A stretch of 59,477 bases of DNA, filler included, from Dimargaris cristalligena (GCA_003614675.1; 7 parts of 7 records of this genome joined end to end with filler, not necessarily neighbours in it), one strand, 5' to 3'. Shown: positions 1 through 59,477, counted from the whole stretch's first letter. The notes: generated by a model from the sequence alone, not told the origin. Translations and numbers: made by a program.

Positions 1-70
1 CTTTCCCTTTTTATTACCTATCTTTTCAAATAAAGTTCAGTTTTCAAGGATTTGAGTTCAGTTCTTTACA
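1..70 (+). mobile_element. 3' end of an LTR (AATAAA ... TTACA), same family as 17060-17192
   Basis: 1-70 aligns by eye with 17122-17192 (aaagttcagttttcaaggatttgagttcagttctttaca vs aaagttcagtttttaaggatttaatttcagttctttaca). Ends in CA. Flank to ~420 is AT-rich and CpG-free. Confidence 0.6.
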
Positions 71-1352
71 GTATTACTAATAATACCACAGAGTATATCT
101 ACTCCCTCTCTTTTCAGGAAGACTTGGTACAGTAACCACAAGTTTAGTTTACACTCCACCTAGGAGTACTGAGGCCTAGCCAGACATCCAATAACTTTCA
201 GGTAATAAAGAAAACTGAAATAATAGCTATAAGTTCACCCAGACTACAGCTAAGAAAATACTTTTTAAATTCTTAAAGTTTTCTTTAAAATATCTCTTTA
301 AATTATTACTTACCCTTATATATACTTATTATACATTTTATTACATTTATTACATTTATTAATTATTTATTATTTATTATATTTTGTTTTTTTAAAAATA
401 GTAAAATGAGGACTGGTCTGAGAGTAGTCTGAATCGAGTTAACCCCAATAAATAGGAACCCCTGCGTATTGCACTACATATCATTCCACCATAGAGCCAC
501 TTCCAACATCCTAAGATAATTTCTTTACGAAAAGTAAAGAAGCCTCCTAGTAAGTAAGACCTACTCATCACAGGCTAACAAAAAGTTAATTATCCCAGAA
601 CAAAGTACCACCCAAAGATAGTAAATTGTTGCTGTTAACTCTACACTGAAATATTACCAGTGAGTTCCGCAAGAACCTTAAATGGCTTTTCTCAGACCTT
701 CACCAAGGGCATATTAAGTAACTAGTCAAGAGGAGCCGAAACTCCTCCTACTAACCGTAAGATTACCCCTAACGCAGGCTTCAAACCAATCCTGTGGATA
801 ACAAGGGGAGGCGGGATACGACTCTCTCTATATAGTGAACGAGAGGTCTCTCCACCGTTGGCCTTGGCTTTGTGGGATTGGTCTTGTACAGTGAGTGGTA
901 CCGGCTATTGTGAACGGGTGGGGGAGAGGGTATCACTACTTAAGTGGAGGAAAGAGCACACGGGTACAACTGCCGCTGATAGTATTTATTACCCCAACTT
1001 AAGTACCCCATATTTATCAAATGGTTTATTGGTCTTTTTTTCTTACCCGCACCACCAATCGCGGTCCCAGCAATCAACCACTTCGCTGTATACGTCGATA
1101 GATATGCCGATGTGTTCCTCCCCAAATAACCATCAGTGGAGCCGGCCGAGTGCACTAATGGCTGGTGGCGGTTAGCTGGAAAGTGTATTGACTAGCCACC
1201 CTCTCTAGCCTAGTGTGGTGTGCTATTTGATTTTGATATCAGCCAGTAGTTGCTCACGCAAAGACCCAGCTTAGCTGCTGCCTCCCCTTTGCTTCGGCTC
1301 CTTTTTGTCCAGTCTAGTTCTTTTTTCGCTTCTGTATTTTCCTTGATCCACC

Positions 1353-2933
1353 ATGTTCCGCTCTGTCCAATCGCTTGCCCGTCTATCGGCCCCCACCCGC
1401 CTCTCCGGCGCCCGGTCTGCCCTTCGCAGTCCCATTTGCAATGCCCTGGGTAAGTAACCACCCGGACCCCACCCACATGCGACGGATCAACCCCCATGGG
1501 GTGCGCCTATTGATCTCTCCCTGACCCCCCACAGCAATGTTCATCAGTTGATCTAAGCTAACCCCACCCACATTCCCTTTACTTAACATTACACTTGTGA
1601 TTCGCGTCTTCCCCGGTTTCAACTCCTAGCCACCCAGGTGCCCAAGTTCTACTCCCGGCTCGCTACCCCCGCCCGGGTGACCGGTATGGTCTCGAAGCCC
1701 TTCGGCGTCTCCCGGGTGTCCGTCCGGTACATGTCCGAGGTCTACGCCCGTGAAAAGCCCCACGTCAACATCGGTACCATCGGCCACGTTGATCACGGCA
1801 AAACCACCCTGACCGCCGCCATCACCAAGGTCCTGTCGTCCAAGGGCGGTGCCCAGTTCCGGGACTACAATTCCATCGACAAGGCCCCCGAAGAACGGGC
1901 CCGTGGTATTACGATTAGTACCGCTCATGTCGAATACCAGACCGATACCCGTCACTACGCCCACGTGGACTGTCCCGGGCACGCCGATTACATCAAGAAC
2001 ATGATTACCGGTGCGGCCACCATGGACGGTGCCATAATCGTGGTGTCCGCCACCGACGGTCAGATGCCCCAGACCCGGGAGCACTTGCTGCTGGCCCGCC
2101 AGGTCGGTGTCAAGCACCTGGTGGTGTTTGTCAACAAAGTCGACGCCGTTGATGACCCCGAAATGTTGGAATTGGTCGAAATGGAAATGCGCGAGTTGTT
2201 GTCCGAATACGGTTTCGACGGTGAGAACGTCCCCGTGATCATGGGATCGGCCCTCTGCGCCCTCGAGGACCGCAAGCCCGAACTCGGTGAGACCAAGATC
2301 CAGGAGCTCATGGCCGCGGTCGATGCCAACATCCCCGTGCCCGAGCGTGACCTGGACAAGCCCTTCCTGATGCCCGTGGAAGATATCTTCTCCATTGCCG
2401 GTCGTGGTACCGTGGCCACCGGGCGGGTGGAGCGCGGTGTGGTGACCAAGGGCCAGGAAGTCGAAATCGTTGGTCTGGGAAACACCTTCAAGACCACGCT
2501 GACGGGTATCGAAATGTTCCACAAGCAGCTCGACCGGGGTGAGGCCGGTGACAACATGGGTGCCCTGCTCCGGGGTGTCAAGCGCGAACAGCTCATGCGC
2601 GGGCAGGTCATCTGCGCCCCCGGCTCCGTCAAGTCGCACAAGAAGTTCATGGCCCAGCTTTATATCCTGACCAAAGAAGAAGGCGGTCGCCACACCCCGT
2701 TCGTTGATAACTACAAGCCCCAGATCTTTGTGCGCACCAGTGATGTGACCGTCACCCTGCGCCACCCCCCGGGCACCGAGAACCCCGAGGAAAAGATGAT
2801 CATGCCCGGTGACAACGTGACCCTCGAGTGCGAATTGATGTCGGATCTGGCCCTCGAAACCGGTCTGCGTTTCACCATCCGTGAGGGTGGCCGTACCGTC
2901 GGTACCGGTGTAATCGCCGAGCTGCTGGATTAG
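1353..2933 (+). CDS. TUF1: Mitochondrial elongation factor Tu; join(1353..1449,1630..2933)
   Basis: ORF 1638-2933 has [22 protein letters not shown] and the EF-Tu C-terminus (REGGRTVG). Exon 1 from ATG 1353 encodes an Arg/Ser-rich, acid-free presequence ([25 protein letters not shown]). GTAAGT donor at 1450 and CCTAG acceptor ending 1629 join in frame (phase 1). Confidence 0.96.
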
Positions 2934-4384
2934 AGGGATACTACCCAACAAGAATAGTCGCTTAGGCGGATTAGACGGGTGGTGAAATGATTTTTTAGTT
3001 CCCCCATTCATTAGTTGCGGGTTGCGGACGCGAGGAGGCTCCGGACCGCTGCTGTACCGCATTAATTTAACGGTATGGGGCTACCATAGTTGTTTCGGTA
3101 TTAAAAATCAATAAATATTTAGCCATTTCATATCATTGCATGACTCTGCTACGTTTAGGCAGGTCGATAGTTGGGGGATTATCTAATCCCTCATACTAGT
3201 CTACCGAGTCCAGCTTGGATAGTAATAATCCCCAATGGATTGCTATCCGGCCATTTGGCTTTAGTATTCTTAATAGAGGCATCCTGGTCCTCCTGATATA
3301 CACAGCCCCTCTCCCACTTTGGTACTGTAACTCGTACTTAGATTCCCTCGATATTCCATGGATTGTTACGGCGAATCATCTGGTAAATGGATGTACATTC
3401 ATCCGCTTACAACTAAGGCTGACTCTTGCCGATTTGACGAGAGTCGCCCACCTATCGGTATAGTTGTAGTGGTTTCCATCAATGAGGCAAGTGGTCCAAT
3501 TAGAAGGGGCGTTGGGGCAAACAGAGTCTCCCTTGACAATGAATAGAAATTTAATATTACCACCCTCCCCCTCACATGACCGCATAGATAGGACATTGTG
3601 TCCGATGTGGTGGGGTTATGTGTGCCGGTTAGTGGGCCTAAGGGGCTGTGTTATCGAATCACCCACATAATACGGGGTATAGAGAAGGCAAGAGGTCTGG
3701 TAGAGCCCCATATACCATTTATTATAACACCCTCAGCCCTGGGAATGTTGATTAATTTGAAGAGACTTTAGTTCGCATCGAGTCGGCTGCTATTTGAGAA
3801 CCTAATTAGGGGAAAGCCTTCTTCACAGGGTGGGCAGTGCTCCATTGGTTCAACCGTCAGGGATCCCGTCCTTGTCCTAGGCTTAAGTGCGTCCCAAATT
3901 GCCGGGGGGTTTATAAATAGACCAGTGTTGCCCCTCCGCACGCGTGGCCCAGTTTTCGCGCCCAACTTTTCATAGCTCCACTTTAGAAACTATTCCCTTC
4001 AATTGACGAGACGCCTCAAGCCAAGCCTTTTTTTGTACTACTATACTACTATTACTACTACTATATACTACACTACTCAAGGCTAATTGACCGGTTCTCC
4101 CATTACTTCGTTCGCTTTCCCCCTCGACTTGCCATTACCCGCAAAACTAACTCTCTCCCTCACCCGCGTGCTTCTCTAGCGAACCCTCTTTTACCTTGTG
4201 CGCCATCCCTGTAATTCTGCGCCCTCTGTTTCCCCCCCCCCTGCCGAGTCCCTCACTCACTTTTACTTGACCCAAGTCTATTTCTTTCCCTAGCCCCTCC
4301 TGCTTAACCCTCTCTTTATACCCATCTCAGTTTATCCCTTCATCGCATTTTTCCTTATTCGTTTCCCCCGTCCCCGTCGCATCC

Positions 4385-5929
4385 ATGTTACCACCTACCA
4401 TGTCGATATGTCACCTACCGTTCGAAGACATCCTAACGGACTTATCCGCCCGTTTTATAATCAACGTGCCGGAGGAGGAGTTGGCCTCCGTTGAGCGGGT
4501 CTGCTTCCAAATTGAACAGGCCCATTGGTTCTACGAGGATTTCGTCCGGGATCACAACCCCCACCTCCCGTCGCTGAGCCTCAAGAAATTCACCGCCCGC
4601 ATGTTCGCCCATTGTCCGTTATTGCACCAATGGGCCCACCAACACGAAAAGGCCTATCAGGATTTCCTCAACTATAAGTTCCAAGTCCCCGTCTGCGGCG
4701 CTATTATCCTCAACCCTACGCTGGACCGCTGTTTACTGGTCAAGGGCTGGGCCGCCCGGTCCACATGGGGCTTCCCACGAGGCAAGATTAACCAGGAAGA
4801 GGCCGAGCCCACCTGCGCCGTCCGCGAGGTCCTGGAAGAAACGGGTTTTGATATCCGCCCTAATTTGAACACCCAGGAGTTTATCGAAATGATAGTGGCC
4901 CGGCAACGCGTCCGGCTCTATATTGTACCCAACGTGCCCGAAGACACCGTGTTCGTACCCCAGACCCGCAAGGAAATCAGTCAGATTGAATGGCACACCA
5001 TTCGCGACCTACCCATGAGTCGGTCCAAGAAGTCCTCGACTGGTACCCGGCACCCCGGTCGCTCGCAGAGCCCCTCCTTCTCCCCCTCCGAAACCGAATC
5101 GGAACCCACCGTGAATCGCAAGTTCTACCTCATCGCCCCCTTTATCGGGCCCCTGCAGCAGTGGATAGCCCGGCGGCGACAGGGCGCAAAGAGTGGCCGG
5201 CGGGCTGCTCAGTCCGTCTCCGCCGCGGGTGGTGGTCGATCACCCCCTTCTTCCACCGACGCGGCGTATCACTCCCGGAACCGGTCGCAAACCCGGTCCT
5301 CGCAGCGTCCCTCGTCGCGCCAGGCTGCGGTGGCCTCGACGACGGCCCATCTTTCGGCCAACGACCAGGCCATGGCCAACATTAACCTGCGTCGGTTCCT
5401 GGGTATCCCGGGTGAATCCGCCGCCCCCGTATCCCCCACCGCCCGGGACCTGTCCCGTCCCCAGTCCACCACCCCCAGCGTGACTCGCTCTACCCGTAGT
5501 CGCAGCTCGCGTATGACGGGTCGGATTCGCGAAGATGCCACGGTCAACTTGAAAATGCTGCTCGGCATCAACCAGACTTCTTCGCCCGCCTCCCCCGCCG
5601 TCTCCAGTACTGGCAACGGTGTCAGTGGTGGGCGGCCCCATCGCTCGGCCACCGCCTCGGCTTTCATCCCACCGTCTTCGGTCCCCTCCCCGATTCGGGC
5701 CGCCCCACCTGCTACTGCCGGTCCCCAGTACACCACTGCTGATTTACTCGCCAAGCTCCAATCCTCGTTCCCCCGCTCGTCCCGGACACCCAGCTGGACG
5801 GAGCCGTCTACCACCGCACCGGCCTCGCTCCCCGCCGTGGCCCCTGCCTCCTCCTTAACCGCCAAACCCATTGATATACTCTTGGGCAAACTCCAGGCCC
5901 AGGCGACAGTGCCCAACCGGGCTACCTGA
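4385..5929 (+). CDS. DCP2: mRNA decapping enzyme catalytic subunit Dcp2
   Basis: Box A (DLSARFIINVP...FQIEQAHWFYEDF), Nudix box GKINQEEAEPTCAVREVLEETG, PQTRKEI motif, long disordered C-terminus with Leu-rich helical motifs. Confidence 0.95.
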   Translation: MLPPTMSICHLPFEDILTDLSARFIINVPEEELASVERVCFQIEQAHWFYEDFVRDHNPHLPSLSLKKFTARMFAHCPLLHQWAHQHEKAYQDFLNYKFQVPVCGAIILNPTLDRCLLVKGWAARSTWGFPRGKINQEEAEPTCAVREVLEETGFDIRPNLNTQEFIEMIVARQRVRLYIVPNVPEDTVFVPQTRKEISQIEWHTIRDLPMSRSKKSSTGTRHPGRSQSPSFSPSETESEPTVNRKFYLIAPFIGPLQQWIARRRQGAKSGRRAAQSVSAAGGGRSPPSSTDAAYHSRNRSQTRSSQRPSSRQAAVASTTAHLSANDQAMANINLRRFLGIPGESAAPVSPTARDLSRPQSTTPSVTRSTRSRSSRMTGRIREDATVNLKMLLGINQTSSPASPAVSSTGNGVSGGRPHRSATASAFIPPSSVPSPIRAAPPATAGPQYTTADLLAKLQSSFPRSSRTPSWTEPSTTAPASLPAVAPASSLTAKPIDILLGKLQAQATVPNRAT

Positions 5930-6626
5930 AGCAGTACGATTTCACCGCCGAAATGTATACATAATGTCCGAGTTGTTCTTTAATTTTCTTATAAGGGACC
6001 TCCTATTTCCCGACTCGCCCTGTTCGCCCATTTAAATTAAACCGCCCCGCATTGGGCTCTAGGCCCACCAATAAACTGCCATATACCTTTTTATATTAGT
6101 ACAACGTAACTCTCTTGGTGCTACTACTTTCTGGCCCCTAGTGTATTAGGTTATGCGAACCCCACCACCCGTCGGACTAGCAGAACGCCCGTTTACTGGC
6201 CCGTCACTCCAATCCATCGTAGACCGTATCCATTGCCAGTTGCCTCCCGCAAGGAGAGTGTAACATTTGGCTTTGGACCTGACTTGGCTAATATGGGTGA
6301 GACCTGCTTGTTTCAGCTCGAAACTTCCAAGCATTTTGTACTTGACCGTATGGACTGACCACAGAGGAGAAGAGCTGTACATCATTTTCCTTTGTAAAGA
6401 CTGGACTGGGGTAAGTCTCCGTGTCGCTCTAGCTAGGCTCCCCCCTCCTTTTTTTTATTGGTTTCAAACAAGCCTAGCTCCCCAAGGTCGTCTCATCTCA
6501 ACCTCCTTGGACCGTACCACAGCCTAGTCGGTCTCTGTGTAACTCAGCTCCTCGTACCCGATTCGTTACTGCTTCTCCTCTTTTCAGTATTGCCTTTTCT
6601 TGGCTTACTCCTCCTCCACGTTCAAC

Positions 6627-6627
<1 letters not shown>

Positions 6628-6660
<33 letters not shown>
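6628..6660 (+). repeat. Poly-C homopolymer (33 nt)
   Basis: Read directly; lies about 35 nt upstream of ATG 6696. Confidence 0.9.
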
Positions 6661-6695
6661 ATTTCGACAACCCCCCTCTCGTAGTGGTGGTGACC

Positions 6696-8147
6696 ATGTC
6701 TCCTGCATCCAAGTCAGGCTTAGCCCAACGGCGCCGCCCGGCCGCGGCCGCCTCACCTGCTAAACCAGCGAAAACCGCTGCCAAAAGGATTCCTTCCGCG
6801 GGGCCCACTCTCACGCTCGGCCGTCGCCTTTTGGGGGCCTTTCTAACTGGCACCCTCAGCGCCCTAGTATTAGGCACCCTACTCCGGGTGTCGCCCAAAC
6901 TACTGGAGCCCGTCTACGGCAACGTCTTCCCTTTCCTCTATTTCCAACCCCTTGTCCTGGGCCTGTTTTTCCTCGGGGTTTTGGCCACCGGGGGTCATTC
7001 CAGTTCGATGAGCCCCCCAGCCTCGTTGAGCACCGCCTCCGTAGGAACCCCATGCGTCACCCTACTCGGCACCGTCGCCATGCTGTTACCCGCCAGTCTG
7101 ACCCTGCTTCGCCTGGCGATTCCGGCCCGGACCTGGCTCGGACCCTGGTGGGGCCCCCATGTCACCCAACTCCTCCATGCCTACCCGTTGGCCCTGTTGA
7201 GCGGGGCCATTGCCGCCCGTAGCCTGGGGTTTATGGAACCGACCATGGCCCGGGGACCGCGGGCTGTTTACGCCGGACTTTTAATGGCCCTTGGCTGGCA
7301 GGTCGCCCAGCGTCTGGATATCATTCATACCTGCACGGCGGTGACTAACCTCACCTATGTAGTGCTCGGTGGATCAATCCTCGTACACCTAATCTCACTC
7401 GACCCGACGACACCCAGTGCCACGGCCTCTTCCCCTTCCCCAGCAACGGCATCGACATCTGGTACGTCAGCCCCGGCGCAAGCTTCCCAGGGCCTTCGGG
7501 CCAAGCTTCAACTATACCGCCTAATCCCCCAGGCCATGGCCGCCCTCTTGCTCGCCCGTACCCTACTGGTCGAACCCATCTGCCACTCGGGCCTGATTCC
7601 AGGCTACCACGACCAGGGTCCCATCAAAGTCCTCGACCGAGTCGAATCCGTCACCGGCTGGATCTCGGTGATCGATAATACCGAACAGGGCTATTTGGCC
7701 CTCCGGGCCGGCGACTCCCTCATTGGCGGGCGTTGGAAAAAACCCCGCGACTCGGTGTTTTTGATCTTCTACGCCATGGAAGGGGTGCGCCTCATCAAGA
7801 ACCGCAAATTAAATGACCATACCGTGGCCCGCGAGCGCGGTCTCCAAATCGGCCTGGGGGTGGGTATCTGTACCGACTCCCTCGAACGGCTGGGCGTGCC
7901 CATGGATGTGGTGGAAATCGACCCCGCCGTCTACGACTACGCTCGGCGCTATTTTGGTTTGGTGAAACCCCACGGAGTACACATCATGGATGGTCGCCAT
8001 TTCATTGAACACGTCGCCGAGGATAATACCTACGATCATATTTTCCACGATGTCTTCACGGGCGGGTCGGTACCCGCTCCTCTGTTTTCCGTGGAGGCCC
8101 TCCAACAACTTAAACGCATCCTTAAACCCGACGGGGTCCTTTCCCTG
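6696..8147 (+). CDS. Multi-pass membrane protein fused to a spermidine-synthase-like class I SAM-dependent methyltransferase domain (first exon; 3' part lost at contig end)
   Basis: Several hydrophobic helices, then GLQIGLGVG, VVEIDPAV, DGRHFI, YDHIFHDVF, LKPDGVL. ATG 6696 in ACCATG context. GTAGGT donor at 8148, branch-like GCTAAC at ~8352, then the gap. Confidence 0.8.
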
Positions 8148-8439
8148 GTAGGTGGCTATGCTACTAATCATTCTGAAGGCCGAGGCCAGATGTGGGCGTA
8201 TCCGCGCTTGTTTTGCATGGTATCGCGTTTATGGGTCACCGTGGGGGGATACCTACTTTCCGCTTAATCGGACCTTGTCGTGAGAGTGCTGTACAAATAT
8301 AAACCGCATCTGCCCGATATGACGGACTCTGGGAAACCCCATTTTATTGATGCTAACGACACGTGTTATGTTCCATTACCCCCTTTATACTATTTGATTT
8401 TTGCATCACCCTCTTGGGGCGCCCCCCCCCCCCCCGCCC

Positions 8440-8539
8440 NNNNNNNNNNNNNNNNNNNNNNNNNNNNNNNNNNNNNNNNNNNNTTAATTAATTAANNNNN
8501 NNNNNNNNNNNNNNNNNNNNNNNNNNNNNNNNNNNNNNN
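8440..8539. other. Artificial contig spacer N44-TTAATTAATTAA-N44 (also 16960-17059, 25479-25578, 33993-34092, 42502-42601, 51007-51106)
   Basis: Six identical 100-bp spacers carrying a six-frame stop linker. Confidence 0.99.
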
Positions 8540-9425
8540 GTATTCTATCATTTTACTTGTCTTTTATCAAATACCAATACTCGTTGCATCTATCGATTCT
8601 ATTCAACATTGTTCCACCGAGTACAGTTAGCCATAGCAGAGTTCCGACCTAACTCAGCATCCCTACTTTTCCTTCACCTATAAAAACCCCACAGTTCTGC
8701 CGAACTGAGGGAAGCCAAGTCCAAGTAAAGTGTAATGAAGCAAGTTATACTCCAGCCAGTTGTTCATAGTTATATATATATTTCTCATTTCTTATAAACC
8801 TCGAATTAGCCGATTTTCCTCGCACATTATTTTCAATTCTCTTATATTTTACTTAGTCTATTATTTTCATATTGCTCTATTTCTTTTTAGTAAATAAATT
8901 TGTAAAAAACCACAATGTCTTTCTCGCCGCAAAGCGCTTCTACAACCCACTGTTGGCTCTACTACAATCTGCCAATAACGAGATCCCTGATAGTAGTTCG
9001 AACCTCCCGCCGATTTTCCCGGCTTTTTCGCCCCATGACGTAATCCCCGACCTAACCGGTCCACCGGGTCTCGGCGCTACAGTTGCACTACCCGTAGCTA
9101 GCTCCGCCAAAAGACATGCTACGGATTTATGGATTTATTTAATACAGAATCCCAGTGGGGTGTGTGGGGGTAACATATTAGTGGAGAAACAAATTAGTAA
9201 GCTAATAAGGGTCTATAAGGGGTTCGCTCTATTATTCCCCCCTCGTAAATATAAAAAGGGTCCTGGCGGGTGGAAACCACCTCGTTCATGCATTCGGATA
9301 TAACACGGGTTCTTTCTCAGAAGCCATCTAACACCATTGGATAGAGAGCAGACGACTACATAACCCGTATGGTGAAGGGGAGCGTCACGCCAGAATCGTT
9401 GATTTAACCGGGACGGTGGGGTAGG

Positions 9426-9456
<31 letters not shown>

Positions 9457-10106
9457 CAAACACTGAGGATTAGCAACTTAAAAGGTCAGACAAGGTAGGC
9501 CGAGGCATGCGTTTATGATTTACCAATAGCCCAAAAACTCCACCGGGCTACCGCGACAATAAGAGCATATTAGTTACGGACGACCCCAAGGGCCTCCCTG
9601 CTGTTATTAAAATAAATATCCTAAAGAGAATAAGAATGAGAGGGATGCAATCACAATATACACAAAACTTCAACCAGAGGGTGCTGACGAGCCAGGATCA
9701 CCCGTCAGTTGAATGCAAATTTGACATGCAAGTATATATATATATATATATATACGTACATGTAATTTTTGTTTAAAAATAAAATTAAACTAGGGGAGCG
9801 TTGGGCATTTTTGACCAACTTGGAGTAAGGTATAAATACAGCCCTCCCCCACCATCAAGGATGGGGAGAAGATACAACAAATAGCTGAAGGTGAAAATAA
9901 TGCATGGGGGTGCATTAATCCTCAAAGGGTTTAATAACAAGAGACAAAGCAATGGATCTCTTCCCTATTTTGGTGTAGCCCCATTACGGCGGGGCCACCA
10001 CCTCCGCCTTAACTCTACTCCACTCCCCAGCGGTTGGCTTGGGTTGATTCGAGTAGGACCAAAGATGGAATAGTAGTGTAGGTAGAAAAGTCGGACGCAA
10101 GAAAAT

Positions 10107-10142
<36 letters not shown>

Positions 10143-10166
10143 AGTATATATATATAGAGAGAGAGA
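10107..10166. repeat. Compound microsatellite (TA)n(TG)n(TA)n(GA)n; other (TA)n tracts near 9427-9452, 9733-9754, 12868-12882, 15639-15664, 32067-32085
   Basis: Read directly. Confidence 0.9.
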
Positions 10167-10372
10167 AGGATAGGTAAATGATGTCCGTTTTCAATAATCA
10201 ATAAATAAATAGAAAAAATCCCCCCAGCAGTAGTAGTAGTAGAAAGGGAGAGACCCGGGGCAACATTAGCATAAGGGCACGACCATCCCCGCGCTGCAGC
10301 AAAACATAAACGTACAAAAACATCCTATACACCCACGGGGCTATACACTATACACACTTAAGCTACCAACAG

Positions 10373-12673
10373 TTAATTAGTTACCTCGACAATGGCACCG
10401 GTTTGCGAGAGATTCCAATAAAACTCGCATTCGCTTAGAAACTTGCTCACAATGGCGAGGTAGTAGCGGGCCTGCTCGATTTCCCCGGGTTGGTCGCCCC
10501 GGCGGATGATCCGGTGAAAGACCTGGGCAATAGCCGCCACATCAATGGGGCCATAGCCGACCAGCTGGACGGGGGAGATGTCGGGGTTCTGCTTCAGCAG
10601 CACGGCGGTATTAATGGCCACCTCCACGCAACGGCTCCAGGCATGGGGCGGCAACTCAGGTGAGATACCCGGTACTCCGGAGGTCTGCTTATAAATTTCG
10701 TATTGGAGGGCAATGATATTGGAGTTGAGGTAGATTTCGTTGGACATGTACCATATGCGGTCCATGGTGGTTAGGGGGCCCGGGTTGCCCCGAATGGCCC
10801 GACCGTGGTGACCGCTCCAAGCGGTAAAGCGGTCCTGCACGGCGTAGTAGTCCTGCAGAAAGGCCTCCGGAGTGGTATACTGGTGGGCGCGGGTGCGGGC
10901 CTTGAAGGCGAGCAACTGGCGCACCACGGTCACCAGCTCGAGGTGACAGCGGAAGCCATCGTAGGAGCGCCGGGGACGGGGGACGGAGGGCCTGGCCGGC
11001 TCGGCGGCTGGGCACCACTCGGACTCGCTGTCATCACTCTCCACATCCCCCGAAAAGGTAGGGGCCTCCCAGCGGTCGCGCGGACACGGAAGGCGGGGGG
11101 CGACACAGTCGTCGCGGATCAAGAGGGGGGAATGGGTATATTTGGCGGCAAAGGTATCCAAGTAGACGATGATCCACCACAGCCGACGAATACGCTCGCG
11201 TAGGATGGGTGGGTCGGGGGCGCCCTGTAGCACGGGGATGGGGGGGCCCTCCCGGTCTGTGAAGGGCAGCTGCAGAGACAGGGCCATGCGAACCACCAGA
11301 TCAAAGTACTGGATGCCCTTGTAGTGGTCGCCGCACATGAGCTCGGTCAGGGTAACCATGGTCAAGGCCGTAACCACATCCACGGTGGGATGGATGTAGT
11401 CCTCGTTGAGAATGGCGCGGGCCCGGTCCCGGAACTGGAGGGCGGCCTGGCCGGCACCTTGAATCACGACGCCGGGGCGTTTGGAGACGCGGGCGGCAAT
11501 GGCGTACATGGCATAGAGAATGGGGGAGTACACGCGGCCCAGGTGGACATCGCGAATAAAGGAGGCCTTGTGCAGAAAGGGAATGTGGGGGTGAAAGTGG
11601 TCAAAGTAATCGACAATCATTTGGCGGTGGATCTCCTGGGAGGGCTGCAGGGAAAAGGCCGAGGGAGGGGGTGGCGAGGACGGGTCCAGGGGCCGGGTAG
11701 GAGGGGGTGGCGGTGAGAAACGCACGGGAAGTAGGACCATCATCTCGGGGGTGGGGTGGGAACGCGGAGCGGGCGACGAGGACAGGGCGGACGACGAGCG
11801 CGGGGACAGGGAGGAGAGCGGCGGGGGAGTGGCGGGAGGGGGGTGGGGGGAAGGGTTAGGGGCGGACCCTCGCCCGATCCGCAGCGGGGCCGGGGAAGGG
11901 GCATTGCCCAGGGGGGCTAGGTAAACGGCGGGGGAGCCGGAACCGGGCATCCGGCCGGCAGCCAGGTCCGCCGATGGTAGGGGCCCGGAAGTGGCGGCGG
12001 CGGCCCGCAGCGGGGGGAGATAAGGCGGCGGGGAAGTGGGCAGCGACGAGGACGAGGGCGGCTCGGACAAAATGGCGGGGAGCTGGGCAGTTACGGCAGT
12101 CAGCGGGGGCAGGGAGGGGTGGGGATCCCCGACAATGGGGGCGATGCTATAAGACGGGGGAAGGAGAGGTGGGAGGGAGCGTGTATCGGGGTGGTACATG
12201 GCGGACGGGGACGATGTCGTGGCGGGGGGATGATAGGTATCGAAGCCGAAGGAGGCCGTCGGGAGGGGGGACGGTAGGGTGGCGGCCCCGAGGCTGTAGG
12301 GCGAAGGCAAAGTGGAGGACGACGACGGCTGATTAGAATGAGGGTGGTGGTAGTTCTGCTGATGATGGTGATGCGGCGGCTGTTGATGATGGTAGTGGTG
12401 GGGGGGGGAGGCTTCGTCGGCAATATGAAGGGGCTCGAGCAGAAGCTCCATTTTCTCCAGGCGGTCCTCGAGGGATTTGATGTAGCTGCGCTTGGAGGCC
12501 TTCGGGACGGGTTGGGGGGCGTAGAAACAGGTGGCGTGGCGCCGAACACAGTTGTTGCAGTTGGGCCGAGTCATGTCGCATTTTATCTTGCGCTTGCGAC
12601 AGTTGTGGCAGGCATAGGTCCGGCGCTTGGGCAAGTGGTCGGGGGATATAGGTGAACTGGCACAGTCGGCCAT
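10373..12673 (-). CDS. Zn(II)2Cys6 transcription factor with fungal-specific middle homology region; true 3' end probably spliced
   Basis: ACHNCRKRKIKCDMTRPNCNNCVRRHATC cluster, LEDRLEKME coiled coil, YFDHFHPHIPFLHK and RERIRRLWW motifs. GAG|GTAACT donor-like site at 10384 on the minus strand. Confidence 0.92.
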   Translation of the reverse strand: MADCASSPISPDHLPKRRTYACHNCRKRKIKCDMTRPNCNNCVRRHATCFYAPQPVPKASKRSYIKSLEDRLEKMELLLEPLHIADEASPPHHYHHQQPPHHHHQQNYHHPHSNQPSSSSTLPSPYSLGAATLPSPLPTASFGFDTYHPPATTSSPSAMYHPDTRSLPPLLPPSYSIAPIVGDPHPSLPPLTAVTAQLPAILSEPPSSSSLPTSPPPYLPPLRAAAATSGPLPSADLAAGRMPGSGSPAVYLAPLGNAPSPAPLRIGRGSAPNPSPHPPPATPPPLSSLSPRSSSALSSSPAPRSHPTPEMMVLLPVRFSPPPPPTRPLDPSSPPPPSAFSLQPSQEIHRQMIVDYFDHFHPHIPFLHKASFIRDVHLGRVYSPILYAMYAIAARVSKRPGVVIQGAGQAALQFRDRARAILNEDYIHPTVDVVTALTMVTLTELMCGDHYKGIQYFDLVVRMALSLQLPFTDREGPPIPVLQGAPDPPILRERIRRLWWIIVYLDTFAAKYTHSPLLIRDDCVAPRLPCPRDRWEAPTFSGDVESDDSESEWCPAAEPARPSVPRPRRSYDGFRCHLELVTVVRQLLAFKARTRAHQYTTPEAFLQDYYAVQDRFTAWSGHHGRAIRGNPGPLTTMDRIWYMSNEIYLNSNIIALQYEIYKQTSGVPGISPELPPHAWSRCVEVAINTAVLLKQNPDISPVQLVGYGPIDVAAIAQVFHRIIRRGDQPGEIEQARYYLAIVSKFLSECEFYWNLSQTGAIVEVTN

Positions 12674-15600
12674 GGTGGCGATAAGGCGGAGGATAACAGG
12701 AAATACGAGACAGAGAAGGCACCGCTAGCCCGTTTGGCGGCATCGGGCCGAATACGCCGGAGGTTTAGTGAGGCTGCAAAGGAATCCAAGCAACCGAACG
12801 AACCGAGGCAAGCCAACGTAGAGGAGGAGACAGCAGCTCTCGCAGTGGGATCGGGCGCGGGGGTATTATATATATATATATAGATAGATAGATATATGAC
12901 CAGGTAAATTAAAGTAGAGCCCAAGGGAATCAGATAGTGTAGTGAACTCCGATCAGCCCATCCATTCACGGTCGGGGAACAGAAAGGCAGGTTAGTGTGC
13001 GGGGAGGGGTGGAAGAGTAGAGAGAAGGAGAGAGAGAAAGAAAGAGGAGAGAGAAAAGTGGGTTCAGGAGGGCGAAATAAACGGCGCAGATAGATAGCGA
13101 GAAAGTATTAAAAATAGAGGAGGAGAATACCAGGAGAGGGTTAGGATTAGTATGCCTTAATGTAATAAGAGCAAGATGGCCCAGAAAGGCAAACAAGTCC
13201 CAGCACTAATTTTATTTGGAGGAAAAAAGAGGGATCGCGTGTCCTATCCTCTCTATATATATCTAAAAGTATATATATATTGGGTGGGGCGGGGAATGGA
13301 TGTACGTCACGACCCAAGGCCGAGTAGAATAGTGGTGATTGGTTGCGACGCTATATTATTATGATCCAACAGCGCCCTTGGCGAGAAAGAGGGAGAGAAA
13401 ATCCAAGATGGTAATAATGGCCGATACAATAGTTCCAACAACCGCACGGTTGGGGTGTGACGAATAATGAAGGAGAGAGAAAGCAAATATCAGTAGCTCG
13501 GCAACAGTCCACAAAAGACGCGGTGAATCAACCAGGCGGGTGCCGCTGCTGTTATCCGTGCAATCAATGCCTGTGCTTCGGACCCGGCTAAACGACAAAG
13601 TAACTATAGCTCAATAACTAACCAACTGACTAGTTAGCTATTATTCATTCACCTATTCCAATAAGTAGAGATGGTGGTGGTGACGCTCTGCGAATCTATA
13701 GAGCTATATATATATATCCAAGTACAAGTACAAGTACAAGTCTAAATCCAACGGCAACGCGGTTTAGGGGCAGTGGCAACGGGTGGAAACGAGAGGTCAC
13801 AGGGCATTGGCGCCATGCGTATATACAGGGAGAGGGGGCAGGAAAGCAGAGAGTATATAAGTAAACGGTGCACTCGACAAGGAGACTCATTGCCCGTCCG
13901 TATACCAAGAAGGGGAGGGTTTTATATAGACGGCTGTATTCGGGGCTTGTAACGGTCTATGTACGGCATTGAAGGCATGTCGATCACCCCATCCATATAG
14001 GCGAAACCACCCCCCCTCTCCCCCTGCTCAGGTTTAATACCCACCCAGTCGCAGAGTGCCAGGCTGTGCAGCAGAGATGGCTGTGCACTCTTCCCATTGT
14101 GCCTCCCCTGACCATCTCTCTCCTAATGTGCCTACGTTAGCCCTGGCACTGCGCACAATAGTCGCGGGCTGCGTAACCCCGTGAAGCGATAGGCCCGTCT
14201 ATTTTGGTCACCGTCAACATGTCTTGTTCTATAGGCCTGATGGCCAGGGCCACCTCCCGCGATTGCCCTCCCCATTGTCGCCTTGCTCCACCCACCCCCC
14301 ACACTACCACTACCACTACTTCTACTCTTCCTCCTAAATTGACTATAAAAACATGCTATAGCAAGTGTGAGAGCGTGCTGATGGTGATCAGCACCAGCCC
14401 ACACACACTCTCGGTTCGAATGGAAATTAGAATAATAATAATAATAATAATAATAACGGGCCCAATCACCGCCCGCGGATTTAACTAGCCTGGCTTTAAT
14501 TTTCCGAGAGGTGGCGGTGGCCTAGAGCTACAGAGAGCGCCCCCGCTATGGGGATGGGATCTTCCCCGGCAATGTCCTTCCTGATGGGTCTGTTATATAT
14601 TATGCCACGACCATGGAAGGTCCCTGCGGTTGCCAGAATTCGGCCTTCTAAGTCCGCACTGAATACCCCCGGGGAAATAGGCCTAGCGCAACACTCCTTA
14701 CCGGTTAATTTGATGCTTGTTTCCCCGCGCAGAGCTTGGGCGCCATTTCGTACGTATCTAGAGGAGGCGTGGCTGATGATATACGGACTTCCCCCAAGGG
14801 CGGTCGGCCCTAGGGAAAAACACCCACACCTGAAATGCGGGGGCAAATGAACCCCATACCTCTTCCCCTTCTCTTCCCCCTCCCTCCCCAGCTAATGGCC
14901 ATTATTTGTCACTGTCGATTTATACTATCAGCTGCCCCCGCTGCCGGTCATTGGCACTCGATTCTGGATTAGGGTATAATACAATAGCGGGGATTAGAGT
15001 TACGGTTATTGATTATAAATGGCCAATTTCCTCCATCCGCGGACCAAAACACCCAAAATTGCCACGCCATCCCCGCTGCCATTCGTCAGTGCAGGTCCAG
15101 ATGGTTGTTGGTCCTCGCGCCTTCACCAACCACCCCCCAGCGGTCCTGGCCTGCCAATCACCCGGCTACTCCTTGAGAGGGCTACTACTGGTCCAGAGAT
15201 CCGTTATACTTACTCCATTGGGCCGGCTTCGCCCTTTCAACAGCACCGTGGAATCGGCTGACGACTGTAACAAGTGGAGGGACTTTTCGCGAATCAGCCT
15301 CGGCTCCGTCCCTAAACCACTGTCCTATTTTCTTATTCGCCAGTAGGCGGGGATGACGAAACTGGCATCCAACCTCGGCTCGGTCTTTGAAGAAGTCTTG
15401 GCACCTGTCGCTCCTTTTCTTTGTGCCTCATGCTGATTGGTGCTCCACAACGAGCCTAATTTTCCGGGGGGCTATCCTGACGTCACCCCCCGTAGTTCCC
15501 GCGGTTTCCGTTTTAAATAGATCCCACTTGTCAAGGGCGACTGGGGCAATTTAAAATCATCCACGCCCTCCTAATTCAAGGATCGACCGACCCCACTGGG

Positions 15601-17059
15601 CTTCTAATTATACAGGCGACGGGTCCTGCTAAATAATTTATATATATATATATATATATATATAATAGGCATTATGGAAAGGATATTCTGCACACCCGCC
15701 CCGACGGAGTTATGCAGCTGATTGATCGACACTGGGCCGTGGTACCATGGAACTTTCTATACAGAAGCCGCGGGAGCTTCCTCCGAGCCCCACCAGACGC
15801 AACTCCGTCCTTGTCATCCACTGATTTGTCCGCCAATCCCGCCGGTCCTTGCGACTCCACCTAATCCACGCCCAGATCCCCCGAGTGCCAAGACCGCGGG
15901 CAGTATAGTCCTACCCCGAGTCGTTTCACACCCACACTTCCCCCCCACCCATGTTCACACTAGCCCTATTCACCATCCCAATTACCTCGCATGACCCGCC
16001 CGCCGCCTAACCAGTCGCTGTTGATGTTAGACTTCCTCAGAGAGAAAAAAAATAGAGAGGAGGGGAGAGGGCGTCAATCGACCAAGGGCCAGGGTATGTC
16101 TCCCCTCCTCTTCCATTTCCTCACCTCTCCTTCTGCTTTCCCCTTTGCCCTGTCCTGCCCTACCCTGGATCCACCACCCCCAATAGAATAGTGTTGGTAT
16201 AGGTTAGTCCCCCCCAGTCAAGCATTATGCCCACATGTCCTACTTAAACCCAGTCGCCCTAGTCCAAACCAATCCCAAGCCGTCTCGGTAGATAACCGCC
16301 GTGGTCGGGTAATAAAAAATCACCCTCATTGTATCTAAGGGGGGGTGGTTTAGAGCAACACCGGCTGGCAACGGTTTATTGAATTGTTCTCCCGGCCAAT
16401 GTTTCACCAAAATTAAATCTACGGTGCGAATTCAATAGATACGCGCATGCATGGTAAGGTGTTTGATCCCCTCGCATGGGTCATTACATGATACGCAGGG
16501 CCGTGTCTCGCAGTCGCCGGCTTACCTCCTGCCGAATGGTCTCAATGATTGCGTGGCAGGGAATGTCGATGGGCTCGCTGAATATAGAAAGAGGGAAGGG
16601 TGTAATCCAACAGGAATGGTTCGGCCATTAATGTCACCCTTGGACCACGCCACCCATATCCATACGTAAACACCAGGTCCAGACTGGGTTCCACATCCCC
16701 CATCTCACTCAATAAGCCACGGGCCCTAAACGAGGCGGAATAGTCATCATTCGGCTTGGAACTTACCTGTCATCGCCGCCCAAGTACAGGGTCTCAATCG
16801 GCAACACCAGCCGTGAAGTACCTAAAATAATTTGACAGCGCCAAACAGCCCAGCTATAAATTGAGTCACATGATTTGGTATCCCTCCCTCTCTCTCTGTC
16901 CATCTTCCACGGCACCCCTTTTGTCACACCTCCTTTCCCCCTACCGAGTACTCGAAGGCNNNNNNNNNNNNNNNNNNNNNNNNNNNNNNNNNNNNNNNNN
17001 NNNTTAATTAATTAANNNNNNNNNNNNNNNNNNNNNNNNNNNNNNNNNNNNNNNNNNNN

Positions 17060-17192
17060 CTCTTTCAAGTATAAATACTCCCCCTTGCTGCCACCTCTTG
17101 GAACAGCAAGTCTATCATCACCTTTCCCTCCTTATTATCTATTTTTTCAAAAAAAAGTTCAGTTTTTAAGGATTTAATTTCAGTTCTTTACA
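17060..17192 (+). mobile_element. LTR fragment (TATAAA ... TTACA) abutting, and probably inserted into, the DIRS pol
   Basis: Homologous to 1-70. TATAAA at ~17070, ends CA at 17192 where the DIRS-like reading frame stops being recognisable. Confidence 0.55.
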
Positions 17193-18842
17193 GTAGTACC
17201 TGAGTATCTGGCAGTTGATTGGACTGGCAAATAGGCCAATGTTAGACAGACTTTACTACTAGTTTATCAGCTGGAATACTTAGTAAAGTAGCTATATTTT
17301 ATGATACACTGGTACCTGCTGACTCAATTGATTAGCCTCAGTGTTGATTATCCCCAGAATATGGGTTGCCATTAGTGTTAGATTCTGTTATACTAATTTA
17401 TTATTGATATTGAGGGCTAGAAATTAGAGGGCTGGGACCTGGGTCCCACCCTAGTGATTGATATATTTTAGGACAGTGGTATTGTCAGTTTTCAATAGCA
17501 CTACCTAATGGTAGACCTACAGGGGTAACTAGATTAAAGCTAAATAGGCTGCCCATAGTTTCTTCCAGTAAATGGACATCAACTATTCCTCTGGGGTCCA
17601 GAGCCCTGCTTGGCATAATCCTGGGGCTACTATTTCATACCCAGTATCCAACATATTAGTATAGATGGTCATGGTAGTTGTATTGGGGAGATGTACTGGC
17701 TTCCCCATATTAAGTTGGGCTTAGTGATACCACTAGTTGAGTTTCTGGATTACTACTGGAGTGAGAGTAATTAATTATTTCCAGGTTTTGTTCTACCTAA
17801 TAAGGCACCATTGTAATTTCCATAAATAGGTTAATCCATTGGGAATAGCCAGTAGGGTTGATGTCAATGTCCCCAGGACTGAGGCCACTTTCCAAGCTAG
17901 TAATAGTTTAATTTTCAAGTACTAGTATACCCACTAAATTAATTTGTATTTCCTTGGAGGTAATATAACCTTCATTTGCTAGGTGTCAATAGTAATACCC
18001 AGAAATTTCATGACCTGGGCTAGAGTGAGGACTGACTTTTTCCAATTAATGGGAAATCCCAGTATTTGGAGATAGTTAAGTACTGTGGCCAGATTAACCT
18101 GGGCCTGTGAGTGAGTAGGCAAAATAATGGCAATGTTATCTAGGTAATAGGGTAGGACAATCCCCTAGGTATATAATAGTTTGATAGCTGCTTTCATAAT
18201 ATATGAAAAAACCTAAGGGGCTATAGTAAGGCCAAATGGTAGTAACTAGTACTGGAAGACCTGGTCCCCCAATTGGATAGATAGGTACCTGTGGGAATCC
18301 ATATAGATAGGTACTGTTAAATAAGCATCCTTGATGTCCACCTTGGTAAGGTAGGTATTCTGGGTCACTATAGAAGTGGATACCACTAAGCCCTCCATTT
18401 TGAAATAGGGGACTATAATAAACTAGTTGATCTACCATAAGTCAACCAATGGGTAGTATTTATTATATTCCTATTTCATAAAAAGGTTAGAATAGTACAC
18501 CCAGTTGTCCACAGTACCTCTCTCCAGTGCTTGGCAAGTGATCAGCTAATTAACTACTGTATACAGTTCTGTTTGGTCCTACTTGGTAATGTGGAAGGGG
18601 TGTGGAATTATAACTAAGGGAGACTGTTGTGTTGCCAACAATTTAAGGGGCTCTGCTGGTTTGCCTTTGGGAGAGTCAGCAGGAGGGGGAACCTCCGGTT
18701 TCTTTCCACTAGATGGGTCACTATATTTTGTCATATAGTGCAGAGGGTTGGACTTTGCTGGGTTTGAGGGGGTCAAGACTGAGGTGGCCTTAGGGAATTC
18801 ACCACTGAGTTCCTGGTTGTCTATTGCATTATATGTTGCCAT
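17193..18842 (-). mobile_element. Degenerate DIRS-type (tyrosine-recombinase class) retrotransposon pol: RT, RNase H, start of MT-like domain
   Basis: Manual minus-strand translation through stops: PLVDLW*IN*FIIVPYFKMEG (~18390-18450), KVDIKDAYLTVPI, LPFGLTIAP*VF, YYLDN (18135-18146; YLDD decayed), GFPINWKKS..QVMKFLG, TNMLDTG (17649; TDAS decayed), KTDNTTVLKYINH*GGT, HILGIINTEANQLS, IGLFASPINCQ (~17210-17240). FKME and DNTT..YIN.QGG are typical of DIRS pol. Confidence 0.85.
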
Positions 18843-20222
18843 CTCACATCATTAGTTATTAAGAAAAATAAAATAAAAACATTATAATCAAATGGTATAA
18901 TTAATTTGGTACTTGGGGATACCAAAACTTTGAACTAAGTAAATAAAAGTAAAATAAGTAGGAATAGTGGCAATAAAATAATTAATAATAATAAAGCTGG
19001 GTAAAAGGTTAATCATCAGTATCATCTGGTGAAGTTAAAACATATATTTATTTGTTAATCTTGAAACTAACTTGTCCCTTCAACTGAGGTGATGCTACTA
19101 AAATATATATGAGAAATTGACCAGACTAGAGAACTATAGCTAAGAGCAAAGCTGTGATAATTGTAGGTCATAAAAAACCTAAAAATAGGGGGAAAATTAA
19201 CCTACTGGCTAAACTATGGTTGTGAATAGGTTAAAAAGAAGTAAAATATAGAAATTGGAAGGTTGGAAGACATAGTCTTCCCAGTCATCCTTCATATTGG
19301 ATATTAACAAAACTAATAAAAGGAATTCATACTTAGAAGTTGTATGGTGTAATTCCAAGAAGAAATCCACATGAGGCTAGTTATTCCCAAGCCCCACTCA
19401 TAAAGGATTGTCAATAGCATAAGAGTAGTGATATGAAGTGGTCAATCATTATAGTTTAAAATCACTATTGATTTCAATGACCTATAACTTCATCAATGAT
19501 AGACAGAAAAGCAAATAGAAGTATGATTTGGAAAGCTAAAGGAAAAAAAATCAGCTAGCATAAAGAAATAAAATAATACTCTCAGCCCCAGACTGTTTCC
19601 ATGGAAATAACTTGTCAATCATCTGGGGACCTTGAATCCATTTAAGGTATGACTACTTCTTGGATTAGTAATGGGTACTGGGGCTTACGTAGCCTCTGCC
19701 CAACTGCCCATGGCAGCACAACTGTCACCACTCAGAGGGAGGAGGTTGATCCTTTCCATAGTACTCCCCATCTGAGTAATAGAGACCTACTGGGCAATAG
19801 TGTGAACTACCAATTCTCCCCACTGGAGGAGGATGTCCCTACCCCAATAGCATAAGAACAATACCTCTTCTCAGAGGACTATTAATACTCTATCAAAGTA
19901 ACTAACTATAGCTCTTTGTCTTCTTTATAAATAATTATTACTTCAATATTGTTTTTTACTTCCAACCTGCCTAATTTGGTATTCCCATTATTTCTTATAG
20001 TTACACAGCCCTACTTGGTCTTTATGGTTACAGAATCTCCTTAGTAGGAGTCAAGTTCTATATTACCCTATACCCCTCTTATACTACCTGGTGGTCCCAT
20101 GAATTATAGGTCAGTATCTTCCAGGATGGGTGAAAGTAGGCCAATCATCTGCCAGGGGCAATCCTATTACTGAGTTGACTATAGTAGTTAGTCATTAGTG
20201 GTAGATAGTGGGACTATGTTAC

Positions 20223-20441
20223 TATTGGAATACTAAAGTTATAAAGAAAATAAAACTGGAAGTAAGTGAAGAAAGCAGCTAGAGGATGGTCAGTACCTCT
20301 AGGTAGTTTTATTGAACTGTAATTTCTGATAGGGTGAAATATAAGTAGCTAAGATAAATGATCTCATAATAGCAGAATAAACTAATATAATTGGATAAAA
20401 CAGGATAAGATAAAGAACATATAGGAAGATATTTTTCAATA
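20223..20441 (-). repeat. 3' LTR of the copia element (~219 bp), decayed PPT at 20442-20450
   Basis: Direct repeat of 25044-25252. Termini TATTGGAA...TTTCAATA look like TGTTGGAA...TTCCAACA after transitions. Purine tract (minus strand AAAGGGAAA) adjacent. Confidence 0.85.
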
Positions 20442-23400
20442 TTTCCCTTTATTATAAGTAGGAATAGTAATAATATCCTGTTTATTAGATGCAAAGAGAT
20501 AGATATTTAAAGGTTTTGTCAAAAAAGCAGCCTTTTGTTTAGTGCTAGGCACATACTTTAAGGCAATAATTCCTTTATCAATATAATCTCAAACCATATG
20601 GAATTTAATATCAATATACTTAGAGTGAATGTGATTCACAGGGTTCTTTGTAATAAGGATACAAGCCATATTATCACTGTAAATAGTGATAGACATAGAA
20701 AAAGAATTAAGAAACTGGAGGGTTTGTTTAATCCAAATTATCTCCTTTGTGGCTTCAGATAGAGCAATATACTCAGCTTCAGCAGTAAAAGTAGCAACTA
20801 GGGTTTACTTCTTAGATACCTAGGATACAGGGCCACCGGCCAGGAGAAATGTGTGGCCACTAATAGATTTGCTATCAAAAGAGTCATTGGCAAAATCACT
20901 ATTACAAAAATTAATTTAATCCAAATTTTTACCATCAAAGGTAATCCCATGTTCTAGGGTACCTTTAAGGTAGCGTAGAATTCTTTTGGCAGTAAGCCAG
21001 TGGGTAGTTGTGGGTTTGGAATTAAAGGAACTTAACTTGTGAACAGCGTAGGTAATATCAGGTCTAGTGCAATTTGATAAATACAACAGGGACCTAATTA
21101 AATTAGCATAAGGTTCATTGGTGAGCTCACAAATGGCAGTGGCAGGTGAGGGTTTGAAGCTAGGCTATATGGAAGTGCTTGTAGGGTTGTACTATTCCAT
21201 GCTGTAGTCCTCCAGTAAGTTAAAAATATATTTCTGCTGGTGGATAAAAAGGGATGATAGCCAACCATTAGTTAACTTGATTTGGGAGACTTGAATTCCA
21301 AGTAGGAAATTTAATTCCCCTTGATTAGTTATTGAGAATCTGGTATTAAGTTGTTGTTTAACCCAATCTACACTAGAAAGCTCAGATGAGATAATAAGAA
21401 TGTCATCAACATACACAGCAAGGTATGTATGTAGGTTTCCTTGAATCTTGGCATAAATACCATGATCAAGTTCACACTTTAAAAAGTTGCAGGACAGCAG
21501 AAACTCATCAAGAGTTTGATTCCAGAGTCTTATAGATTGCTTAAGTCCATACAGGCTGTAGTTAAGCTTGCAGGCAGAGTGTTTGGGTATCTGGGTTCCC
21601 TCAGGAGGTTCAATGAAAACTTCCTTGTCAATTTTATTATTCAAAAATGCAATTTTAACATCTATTTAATAAATAAAAAGGTGGTACTTGGTAGTAAGTA
21701 CCAAGAGAATTCTGATGCTAGAGTAGCAAACTACAAGTGCAAAGGTTTCATTGTAGTCAATCCCTTTACACTGATGGAATCCCTTAACAACTAGCTGAGC
21801 CTTGAGATGCTCAATAGTACCATCAGAGTATAACTTGGTAATAAAAACCCAATGACAGGGTAAAACTTTGGAGTTTTTTAGATGAGGTACTAAGTCCCAG
21901 ACTTCATTTTTAGCCATAGACTTGAGTTCAAGGTTAATGGCTGACTGCTATTCCTTATGGAACTGATTCTTCATGGCCAGGGTGTAAGATTGTGGACCAT
22001 CCACGGCCAGAAAAGCTAAATTAGAAGGAGGGTTGGAGTTGGAAGAGGGAGGAATGCCACAGATACATTTGGATAGTTGAGGAGTCACCAATTGGAGTTA
22101 TTTTAACCTTTTGGAATGATTCCTTTTTAAGGGAATAACCTAGGGGCCAGGGACAGGTGTTCTGTAGTTAAATTAGATAGGCACAAGGACCTGGTGGGAG
22201 ATATTAGATTCCCTAAGTTCAGATTCAAGTTCCCAGTCATTCAGGTCAAGATTTGGGTCTAAAGGGATTCTACTTACAGTGTGTGGGCTTAATTCCATGC
22301 TAAGATCACTTGTATTAATGACCTGGGGTACAGTAGATACCACTGGACAAATTTTAGAACTATATATGGATTAGTTAGAAATATTTATTGTTGCAGGTAC
22401 AGTTACCACTGCAGGAGGTGCATGAGATACATGGTTTGTATGAATAGGCAAATTTAAGCCTGGATCCTCATCAGGGAGGTAAAAGTAGTAACTGGAGGTA
22501 TTCTGGGCTTGATTCTGGATTGTTTTTGACGGGGATGGCTGTTCTGAAGTCCAGGAAGCCAGGGAATCAGGCAAAAAGTGTGTGTCACAACTAAAAATGA
22601 CCTTGTTTGACTGGGGGTTAAAAAAATTGTAGTTTTTTAGGTTGGCAGTCAGCCCCACGTAGAGGAGCTTCTTTAAAGTTGGTTGTAACTTTTGAGAGTG
22701 AGGATTGTTAGTTTTGATAATTACCTTGGACCTAAACTGGTAAAATCATGTAAGATCTGGCTGTTGGCCATACCAGCATAAATAGGGAGTGTCATTACCA
22801 ATTTTAGGACTAGGAATCCTATTCCAAATCATGGTAGTGGCCAGAAGTGCTTCCCCCTAAAGGGATTTAGGTAAACCCTTTTCATTGAGCATGCATTTCA
22901 CAGTAGAGTGAATAGTTTGATTGAACCTTTCAGTAATGCCATTTTGTTGTGGGGAGTAAGGTGCAGTGGTGGAATGAGTAATTCCATGTTCCTTGAGGAT
23001 AGTAGTGAATTGATGGGAGATGTACTCACTACCATTATCAGAATGAATTTCTTTAGGAAATTTCCCAAACCAATTGTTCATATACTTTAAATACCAGTCC
23101 AGTGCCTGGAGTACATCAGATTTGTGTTTGATCAAACTAATATAAGCCATTCTTGAAAACTGGTCAATAAAAGAGACAAAGTAGTATTGTCCTTTCATTG
23201 TTCTGACAGGCATAGGACCAGCTACGTCAGTGTGAATTACCTCCAATATGGAGAACACAGGGACCAGTTTGCCAGAGAATGGTAGGTGAGTTGACATTAA
23301 TTAAACAGGTTTTACAAGGTTGGATATCCTTGGAAGTAGTTAAATCAACACCTGGCAGTAGGCCAGACTTGGCTGCCTGAATCAGGAAGGGATAATTAAT

Positions 23401-25031
23401 GTGGCCTAAGTTAATATGGGCCTGTTGAATTGAATTCTCCTTTGAAATCAGGGCTTTGGGGGTGAAATTTTGTCCAGGATACCTTATTTTGATGGTATAT
23501 GTATGCACATATGAACCTGCATAAAAGGACATCCCATTAGGGAGAGTAATCTCATAAGTATCAGAATTGAAATTGATACTTACACCTTTCTTTATTACTA
23601 CTTTGACTGAAAAAAGGTTGAAACCAAGCTTAGGGCAGAAATTAACATCAAAGAGAGTGAAAATTACAGGTTTGCCAGTGGAGCTGGTAAGAGTAACCTG
23701 GATGTTGCCTTGACCCAGGATAGGTACCGTGCTGTTGTTGGTAATGGTGATGGAGGTCTTAGAGGGTTTGAATTCCTCAAGGAGTTCCAAGTAAGGGCAG
23801 AAATGGCCACTTGCAACCGAATCAATATACCAAGTCTCGGTAGGATTTTCTTTTTGGGCAGAGGCCTTGAGGGCCAGGCCAGTTTGTTGAGGTTCTTGTT
23901 TACAGTGGGGAGGTACAGGGACCTTGGATTCACTAAATTCCATGGCTAACTTTGCAGTTTGGGCCTTACATTCATTGTTGGAATAGGAATTTGAATGGTG
24001 GTAATCACAGTACTTGCCAGAGGGTTTCCCCTTTTTCCCTTTAACCTTTTTAGGGGCCGCAGGTTTGTTGGAACTGGCTACAAGGGCAGAGGAACCAGAC
24101 ACAAGGGGGGTTTGTTCTTGGCATAAATAGTCTCTGTAAAGACTATCCCTGACATTGGAAAACTTCAGATTGGAGATTTCAGTGGAGTTGAAAATTGCAA
24201 TTTGAGTTGCAAACTGGTCCTACCTCATAGAGTTGATAAGGATTAGGGAGCAGATTGTTTCCTTGCCTAGTTTGAGGCTCTCAGTTTCACCGTAGAGTTA
24301 TCATACATTATTGGCCATCTGGATTAGGGTCTCATCATCCTGCTGTAGGTTGAAAAGTTGTTGGTAGAGCTCTAGGGCATGCAAGGCTAAGGGTTAGTTA
24401 AAAGTACTAGCCAGGGTACTCCACATTGCATTTGCAGATGGGCAGGACCTGATAGTTGGAAGCATATTAGCAGTGACAGAGGCTTGAATCTTGAGTTTGG
24501 CCAAGTGGTCTTACTTATGCCAGAACTTGGTGGAATCAAACTTGACCTTCTCATCTTTAGTAGTAATAATGAGAGTCAAAAATGGGTCTTCAACAACTTT
24601 CCAAAGGTCATCTAAGTCAAGGTGACTTTGCATTTGGATGCTCCAATCGTCATAGTTTGTACCAGTAAAGGTAGGAAGAGGGGGGAGATTCATTGTAAAG
24701 AATTCACCAATTGTTAGATGGATGGATAGTTTTTAATAGGTTTTAAAGGGTTTAAAGGGATTCCACTAGTGGTAGGATATATGAAAATACTAAAAACTAG
24801 ATGAATGGATATAGTTAAAGACTTAAAAGTATCTCTAGATAGATAAAAGGGACAAATAGAGTTGATGGATAAAAATAAAGTAAAGTAAAGTAAAGTAAAA
24901 GTTTACACTAGCTATAAAGGCATAAATATGCAATCAATTGGGACTAATGCACTATTCTACAGGGATATGCAAGCAGTTGATGCGCACATGCATGACTTTT
25001 TCAAAGATAAAAGGATAAAAGTGCATAAGCA

Positions 25032-25043
25032 GGGCTCATAACC
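25032..25043 (-). promoter_or_regulatory. Primer-binding site GGTTATGAGCCC (internal tRNA-iMet type used by copia elements)
   Basis: Immediately follows the ...CCAACA end of the 5' LTR on the minus strand. Confidence 0.85.
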
Positions 25044-25252
25044 TGTTGGAATACTAAGGACTTAAAGGAAATAAAACTGGAGGTAAGGGAAGAAAGCAGC
25101 TGTAGGACAATAGGTACCTCTAGGTGGTTAGTTTTATTGAACTGTAATTTCTGTGAGGTAAAATATAAGTGGCTAACATGAATGGTCTCATAATAGCAGA
25201 ATAAACTAATGTAATTGGGTAAATATAGGATAGAATAAAGAACACATAGGAA
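25044..25252 (-). repeat. 5' LTR of the copia element, outer ~12 bp replaced by another sequence
   Basis: Aligns to 20223-20428 up to ATAGGAA, then switches to unrelated sequence beginning TGTCGC at 25254. Confidence 0.85.
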
Positions 25253-25253
25253 C

Positions 25254-25478
25254 TGTCGCCCCTCCTAATCTGTCCTAATCCAACTGACATGACCGCCGTC
25301 ATATCAGGCCGTATAGCGCCATAGTGTACCCCCCGGCCCTAACCAGACCGAACATCATTGATAGCCCCTTAACCGGCCAGGCCCCCAGAGTTCGCACTGA
25401 TCACTCGTAGGTGATCCTAGTGTCTTCCAATTCCCATGGAAGCCCTGCTCAACTGAGGGCCAGCCGGTTCCACCTTAT
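25254..25478 (+). mobile_element. Probable second LTR/repeat inserted into the copia 5' LTR; diverged relative at ~50221-50450
   Basis: Starts TG. Shares CTAATC-N4-CTAATC, TATAGCGCCATA/TATAGTACCATA and TTCGCACTGATCACTC/TTCACACTAATCACTC with 50221-50390. Confidence 0.4.
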
Positions 25479-27526
25479 NNNNNNNNNNNNNNNNNNNNNN
25501 NNNNNNNNNNNNNNNNNNNNNNTTAATTAATTAANNNNNNNNNNNNNNNNNNNNNNNNNNNNNNNNNNNNNNNNNNNNAAGTGGTCCTTGGACGTCTCAA
25601 AGATGCGTGCTTCGTTGTAAAAGTCCGCGCCCGGTTATTTGGTGATAGCTGACGGTGAAGCCGGCATAAGGTCTCACAAGGTGGGGGGTGGGCAGTCGGC
25701 GTAGATATGGGAGAGGCTCATCTAGGCCGTATAACGAAAAAGTCGATGGGTGAGGCCATCACTACCACTGGTTAAAAATGGCTATCCTGCCAAATTTCCC
25801 TTACATCAATCATTCAAAATCCTGTATATTGACCTCAATATTATTGACGCCACTTGACCAGACTGTGATAGACGCTTAACTGACTAAGATATATCCCCAA
25901 GTCTTTCCGGAAGATGAAATACCCGGTAGTTGGCTACGAATACTCTGTGTCAATGAGTGGATATTGCGAGAGGCACCCAATTAGCGCCCATATACTGCAG
26001 TACCCACCACTCCTGCATAAACATATTATGTCCTGGTAAGATAGGCGTTGTTATCATTGGAAAATATTTACATGCGCAATTTACGAAGCAGGAGAAAATA
26101 CGACTACCAATGGATTGCATCTTAACTGCGTTTTGTTCACTATATTATATGTAAATGTAATATAATGAATACCTCAGAATATTGAGTACAGCACCGGATA
26201 TTGTCTTGACACCGCACTTCTTCGATAGGGGGGAATTGATAGAGGATAACACACGGGTACTTCAGACACACCTACTAACTAGTTAAGAGTATACGGACCT
26301 ATTTAAAGTAAATTAGAGGAATATAAGCCAAGGAACCCATTGGTCCCAACAATCTGAAGGAATAGATTTATAGTAGGACAGCACAGTAGGGTTGCCCATG
26401 ATCTCGTAATGGCAGCTTTTGCCAATCGCCACTGGGGTCAGGAAAAGTCTTCAAAGCAATGGTTGAGCAAAGGTGGGGTTCAGTAGTGCTGACCAGGGGA
26501 TGTGATAGGTCACCATGGTACCAAATAATACCTTTGGAAAGGCAACCCGCCATAATAAGGCCCTATATAGGTAACCAGCAAGGATATCCCTTAATCTTAT
26601 TACATCGGATTATCTTGCATGCCATTTACCTATTCGATAATGCTATCTTTATTTTGTATTTACGTAATTAAAATCCCTATTTGAAAAATTTACTGGCATT
26701 GATTCATTATTACCGATTAGCAGCTTTTATTATACATTCATGTTTCTTTTAAATGGTCTCCCCCCCTACTTTGATTGTACTCAATCAAGTATTTAGCCAT
26801 ACCCGTCTACCCCACCGTTGTATACGGCAGTTTTCCAAGGCTAATATGGCGAGTGGTAGCAAATATAAGAGGAATGGTTAGTTCAATCTCCTGCCTAGAT
26901 TAGGTAACGCGAAACCCTCGACACGTCTTTATGAGTGGTTCGTTGCTAAAACGACTAGGAACAATTATTCACATAATAGGTTAACATCTGCTGAGTCCAG
27001 GACTGCTTTCTTATCCTTACACAGGCATCGTCTCAACTGGAATATAAAGGGTATGCACTTGGATAACCCTGCACACCACTGCGCTCTCAATATTACCCTT
27101 CCAGTAATGGTACAACGTTAGGGTTCAGGGTGTATGAATTTATGAATCAGTAGGACAGAGTCTGGGTACTTTCAGTAACAGTAAAAGTGAGTCTATGCCC
27201 AAATACATGAATGAGTGGTGAATAAAAATAAAACTGATCAAGGGGCCATAAAAATAAGGAGTGGTTCAGAAGCCCACCTAATATGAATGGTAAAGTGACG
27301 TAAATTTTGTAAAAAAAATAGATGTGTATTTTAAAGGTTGTGGATGATAACTACAAATGATTCGACGGGGAGAGTTTTCAACAATTGAGGGGCGGTCACA
27401 TCATCACACCTCTGGCTCTTAAATGGGGATAAAGAGCCTCATAGCCGAATATTAATTTTATAGCGTATAAAAATAAAATAAAAAAGGTGCGTGTATCCTT
27501 GACCCTCTCCTCCGTCCACCCGAATT

Positions 27527-30500
27527 TTAAACATCGCCAACCTTCAGGGTCAAGCGAATGTTCATTGAAGCCAACTCAGCGGCCAAATACCGGAAAACGA
27601 AAGGCATGGAGATGACCGTAATTCCCTTGGCGGTTTGACAGGTCTGGCACTTCACGGAGAGTTTAACCGAGGGACGGGGCCGGAACGCCCCTAGGGCATT
27701 TTCGCCCTTGCTGGCCGAAGAGCCGCCGCCACCGCTACCGCGGCTGCCGGAGGTCATGTCCGGGACGTGGACGGGTGAAATAACGGAGCCGCACAATTTA
27801 CAGACCTGGGCCATGGTATAATCGGAACAGTTGAGGAGGCGGTCCTGGAGCAAGTAGGACACGCCGTGGGCGATGAGGGCATCCCGTTCCATTTCACCGA
27901 AACGGATACCACCGGCGCGTTTACGGCCCTTGACGGGCTGGTGCGTCAAAGGGTTAATGGGCCCGGTGGACCGGACCTGGAACTTATCGTTTACCATGTG
28001 ACGCAGGCGCTGGTAGTAGACGACCCCAAAGTAGATGTCGGCCTGGAATTCCTCGCCCGTGATACCGCTGTACATGGGTTCGTTGCCGTGGTAATTGTAG
28101 CCAGCCTGGACCAGTTGTTCGCCGAAGTGGTCGGCCGCGGTATGATGTTCCGAGAATTGGAAGGGGGTGGAGTCCTGGGTACACCCGTTCATCGCACCCG
28201 CCTTGGCCGCGATGGACTCGACGAACATCCCGATGGTCATTCGGGACGGGAAAGCGTGGGGGTTAATGATGATATCGGGTTGAATCCCCGATTCCGAGAA
28301 GGGCATGTCGATGGCGGGCCACTTTTGCGAGCACACCCCCTTTTGTCCGTGCCGAGAGGAGAACTTGTCACCAATCACGGGCGGACGGGGAATACGCAGC
28401 ACGATGGCCACTTTCTGCAGAGCCACCGTACCCGAATCCGCGCCCAACAGCCGCACCGAATCAACCACGGCCTCTTCGGGGCCCTTGTAGGTTTTCACTA
28501 TATTGCGGTTGGTCGTTTCGTTAATGAAGGCGTACAACGGCGCCCCGGCGGGCAGGCGGGCCCCAATGTGGGGAAGACCATCGATATCCAGATACTTGGT
28601 GACCTCGGGCCGGTTTAGGTTGAGGGGATCTAGGCCGAATCGGGACATGATAGTGCTGTTCCGGGAACCTTCCGACAGGTCAATCAGTTCCGTTTTATAG
28701 ACGGTGCCGTACTTGAATCCGCGCTCGTGGGCCGACTTATTCAGAATCATAGCATCTTCCATGTCGTAACCGGTGTAACTGATGACGGCCACGCAGGCAT
28801 TGGTGCCGTTGGGGAACTCGTCGAATCCGTAATCAGCATGGAGCTTGGCGCGGACAATCGGGCTCTGGCCCGACTGAATACGGTACAGCTTGTTATCCGC
28901 CCGGTAGGCCAGGGCCTGGGCCGGGGTACCCATGGTTTGTTTACCCATCTGGCACTGGTACATGTTACGGGGGCTCTGGTTGAAGTCCGAGAAGGGGGTC
29001 ATGTTGGCCAGAATACTGAGGATGTGGGTGGGCGAGAATTCCATGTGAGTGGTGACGTGGGGGACCACATCTTCGCTCATACAGGCAATGTCGAGATACA
29101 CTTGTTCCATGGTACCGATCAGGTCGGTGGCATCGCCCTCGGGGGCACATAGGTACTTGACGGGGCGGATCATACGGGAGGATCCGGTGAACAGGTACAG
29201 ACCGGGGTACTGCCCACCCCGGGAGAGGGGCACGTAGGCGATTTCCATGTCGAGGGGCAGACCGGGGTGGGCGCCCGTTACCTTGAAGTGGCGCAGGTTG
29301 CGGGCGATTTCGGCGGCCATCTGGGAGGTACAGTAACCGACGACGCGACCGTCCAGCTGCACGGTGACGTTGGCGGGGTTGGCCACACTGCGATGGAAGA
29401 TCTGGGACATGCCGAGGGAGACCAACAGGCGGGGAATTTCGGAGGTGTCGGGGCGGCCGACGGTAATCCGGCAGGTGTGGGACAAATGGGTCAACAGACC
29501 GCAAGGGGTACCGTCAGGGGTGTGGACGGGGCACATGAAACCCCAGGACTCGGGCAAAAGCTTACGTACGGAGGTGGTTTTCATGGTGGCGAAGAAAGCA
29601 CCACGATGCACGCAGCGGAAGTGGGAGATGTACCGCAGGAAGTTGAGCTTTTCGGCAATGATGGTGAAGCCGGCGGTTTGGTTCAGATCGAGGCCACTCT
29701 GGGAAACCAGGTTACCGGTAGCTAAAAAGTTGCTAATCCGTCGGCCAATATCGGGGCTCAGTTTGGACCAGATGCGGGCAATGGACTTGTGGTTGGTAAT
29801 ATTCACGGATTCTCCCCGCCGGTGACTCATTTCGGCATACTCCACGAAGCCGGATAAAATGTCGTCCAGGCGTTCCTTGATCATGGCCAAGTACAAATGA
29901 CCAGGGAGTAGAATCTCGTGGTTGTTGGCGGAATCGCCATTGTCGGCGGCGTACTCGCCGGACACGATGCCATAGATCTTCTGGACCATGGCCACCAGCA
30001 GGTTGAACTTGTCCCGGTTGTCCTTGAGGTGGACGGCAATGACCTGCCGGATTAGTTCCTCACCGACCTGGGCATCGGTGTAATGGCGTGGGAGATTCAG
30101 CACCACGCGAAAATGGGCGCCGAGGTACTGCAGGTATTGCAGACGGGTGCGGAGACCCAGGCGCTTCGACGAGCGCAGCAGCAGTTCCACGCGATCGGTC
30201 AAAAAGGTGTTGTCGAAATCACCCTGGACAATGGCCAAGAACAGCTCCTTGTCGCTCACCTCGACGAGGGCGCGCATGACCAGCATGAGGGGAAGCAAGT
30301 ACTCCCGCTTACGGAAGTACAGACGCAGAGTCAGATCGCCGTCGGTCAGGTAGTGCACGGTGATGGTGGACGAGGTAGTGTCGGGACGCAAGCAGCGGAT
30401 GGTGACACCGTAGGCACTGTAGGTGGGACCACGCTTATTGAATGACGGACGGTAGATGGCGGTAATGTAGTTACTGCGCGGCACAATCAAAAAACGGATG

Positions 30501-31096
30501 ATTTTCTCGTTACCGTTCATGATGAAGTAGCCGCCGGCTTCCTCGGATTCTTCGCGGTGCTTGGTCAACTGGGCGGGGCCCATGTTTTGCAAATTACAGC
30601 GGTTACTCCGGACCATCACGGGGAGTGAACCCAGACCACGCACGTCGGAATTGACGGGGCCGTCGTTCACGCGCCAACAGAATTTGACATTTAATTGGCC
30701 GCGGTAGGTGACCTTGCGCTCCCGGGCCTCGGCGGGGAAACTGAGTTCGCTGGGCCGGGTCACCTGGCTGGACGGCGCAATGAAGTTGCGGGGGCGGTCC
30801 AGGGTCACTTGCTCAAACCAAATACTCAAGCGGTTACCGGGCTGGGAGCCGCCGCCAAGGGTCTGGCTGTCGGGGGGGAGGTCATAGACCACCCGCTCGG
30901 GCAGGTCGTTCAGGGCCAGATCGATCAGGGCCGGGCTGTCCCGGGAGCCTTCGAAAATGGCATTGAAGGACTCGAGGTGGGGGGCCACCGCGGCCTGGAG
31001 GGCCGGATAGGCGGCCTGCCTACCGGGGTTGATTGCCTCTTGGTTCCATTTGAGGGTCTGGAAGGTCGAGGCGTCGGTCGTGTTGGGAGCAATCAT
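27527..31096 (-). CDS. RPA135: DNA-directed RNA polymerase I second-largest subunit (Rpa135/Rpa2), intronless, 1189 aa
   Basis: GGYFIMNGNEK, LLPESWGFMCPVHTPDGTPCGL, SDFNQSPRNMYQCQM, YTGYDMEDAM, GDKFSSRHGQKG, YYQRLRHMVNDKFQVR, GGIRFGEMERD. Pol I-type variants of the motifs. Confidence 0.97.
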   Translation of the reverse strand: MIAPNTTDASTFQTLKWNQEAINPGRQAAYPALQAAVAPHLESFNAIFEGSRDSPALIDLALNDLPERVVYDLPPDSQTLGGGSQPGNRLSIWFEQVTLDRPRNFIAPSSQVTRPSELSFPAEARERKVTYRGQLNVKFCWRVNDGPVNSDVRGLGSLPVMVRSNRCNLQNMGPAQLTKHREESEEAGGYFIMNGNEKIIRFLIVPRSNYITAIYRPSFNKRGPTYSAYGVTIRCLRPDTTSSTITVHYLTDGDLTLRLYFRKREYLLPLMLVMRALVEVSDKELFLAIVQGDFDNTFLTDRVELLLRSSKRLGLRTRLQYLQYLGAHFRVVLNLPRHYTDAQVGEELIRQVIAVHLKDNRDKFNLLVAMVQKIYGIVSGEYAADNGDSANNHEILLPGHLYLAMIKERLDDILSGFVEYAEMSHRRGESVNITNHKSIARIWSKLSPDIGRRISNFLATGNLVSQSGLDLNQTAGFTIIAEKLNFLRYISHFRCVHRGAFFATMKTTSVRKLLPESWGFMCPVHTPDGTPCGLLTHLSHTCRITVGRPDTSEIPRLLVSLGMSQIFHRSVANPANVTVQLDGRVVGYCTSQMAAEIARNLRHFKVTGAHPGLPLDMEIAYVPLSRGGQYPGLYLFTGSSRMIRPVKYLCAPEGDATDLIGTMEQVYLDIACMSEDVVPHVTTHMEFSPTHILSILANMTPFSDFNQSPRNMYQCQMGKQTMGTPAQALAYRADNKLYRIQSGQSPIVRAKLHADYGFDEFPNGTNACVAVISYTGYDMEDAMILNKSAHERGFKYGTVYKTELIDLSEGSRNSTIMSRFGLDPLNLNRPEVTKYLDIDGLPHIGARLPAGAPLYAFINETTNRNIVKTYKGPEEAVVDSVRLLGADSGTVALQKVAIVLRIPRPPVIGDKFSSRHGQKGVCSQKWPAIDMPFSESGIQPDIIINPHAFPSRMTIGMFVESIAAKAGAMNGCTQDSTPFQFSEHHTAADHFGEQLVQAGYNYHGNEPMYSGITGEEFQADIYFGVVYYQRLRHMVNDKFQVRSTGPINPLTHQPVKGRKRAGGIRFGEMERDALIAHGVSYLLQDRLLNCSDYTMAQVCKLCGSVISPVHVPDMTSGSRGSGGGGSSASKGENALGAFRPRPSVKLSVKCQTCQTAKGITVISMPFVFRYLAAELASMNIRLTLKVGDV

Positions 31097-33370
31097 GGTG
31101 GAGGACTACTTTAAGTGAAATAAATAAGAGGCGCGCGCACCAGGGCGAATGGACTGGGCTGGTGAGGAAATATTCTATACTACGCGCGGCAAAGGAGTTT
31201 GAGAAAAAGAAATGCAGAATATACACTACTGCCACCACCATGCAATAGACGGTATGGCATAGAGTAAATAAGTAAGTTGGCAATTGAAAAGGGAAAAGAC
31301 ATCACCTGCTATTACTTCAAGGCCAGCCATATCTTTCACTTCCTGCTTTACCTATAAAATACTACCGCACACCCACACCATGAAAAAAAAAGGCCAAGCG
31401 ATATTCATGTAAAAAAACATGAAGAATGTGACCCAGCAAATCGCAGTCAACTACAATGACAGTGCGACATTGCTCCGTCTACCTTGGCCTACTATGCCTC
31501 ACGTGATCTGGGTCTATAGTATGGAAAGTAGTTTTTAGTATGTGCAGTATTATCACCACCACCCTTTCTCTCCATGTGTAGATATCAGTCAGTCTAGGTA
31601 GTAGAGAGGAAGGGAGGGGCGATTCCCTCTTTCTTAGACCATACCCCCCCTTCTTCGCATATCATATCTATTTATTTATTTTCAATTTGGGCGTCGTCTT
31701 GATACAGCCGAGTAGGGTGCACTGGTCCAGGGAATCGTGCGGGCTGTGCTGCTACGGGCTTTTAGGGTGCTTCAGAACATTACATTACCCTGCTCAATAT
31801 AGCTAAAGGGCAAAGTATAACACCCTTCGAGCCAGCCAAACAGGGACGTCAGCGACCAGCAATAATATATTTATATATTCTTATAAAAAATATCAAGCAT
31901 GCGTGAAATGTGGGTTAGACAACCGTGGCAGTAGAACTCCTTGCTGAGCTGGTTATGGCGTGTTACTATGGGCTTGTTATACAACCGCCGAATTCCTTAT
32001 GTCCCAAACCAAAGCAAAAATTATACCATGGGTGAACTTTTGTACGAGATACTCGGGTATCTATGTATATATATATATATATATACGAAGAAGATTGAAG
32101 CAACATGCTAAATATTCCTGCCGTGATATCTCTCTAATGAAAATCAACATTATAAGTAAGATAAGGTTAATATAGATAGGATTATAAAAAAGGACCACCA
32201 CCTCTTAAAACCACACAGCCACGACGGTGCTCTCCAACCACAAGCTAGGTGATCTCAAGTTAACGCTAATAGCAATGATGGTTTGATGATACTTCACTAA
32301 TTATTGTCTTGATCAATAAATAGTTGTTAGTAAAGTACAATGTATATCACACAATAGGGCGATATAATATTCCCTTGGGGTTCGTTTATACTATGCAGGT
32401 GGAGATGGCACCAGATCAGCACTCCGTATCTCAGGGCTTTTCTAGGGTTACCATTTTAAATAGTAATAATAGTAATAATAATAACCGAATCCCTCTCTTC
32501 ATCCACTACCCGCCTATGTATACACCCCCGCGTCGCTGGACCGGTTTGCCGGGTTATCGGAAGGACAGCTGGATATCTCTCGCCCTTTTACAAGAGAGTG
32601 CCGACTAGCCAGACCCTCCTTTATCTCTAAAATACATATTCCTTTCAATAAAACCATATTGATTACAATGAAAAGCCACGAACGGTCCTTTACAGTTCGG
32701 CAAGCGATAATTCAATCCTTTTCCATAACCTCCTAATGCTGCTCTAGACCTCATACCAACCACACCGTCTTCCCTTGCAGCAGGCCTTCACATTATATTC
32801 GACCACGGCCCGTCAGCCTGCCTCTCGACGGGGATTAAACAGAACTCTCCTTCAGTGTATAAAACTTCACCATTGGCTTCTTTTCCAGCTCCTCTTCCTT
32901 ACCCTGCTGCCGTTTGTTTCCCCTTTCCCCTTATTTAGAGAGAAGGGGGCTTGAATTCCAACCTCCACTTTAGGTCTCTATGCAACCGCGTCTGACCAGG
33001 CCTCACAACACTCCCCAACTCGTCGAGTTGACTACCCACTCTAATGTTCTCCACCTCCGCATTGCCCAACTTCGCCACACTATTTTAGTTTAGTTTATTT
33101 GATTCCATTCTATTCAACTCAACCCATTGCACTTTTATTTGGGTAGCCTGTAACAGCCCCCGAACATAAATCTGGCCCAGGGACGCGCTTATAAGCCCCT
33201 TCGTTCACTATTATTTAAAACCCGCCCATATAGAAGTTCACTCTTCCTCGTCTGTCTTCTCTGCATTTCCCCCATTGGCTCGGTTCGCAAAGTACATTCC
33301 AATTCAAACAAAACTACCCTCCCCTCCCTTCTCGCCCCTCCGTAATTTCCCGCTTTGGGGGAAAATCGCC

Positions 33371-33992
33371 ATGACCATGATGAACGGCACGGAACCAGCG
33401 AAGGGCGGCCAGTCGCCCGCCTCCGAGGTCCTCGTTCCCGTCAATCTGAACATGGTCCCGCTTAAAATCGTGATCGGCAAGCTAATCCAACAGAGCTACA
33501 CCGATCTACACAAGCTCAATGAGGTTCTCGGCACCAAAGGCCATGCCCAAGGCCGGCCGCTGCTAGTCCAATACATCAAGCACACTCGGATGCAGTTCCT
33601 CAAATTGCTCATTCTGCTCAGGTGGTCGGCCCAAACCCCGCAGCTGCAAACCGCCCATAATCTCATTGGCTTCTTCAAGGCCCAGAACGACCATTTTAGC
33701 CGCGCTGTGCATTCGCTACATACCGTGTTTCTAACCCTGGGCCAGGCGAAGGTGCGCAACTACGACGTACTTACTGCCATCGACGTGCTAGGCACCGGCC
33801 AGTACCAGCGTCTGCCCACCACTATCCGGGAACACCACCTCCATCCCGCCCCGCTTAAACCACCAGAAATCGCGTCGATTTTATCCGAACTCGGCGATTT
33901 TATCCTACTTCGGCTGCTCTTTCGGGAGTCGGTCCCACCGGCTATGCGTCGCTACCGCATCGCTAACGGACGCGTCATTTTTTGTATCCGAG
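33371..33992 (+). CDS. MED14: Mediator subunit Med14 (Rgr1), 5' partial
   Basis: VPLKIVIGKLIQQSYTDL, TRMQFLKLLILLRWS, AKVRNYDVLTAIDVLGTGQYQRLP, YRIANGRVIF match the Med14 N-terminal domain. Truncated by the gap. Confidence 0.9.
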
Positions 33993-34092
33993 NNNNNNNN
34001 NNNNNNNNNNNNNNNNNNNNNNNNNNNNNNNNNNNNTTAATTAATTAANNNNNNNNNNNNNNNNNNNNNNNNNNNNNNNNNNNNNNNNNNNN

Positions 34093-37000
34093 TTTCGTTG
34101 GTAATCAGAATGCCGTCCGCAGATAACTCTGTAGGTAGAGTAATACCGGATGTGGGCAGTTCAATGCTACTTGGATCAGTGGATTGGGCTAGAGACCAGA
34201 GGTGGTTAGCCCACGCTGTGTACGAGTGGGTTTTCGGATCAAGAGGCTGTCCAGTTAAGAAGGCCGAAAGGTCATCCTGAATAATTTGGACGGACAAATA
34301 GTCAAAGACCAGGTGGTGCACGGCAATGTAGACGTATTGAACGCCATTTATATCAAAGACCCGAACCTGGGAGATCGGGCCGGTCTCAAAATTAATTTGG
34401 CGATTGATTGTATTGAGTTGGGCCAGTGTGTCGCTAATATCGGGTACTTGGTGGTATTCAAAGCAAGTCGACGATGGGTTATCAATGTCTGCAAAAGTGA
34501 TCATTATTTCCCCATCGGTGGTCAGGAAGCGAGCGCGGAGCATGTCATGGCGCTGGACTACCTTGGTCCAGGCGGCATGCCATTGTTGAGCGGTGAATCG
34601 AGTGCTGGATTCAAACATAGTGGGTAGGGGGAAGAAGTGGGGGTCAGCCAGTTGAAGGGCAAATAACTCCACCTGGGGCGGGGTGAGTCGTATGGCCCCT
34701 GATTTCGAATCAACTGTGTTATGGTTATCATCAGCAAACACTCCAATGCAACCGGACGAGGTCGGAATTAGTTCGGCGAGGTGGGCAATGGTGTTGGATC
34801 GGTTAATATCGATCAGGTTCAGTTGGAGGTTCTGGCGACGACTACGGGATACCAATTGGATAGCCGAAAGGGAGTTACCACCGAGCTGGAAAAAAGTAGC
34901 TGCTGGTGAAATACTACTCGGATCAATTCGAAGGGTTTCGGCAATTATACCAATGAGCCGGGCTTCGCCTGGACTGAGTTGGGCAATCTTCTGGCTATCA
35001 TTGCTAGGTGTAAAATGGTGTCTGGGCAGGGCCTTGCGGTCCACTTTACCCACCCGGGTCAATGGTAATTCAGATAGTTCCACGAGGACAGAAGGCACCA
35101 TGTAGTGGGGAAGCCGGGATCGCAGAGAATCCATGATAGCGGCTACCCGGCCAGAAGGGGGAATAATGTAGCCGATCAAGTGACTCTCATCCTGGACTAC
35201 AACGCAAGCCTGGTCCACGGCGGGGTGGCGTTCCAGGGCGCTCTCTATTTCCCCGAGTTCAATCCGGAACCCCCGCAATTTGACTTGATTATCGATCCGG
35301 CCGAGGCATTCAATTTGACCATTGGGTAACCAGCGGGCCAGGTCTCCCGACTGGTAGATGCGCTCACCGGTAAACGGACTCAAAATAAATTTCTCCTGCG
35401 TCAGTTCAGGGTGATTAAGATAACCACGGGCCACACCACGACCGCCCAAGTAGAGCTGGCCTACAGCTCCAACAGGGACCAGATGCAAATGGGCATCGAG
35501 GATAATACCGGTGGCGTTGGGTAGCGGAGAGCCAATGGGGATTATTGCCTTGTTGGCCTGGAGCCGCGTCCAGTGGGATCCAACCGCCACTTCGGTGGGA
35601 CCGTACCAGTTGATGAGGTCAACCGAGCCGGCCCACTTATTCACTATTCCTTGGTTGGCCGGCTCACCCGTAATTATAACTTGGCGTAGGTTGGGGAAAT
35701 TGGCCGGATCGAAGCCAGAGAGCAGCGAAGGAGTGCAGCAGGCTCGCGTAGCCTGGGCAAGGGCACCTTCGTAATCCCCTTGGTTTACCAGAACGGTGCC
35801 ACCAAAGGACAGCGTGGTCCATATCTCAGATAGAGACGCATCGAAGGTGGGGGTAACAAGGGTAGGGGTAATGGCACCGGGGGCCATATTCGTGACACGG
35901 CCCATGCCCTGCCAGTGGTTGGCCAAAGCGTGGTGTTCGTGCATGACGCCCTTGGGGGTACCGGTCGAACCCGAAGTGTAGATAATTGCAGCCAAATGAG
36001 AAGGATCGATGGCTGGCGATGGGTATGTGTTAGCCTGGCTATCGGCAAGTAGCGTAGCAATGTTAATAGGCATCGTAGGTATAGTTAACCCGAGTGAGTC
36101 TAATGGCAAAAGGTAGGATGGCTTACCCATAACGGCGATCGCTTGCGTGTCTTCCAATATCAACTGGCGCCGTTTAAGAGGATAATCGGGAGCCAAAACT
36201 ACAAACGCACAGCCCGTCCTCCAAATAGCCAGTTGACCCACAATGAGTTCCGGGCAGTTGTCGGCGACTAGGGCCACTATCCGGTCGGACCCGCAGGCTG
36301 TTTTCAGAGCCAGTGAATAGGCCAGCCGATTGGCAGCCATGTCCAGTTGGGTGTAGGTATAGTGTTGGTCACTATATGTGATGGCGGTGAGTTGAGGCTT
36401 ACTCTCACATTGCAGCTTAAAGAGATCATGAGCCAGGGCCCGGGGGGCATTATATGGATTGGTGGCCCAGCCTCCCAACAGCTGTGCGCGTTCAGGTGAA
36501 GTGAGAATCGGGATATCGGTAAGTGAGCTGTTGGTATCTGCTTCAAGTAATGCTCCCAAGACGGTCACGTAGTGGTCGGCAAATGAGTTGACAAACTCAG
36601 GGCTAAAATCCAATGACCGGTAAGTTACTCGGAATTGAACCTGATTATCTTGGGTATGGGCAATAACCACGAGTGGGAAGTCCGCAGGATCCCGGTAGCT
36701 ATCCATTTCCATTTGGAATGGCAGATCCGGATTTGCTGGAGCCTCGGGGTAGTTTTCCAACACCAGAAGAGTATTGAATAATGTACGCTGTTGACCGATG
36801 CCACTCCAGCGATGGATATCCGTTAGCCGACAGTGTTCGAAGCCATATGCCCGAGTGCTTGCCGCGTACACGGTCTGCAGGATATCCTGGACTGATGGAC
36901 CGTTGCCAAGTGCGACCCGACAAGGAATAGTATTGATGCATGCCCCGATAATACTTTCAATGCCTGACAAGGGAACATTTCGGCCCGAAACCACCACCCC

Positions 37001-40000
37001 AAATATGGGGTCAATGGATCCTGTATGGTGGTGAAGTACCGCCGCCATCGTCACTCGCAGCAGGGTCGAAAGAGTAACCTCGTGGCCGCTAATAAATCTA
37101 TTAATTTGGTCAAGAATCTGCGCAGATTTTTGAACGGTTCCGTAAAACGCGTTGTCGCTAGCTCCTAAATTAGATATTAAAGGGCAATGGTGCGCTTCGA
37201 CTAATAGGCTTGGTTCTTCAACCCCAGAGAATTGACCAGCCCAAAATTGCTCGGCTTGGTCACTACTGTGTTCCAAAATATGGTCAACGAAGTCGCGATA
37301 TTGTACTGTCCGGGGTAGGGGGGTCTCAGAATAGTTGCGTTGGACGCTATGAAGCAGCAGTCCGATGGACCAACCGTCTAATAGGGCATGGTGGGCTGAA
37401 ATCATGAATCTATGTATGTTTGGGGCTGTCCGGAAAAGACCAAACCGGATCCAGGGTCGGTCCAATGTGAATGCTGCTGTTCGTTCCTGAAGGAAAAATT
37501 GTTCGCACAAGACATCCAATTGCCCCCCTTCCCAGCTCCAAATATGCCAGTGGGCATTAAATGTCTCGGCCACAATCTGTAGGTTCTTGTCGGCGAGACA
37601 CCCGCTAGCAGTCAGGAAGCGAGTGCGTAGAATGGAGTGGTTACGTGCCGTTTGTTCCCAGGCCCGGTGGAATTGACCGACGTTCAATTGGCCTTTGATA
37701 GTAAATCCCAGTTGGACCATGTAAGCGGCGGGGTCCTGAAGAGTGGCAAACAGCAGGCCCTCCTGAACCGGAAGACAGGGGTAAATATCTTGGATATCGG
37801 CCAATGTCAAGTCCAATGAGGGTAGGTCATCTTGAACCATCTTGTTAAAGTCCGATTCTGTTAATTGGGCCGAGGAAAAATCGCTAGCTGTCATAATAGC
37901 GGGTACAGGAACCGTCTTGCATTCGAGGATGAGCGCTTCGAGAGAGGTAAGCCACTGGTCGACCACTTTTTGGATGGTTCTCAAGTGATGTAATTCATTG
38001 GAGTACATTATACTAAGCACAAGTCCATCATCGATAGTATAATCGCACGCCACACTGAGTGCCCGATTGAAACGCTCATCCCGGTCCAAACCATCGGCCC
38101 AACCCATTTCGATGTGACGAGGGCGCCAAAACGCATCCTGGGCCTCGAGTTGTTCGGATCGACCCGAGTAATTGAACGGAATGCGGTGCCAGTCAGATGA
38201 AGGTGTCCCCGAGGTTTCCGGGACATTTCTATCGACGACAGGGGCTGATAGAGATGGGGTGTTCTTGAGGTAGCGCTGAAGACTATAGGGGAAACCGTGG
38301 TTGGGAATGGAGCGCATGCGCTGTTTGGCTAGAGCCAAGGTGCGCAGGTTATGGCTATTGCCTGGGTAAGCCCGCGTCTGGTTCAGGTCAAATACAGACG
38401 GGTAGATGGAAGTAAACCAGCCTACCGTGCGACTGATATCAATGGCAGAGTCCCAGGTCCGACGGCCATGGCCCTCTAGTTCTAACTCAATTACCGAAAT
38501 TTCTAAAGTCGCTTGTAGAGAGAGAAGGAGAGAGGCTATCAGAAACTCTTGGGGGGAGACACCTACGGCAGGGGCAACTTCGGTAAATAGGGCGTCAGAC
38601 AGAACATGGCCAAGTGATGCACGCTGTACTTCAAACGAGCGATAGGTTGCTGTGGGGGTAGCGGACTGGTTACTCATTGATGCAAATGGGTAATCTAACG
38701 GAATGGGTTCAGCTGGAGTGGATGATATTGGCCCGACAGAATCGGGGAGAGCCTGAGCATAGGCGTGGACCCGAGTAGCCCACTCACGGAACGGCATAGT
38801 CTTAGCGGGCAAGTCCCGGTTTTCAAGGAGGACCTCCAGGTCTTCGAGAATAATCCGCCAGGAAACAAAGTCGACAGCGAAGTGGTGAATAGTCAAGTAA
38901 ACATGCTGCTCGCCGTCCAGGGTTAACAAACCGCAAACCATCGTAGGCCCCTGTTCAATTGAAATGGTTTGTTGCGTTTGTCTGACCCAAGTGGGGTATT
39001 CGTCAAGGGTAAGTGTAGCTTCTTCGATGGACAAGAATTGGTGCAACCAAGAGGCCGTGTCGGAGGGTATGGGTAATACCCGTTGTTGCCATTGATCGTG
39101 GGCAAGTTCAATGCGGATTCGAAGGATATCGTGGTGGGTCATCAGGGCGATTAGGGCCTGGGTAAGAACGGTGGAAGTCAATGTCTGGCGGCACTTGAGG
39201 AGCATGGACTGGTTGAATTGATTAATAAACCGGTATTCCTTCAGGGCAAAGCGCTGCACAGCAGTCCAGGGAATCGGACCAACCGGATCGACATATAGAA
39301 TAGATATCAGGTCTTCGGAATCTATAAATCGGGCACACTGTCCCATGGCCGCTAATTGGGCATGTTTGAGAATATCGGCCACTGAAAGCTGGAGTCCCAG
39401 TCGTTTACAGCGGTTGGAAAACTGAATCGCCGAAATCGAGTCACCCCCAAGTTGGAGAAATGAGGCAAATGGTGTGATTTTTTGGGGATCGACCTTGAGG
39501 GTATCAGCTAAGGCCTCTCGCATGAGCAAGAATATTGGCGATAAGGATTCGACGTCGATGGCTTCGTCTGTGGTGTCTATTGGTAGCGGCCGACCCTGAA
39601 GTGCCTTGCGATCGGACTTGCCCAGGGAAGTTATGGGGATGTAATCCAATGGTACGATAAAATTTGGCACCATATATGGCGGGAGTTTGGTGGCGAGTTG
39701 GGTTTTGAGGGCCATAGTATCAACCGAATTGGGGGCTATATAAAGAACGATTTGCTGTTGGGTGACACAGGCTACCGCATAGGATACGCCCTCAACTGAT
39801 GAGGCGGTGTTTTCGATTTCACCCAGTTCGATACGATAGCCGCGCAATTTCACCTGAAAGTCTTTTCGCGAGATGAACTGGATTTTGCCGCCGGGAAGCC
39901 AGCAAACATGATCCCCGGTTCGGTACAAGGTACCGGAACCAAACGGGTTCCGAATAAACGATGTAGCAGTGATCTCTGGCTGTTTCCAGTAACCAGTACT

Positions 40001-42501
40001 AACTCCAATACCGCCAATACAGAGTTCTCCAGGGACACCGACAGGAACAGGATAAAGCTGATTATTGAGCACGTAGCCCTGGATACCGGCCATAGGGCGG
40101 CCGATGGAGATCGGCTCGCTCGCGTTAATTTGGTTGACGTGGGACGCGATGGTGATTTCAACGGGGCCATAAAAATTTAATAAGCGAACGTGCTTACACC
40201 ATTGGTGGGCCACATGGATTGGAACAGCCTCCCCGCCCGTGATGACGGTTCTCAAATTGGGATAGGTCTCGGGATCAATGGATGCCAGCATAGAAGGTAT
40301 AATTGGACAGGTGTTGACGCGAGACAAACAATCGAGGAAATCACCATCTTGGAGTACCAAAGTACCACCTGAGTGGAAGGCACCGAATATTCCGATTAGG
40401 CACCCATCAAAGGAAATATTCACGGTCTGTAATATGCGGCTATCCGAATCGAATTTACCTGCTTCGCAGCTACTTATAATGAAGTTAACTAATGACTCAT
40501 GTCGTATGGGCACCCCCTTGGGTCGACCGGTGGTACCTGAGGTGAATACAATGTAAACCAAGTCTGAAGGTGCGCGAGTAGTGTCGGGCTGAAATGTATG
40601 AGTGGCAATTATATGGTGATTAATCGTATCGACAAGGCAGCACCGACTTTCTGGATCACTTATACGTTCCTTAAATAGTTCAAAATACTCAGTAGTGGTT
40701 AGCAGCCACGGTTCGTCTAATAAATCAAAAGTGTATAGGAGGCGGTCAACAGCGTTGGACACGTCCATCGGAATGCATACTCCACCGGCCATTAATGTGC
40801 CCAAATAAGATAAGATAAATTCGGCCGACTTGGGAAAGAGTAGGGCGACATGGGCGCCCGGTTTGAATCCGCGCTGTTGAAGGGTCAGGGCGATACAGCA
40901 CGCTCGATGGTACACCTCGGCATAGGTTAGTTGTTGATTCGAGGTTTCAAGGGCAATAGCACCGGGCCGGAAGGGAATGTGTTGAGTAAACAGCTGATAG
41001 ACCAACCATTGTTTTTGAGGGAATTCGCGCAGAGGCCCCTGTGTCCACTTATCAACAAGCTGGGCCTCATCGGTTGGAAGAGTCATAAGCTCATGTAAAC
41101 TTAGGGACGGGTAATTTACCATTGTGGACAAGCAATGGTCGATATACCGAATTAAATAATTTGCGTAGACTTCGTCACAGTGGGCCTGATCGTAAGCCAT
41201 ATGACAATCCAGATTCAACCCATTGTCCACAAAACTAATGGTGAGAGTATATTCAGTAAAATTTTGTCCATTGCGGGGTTCAAAGGTGATATCGGGGTTG
41301 ACGATTTTGGATTTGGAAGGTGGGAAATTGTCGTACGCCATCAGGGAGTTGAAGAGCTTGGTTTCGGGACTGACTTGGCCCCATTTGAAGATATCAAAAA
41401 GACCGCACTGTTCAGACGCCATTAGTTTACCAGACTGGCGGTGCAGACCCGTTACAAAGTCGGTTACGGTCGTCGATAGGTTCAGTGAGACTCGGAAGGG
41501 TAGAGTATTGATACACATGCCCACCATATTTTGAATCCCCGGTACGGGTGCATTGCGACCGGAAGTGAGGACGCCGAAGGAAATATCGTCAGACTCGCCT
41601 AGGTAGCGGGAAAGAGTAAGGGCCCACACACCGCGCAGGAGGGAATTGAGAGTAATACTCTGCTGGCGACAGAATGTATGTAGTTTTGCCAGAGTTGGCG
41701 ACAGCGCAGAGTGATATGTTCCATAATTGCAATCCAGGGATTCGGCGGGGTGAACAGGGAAATGAATGGGTGGGGTGGGGTGGGCATTCTCCAGTGTCCT
41801 TTTCCAGAATTGTTGGAGTGGGAATTGGTCGGAGCTTTGGAGGTGGGAAATGTAACTACTAAACTGGGTGGAAGGGGTAGGCTCCGTACCGTGGTATAGG
41901 TCAACCAGTTGGGTCAACACAATATTCTGAGACCAGGCATCGAGTAGGGCATGGTGGAAGGTCAAGAAACACAAGTGACGGAGATCGCTGGTGGCCGGTG
42001 AGGTGAAGAAGGCCATCCGCAATAGGGGCTCGTCAAATGTAAAGCCCCGTTGACGGTCGGTTTTAAAGTAGATTGTTTCCAATGTGGACTAGTCGTCGAC
42101 TATATCCGTATGGACTGACCATTCAATGTCGCACCGTTTAGTGATGACCTGGAGGAAGGAGTGACTTGATAGAGATTCAGGCCGGAAGAATTTCGTTCGC
42201 AAGATATCGTGTTGCTCAGCCAACTGGTGCCAGGCTTTCTGGAGGCGATCCAAGTCTAGGTCCCCAGAAATGGTAAAGGACTGCTGCACCATATACGAGC
42301 TTGGGTCTTTAAGAGTATTCACGAGGAAGCCCAATTGAAGTCCAGAAGTCGATAGAATATCGGTGATTTCATCCAAGTCTATATTTAATTGGGAGGTGGC
42401 CTCTTGTAGGAGAGATTCCACCATTGAGGAAGTGTAGTGCCATCCGGAGGTCGGCACTTAACCCCGGACTGTGGATGGCTAGTCCTCATCACCAGAGGGC
42501 G
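34093..42501 (-). pseudogene. Intronless multimodular NRPS fragment C-A-T-E-C-A-T-E (3' truncated), with in-frame TAG at 42091-42089
   Basis: C1 HHALLDAWS (~41950), A1 FTSGTTGRPKG/YRTGD, T1 GGDSIS (~39440), E1 HHFAVDFVSW/EGHGR/RTVGWFT, C2 HHALLDGWS (~37385), A2 YTSGSTGTPKG, T2 GGNSLS (~34875), E2 HHLVFDYLS (~34310). ORF 42089-42457 (C-domain start, LQLGFL..DPSSYMVQ) is in frame with ORF 34037-42082 across one TAG. NRPS identity is near certain; pseudogene status is less so. Confidence 0.8.
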
Positions 42502-44135
42502 NNNNNNNNNNNNNNNNNNNNNNNNNNNNNNNNNNNNNNNNNNNNTTAATTAATTAANNNNNNNNNNNNNNNNNNNNNNNNNNNNNNNNNNNNNNNNNNN
42601 NACTAACCAGTTCGCCTGGAGAAGCCACCCTGCCCTTTTTGATATATTTTGTTGTTCATTTTAGTGGCTTGACACCACCACTCTGTGACACCAGTATAGC
42701 CTATTCCCATATGTTGAATAATGTGGATGCCTCTGGCCTTGTATAGTAGTAATGGGGAGTGTCCAAATACTAGGGTGGTATTCACGATAACCCAAAATAG
42801 AAAACCAATAGAGTAGTCTGCTTGTTGGTAAAGGCCACACTGCTTTCCAATTGGCTTGTTGGGTGGTTACAAAGGGAAATACAGAAGGGCACTACAAACC
42901 CCTATGGTTGCCAAGGCTAACGGTGGGGGGTCGAGGCACTTTTGTCCCTTTTTTGCAGGCCTCAACCACTACTGGAAAAGAGCAAAAGGGAGAATACATA
43001 AGGAAGCTACTGGGCGACTGTACTAAAATGGCCATTGTGAATTCGTTTTAAAAACTCATTATGTTAATAGAGGGGAAAGAAAAATTTTTCCGTAAAAATA
43101 TTCCTTTCCCCGAAGCAGAAAGGAAAAATTTTCTTGTGAAAATTTGTTTCTATATCTTTCTCCTTCTTTTATTCCTTCCTACCAGCCGACCCTAGTGGTT
43201 TATTCTATTTTTCCAGTCAAAATTTAATCTGTGCCATGTTCTTTTCACATGGGCGTGACGACTTTTCAGTTATTGCAGACCGTGGACTTGTCCATTCAGT
43301 GTAATAAGTAACGCTAATAAAATAACAAACGTCGACGGCATCTATTAACAATAATTCACCGTCAGCGGTTGGTTACTTTCGGCCAGCCTAAAATAGCCAA
43401 AGGCAAAGACGATAGACAAAGGCTGACCACCATACGCAGTTGGTTTATTGACTGTTCTCTTGCGGCCCAAACCCTTTGTTCATTCATTTTTATGTAGTTT
43501 GGGTTCAACGAGGGTGAAGACCATGGGGGACTTCACGCAGTGGTTATTCCTCGAATGTTGGCTCCACAGTCAATCGGGGTACTAGGTTGAAAGGGCAACG
43601 AGGGGATGATTCACCACGCAGCGTTATACAAAGTGTATCCATAGAGATGTTTAGCCACAGCTTGGCCATCTCTGTGGTATTTGATTTTCGCAAGTACGTT
43701 TGTTTAGGGGGGGGACTCGGGGACTCGGCCCAATGGCCTGGTCCGAAAATATCCCCCGTCCTATGTTGGTGGAACGATCCCTTTATATCTATTGCAAGAT
43801 ACATGTAGGTGCTGTATATCCGTATTCAGGATTATTGAATGGCGAGTTTTAATCGAATCCAGCCTCCGCCTTTCCCGACCAGCTCAGGTGCTCCCCCCCT
43901 CGCCTGTCCATGTCTCGTTAACGTCCGTCCCCAATATATAAGCTGGCTATCCCCCCTTCATATTCATCCCATCACACTTACTCTTAGCCTAATTAACTCT
44001 AGCCGGTATTCGATTTCCATTTTCTTCATTTTGCGTTGCCCTGCTGAATTTGGTTACGAATATTATCCCCCTTGTGGCCAGCTCAATTTTTCTGACATAC
44101 TTCCCGCGCGCCTCACGAATTTCTCTCGGTTGACG

Positions 44136-45719
44136 ATGAGGCCGTACCTTGTTCATGTCACTCTGCTAGGCCTGGCCCTGATCTTTAGTGTAGCCGGTCG
44201 CCTCCAATCCATGGGCGTAGGTGAGGAAATAGACGGCGACTTCCGTTATGATGCATTTGAACCCCACCCTAATAGCAAAGAAAATGACAGCCAATTAAAT
44301 AGAGGCAGACAGGACGTGGCTTCTTTTGAAGATGAGGTCTCTCAAACCAACACCGTCAAACCACTTACATCCTATCCCAATGAAGTTTTCTACATAATTC
44401 TGTCCCATTTTCCAGTGCATGACCGTTATTAGCTTTCGAATACCAATAAGCATTTCAAGGATTAGTCTGGCTATGCCAATGCCAGTCAGGACCTTTTCGG
44501 AGTAAGTCTACTTGATATATTCCAAATAATCCACTTGTCACTCTTTCATTCGGCCAACCATTGGCCGTGCTGATTTCTCTATTTTGATGGTATCCATTTG
44601 AATTATACGCACGCAGTCATATCGTTTGTGTATCAGCCCCCTCTCCATGCCCGCCGATCAATCCCCCTTTTTCTAACCGGAGTATTTTGTTGATATGCAT
44701 CTACGTCCCTACTATCTAAATCGGTTAAGCTTGAAGCAATTAAATTTATAGGTTCGAAGAACGGTTCGATCAATTTGAACGACTTGCAATTCCTTTTTCC
44801 AATACAGCTGGTAGGTGTACTCGGGACCATCGCGTGGAGGGAGAGTGGTGGCCATAAAATTGATCAGGTTGAACATGAGAACGGGCCGGTGAACACAAGA
44901 TTAGCGATGCACTATATAGGTTCAAGCTAGCAACGTTTTCAGGCTGGTGTCAAGGCGGAATGGGAGTACTTAAACTATTCTGGATTAAACGAAGACCAAA
45001 TACTTATCATATTCCCTATGCTGTACTTCTTGTCAGAACTGTCCGTGGATGATATTATCAAGCTATTATTTAAAATGAACACCGACAACGCAAGCTTCTT
45101 TGTGCCAATAGAACCTAAGAAACTTTATCCAGATGATCAGGCAGTCGAAATCCTTGGCATAAAATTCGAAAAAGCGTGGCGCTCTAGGGCTTATAATGAG
45201 CTTGCTCATTAATCAGTGTTCGGTATCTGTTCACTCCTTGCCATTACTGGCCAATTCGAAAAGTTGGATACCTTGGTGGAAAAGCTGGCAAGTCTTCGAA
45301 AAATTAATCATTCAGATATAGGAGTGTACGCCACTTTGCTACACTGGGAATTTGGCCAATTCCACACCGATCCAGAGGATAGGCTGCTAAAGCTTTTCGA
45401 CCGTGATTGTGATTACGTTAAAGCAATGGGATTCAAAACCGCCGAAGAAAAATGCCGGCAGTTATACAGGGGTTCTAGGAAGTTCGACGATACGCTTTAT
45501 ACTTGGACAGCTGGTGGGTTTGTGCACTTGCACCGTGACAATGATAAGCCTAAGTTGGTCCTCCGAGTCCGTCGCTCGGCTGTTGAGCAACTACTCAAAG
45601 ACAAGGGTTTCGAACTAGATGAGTCTCTTTTACTCCCTCGCTGCGATCTCGAAAAGCAGCTATATCTGGTGAAAATTCGAAAAGGGTTGCCACCCCCGCA
45701 GGATTTCAGTCAAGAGTAA
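44136..45719 (+). pseudogene. Signal peptide + F-box-like protein of unknown family, disrupted by in-frame stops; probable intron from 44502
   Basis: MRPYLVHVTLLGLALIFSVAG signal-like N-terminus; LTSYPNEVFYIILSHFPVHDRY*LSNTNKHF F-box pattern. ORFs 43839, 45018 and 45216 share one frame, broken by TAG 44430, TAG 44463, TAG 44928, TAA 45210. GTAAGT donor at 44502; in-frame acceptors end at 44636 or 44807. Confidence 0.65.
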
Positions 45720-47073
45720 TTGGTTGGACTCTCAACTGTCGTTTTAAATTCATATGGGATATTCTTTTATAGGTACTTCCTTTTATTTTGTATATATTTC
45801 GCTCCGAGCTAGCTCAAATGGCTAACGCCATAACCCATACCTACCCTAGTTTAATACAAGGCTATTTTTACTCTATTTGGTTTTTCCATTCCGCTACCGT
45901 CTCCTTTTTATAAAGATCCAAGATGATTATCTGATATTCTAGGCCACCATTCACAGGCTATGCTAAAGGTATATGTCTTACAAGAGCAGGATTAAGGGCC
46001 AGTAATGGTTGAGAATGCTGTATTCACTACTTATACTCCCTGCTGTTCTGAGTAACCAGGGGTATGTCTAATTGTTATTAGTGGGTTACTTAGTTCAGCT
46101 GATGTGCACATGAGTTTCGTGAATTTTCTGGATTAGTTTACGGTGCAGTTTTCAACGATAGTAACGATAGCTTGCTTGGCTTACTAACTGCATAATTGGC
46201 AAAGTTTTGCCGCAGTTAAAATGTACATGTGCCTGCTCCTTCTGCAATGCGAATGATTTAGTTATTATTATTTTCAATACCGTTTACGATTTTACATTTC
46301 CGGCGAAATTTTACTTTATTAGGTAAATGTTTTATTTGAAAAAATGCCACTTTTTTCACCTTTATTGGATTTTTCGACAGCTACAATAGCTATATTATCC
46401 AACCCCAGTTTTATTTATTTACATGCGGGAAGCTACCCTAGCCATGTCAGCCGGGAGGCGCCCCCTTCGATGCCAGGTGTCTCTTAAAAAGAACCAGTGG
46501 GCCCTAGCCACGTGTCGAAACCCAGCACCGTAAAACCAGAGCCCTATGAAAATACACGTATCTATATCGCTTAAAATGTTATGCAGCCCGGTTGAACTTC
46601 ATTTAAGTCGTATTTTTGGGGCTATTGGGAGGGGGGGGGTCGGAATAAATTAATCCGTGGATAAAGTGGGGCTTGGAGGAACATTTTTTCAAAATGATGT
46701 AGCCAAAATAATGGTATGGCATCCAGCGGAGACATGGGGTAAAATCCTAATAGTAGAAGAATTCCTTCCGTTCAATCTAGACTGCGAACTATCTGGGCAT
46801 GGTCAATACAGCGGATGGCCTATCCCCCCACTACACTCCTTAAATCATAGAGGAAGGCCAAAACTAAGAATTTAAATAGCTGTTTGGGTAATTATTTAAT
46901 TGGGGTTTATTATATATCACAATCCATGGGTCAAACGTGCAGCCCATTTAGGAATCCGGTAAAGTGAATACAGATGTTTGACAATGCATCAGACCATGCT
47001 GGGCCCTAATCGGGAATACATGTAGGTGTGTAGGAGATGAATAAACGTCTAGGGGGCCGACAAGTGACCAAAA

Positions 47074-47733
47074 TCAGCGACTGTAAGTGGCCAGACGCGC
47101 AACGGCCCGCTCTTGGTAACGCTTAAATGCGGGGTCCTGTTCCAGAGTGGCCTGGAACTTACGCAGACCCTCGCCCATGTGTTCCTCTAGGATTTCCTTG
47201 TAAATTGGCAGTTTGACAAGTCTTTCAAGACGCATGTACGCCACAATATCGGCAAGGGTGGTCTGATTACCGACGTAGTGACCGGTACCGTTGCGGAGCA
47301 GCAGTTCGTCATGTTTCTTCAACAGATTGGTGGCCGCCTCACCGAGTTTCTTGAAAGCAACCGCCTTTTCTTCCTCGGTCTTGGCGATGAATAGGGCCTG
47401 GACCAGGAGGTCCATCACATCATTACACTGACCGAGCACCGCGTCCTGCTGGGCGTTGGACCGAACATCGGCGGGGCTTGTTCCGTAGAGACCGAAGCGG
47501 GCGGCCAGGTAGCGTTGGATGGCGTCGGATTCAGATAGGACGAACGAGGGCTCTGCCGAATCAGAATCATACTCATTGAGCACAGGCAGCTTCCCGAAGG
47601 GGGACTGGCTCTTTTCGACGGCCCAGTCGGTCGGATAGGTCGATTGGTAGTCGGCGTTGGCGTAGTCCAGAATAGCGCGCGCAACTTCGCCATGGCCGCT
47701 GGTTTGAAAGTACAAAATTTCGAAACGGGTCAT
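47074..47733 (-). CDS. Glutathione S-transferase (Tyr-type, sigma-like)
   Basis: From ATG 47733: ILYFQTSGHGEVARAIL, PFGKLPVL, LSESDAIQRYLA, YVGNQTTLADI (N-capping box). TATAAA on the minus strand at ~47864-47869. Confidence 0.92.
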   Translation of the reverse strand: MTRFEILYFQTSGHGEVARAILDYANADYQSTYPTDWAVEKSQSPFGKLPVLNEYDSDSAEPSFVLSESDAIQRYLAARFGLYGTSPADVRSNAQQDAVLGQCNDVMDLLVQALFIAKTEEEKAVAFKKLGEAATNLLKKHDELLLRNGTGHYVGNQTTLADIVAYMRLERLVKLPIYKEILEEHMGEGLRKFQATLEQDPAFKRYQERAVARLATYSR

Positions 47734-49170
47734 GTTGGATGATAATTGACTAATGGGGCAGAGGAAGGAAGATAAAGTTGGGGGATGGAGAGACAGAGTC
47801 ACTGGGGCAGGTGATGAAAGGAAAGCTTGGTTGACCTATTAGAAGGTGAGGCGAGTAGCCATTTTTATAACGGACTTCCAGCTAATTAGCCTGACTCATT
47901 GGGAAGGTAAAGAAAGAGAGAGGGAGTGATCACCCCATTGTGGTTAGACCTAAACCTACTTTCGTCAATCAGCCCAGACATCCAATTCCTTTTGGGAGAA
48001 GTACATGACTTGACCCAAACTAGTTTGTGGCAATCTATCGGAGATAGCCAGTTCAGGTAGGCCGATGAGGGGTCCCCAATTTATTAGTCAGCCATCCGGT
48101 GGACTGTTCAGCTGGACCTACTGGTCTTACGTAAGTGGGTGAACTGGCCCACCACGCATCAACCACCGTCTAAACTCTTAAGAAACTGTCCCCAAATAAA
48201 CCGAGTCTCATCTATTGTATGGAGCCGACATTATTCGGCGATTTTATCCCACCAACTACAAAGCCGGTCAGTATGTTAAGGGTGAATAAAATTCGAACTC
48301 CGACTTCTCACTGCAGATATCCTCAATTTCTACAGAACTAGGCTATCCATTTTGAACTTTGGAGGGTGCCATTTATGGCGAATAGTCGACAGTAAATTAT
48401 ATTTAGACCTAATGGGAGTTCCCAAAGAACAGAAAAATGTATACTTTAAGGTATGGCTGGCCTAATGAGTCACTCGTTTCTACTTTAGTATTACTGGCCT
48501 GATCCGTTACATGGTTCCATTCGCTGTCAATCTGCATCCGCTCTGGGCCTGTAGGTCACTGGCATATCGTAATTCCTTATTATATGGGATGGGGCATCTA
48601 AGTTGGTCATCATTACTGGCTCAATAGATTTGCCAAGCCAGAACGTGTACTATGACTAGGTTGAGTGACAATGGGAAATAGGCCAACAACTGAGAAATTA
48701 CCTAAATATAGTAGAGTTGATTGTGTTCAAGTAGGAAATTTTCTGAACTGGTCAGTATCAGAAGGCACGTATACGTCACCGCGTTTAATTCAATAACAGC
48801 AGGTTGTTCCTATTTGCCGAGCCGGTTAAAGGTTTAAGCACCCTTACCCTTTCCTTGCCAATATATCTATGGACGTTATGTTATTTGCAGTGCTTAGTAA
48901 TACACAGCAAGCGGATGTGGGAGAGCACTATAATAAACACTCAAAGGACTATGTATTGCTCAGAAAAGACACGATACTGTGTATGATATACCCAGCATGC
49001 TCGACTATTGCATGTTGGAAACGTTCTGGATACTTAATAGTCAAATGTGAATCAGGGGGTCATAGACAGCGCTGTCCTTGTATACCGCATGTCGAAATCT
49101 TCCTAATCAGAGTGAAAGCTAATGATATTGCAAACTTGTTCCGTACCACTAATGTGAGCAGCTGCCGCAA

Positions 49171-49244
49171 TAGTATACTGCATCAGATTAACGTTGAACA
49201 CTAAAGGTAGTATACTGCATCAGATTAACGTTGAACACTAAAGG
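49171..49244. repeat. Perfect 37-bp tandem duplication
   Basis: TAGTATACTGCATCAGATTAACGTTGAACACTAAAGG twice (49171-49207, 49208-49244). Confidence 0.95.
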
Positions 49245-50770
49245 GCAATGCCTGTTGACACAGTAGGCCTCCGTGGTTTAACGACCAACCAAACTGTTTT
49301 TATTGTGCACATGACGCTGAACGCGTATGCCCTGCCATATATAGGATATGGGTAAAATTCTACCCAACCGGATAATATATTAGGAGATATAGAGACGAAT
49401 GGATGGACAGGTAAGCGTAATCTCTATTTTTACTCAGAATTATCAGCCTCGTTAATCGGATATTTCAGTATATAACCCGATTGAACATTTTCCATCTATA
49501 ATACAATGATCCTGTACCACGAGGTCTCAGTTATCCTACATTGTCTATTATTGGTAAGATTGAGAAATGCCTGTGAGTTTACTACCAATCAAGCAGCGAG
49601 TACTAGTACTGTCCTTTGCCCCGCACCATCTTCATGTGAGTGATGAATTAATGATACATTAAATATGTTATCCTAAAGTGCCACCTTAATACCATTGCCT
49701 GGGCGGAGCAAAAAAAAACTAAGCTAAGCAAAAATAAAAGACAAACACCCAGGCCTGTGCTGTACTATACTCAATACCCACTGTGATGTTATACAGCTAT
49801 TTGGGGTATGTGATTTGAAAGGAAGACATATATCACCTATGTCATGCTGTGAGACAATCGCTGATCTGTCTTTATTAGTGTGCTATTGGTTCAACCTTGT
49901 GGTTATCATAACAAAATCAACAATTATCAATTATTTCAAATGATATAACAATTCTTAGTATTTCCATGCCTTCAGGCAATCTATGCTCCAATTATTATTT
50001 TTTACAAATATCTTGATGACTATGTGCTTAGATGACTCTATGATGTTTGTTAGAAATATAGAATGTATTTTCATATTTTTATGCTATTATTTTATGGACA
50101 TGGTTTGGGGAACTCTCTCCCAAATAGATAGCAGAGCTTTATTCTTTATTTCATAATACTTTTACAATTTTACTGAAATACTTTATTAATTCTACTCCTA
50201 ATTTATTGACATTGGACTATCTAATCCACCCTAATCTAGTTGGCTTAGATGTCTAACTATATTATACCTTATAGTACCATATTAGCTTTCCTATAGTCAC
50301 CCCTGGTACCATAGGATCATCCCTTATTATATAACTGTTCCCCTTCCAGACTCCATCTCTTCACACTAATCACTCAGTATGCTGATCTGAAGACTCTTCT
50401 GGTTACCATCAGAGTCTTCCAGGTACTAGTAACTATCTGGTTAGCCTATTTATCTATCCCTTCATCTTAGAAGTATCCTTCCCTCAGGACCTCCCACTAA
50501 AGTTATCCCTATATATATATAACTAGGCCCCATTGGACTAGTTAAATTCCTTAGCTTATTCTCACCCTTAGTTTATCCCTAATAAACTATATATATACCC
50601 ATTCCCCCATACTGCTTAATATATATGCCTACTATATATCCCTTGCATATACCTGCCACATAGCCTTTATTAGTTAGTACCATGCCCTATACCTAAAGCT
50701 AGTAGCCCACTTAGCTAAGTCTAAGTCCTGCTTACTATTAGAAGCCTATGCTTGGGATTCTTGATAGACT

Positions 50771-51006
50771 AAGAGGGGTTTGTTGGAAATTCATTTCTCC
50801 CACCCCTCCGAATCCTTTACTCTGATTGGTCCGTCCTAATACCTGGGACTGTTCTCTATCTATGATTATATCACCCTATACTTGGAACAACGTTTTTATC
50901 ATCATTACTGCTATTTTCAATACAATAAAACCAACCACGGGCATCTAGCTATGCCCCTTGCGGTTCTTTCTCTCTTCTTTGAATCTTTTCAGTTGTATCT
51001 GAAGGC
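50771..51006 (+). mobile_element. PPT + 3' LTR of a copia-like element (truncated by gap), preceded by CpG-free decayed repeat DNA (~49870-50770)
   Basis: AAGAGGGG purine tract, then TGTTGGAA at 50781. CAATAAAACCAACCAC resembles CAATAAAACTAACCAC in the sense strand of the 25044-25252 LTR. Confidence 0.6.
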
Positions 51007-51106
51007 NNNNNNNNNNNNNNNNNNNNNNNNNNNNNNNNNNNNNNNNNNNNTTAATTAATTAANNNNNNNNNNNNNNNNNNNNNNNNNNNNNNNNNNNNNN
51101 NNNNNN

Positions 51107-51385
51107 AGGCCACTGCTGCGCCCCAGCACGCTGGCCCAGCCGGCCGAGGATGAGGGGGAGGGGATTCTACCGTTCCTACCCATGTACTACCAGCGGTGGT
51201 TGCATACGAACCAGGTGGTTACCCTGACCGACTTTGGCCATGCGCGGGTCAAGATAACGGGCATCACCCCCGACTATGGCTACCTAACCACTCTAGGAGT
51301 GGCGGACGGCAAGCCATACACTTTACAGCCAGGTGGGAACAGCTTCGATATGATGGCGGGGTTGATTGGCCAAAAGACCTCCTGA
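51107..51385 (+). CDS. BPL1: Biotin-protein ligase (holocarboxylase synthetase), C-terminal fragment
   Basis: PFLPMYYQRWLH..QVVTL...ITGITPDYGYL...LQPGGNSFDMMAGLI.QK matches the eukaryotic BPL C-terminal domain. Frame is open back to the gap. Confidence 0.85.
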   Translation, partial: RPLLRPSTLAQPAEDEGEGILPFLPMYYQRWLHTNQVVTLTDFGHARVKITGITPDYGYLTTLGVADGKPYTLQPGGNSFDMMAGLIGQKTS

Positions 51386-54300
51386 TAAATGGGAAATGAT
51401 AGGTCCCAGGATGGTTTATCAACTTATCCCCGCCACCGTCGTTGGGAAAGTGCGCTATTTTTAATACTCACCCCCTCCCACCTTGGCCTCACTCTCTCTC
51501 TCTCTGCCCACCTGGCGGATCGCCAATTAAGATGGGCGTGTGTCGGAGTTTTAGTTGGTTCTCATTGACTCGAGATGGGTAGAGTGTAGCTGGCACAACT
51601 ATGTTCCATGGACTCCTCTCGATGCTGCGTTGAATGAGGAGGATGCCTCTGGTTTGCACGCCTAAAATTAGGTTGATTAACAGCCTCCCATGAGGACATA
51701 CCTAGACCCAATGAATAAACGATATCGGTGTTGGCTGCCATAGGTCTGTTGTCCACTAGAAATGGTTAAAGAAACGCCGCCACATAGCGAGTTACTCCCA
51801 ACAAGCCATTTGTGAATCTCCATAACCGCTGGACACGGCTGTAGTGGGTTAAATTTATATCCGCCAACTTCACAGACAAGGGGAGTTTACCTCTATTTAC
51901 GTGCTATACATTAGTGGTATGCACTAGGTCGACAATGAAGCGATCTCATCACCCCTAAGTCCGCAGAACGATCCTTCCCTCACTGTATCATTGTTATTGC
52001 AGGTTCAAACATTTAACATGCTGAATGAACTGACTAAACGACATGGGGTATATTCGCCTTGGTAGTTGCGGCACTTTTATTCGTCCAATGTGGTCCAGCG
52101 AAAGAGACCAACCCGCCCAGGATTGTCGGTCTGAATACTTACTGGAAGATTCTACATTACTCCGATATCCCCTTCTCGTATGGTTGGTATTTGACCTCGA
52201 GTTATAATTTGCCAAGAATTTTGGCGGGTCTCTTAGACCTATCACAAAGGCGGCACCTTCCTCAATCCCATCCTGAACGCCCAGTGTTCATTATGTGTGG
52301 GACCTTCTAGCTAAAATTGGTTCGGTGAACATTTTTTCTACCTTGTGTTACAAAAGAACAGCTTAATACCAATGCCCATTTTAGTCACACCCCCCTGTTC
52401 GGTAACCTTCGCCCGTCTATTGTAACCCGGAGTATATCTTCAGTCAGGGCAGTGTGATTGGCTTACCAGCCTGCCTGCCCCCTTATTCACTCGCCAAGGC
52501 CAACTAGTGTTGGAAGACTTCACACTTCATTGTTGTAGATTGAATAGGCACTTAATAGAGATGGCTGAGTATCCAAGATTAAGGGGTCGCGGAATGAAAA
52601 GCAGTAACAAATGGGCCAGTTCGCTGGTTTATCAGACGGACTGCAGTACTCGGCCGCCCTCACTAGATGAGCCTGTACACCCTAGTAACCCACTAACCCC
52701 AAACAATGCTTCCCCTAGATTCAGGTCTCCCACCCCCCTCCCTCACCCATGTTCCCCCAAGGAACGGAATGCCGACATGGTACCTGGAGCAGGCCAAACT
52801 AATTATATAATAATAGAGTTCCACCCCTTTCCCCATTTGGCGCCATGGGGCTGCTACCGAGAGGGAGCGCCCCAATGGGGGACTTCCCATGGTGTTCTAA
52901 TTTCACCGGGCCAAATGGACCGACGGAGAAGGAGCCTGAAGAGATATTATGAAACCTTCAAATATAAGATTGCGACTAGGGGGGGTGGTGGATAGACAAA
53001 TTAGATGGTAGGTGAGCGGTTTTGGACCCCGCCTTCCAGCTATTTAGTAAGCGGTCGGTGAGAAGGATCGGCCCCTATTCCTAATCATACTGGTTGGTAT
53101 GTTCAGCAGATGGGCGCCCTATGGCTGAGCTAGAAGGCTATGGCAGGTATTCGCACCATTGGAAGGATTTACGTGGATTTTTTTGTTTGATTTGCTCTGT
53201 CAGCATAATTATACCCCAACTTTTACCCATGGCCATTAAATTGTTAACAATGCCGGTTTAAACCACGAGGTGATCTTCTTTTTATATGGAATTGACTTAC
53301 GCTCTATAGTCTAGCCCGTTTCACAGTAACTGTTTGGAGGGGGGCCGAGTAACGGTTGATTTCGGGGTATGCTAGTATTAAGTACGGGTTGGAAGGCGTG
53401 CCTCTTTGCGGTGTCCACCCTAGTGGCCCGAGATTTCTTCTACAGCCAATCCAGCAGTTTGGTGGCAAACCAGTGTAGCCAAATGTATATTCGCCTCTTA
53501 TTCGGCCGCTAGTGTGGCATTTTCGATCATCAGTATGGTATACTAGTTAGCCAATTGGATATGCCTTGCTCGGCACTTATTTTGCGACCAGCTAGCGAGC
53601 TGTATTACTTTGCAGCCATGGGGTCGGCGGGGCTTTGACGTAATCATTTAATAAATGGTTGCCAATAGGCTGGTTAGCATTGCAGGTAGTCGATAGTGTG
53701 GGTCATACTGTACAATATGTATGATATACCATTGGAACGGGCCGATTCTAACCCGGGTAGGGGGCATAGTGTTCGCTGGAGAAGTTCTTTATAGTGTGGT
53801 CAAGTGGAACGCTCGCAAATGGCAGCCCACTCCTCCGGTTGCGGGCAGAATAAGTAGCGGCATGGCGTGCATCTGTGCAGGGGGATAAAATGAACGAGCA
53901 CACTGGCTAGATGGGAGACGGCATTGGCGGACATTGCAGCCCTCGACGTCTTTGGCTAAGACATGTAAGACCTGGTCTGTGGGGTTGACAACCGCTTGAG
54001 TTGTACGTAGCCAAGAGAGAGGACAATCCACCCAACCTGGTCCCAGCCTCATGAGTTGCTGGTTGTTTGGCCGATTGTCTCTTTCTGAGCGATCGCCACC
54101 AATTGGCTTGGGCTGTTTTGCGGTGCATTCCCGCTTCACCGTCCTTTTCTGGTCAATGAACCAGCCAGGCACAGAACAAGGAAGACAGCGGGGCGGTCGT
54201 TGGCCCTTTGGCTTGCGGCACGTACAAACGGAAGAGCAGAACTGAGCCCCCCCTGCTCCCGTATTGTCATAGATCCTCATCTTCTATATAGTGTTTTCCC

Positions 54301-54984
54301 AACATTCCAGCATCATTTCAGGCCCCCCTTGTTCTAAGGATTGTCACGGTTAATGGCTGCAGGCGGCTAGTTGCTCAATCGTAGCTGCTATTCAGTTTCC
54401 AGCATCTATTGAAGCCTTCTTCATTCACGAGGATTGTTCCCAATGGGTGCCCCGAATATATAAACCCCCGGGGTTTCCACCAACTATGGTCAGTAGTATC
54501 TTCATCATCTTCCTTGCTTTGGACTCACCACCGGTTGGCGTCACTTCTCCTCTTTTCCATTCTTATTCGATCCTATTCCTGCGCCGTGCGTAGAATCTGT
54601 TTTCCTCCTCCGTCTTTTATTCCCCGAACACTACGTTTCCCCTAGGCTGGGAATACCCTTTTGACTTATCTCTGGTAGATAACTCACTGATTTCCCTCCC
54701 CAGTTCACCTTTAGTTTCACACACCTCTTTCAGCTGCGCTGATTTATCCTGCCCATTCAACTCTATACTTCGTTCCTTATTCAGGCCTTCTTAAATATCG
54801 ATTTTTCATTGCCAGTCTGTGACTAGTAATTTACAACTTGATATTACTGACCTCCTGCGATTCCTCACATTTGTGCTATCTTCACTCTATCCGTCACGCG
54901 AAATTTCGTAACGCGCCAACGCATCAATCCCAATCAGCTACACCCCCATCGCCCTCCAAACCTATCCCGAATCCAAATATTATC

Positions 54985-56247
54985 ATGATGAAGTTCGTCA
55001 CTGTGATGATTGCCGCCCTGGCTGCTGGCGTGACCGCCCACATGAAGCCCGACTCCCCCTGCCCTCGTGGCTCTCCGCTGGCTAGCTGCGGCTATCCCAC
55101 CCCCGACTACTCCCTGAGTTCTCCCATTGGTTCCGGCGGTTCGACCGCTTTCCCGATTTGTCACCATACCGAGCCTTACGCCAAACCCGTGGCGACCTAT
55201 TCGGCGGGTGGCAGTATCGATGTGGTTTTCACCGGTGGTGCCATTCATAACGGCGGCCATTGCGAGTTCTCCCTTTCCTACGACGGAGGTAACACCTTTG
55301 TCGTGATTCAAACTATTCTCAAAACATGCTTCCTGTCTGGAACATCTTTCTCCGTGCCCATCCCCAGCTCCGCCCCTTCCAGCGACAAGGTTGTCTTCGC
55401 CTGGTCTTGGGTGAATGCCTCGGGCAACCGGGAATTCTACATGACCTGTTCCGATATCGCCATCAACGGAAAAGCGGGCGGCTCCATCAGCGGTCCCCCT
55501 ATGATCCACCCCAACTACGGCAGTGGTCCTACCATCGGTGAGTTTGCCAACGGTGGCGACGACGGCAGCAATTACTACACCTCCCGTCAAAACATCGTGG
55601 TTACGGCCGGTGGTAGCGCCTCCGCCCCTGTCGCTGTTCCCTCGACCACCCCTGTGACCACACCCGCTGGCGGGTCTGTTACGGCCTCCGCTCCGACTAC
55701 TGCGAGCACTGACGCCACCTCCGGATCCAGTTCGGGCAACCCTAGCCAAGGCTCCTCATACCCTGTTGTAAGCCCACCCACCACCGATTCCACCACTTCT
55801 CAGTCCAATACTGGCTCTGGTTCTACCCAGGGTTCGACCACCTCCCAAACCGGTTCCGGCTCTGGCTATTACCAGAGTGGTACCGGCTCAGGCACTTATA
55901 GCGGCTCTAACACCCCCAGCTCTGGTACTTCGACCGATGGCAGCCAAACATCCCCATCTTCGTCTGCCAGCCCAAGCTCCTCACCTGTTTCCGATGATGA
56001 CTACTCATCATCGCCTAGCAACAACTACTACCGTGACTCCACCGTCCCTACCCCTGTCTCCACCACTACAACCGCCACTGCTCCGGCTGCTGGATCGGTT
56101 GCCTTCAGCTGCCAAGCGGCTGGCCAGTCTCCTAACATTCTGATCAATGCCGGTGGTCGCCAGTTCACCATCACTTGTGGACCAAGCCTCGTATGTACCA
56201 TGCGTGATGGTGCGGGGCCTTTCTGCGACAAGGCAGCATCTGCGTAA
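54985..56247 (+). CDS. Secreted AA11-type lytic polysaccharide monooxygenase with Ser/Thr linker and C-terminal 4-Cys module
   Basis: Signal peptide MMKFVTVMIAALAAGVTA then His1 (55039); AIHNGGHCEFSLSYDGG; FAWSWVNASGNREFYMTC; ~160-aa S/T/G-rich linker; terminal Cys-rich module. Confidence 0.88.
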   Translation: MMKFVTVMIAALAAGVTAHMKPDSPCPRGSPLASCGYPTPDYSLSSPIGSGGSTAFPICHHTEPYAKPVATYSAGGSIDVVFTGGAIHNGGHCEFSLSYDGGNTFVVIQTILKTCFLSGTSFSVPIPSSAPSSDKVVFAWSWVNASGNREFYMTCSDIAINGKAGGSISGPPMIHPNYGSGPTIGEFANGGDDGSNYYTSRQNIVVTAGGSASAPVAVPSTTPVTTPAGGSVTASAPTTASTDATSGSSSGNPSQGSSYPVVSPPTTDSTTSQSNTGSGSTQGSTTSQTGSGSGYYQSGTGSGTYSGSNTPSSGTSTDGSQTSPSSSASPSSSPVSDDDYSSSPSNNYYRDSTVPTPVSTTTTATAPAAGSVAFSCQAAGQSPNILINAGGRQFTITCGPSLVCTMRDGAGPFCDKAASA

Positions 56248-57575
56248 ACGAATAGGGCCCTCCACATCTCGCCATTTTCTATTCAGACTACACAGCAGCT
56301 AGTCTCAAGTCAGTCCCCCATCATATCCCATGTATACCATACCCCCTTCTCCAATTATTTCATATTCCATGTTTTCTTCTTCACGCCATGATTCCTCCCT
56401 ACATTGTTACAATGCCTCATTATAAGCCGTATATATCACCGTGTGTTCGACATCGCCGACTATCGGCTACGCCATTATCTCAAAATAAAACAAATTGAGT
56501 CATGCAATTAATTCCGAAAAGAGAAAATCTTCATAATATACGATATACAATTACAATCGGGAAATAGCTAAAAGAATTACCCACTTTTCGGCTCTTCACA
56601 TAGACAATGCTGTTTAGATTGCCACATCATTAGATTTCATTAATTGTGAAGCTGTTACTGAAATGGCCAGTGTATCGCATAATCTTTCCCACTGGCTTCC
56701 GCATGGGACAGCACATGTGAAGTAATGCCAACCATCCCAAATATATAATCGATAAGGATGCGTAAGATTCAGCTGTGCAAATGTAGAGCTCGCATAAATA
56801 TGCCTGATCAAGTACGTGGGGTGTGCCTTATAAGCTAGCATAGTCGGCCTCTACAGCGGTTATTTCATCACATGGTTGGACTAAACCTCCCCAGTATTAC
56901 ACATTGTCCCTAGTCGAAAAAAACACCAGGATATAAGTTGTTTGAGCATATCTGTGGGTATAATCCACCTATCCGAAGTATTTCTTCGGTTGTTTATTAA
57001 CGATATTTGCCATGTGCAAAGCCTCATTGTGAAATTCCGGTGTTAATTTTCCCCCACATTGATGCGCGCCTTTGTCAGACTATGGCCGCGTTGGGATAAA
57101 CCGAAAATAGGTAACCGTTGACGGATGTGTTCGCTGTCAGCCAACAGGCGGTGCGCATTCGTTTGTTTCAGCTTCGTTGAACAATGAAGTCGTGCTATAC
57201 ACCCGTATATTATAGATAATATACGTAGAGCAACATGAAGGTACACAACCCAATCCCTATAGTATTTGGAAGCATTCTTTAGTTGTAAAATATCAACAAC
57301 CTTATCTATTGCTCCATACAAGCTATAAATATAGACAACAATCCCGACATTACTTGATATGGTACGCCCTCCCTCGCATATATACGGTTGAGCATGTTCG
57401 TGGATACATCATTTATTTCAATATACATTTTTAATGCAAAATATATCTTACGCAACGGATGTATAATGCCATTACTCTTTTAAGTAATTCATCGTTAGTA
57501 TTTTTATGTATTTGATTACGCTGATACTCCATAACTGTTTAATGTCATATATTAATCTTACGCTGCCATCTTAAA

Positions 57576-58969
57576 ATGAGTGTGTTCAAAACGGTCGGCC
57601 TTGTCCCGGCATTACTCTCCCTAGCCTACATTTCTGACGCGAATAATCTCGAAAACGATCTAGTCGACTCTACGTTATTTTTGAGTGTCCCTCAGCGTAG
57701 CGTTGGCGACACATCTACAAGTGCGATCACAGGACTGCGCATCACATGCCCCCCGTTTTCCGGGATCTTCGACCGTATTAGTCAACTCGATGTAAATTAA
57801 TTAGGGCAATTCATTGACCAACTCGAGCATGTCACCGGCGATAGTGATGCCACGGGGCTACTCCCGCTAGAAAATTTTCTTGGCCCCAACTACCTCGGTA
57901 TCCAATCCCACATCGGCGAGATATCTTCCTTATAATGATGGTGGCACGTTTGGAATGATTGGCGTCAGTAGCAGTAGCAGTAGCAATAGTTCCGATTTGG
58001 ACCTGATTTTGCTCAACGATCCGTCTGGTATGGTTTGGGATCCTGCTGCTGCAAATATATTGACATCCGGCGGCAGTCCATTCCACCCACATGTAATGGA
58101 ATCAGTGCAATTAGATCCCGGTCACCGTTGTCCCGAACAACCCAAGCCCACGGGACCCGCTCATCGCGATGTGCACTCGACACTGGACAGACACAAGAAA
58201 CTCTGCGCCTGTAATTGTTGCGAAAAGTCATTCATGTCCTGGCATGGTCTCAGCTATCATTTGAAATCACAATCAAAAGTGAAGCCTCATATCTGTGATA
58301 TTTGTGGTAAAGCATTTACGTTGGCCACTCGACTCACCATACATAGGCGTATACATTCCGAGGAGAAGCCGCATACGTGTGAGGTTTGCGGGAAATCGTT
58401 TTTATTAGCCCATTATCTCAAAAGACACGAGCAAATACACGCCGGCGAGAAAAACTTTCCATGCGAGAACTGCGGTAGGTCATTTATTTCAGATATCCGT
58501 CTCAAGAATCATATGCGATCACATACTGGGGAGAAGCCTTTTGTATGCAATGTTTGTGGGAAGTTATTATCGTTTAGCCATACTCTCAAGGATCATATTC
58601 GAAGACACGCTGCGGAGAAGCCTTTTACCTGCGGGACTTGTGGTAAATCAGTTGCATATCCCCGCCATCTCGAGAGACATGCGAACCCACACCGGGGAAA
58701 AACCTTATACCTGCAGGACTTGTGGCAATTCGGATTCATCAGCCATACAATTAGGATCGTACATGGGGGCCCACACCGAGGAGGAACCCTTCACCTGCAA
58801 CATTTGTGGAAGGCCATATGCATCAGCCGCCCAAGTCCATAGGCATATACGGACACACCCTGAGGAGAAGCTGTTCACTTGCGATTGCTGTGGCTATTCA
58901 TTTGCACAGGCTGGGGGCTTTACCGAACATTTGCGAACAACAATTTGTGGGGGTTCCCCTATTAGTTGA
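57576..58969 (+). pseudogene. Tandem C2H2 (Kruppel-linker) zinc-finger array, 9 fingers, frameshift at ~58680; putative exon 1 57576-57791
   Basis: CxxC-x12-HxxxH repeats with SEEKP/AGEKN/TGEKP/AAEKP linkers in ORF 57880, continuing in ORF 58541 (MRTHTGEKPYTC...). GAGAGACATGCGAACC lacks 2 nt relative to CAT ATG. GTAAAT (57792) to CGCTAG (57870) would splice the upstream ORF in frame. ZF array is certain; exon 1 is tentative. Confidence 0.75.
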
Positions 58970-59477
58970 AAAAGTTAATAGTGTTGATAATCTCTCTTAT
59001 CCTAAATGTTGAACCTTCGTGTTGTTTTGTCATACAAATAATGACATTTAGTTTAATAAAGGGTATCTAATAATAATCATAGCTGGTGCTTATCGTGATG
59101 GCTAACCACTATTAGTCCACACATATTGGCTTCTATTGGGTATGGTGCTGATTGTACTCCCAACCAACACATCACTTGAGAAATTTAGGGAGTTTTAATA
59201 ATAGGGCCAGATGCACACTTACAATTAAAAAGTGAGAATACAAGGGTGGATTTGGTAAGTGAGGGGGTAATATAATTCAGGAAACTAATAGTGTGGAATG
59301 TTGTGCAGCGATGGGAAAAACTTGACGAAATAAATAAATAAAAAGTCCCGATAGCTATAGAGTGGCGAAAAATACTTAGACACTAGTAAATAATAATCAA
59401 TAGTCGAAAATAGGCAGAGAATTGTAGACTATAAGTCGATACAATTCTATACTAAGTAAACAAGTATAAAATCAAGA

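Follow-up and report, generated by a model that had tools for sequence, protein, structure and literature searches.

Near-total CpG loss in degenerate retroelement DNA of Dimargaris cristalligena, consistent with deamination of methylated cytosine in repeats

The window, a stretch of 59,477 nucleotides, is made up of seven unrelated contigs (8439-8371 bp) joined by six artificial linkers of 44 N, TTAATTAATTAA and 44 N, one of which (16960..17059) marks the left end of the retroelement contig considered here. Because the window is a set of joined contigs, the "host genes" within it are not neighbours of the retroelement DNA, but real boundaries of the CpG-depleted DNA, inside single contigs, are present at 25252/25253 and at ~420 on the contig that carries TUF1. 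Placement of the organism by RPA135 and TUF1, proposed in a first-pass annotation of this DNA, identified the host as the early-diverging fungus Dimargaris cristalligena (Zoopagomycota) and not an ascomycete: RPA135 is 99% identical to a D. cristalligena protein encoded on an 8414-bp contig, and the TUF1 protein groups with a named D. cristalligena EF-Tu.

Positions 17060-25252, on an 8.4 kb contig, are degenerate retroelement DNA consisting of a minus-strand Ty1/copia element and nested fragments that include a gypsy-type reverse transcriptase (RT). Pfam matches on the minus strand (DUF4219, Pol_BBD, gag_pre-integrs, rve and RVT_2, as well as an RVT_1 fragment) revealed the LTR-flanked Ty1/copia order of gag, protease, integrase, RT and RNase H, and copia homologues align along 20478-24687. 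Read in the direction of the element, all on the minus strand, the 5' LTR (25043..25252) is followed by the Gag N-terminal domain DUF4219 (24589..24669, E = 1.5e-9), the Pol beta-barrel (protease region) and GAG-pre-integrase domains (23299..23832), the integrase core (rve, 22950..23243, E = 2.6e-20), the RT (RVT_2, 21198..21908, E = 3.3e-35 and 9.7e-16) with one TAA interruption, and a stop-broken RNase H and C-terminal Pol region recognised by translation (20589..21164; homologue tblastn matches span 20478-22019). The 3' LTR (20222..20427), adjoined on its upstream side in element orientation by a purine-rich tract, shares 84% identity with the 5' LTR. The pair differs at 30 of 207 aligned sites (14.5%), 8 transversions among them, a divergence that makes the insertion old, so that slow passive decay had time to act. 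The part of the contig to the left of the copia element (17060..20221, minus strand) is nested degenerate repeat DNA with a gypsy-type RT fragment (RVT_1, 17988-18152, minus strand, E = 5.4e-7) and an RNase H remnant (17649-17660), and the joints 17196>18001 and 18604>20033 that other copies show suggest that one insertion sits inside another. The contig ends in a very abundant AT-rich, CpG-free repeat (17060..17340) with a summed depth of 123,000-261,000, against ~600-2,000 over the copia body. At the opposite side the copia element is physically joined to a GC-rich flank (25253..25478, GC 0.56) that is itself very high copy (summed depth 51,000-159,000, with 22-38 contigs per run at positions 25347 and 25399) and that gave no match in Rfam and tRNA searches.

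The reported near-absence of CpG from the retroelement DNA was reproduced, with 2 CpGs in 17060-20221 (observed/expected, o/e, 0.02) and 14 in 20222-25252 (o/e 0.08), 16 in total, and with an o/e of 0.09 for the whole contig compared to 0.73-0.93 for the six other contigs. The host genes that had been described as CpG-rich sit on those separate contigs. Non-coding AT-rich DNA on the gene contigs retains CpG (o/e ~0.5-1.3), and the loss is therefore specific to repeats and ends at their edges. These edges are sharp: depletion stops at the outer edge of the 5' LTR, beyond which the flank holds 11 CpGs (o/e 0.67), and on the physical contig that carries TUF1 (1731-2933) a repeat fragment with 27% GC (1..420) has 0 CpG and is followed by an o/e of 0.62 in 421-1586. 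A second CpG-poor, AT-rich patch (49500..50700, o/e 0.14, GC 0.35), which yielded neither a long ORF nor a domain, lies within a gene-bearing contig. All four NCG trinucleotides are depleted in the retroelement DNA (o/e of 0.07 for ACG, 0.10 for CCG, 0.05 for GCG and 0.02 for TCG). Separately, 6 of the 16 surviving CpGs fall within CGTAG/CTACG (p = 7e-7, for a pattern noticed post hoc), a clustering for which methylated-cytosine deamination offers no explanation.

The same DNA had been called rich in TpA, which our counts contradict, as TpA (o/e 1.01; TpA/ApT 1.09) is not above its level in AT-rich non-coding stretches of the rest of the window and is 0.70-0.95 in the copia coding part. CpA/TpG is not depleted (o/e 1.08 versus 0.93-1.10 elsewhere), and its apparent slight elevation over expectation is what would arise if lost CpG feeds CpA and TpG; any such excess would be hidden where TpG/CpA decayed further to TpA. 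Raised trinucleotides are CTG/CAG (o/e 1.49) and CCA/TGG (o/e 1.85). Classical RIP is recognised by a TpA/ApT above ~0.89 together with a (CpA+TpG)/(ApC+GpT) below ~1.03, and hence a composite index > 0, in repeats but not in control DNA. Comparison of these indices with other DNA, also proposed by the first-pass annotation, revealed no classical RIP signature on the retroelement contig, where the values are 1.09 and 1.18 and the composite index (described in PMC11105155) is -0.09. The composite is negative in copia windows and equal or higher in AT-rich non-repeat windows elsewhere, and the GC content of the retroelement DNA (0.38) lies inside the range of AT-rich intergenic and non-coding stretches (0.37-0.45).

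We evaluated the mutation spectrum at columns conserved in >=80% of 60 copia homologues, using single-step unambiguous changes only and leaving out 13 multi-step and 3 ambiguous columns. The 28 changes comprised 24 G:C>A:T transitions, 1 A:T>G:C transition and 3 transversions, whereas the control host gene RPA135, taken through the same pipeline (n=45), gave 14, 3 and 28, respectively (p = 8e-6; transitions to transversions, Ts:Tv, 25:3 versus 17:28, p = 1e-5). Expressed per nonsynonymous opportunity, the copia rates were 24/177, 1/145 and 3/804. The ratio of G:C>A:T to A:T>G:C did not differ significantly between element and control (24:1 versus 14:3, p = 0.29). As in classical RIP, C>T and G>A dominate across both strands of duplicated DNA (sense C>T 9/65, G>A 15/112). 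The motif decay mostly by C>T/G>A that had been described is thus borne out, and its particulars were found as quoted: the motifs YLDN, SDNGSEY, FALVVC and KAQLVVKG, the 12-mer at 17649-17660 (minus strand), an LTR terminus that is TA in one LTR and TG in the other (plus-strand letters), and numerous stops, 19 in two copia frames (9 TAA, 7 TAG, 3 TGA). Comparison of reading frames located the sole frameshift of the copia element at ~23227-23300, and with one frameshift to 19 stops its decay was by point mutation. The three mutated conserved Trp codons all read TAG, and 0 read TGA.

That CpG decay alone is insufficient for this pattern had been argued before and is supported, since 17 of the 24 G:C>A:T hits are non-CpG in present-day context and at least 11 are certain to be so from within-codon context (TGG>TAG three times, CAY>TAY twice, CAA>TAA, and others). 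Among conserved columns the hits fell at 7/15 CpG, 12/67 CpA, 4/40 CpT and 1/55 CpC sites (CpA versus CpT+CpC at 5/95, p = 0.017), and the LTR pair gave 9/20 for CpA against 3/28 for CpT and 6/20 for CpC (pooled 9/48, p = 0.036). With CpA exceeding CpT/CpC in three partly independent samples (combined p ~0.0025), the non-CpG C>T hits are real, with CpA seemingly mildly favoured in an order of CpG >> CpA > CpT, CpC. The suggested CG>TA double hits fared less evenly, as other copies supply one two-step case (17654/17658) but none occurs among 17 conserved Arg columns, of which 4 are now CAN, 2 TGN and 0 TAN.

Sequencing runs contain many diverged copies of the family, with Ts:Tv counts of 967:194, 1164:240 and 1184:242 (~5) across copies in three runs. 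Of 40 displayed differences with the best support, the window has A/T and other copies G/C at 29, the remaining 11 being 7 in the opposite direction and 4 transversions. Some other copies keep G where the window has CpA (e.g., at 17988 and 20923), so the family did not start out CpG-free.

Overall, the core observation of CpG-stripped, C>T-decayed retroelement DNA holds and the first claim is partly confirmed, with partial support for its interpretation as a repeat-directed mutagenic defence in an early-diverging fungus. The best reading, and on balance a probable one, is deamination of methylated cytosine in repeats. On this reading the contig holds nested LTR retrotransposons, old and dead, of multi-copy D. 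cristalligena families. The host most likely marks such repeats with 5-methylcytosine (5mC), and deamination would have turned nearly every CpG into TpG or CpA, with slower conversion at other cytosines in the order CpA > CpT, CpC, as expected of a DNMT1/DIM-2-type enzyme that methylates outside CG. What is found here, a CpG o/e much lower than 1 in repeats and normal CpG in genes and in unique non-coding DNA, is predicted by 5mC deamination. Zoopagomycota are usually described as 5mC-poor, and no Dimargaritales methylome was found in the literature searched. In Linderina pennispora, of the same subphylum, 5mC is reported to occur almost exclusively in repeats (PMC11258239). Counting against methylation, a review states that early-diverging fungi as a whole have little or almost undetectable 5mC (PMC13297926; also the discussion in PMC11258239). 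The non-CpG share with its CpA preference is unpredicted by pure CG-maintenance methylation, and the judgement that CpA>TpA in methylated transposable elements (TEs) of Zymoseptoria tritici is something other than simple deamination (PMC8016269) counts against a passive reading.

Active mutagenesis and passive deamination cannot be separated from sequence alone, and part of the evidence would suit an active mutator of the RIP or Dim2 kind in a fungus outside Dikarya, which would act on repeats or heterochromatin and convert C to T in duplex DNA with CpG and CpA preferred. Such a mutator would explain the excess of G:C>A:T over the control gene, the equal hits on both strands, the CpA preference, the Trp codons turned to TAG and a copia element with so many stops for one frameshift. 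We nonetheless consider it unlikely, given the (CpA+TpG)/(ApC+GpT) value, the negative composite over copia, the coding TpA and a GC content not below that of AT-rich non-coding DNA. The very high-copy flank keeps its CpG (226 bp visible), which seems a poor fit with a purely repeat-sensing mutator, and the direction of transitions is not significantly more biased than in the control. The family Ts:Tv of ~5 would also lie far under that of heavily RIPped DNA. A DNMT-dependent mitotic CpA>TpA mutator is known in an ascomycete (PMC8016269), and RIP-index signals are reported in Zoophthora, also of the Zoopagomycota (PMC11105155). RIP is reported as demonstrated in Dikarya only, and a k-mer screen across the fungal kingdom reports RIP-like signatures in ascomycetes only (PMC11105155, PMC12543289). 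That D. cristalligena itself runs such a mutator as a defence, with the order CpG >> CpA > CpT, CpC, is slightly more doubtful again; were it true, the CGTAG context of surviving CpGs would be a hint that the enzyme follows a sequence rule. So far the data fall short of demonstrating a new RIP-like defence, and "undescribed" was too strong a word for one, given the repeat-confined 5mC reported for L. pennispora (PMC11258239) and the RIP-index signals already proposed for Zoopagomycota (PMC11105155).

Ordinary neutral ageing, in which old elements undergo a genome-wide AT-biased, transition-rich drift and repeats are untargeted, is improbable. The LTR divergence with its transversions, a GC content equal to that of AT-rich intergenic stretches and a bias against A:T>G:C that does not exceed that of the control gene would all be accommodated, but the CpG retained in AT-rich non-coding DNA of the gene contigs, the stop at repeat edges and the Ts:Tv difference from RPA135 would not, and within the window the CpG o/e of the repeats lies clearly below that of equally old unique non-coding DNA. 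More improbable still is a foreign origin, with the contig derived from a co-cultured host fungus or a recent horizontal transfer and bearing the composition of another genome, as the segment 17122-17199 matches the start of the TUF1 contig (1-77), likewise free of CpG, at 87% identity (78 nt, E = 4e-20), five runs (two studies, one organism label) contain 57-89% of the contig's words, and decay that is directional both at conserved codons and versus sister copies shows mutation in place, not native composition. Co-culture Dimargaritales assemblies are expected to carry sequence of the host fungus (PMC9866270), the retroelement contig is without a host gene, its nearest Pol relatives are just 41-43% identical and mostly non-fungal or without a species name, and short identical pieces occur at low depth in a run labelled as another organism; a Mucorales host would, however, likewise be an early-diverging fungus. 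It is hardly credible that an APOBEC-like cytidine deaminase edited the retrotransposon cDNA while it was being reverse-transcribed: such editing would account for transition-dominated decay with many TGG>TAG-type stops, but it is contradicted by the strand symmetry, by window-private copia changes of 8 in one direction and 6 in the other, and by two LTRs of one insertion that differ by the same kinds of change, which therefore arose after integration.

Transposons of a Dimargaritales genome that have lost 90-98% of their composition-predicted CpGs show that cytosine-directed repeat decay acted in this lineage. If methylation explains the loss, this would be one more lineage with repeat-restricted 5mC, which would help reconstruct DNMT evolution in early fungi; if the CpA-biased part is enzyme-driven, the origin of RIP-type defence would move much deeper in the fungal tree.

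Among known systems, methylation-linked CpG decay of transposons (with DNMT1/DNMT5-type CG methylation of repeats in Basidiomycota and Phycomyces, and repeat-restricted 5mC in L. pennispora) shares with the Dimargaris case the repeat-only CpG loss with sharp edges, genes and unique non-coding DNA that keep their CpG, TpG/CpA that appear slightly raised, effects on both strands, and old, multi-copy elements; it differs in that a clear non-CpG C>T component with a CpA preference occurs here. Classical RIP, which in Neurospora and other Pezizomycotina is RID-dependent, premeiotic and turns CpA into TpA, is similar in the C>T and G>A changes that repeats carry on either strand, its many TAG/TAA stops and CpA standing above CpT/CpC among non-CpG sites, whereas here CpG is the main target, the indices are under RIP thresholds without TpA excess, and the host is not an ascomycete. 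The TE hypermutation in a CpG/TCG context that Hood et al. are said to have described in 2005 in Pucciniomycotina (Microbotryum, rusts) likewise consists of TE-specific transitions centred on CpG, but no strong TCG restriction is seen here, where all NCG are depleted. Finally, the Dim2-dependent mitotic mutator of Z. tritici, which acts by C>T at CpA in TEs, resembles our case in C>T confined to repeats (methylated in Z. tritici), in CpA preference and, as we count it, in needing no sexual cycle, and it differs in that CpG is not highly mutated there and is nearly eliminated in Dimargaris (PMC8016269).

The loss of CpG from the retroelement DNA on contig 3 (17060-25478) is close to complete, as the first-pass annotation, a model's reading of the sequence, had said: 17060-20221 retains 2 CpGs (observed/expected ratio, o/e, 0.02) and 20222-25252 retains 14 (o/e 0.08), while the 226-base right flank (25253-25478) holds 11 (o/e 0.67) and the six other contigs have CpG o/e of 0.73-0.93. 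All four NCG contexts were depleted in the repeats (o/e for ACG 0.07, CCG 0.10, GCG 0.05, TCG 0.02), and TCG-specific hypermutation was rejected on that ground. The same DNA had been called rich in TpA, which it is not, with an o/e of 1.01 that AT-rich non-coding windows elsewhere match or exceed and with values of 0.70-0.95 in the copia coding part, a shortage typical of coding sequence. The indices used for repeat-induced point mutation (RIP) were likewise negative (TpA/ApT 1.09; (CpA+TpG)/(ApC+GpT) 1.18), and the GC content of the repeats is no lower than that of the AT-rich non-coding DNA of the window; indices, TpA and GC each argue against classical RIP. Six of the 16 surviving repeat CpGs lie in CGTAG/CTACG (examples at 19688, 20974, 21047, 22658, 24291 and 23225) as against 58 of 2653 in the remaining window (p = 7e-7, for a pattern spotted after the fact), a context that may be protected or may have been re-created. 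CpG-poor, AT-rich patches at 42602-43101 (o/e 0.31) and 49500-50700 (o/e 0.14), inside a gene-bearing contig and with no recognisable ORF, are probably more decayed repeats.

The window is not one chromosome stretch: six identical linkers (44 N, TTAATTAATTAA, 44 N) at 8440-8539, 16960-17059, 25479-25578, 33993-34092, 42502-42601 and 51007-51106 split its 59,477 bases into seven contigs in falling order of size (8439, 8420, 8419, 8414, 8409, 8405 and 8371 bases). Neighbourhood inference across the linkers is invalid, and they also produce false ORF ends reading ...LIN. The hypermutated region first proposed covers nearly all of the third contig and little else; the host genes named for comparison (TUF1, RPA135, NRPS and others) are present but, because the linkers divide the window, belong to different contigs of the assembly and do not adjoin this one. 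For the RPA135 frame the best match is a D. cristalligena protein at 99% identity, followed by other Dimargaritales at 59-65%, and the TUF1 protein (1731-2930) clusters with the named EF-Tu of D. cristalligena, so that the host, a mycoparasitic member of the Zoopagomycota (Kickxellomycotina), is an early-diverging fungus, which the first-pass annotation had put as a condition. On another contig, a 2683-aa open frame (34037-42088, minus strand) runs without an intron across the whole contig and off both ends, its translation predicting repeated adenylation, condensation and carrier-like segments, in agreement with the richness in secondary-metabolite genes reported for D. cristalligena in PMC9866270.

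Because Dimargaritales co-culture assemblies are expected to include host-fungus DNA (PMC9866270), we checked the origin of contig 3, and derivation from the co-cultured host fungus proved very improbable. The TUF1 contig opens with 77 bases that match 17122-17199 at 87% identity, and over its first 420 bases it contains no CpG (GC 0.27) before o/e rises to 0.62 up to the gene; 57-89% of sampled contig 3 words were found in five sequencing runs from two studies under one organism label, and one second-study run yielded pieces of contig 3 with 0-1 differences. With little residual doubt, these sequence matches identify contig 3 as Dimargaris DNA. Run X6, which carries a different organism label (word share 0.10), shares some short identical stretches at a depth of 3-14 and was given no weight. 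The AT-rich, CpG-free repeat at the left end of contig 3 (17060-17340), an 87%-identical copy of which opens the TUF1 contig (1-77), reaches a summed depth of 123,000-261,000 and probably marks an assembly break point.

Contig 3 is built around a Ty1/copia element on the minus strand, bounded by LTRs at 20222-20427 and 25043-25252, with Pfam domains in the order DUF4219, Pol beta-barrel, GAG-pre-integrase, integrase core and RVT_2. To its left lies a degenerate repeat nest with a gypsy-type reverse transcriptase fragment (RVT_1; 17060-20221), and to its right a GC-rich segment (GC 0.56; 25253-25478) abuts the 5' LTR; neither Rfam (E <= 0.01) nor a tRNA scan matched anything on contig 3, this flank included. 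The copia frames are broken by a single frameshift (at about 23227-23300) and by 19 in-frame stops (9 TAA, 7 TAG, 3 TGA), and the decayed motifs quoted in the first-pass annotation are present. Searching the whole window by tblastn with 5 copia homologues revealed no other copia element, and the homologues matched along 20478-24687. The Pol frame (stops as X), used as a protein query, gave 197 matches at E <= 1e-20; since the best were 41-43% identical, none could stand in as a close intact ancestor and we relied on deeply conserved columns alone. Among 5.8 billion protein clusters none was closer than this to the copia Pol (20589-23300, minus strand), and the best named matches were from plants and oomycetes, not fungi. 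Contigs of two or three runs join 20290/25122, 17196/18001 and 18604/20033; the first joint, in which 10 other letters separate the two points, resembles an LTR-to-LTR form, and the other two resemble copies without inserts of 804 and 1428 bases, which on sequence grounds suggests that the window copy has taken up nested insertions.

To characterize the decay, both copia frames, with stops read as X, were aligned with the first 60 homologues of 1150-1500 aa among 120 listed, and a column was taken as conserved where at least 80% of homologues agreed. The window differed at 45 of 183 such columns, and dropping 13 multi-step columns, 3 ambiguous ones and one in the out-of-frame overlap left 28 single-step changes. 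The claim of decay by C>T/G>A held, with 24 of these being G:C>A:T, 1 an A:T>G:C transition and 3 of them transversions; set against the nonsynonymous opportunities these are 24/177, 1/145 and 3/804, and on the sense strand C>T (9/65) and G>A (15/112) both occur. The functional host gene RPA135 on contig 4, run through the same pipeline with 40 homologues, gave 14 G:C>A:T, 3 A:T>G:C and 28 transversions, such that the transposon differed in G:C>A:T share (p = 8e-6) and in transition:transversion ratio (p = 1e-5) but not in G:C>A:T relative to A:T>G:C (p = 0.29). Over the 207 positions aligned between the two LTRs there were 22 transitions and 8 transversions, along with 6 columns of gaps. Other copies, recovered from three runs as 1861, 1988 and 2582 contig pieces matched at >=80% likeness, differed at places with transition:transversion counts of 967:194, 1164:240 and 1184:242; in 40 listed of 1879 differing places, a sample in which changes found in the window copy alone are over-represented, 29 had A/T in the window and G/C in other copies, seven ran the opposite way and 4 were transversions. 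These three measures establish that C>T, falling on both strands of the duplex, makes up most of the decay, which went on after integration and affected whole families.

Evaluating these changes by sequence context revealed a component outside CpG. In conserved codons C>T fell at CpG 7/15, CpA 12/67, CpT 4/40 and CpC 1/55 (CpA vs CpT+CpC, p = 0.017, with looser conservation thresholds similar), and in the LTR pair, with G/C treated as the ancestral state, at CpG 2/2, CpA 9/20, CpT 3/28 and CpC 6/20 (p = 0.036). The 29 window-private changes among the 40 listed of 1879 comprised CpA 13, CpT 8, CpC 5 and CpG 3, with non-CpG expectations of 8.8, 9.5 and 7.7 for CpA, CpT and CpC, and the combined samples gave p ~0.0025 for CpA preference. 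Because the amino acid fixes the neighbouring base, at least 11 of the 24 codon changes are certainly non-CpG (TGG>TAG three times, CAY>TAY twice, CAA>TAA, and CpT or CpC cases), which bears out the view that CpG deamination alone is insufficient. The proposed CG>TA double hits fared less well, with none where an ancestral CG is certain: at 17 conserved Arg columns 7 are still Arg (6 AGR, 1 CGC), 4 are CAN, 2 TGN and 0 TAN. One two-step path was found, in the RNase H remnant, where most other copies have C at 17654 and G at 17658 and the window has T and A, so that the window copy took second changes at CpA and TpG after a shared earlier change.

The observation is thus real and statistically solid, while two of its props, host-gene adjacency and TpA richness, fall. 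Most likely it reflects an ordinary process in an unstudied lineage, namely the well-known mechanism of repeat methylation followed by deamination: repeats would be methylated and their cytosines then deaminated, with loss of CpG, and methylation outside CG could supply the non-CpG C>T changes in the order CpA > CpT, CpC. The near-saturated CpG loss confined to repeats, sharp CpG edges on real contigs, some sister copies that retain CpG (17988, 20923) and the age of the element (14.5% LTR divergence, transversions included) all fit such decay. The undescribed repeat-directed defence first suggested gives way to methylated-repeat decay and survives as a minority reading, in which an enzyme-driven RIP-like or Dim2-like mutator lies behind the CpA-biased C>T part; this modest component keeps it alive, and the flank 25253-25478 may speak against it, and against classical RIP, by keeping its CpGs despite a summed depth of 51,000-159,000, as against about 1,000-2,000 for copia. 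That flank has about 50-100x the summed contig depth of copia, and a piece of it in a run labelled as another organism differs at 15 of 195 bases. Since unique AT-rich DNA in the window retains its CpGs, the CpG loss cannot be put down to plain neutral ageing. The strand symmetry, together with the divergence of the two LTRs from each other, rules out APOBEC-like cDNA editing.

Literature searches apart from supplementary tables, pairing Dimargaris with methylation and Zoopagomycota with 5mC, DNMT1, transposable elements or RIP, returned no study of D. cristalligena repeats. A 2024 paper describes RIP as observed in Dikarya only and, under caveats that it spells out, gives composite-index signals for Zoophthora radicans (PMC11105155), a k-mer screen of the whole kingdom, published in 2025 and restricted to scaffolds >50 kb, reports RIP-like signatures in ascomycetes only (PMC12543289), and a 2026 review describes 5mC as near-undetectable in early-diverging fungi (PMC13297926). 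The CpA target of the Dim2-dependent mitotic CpA>TpA mutator of Zymoseptoria (PMC8016269) resembles the non-CpG preference in Dimargaris, for which such an activity could be a source. The repeat methylation supposed here has a precedent in a relative of Dimargaris, Linderina pennispora, whose 5mC is described, after Mondo et al. 2017, as all but confined to repeats (PMC11258239).
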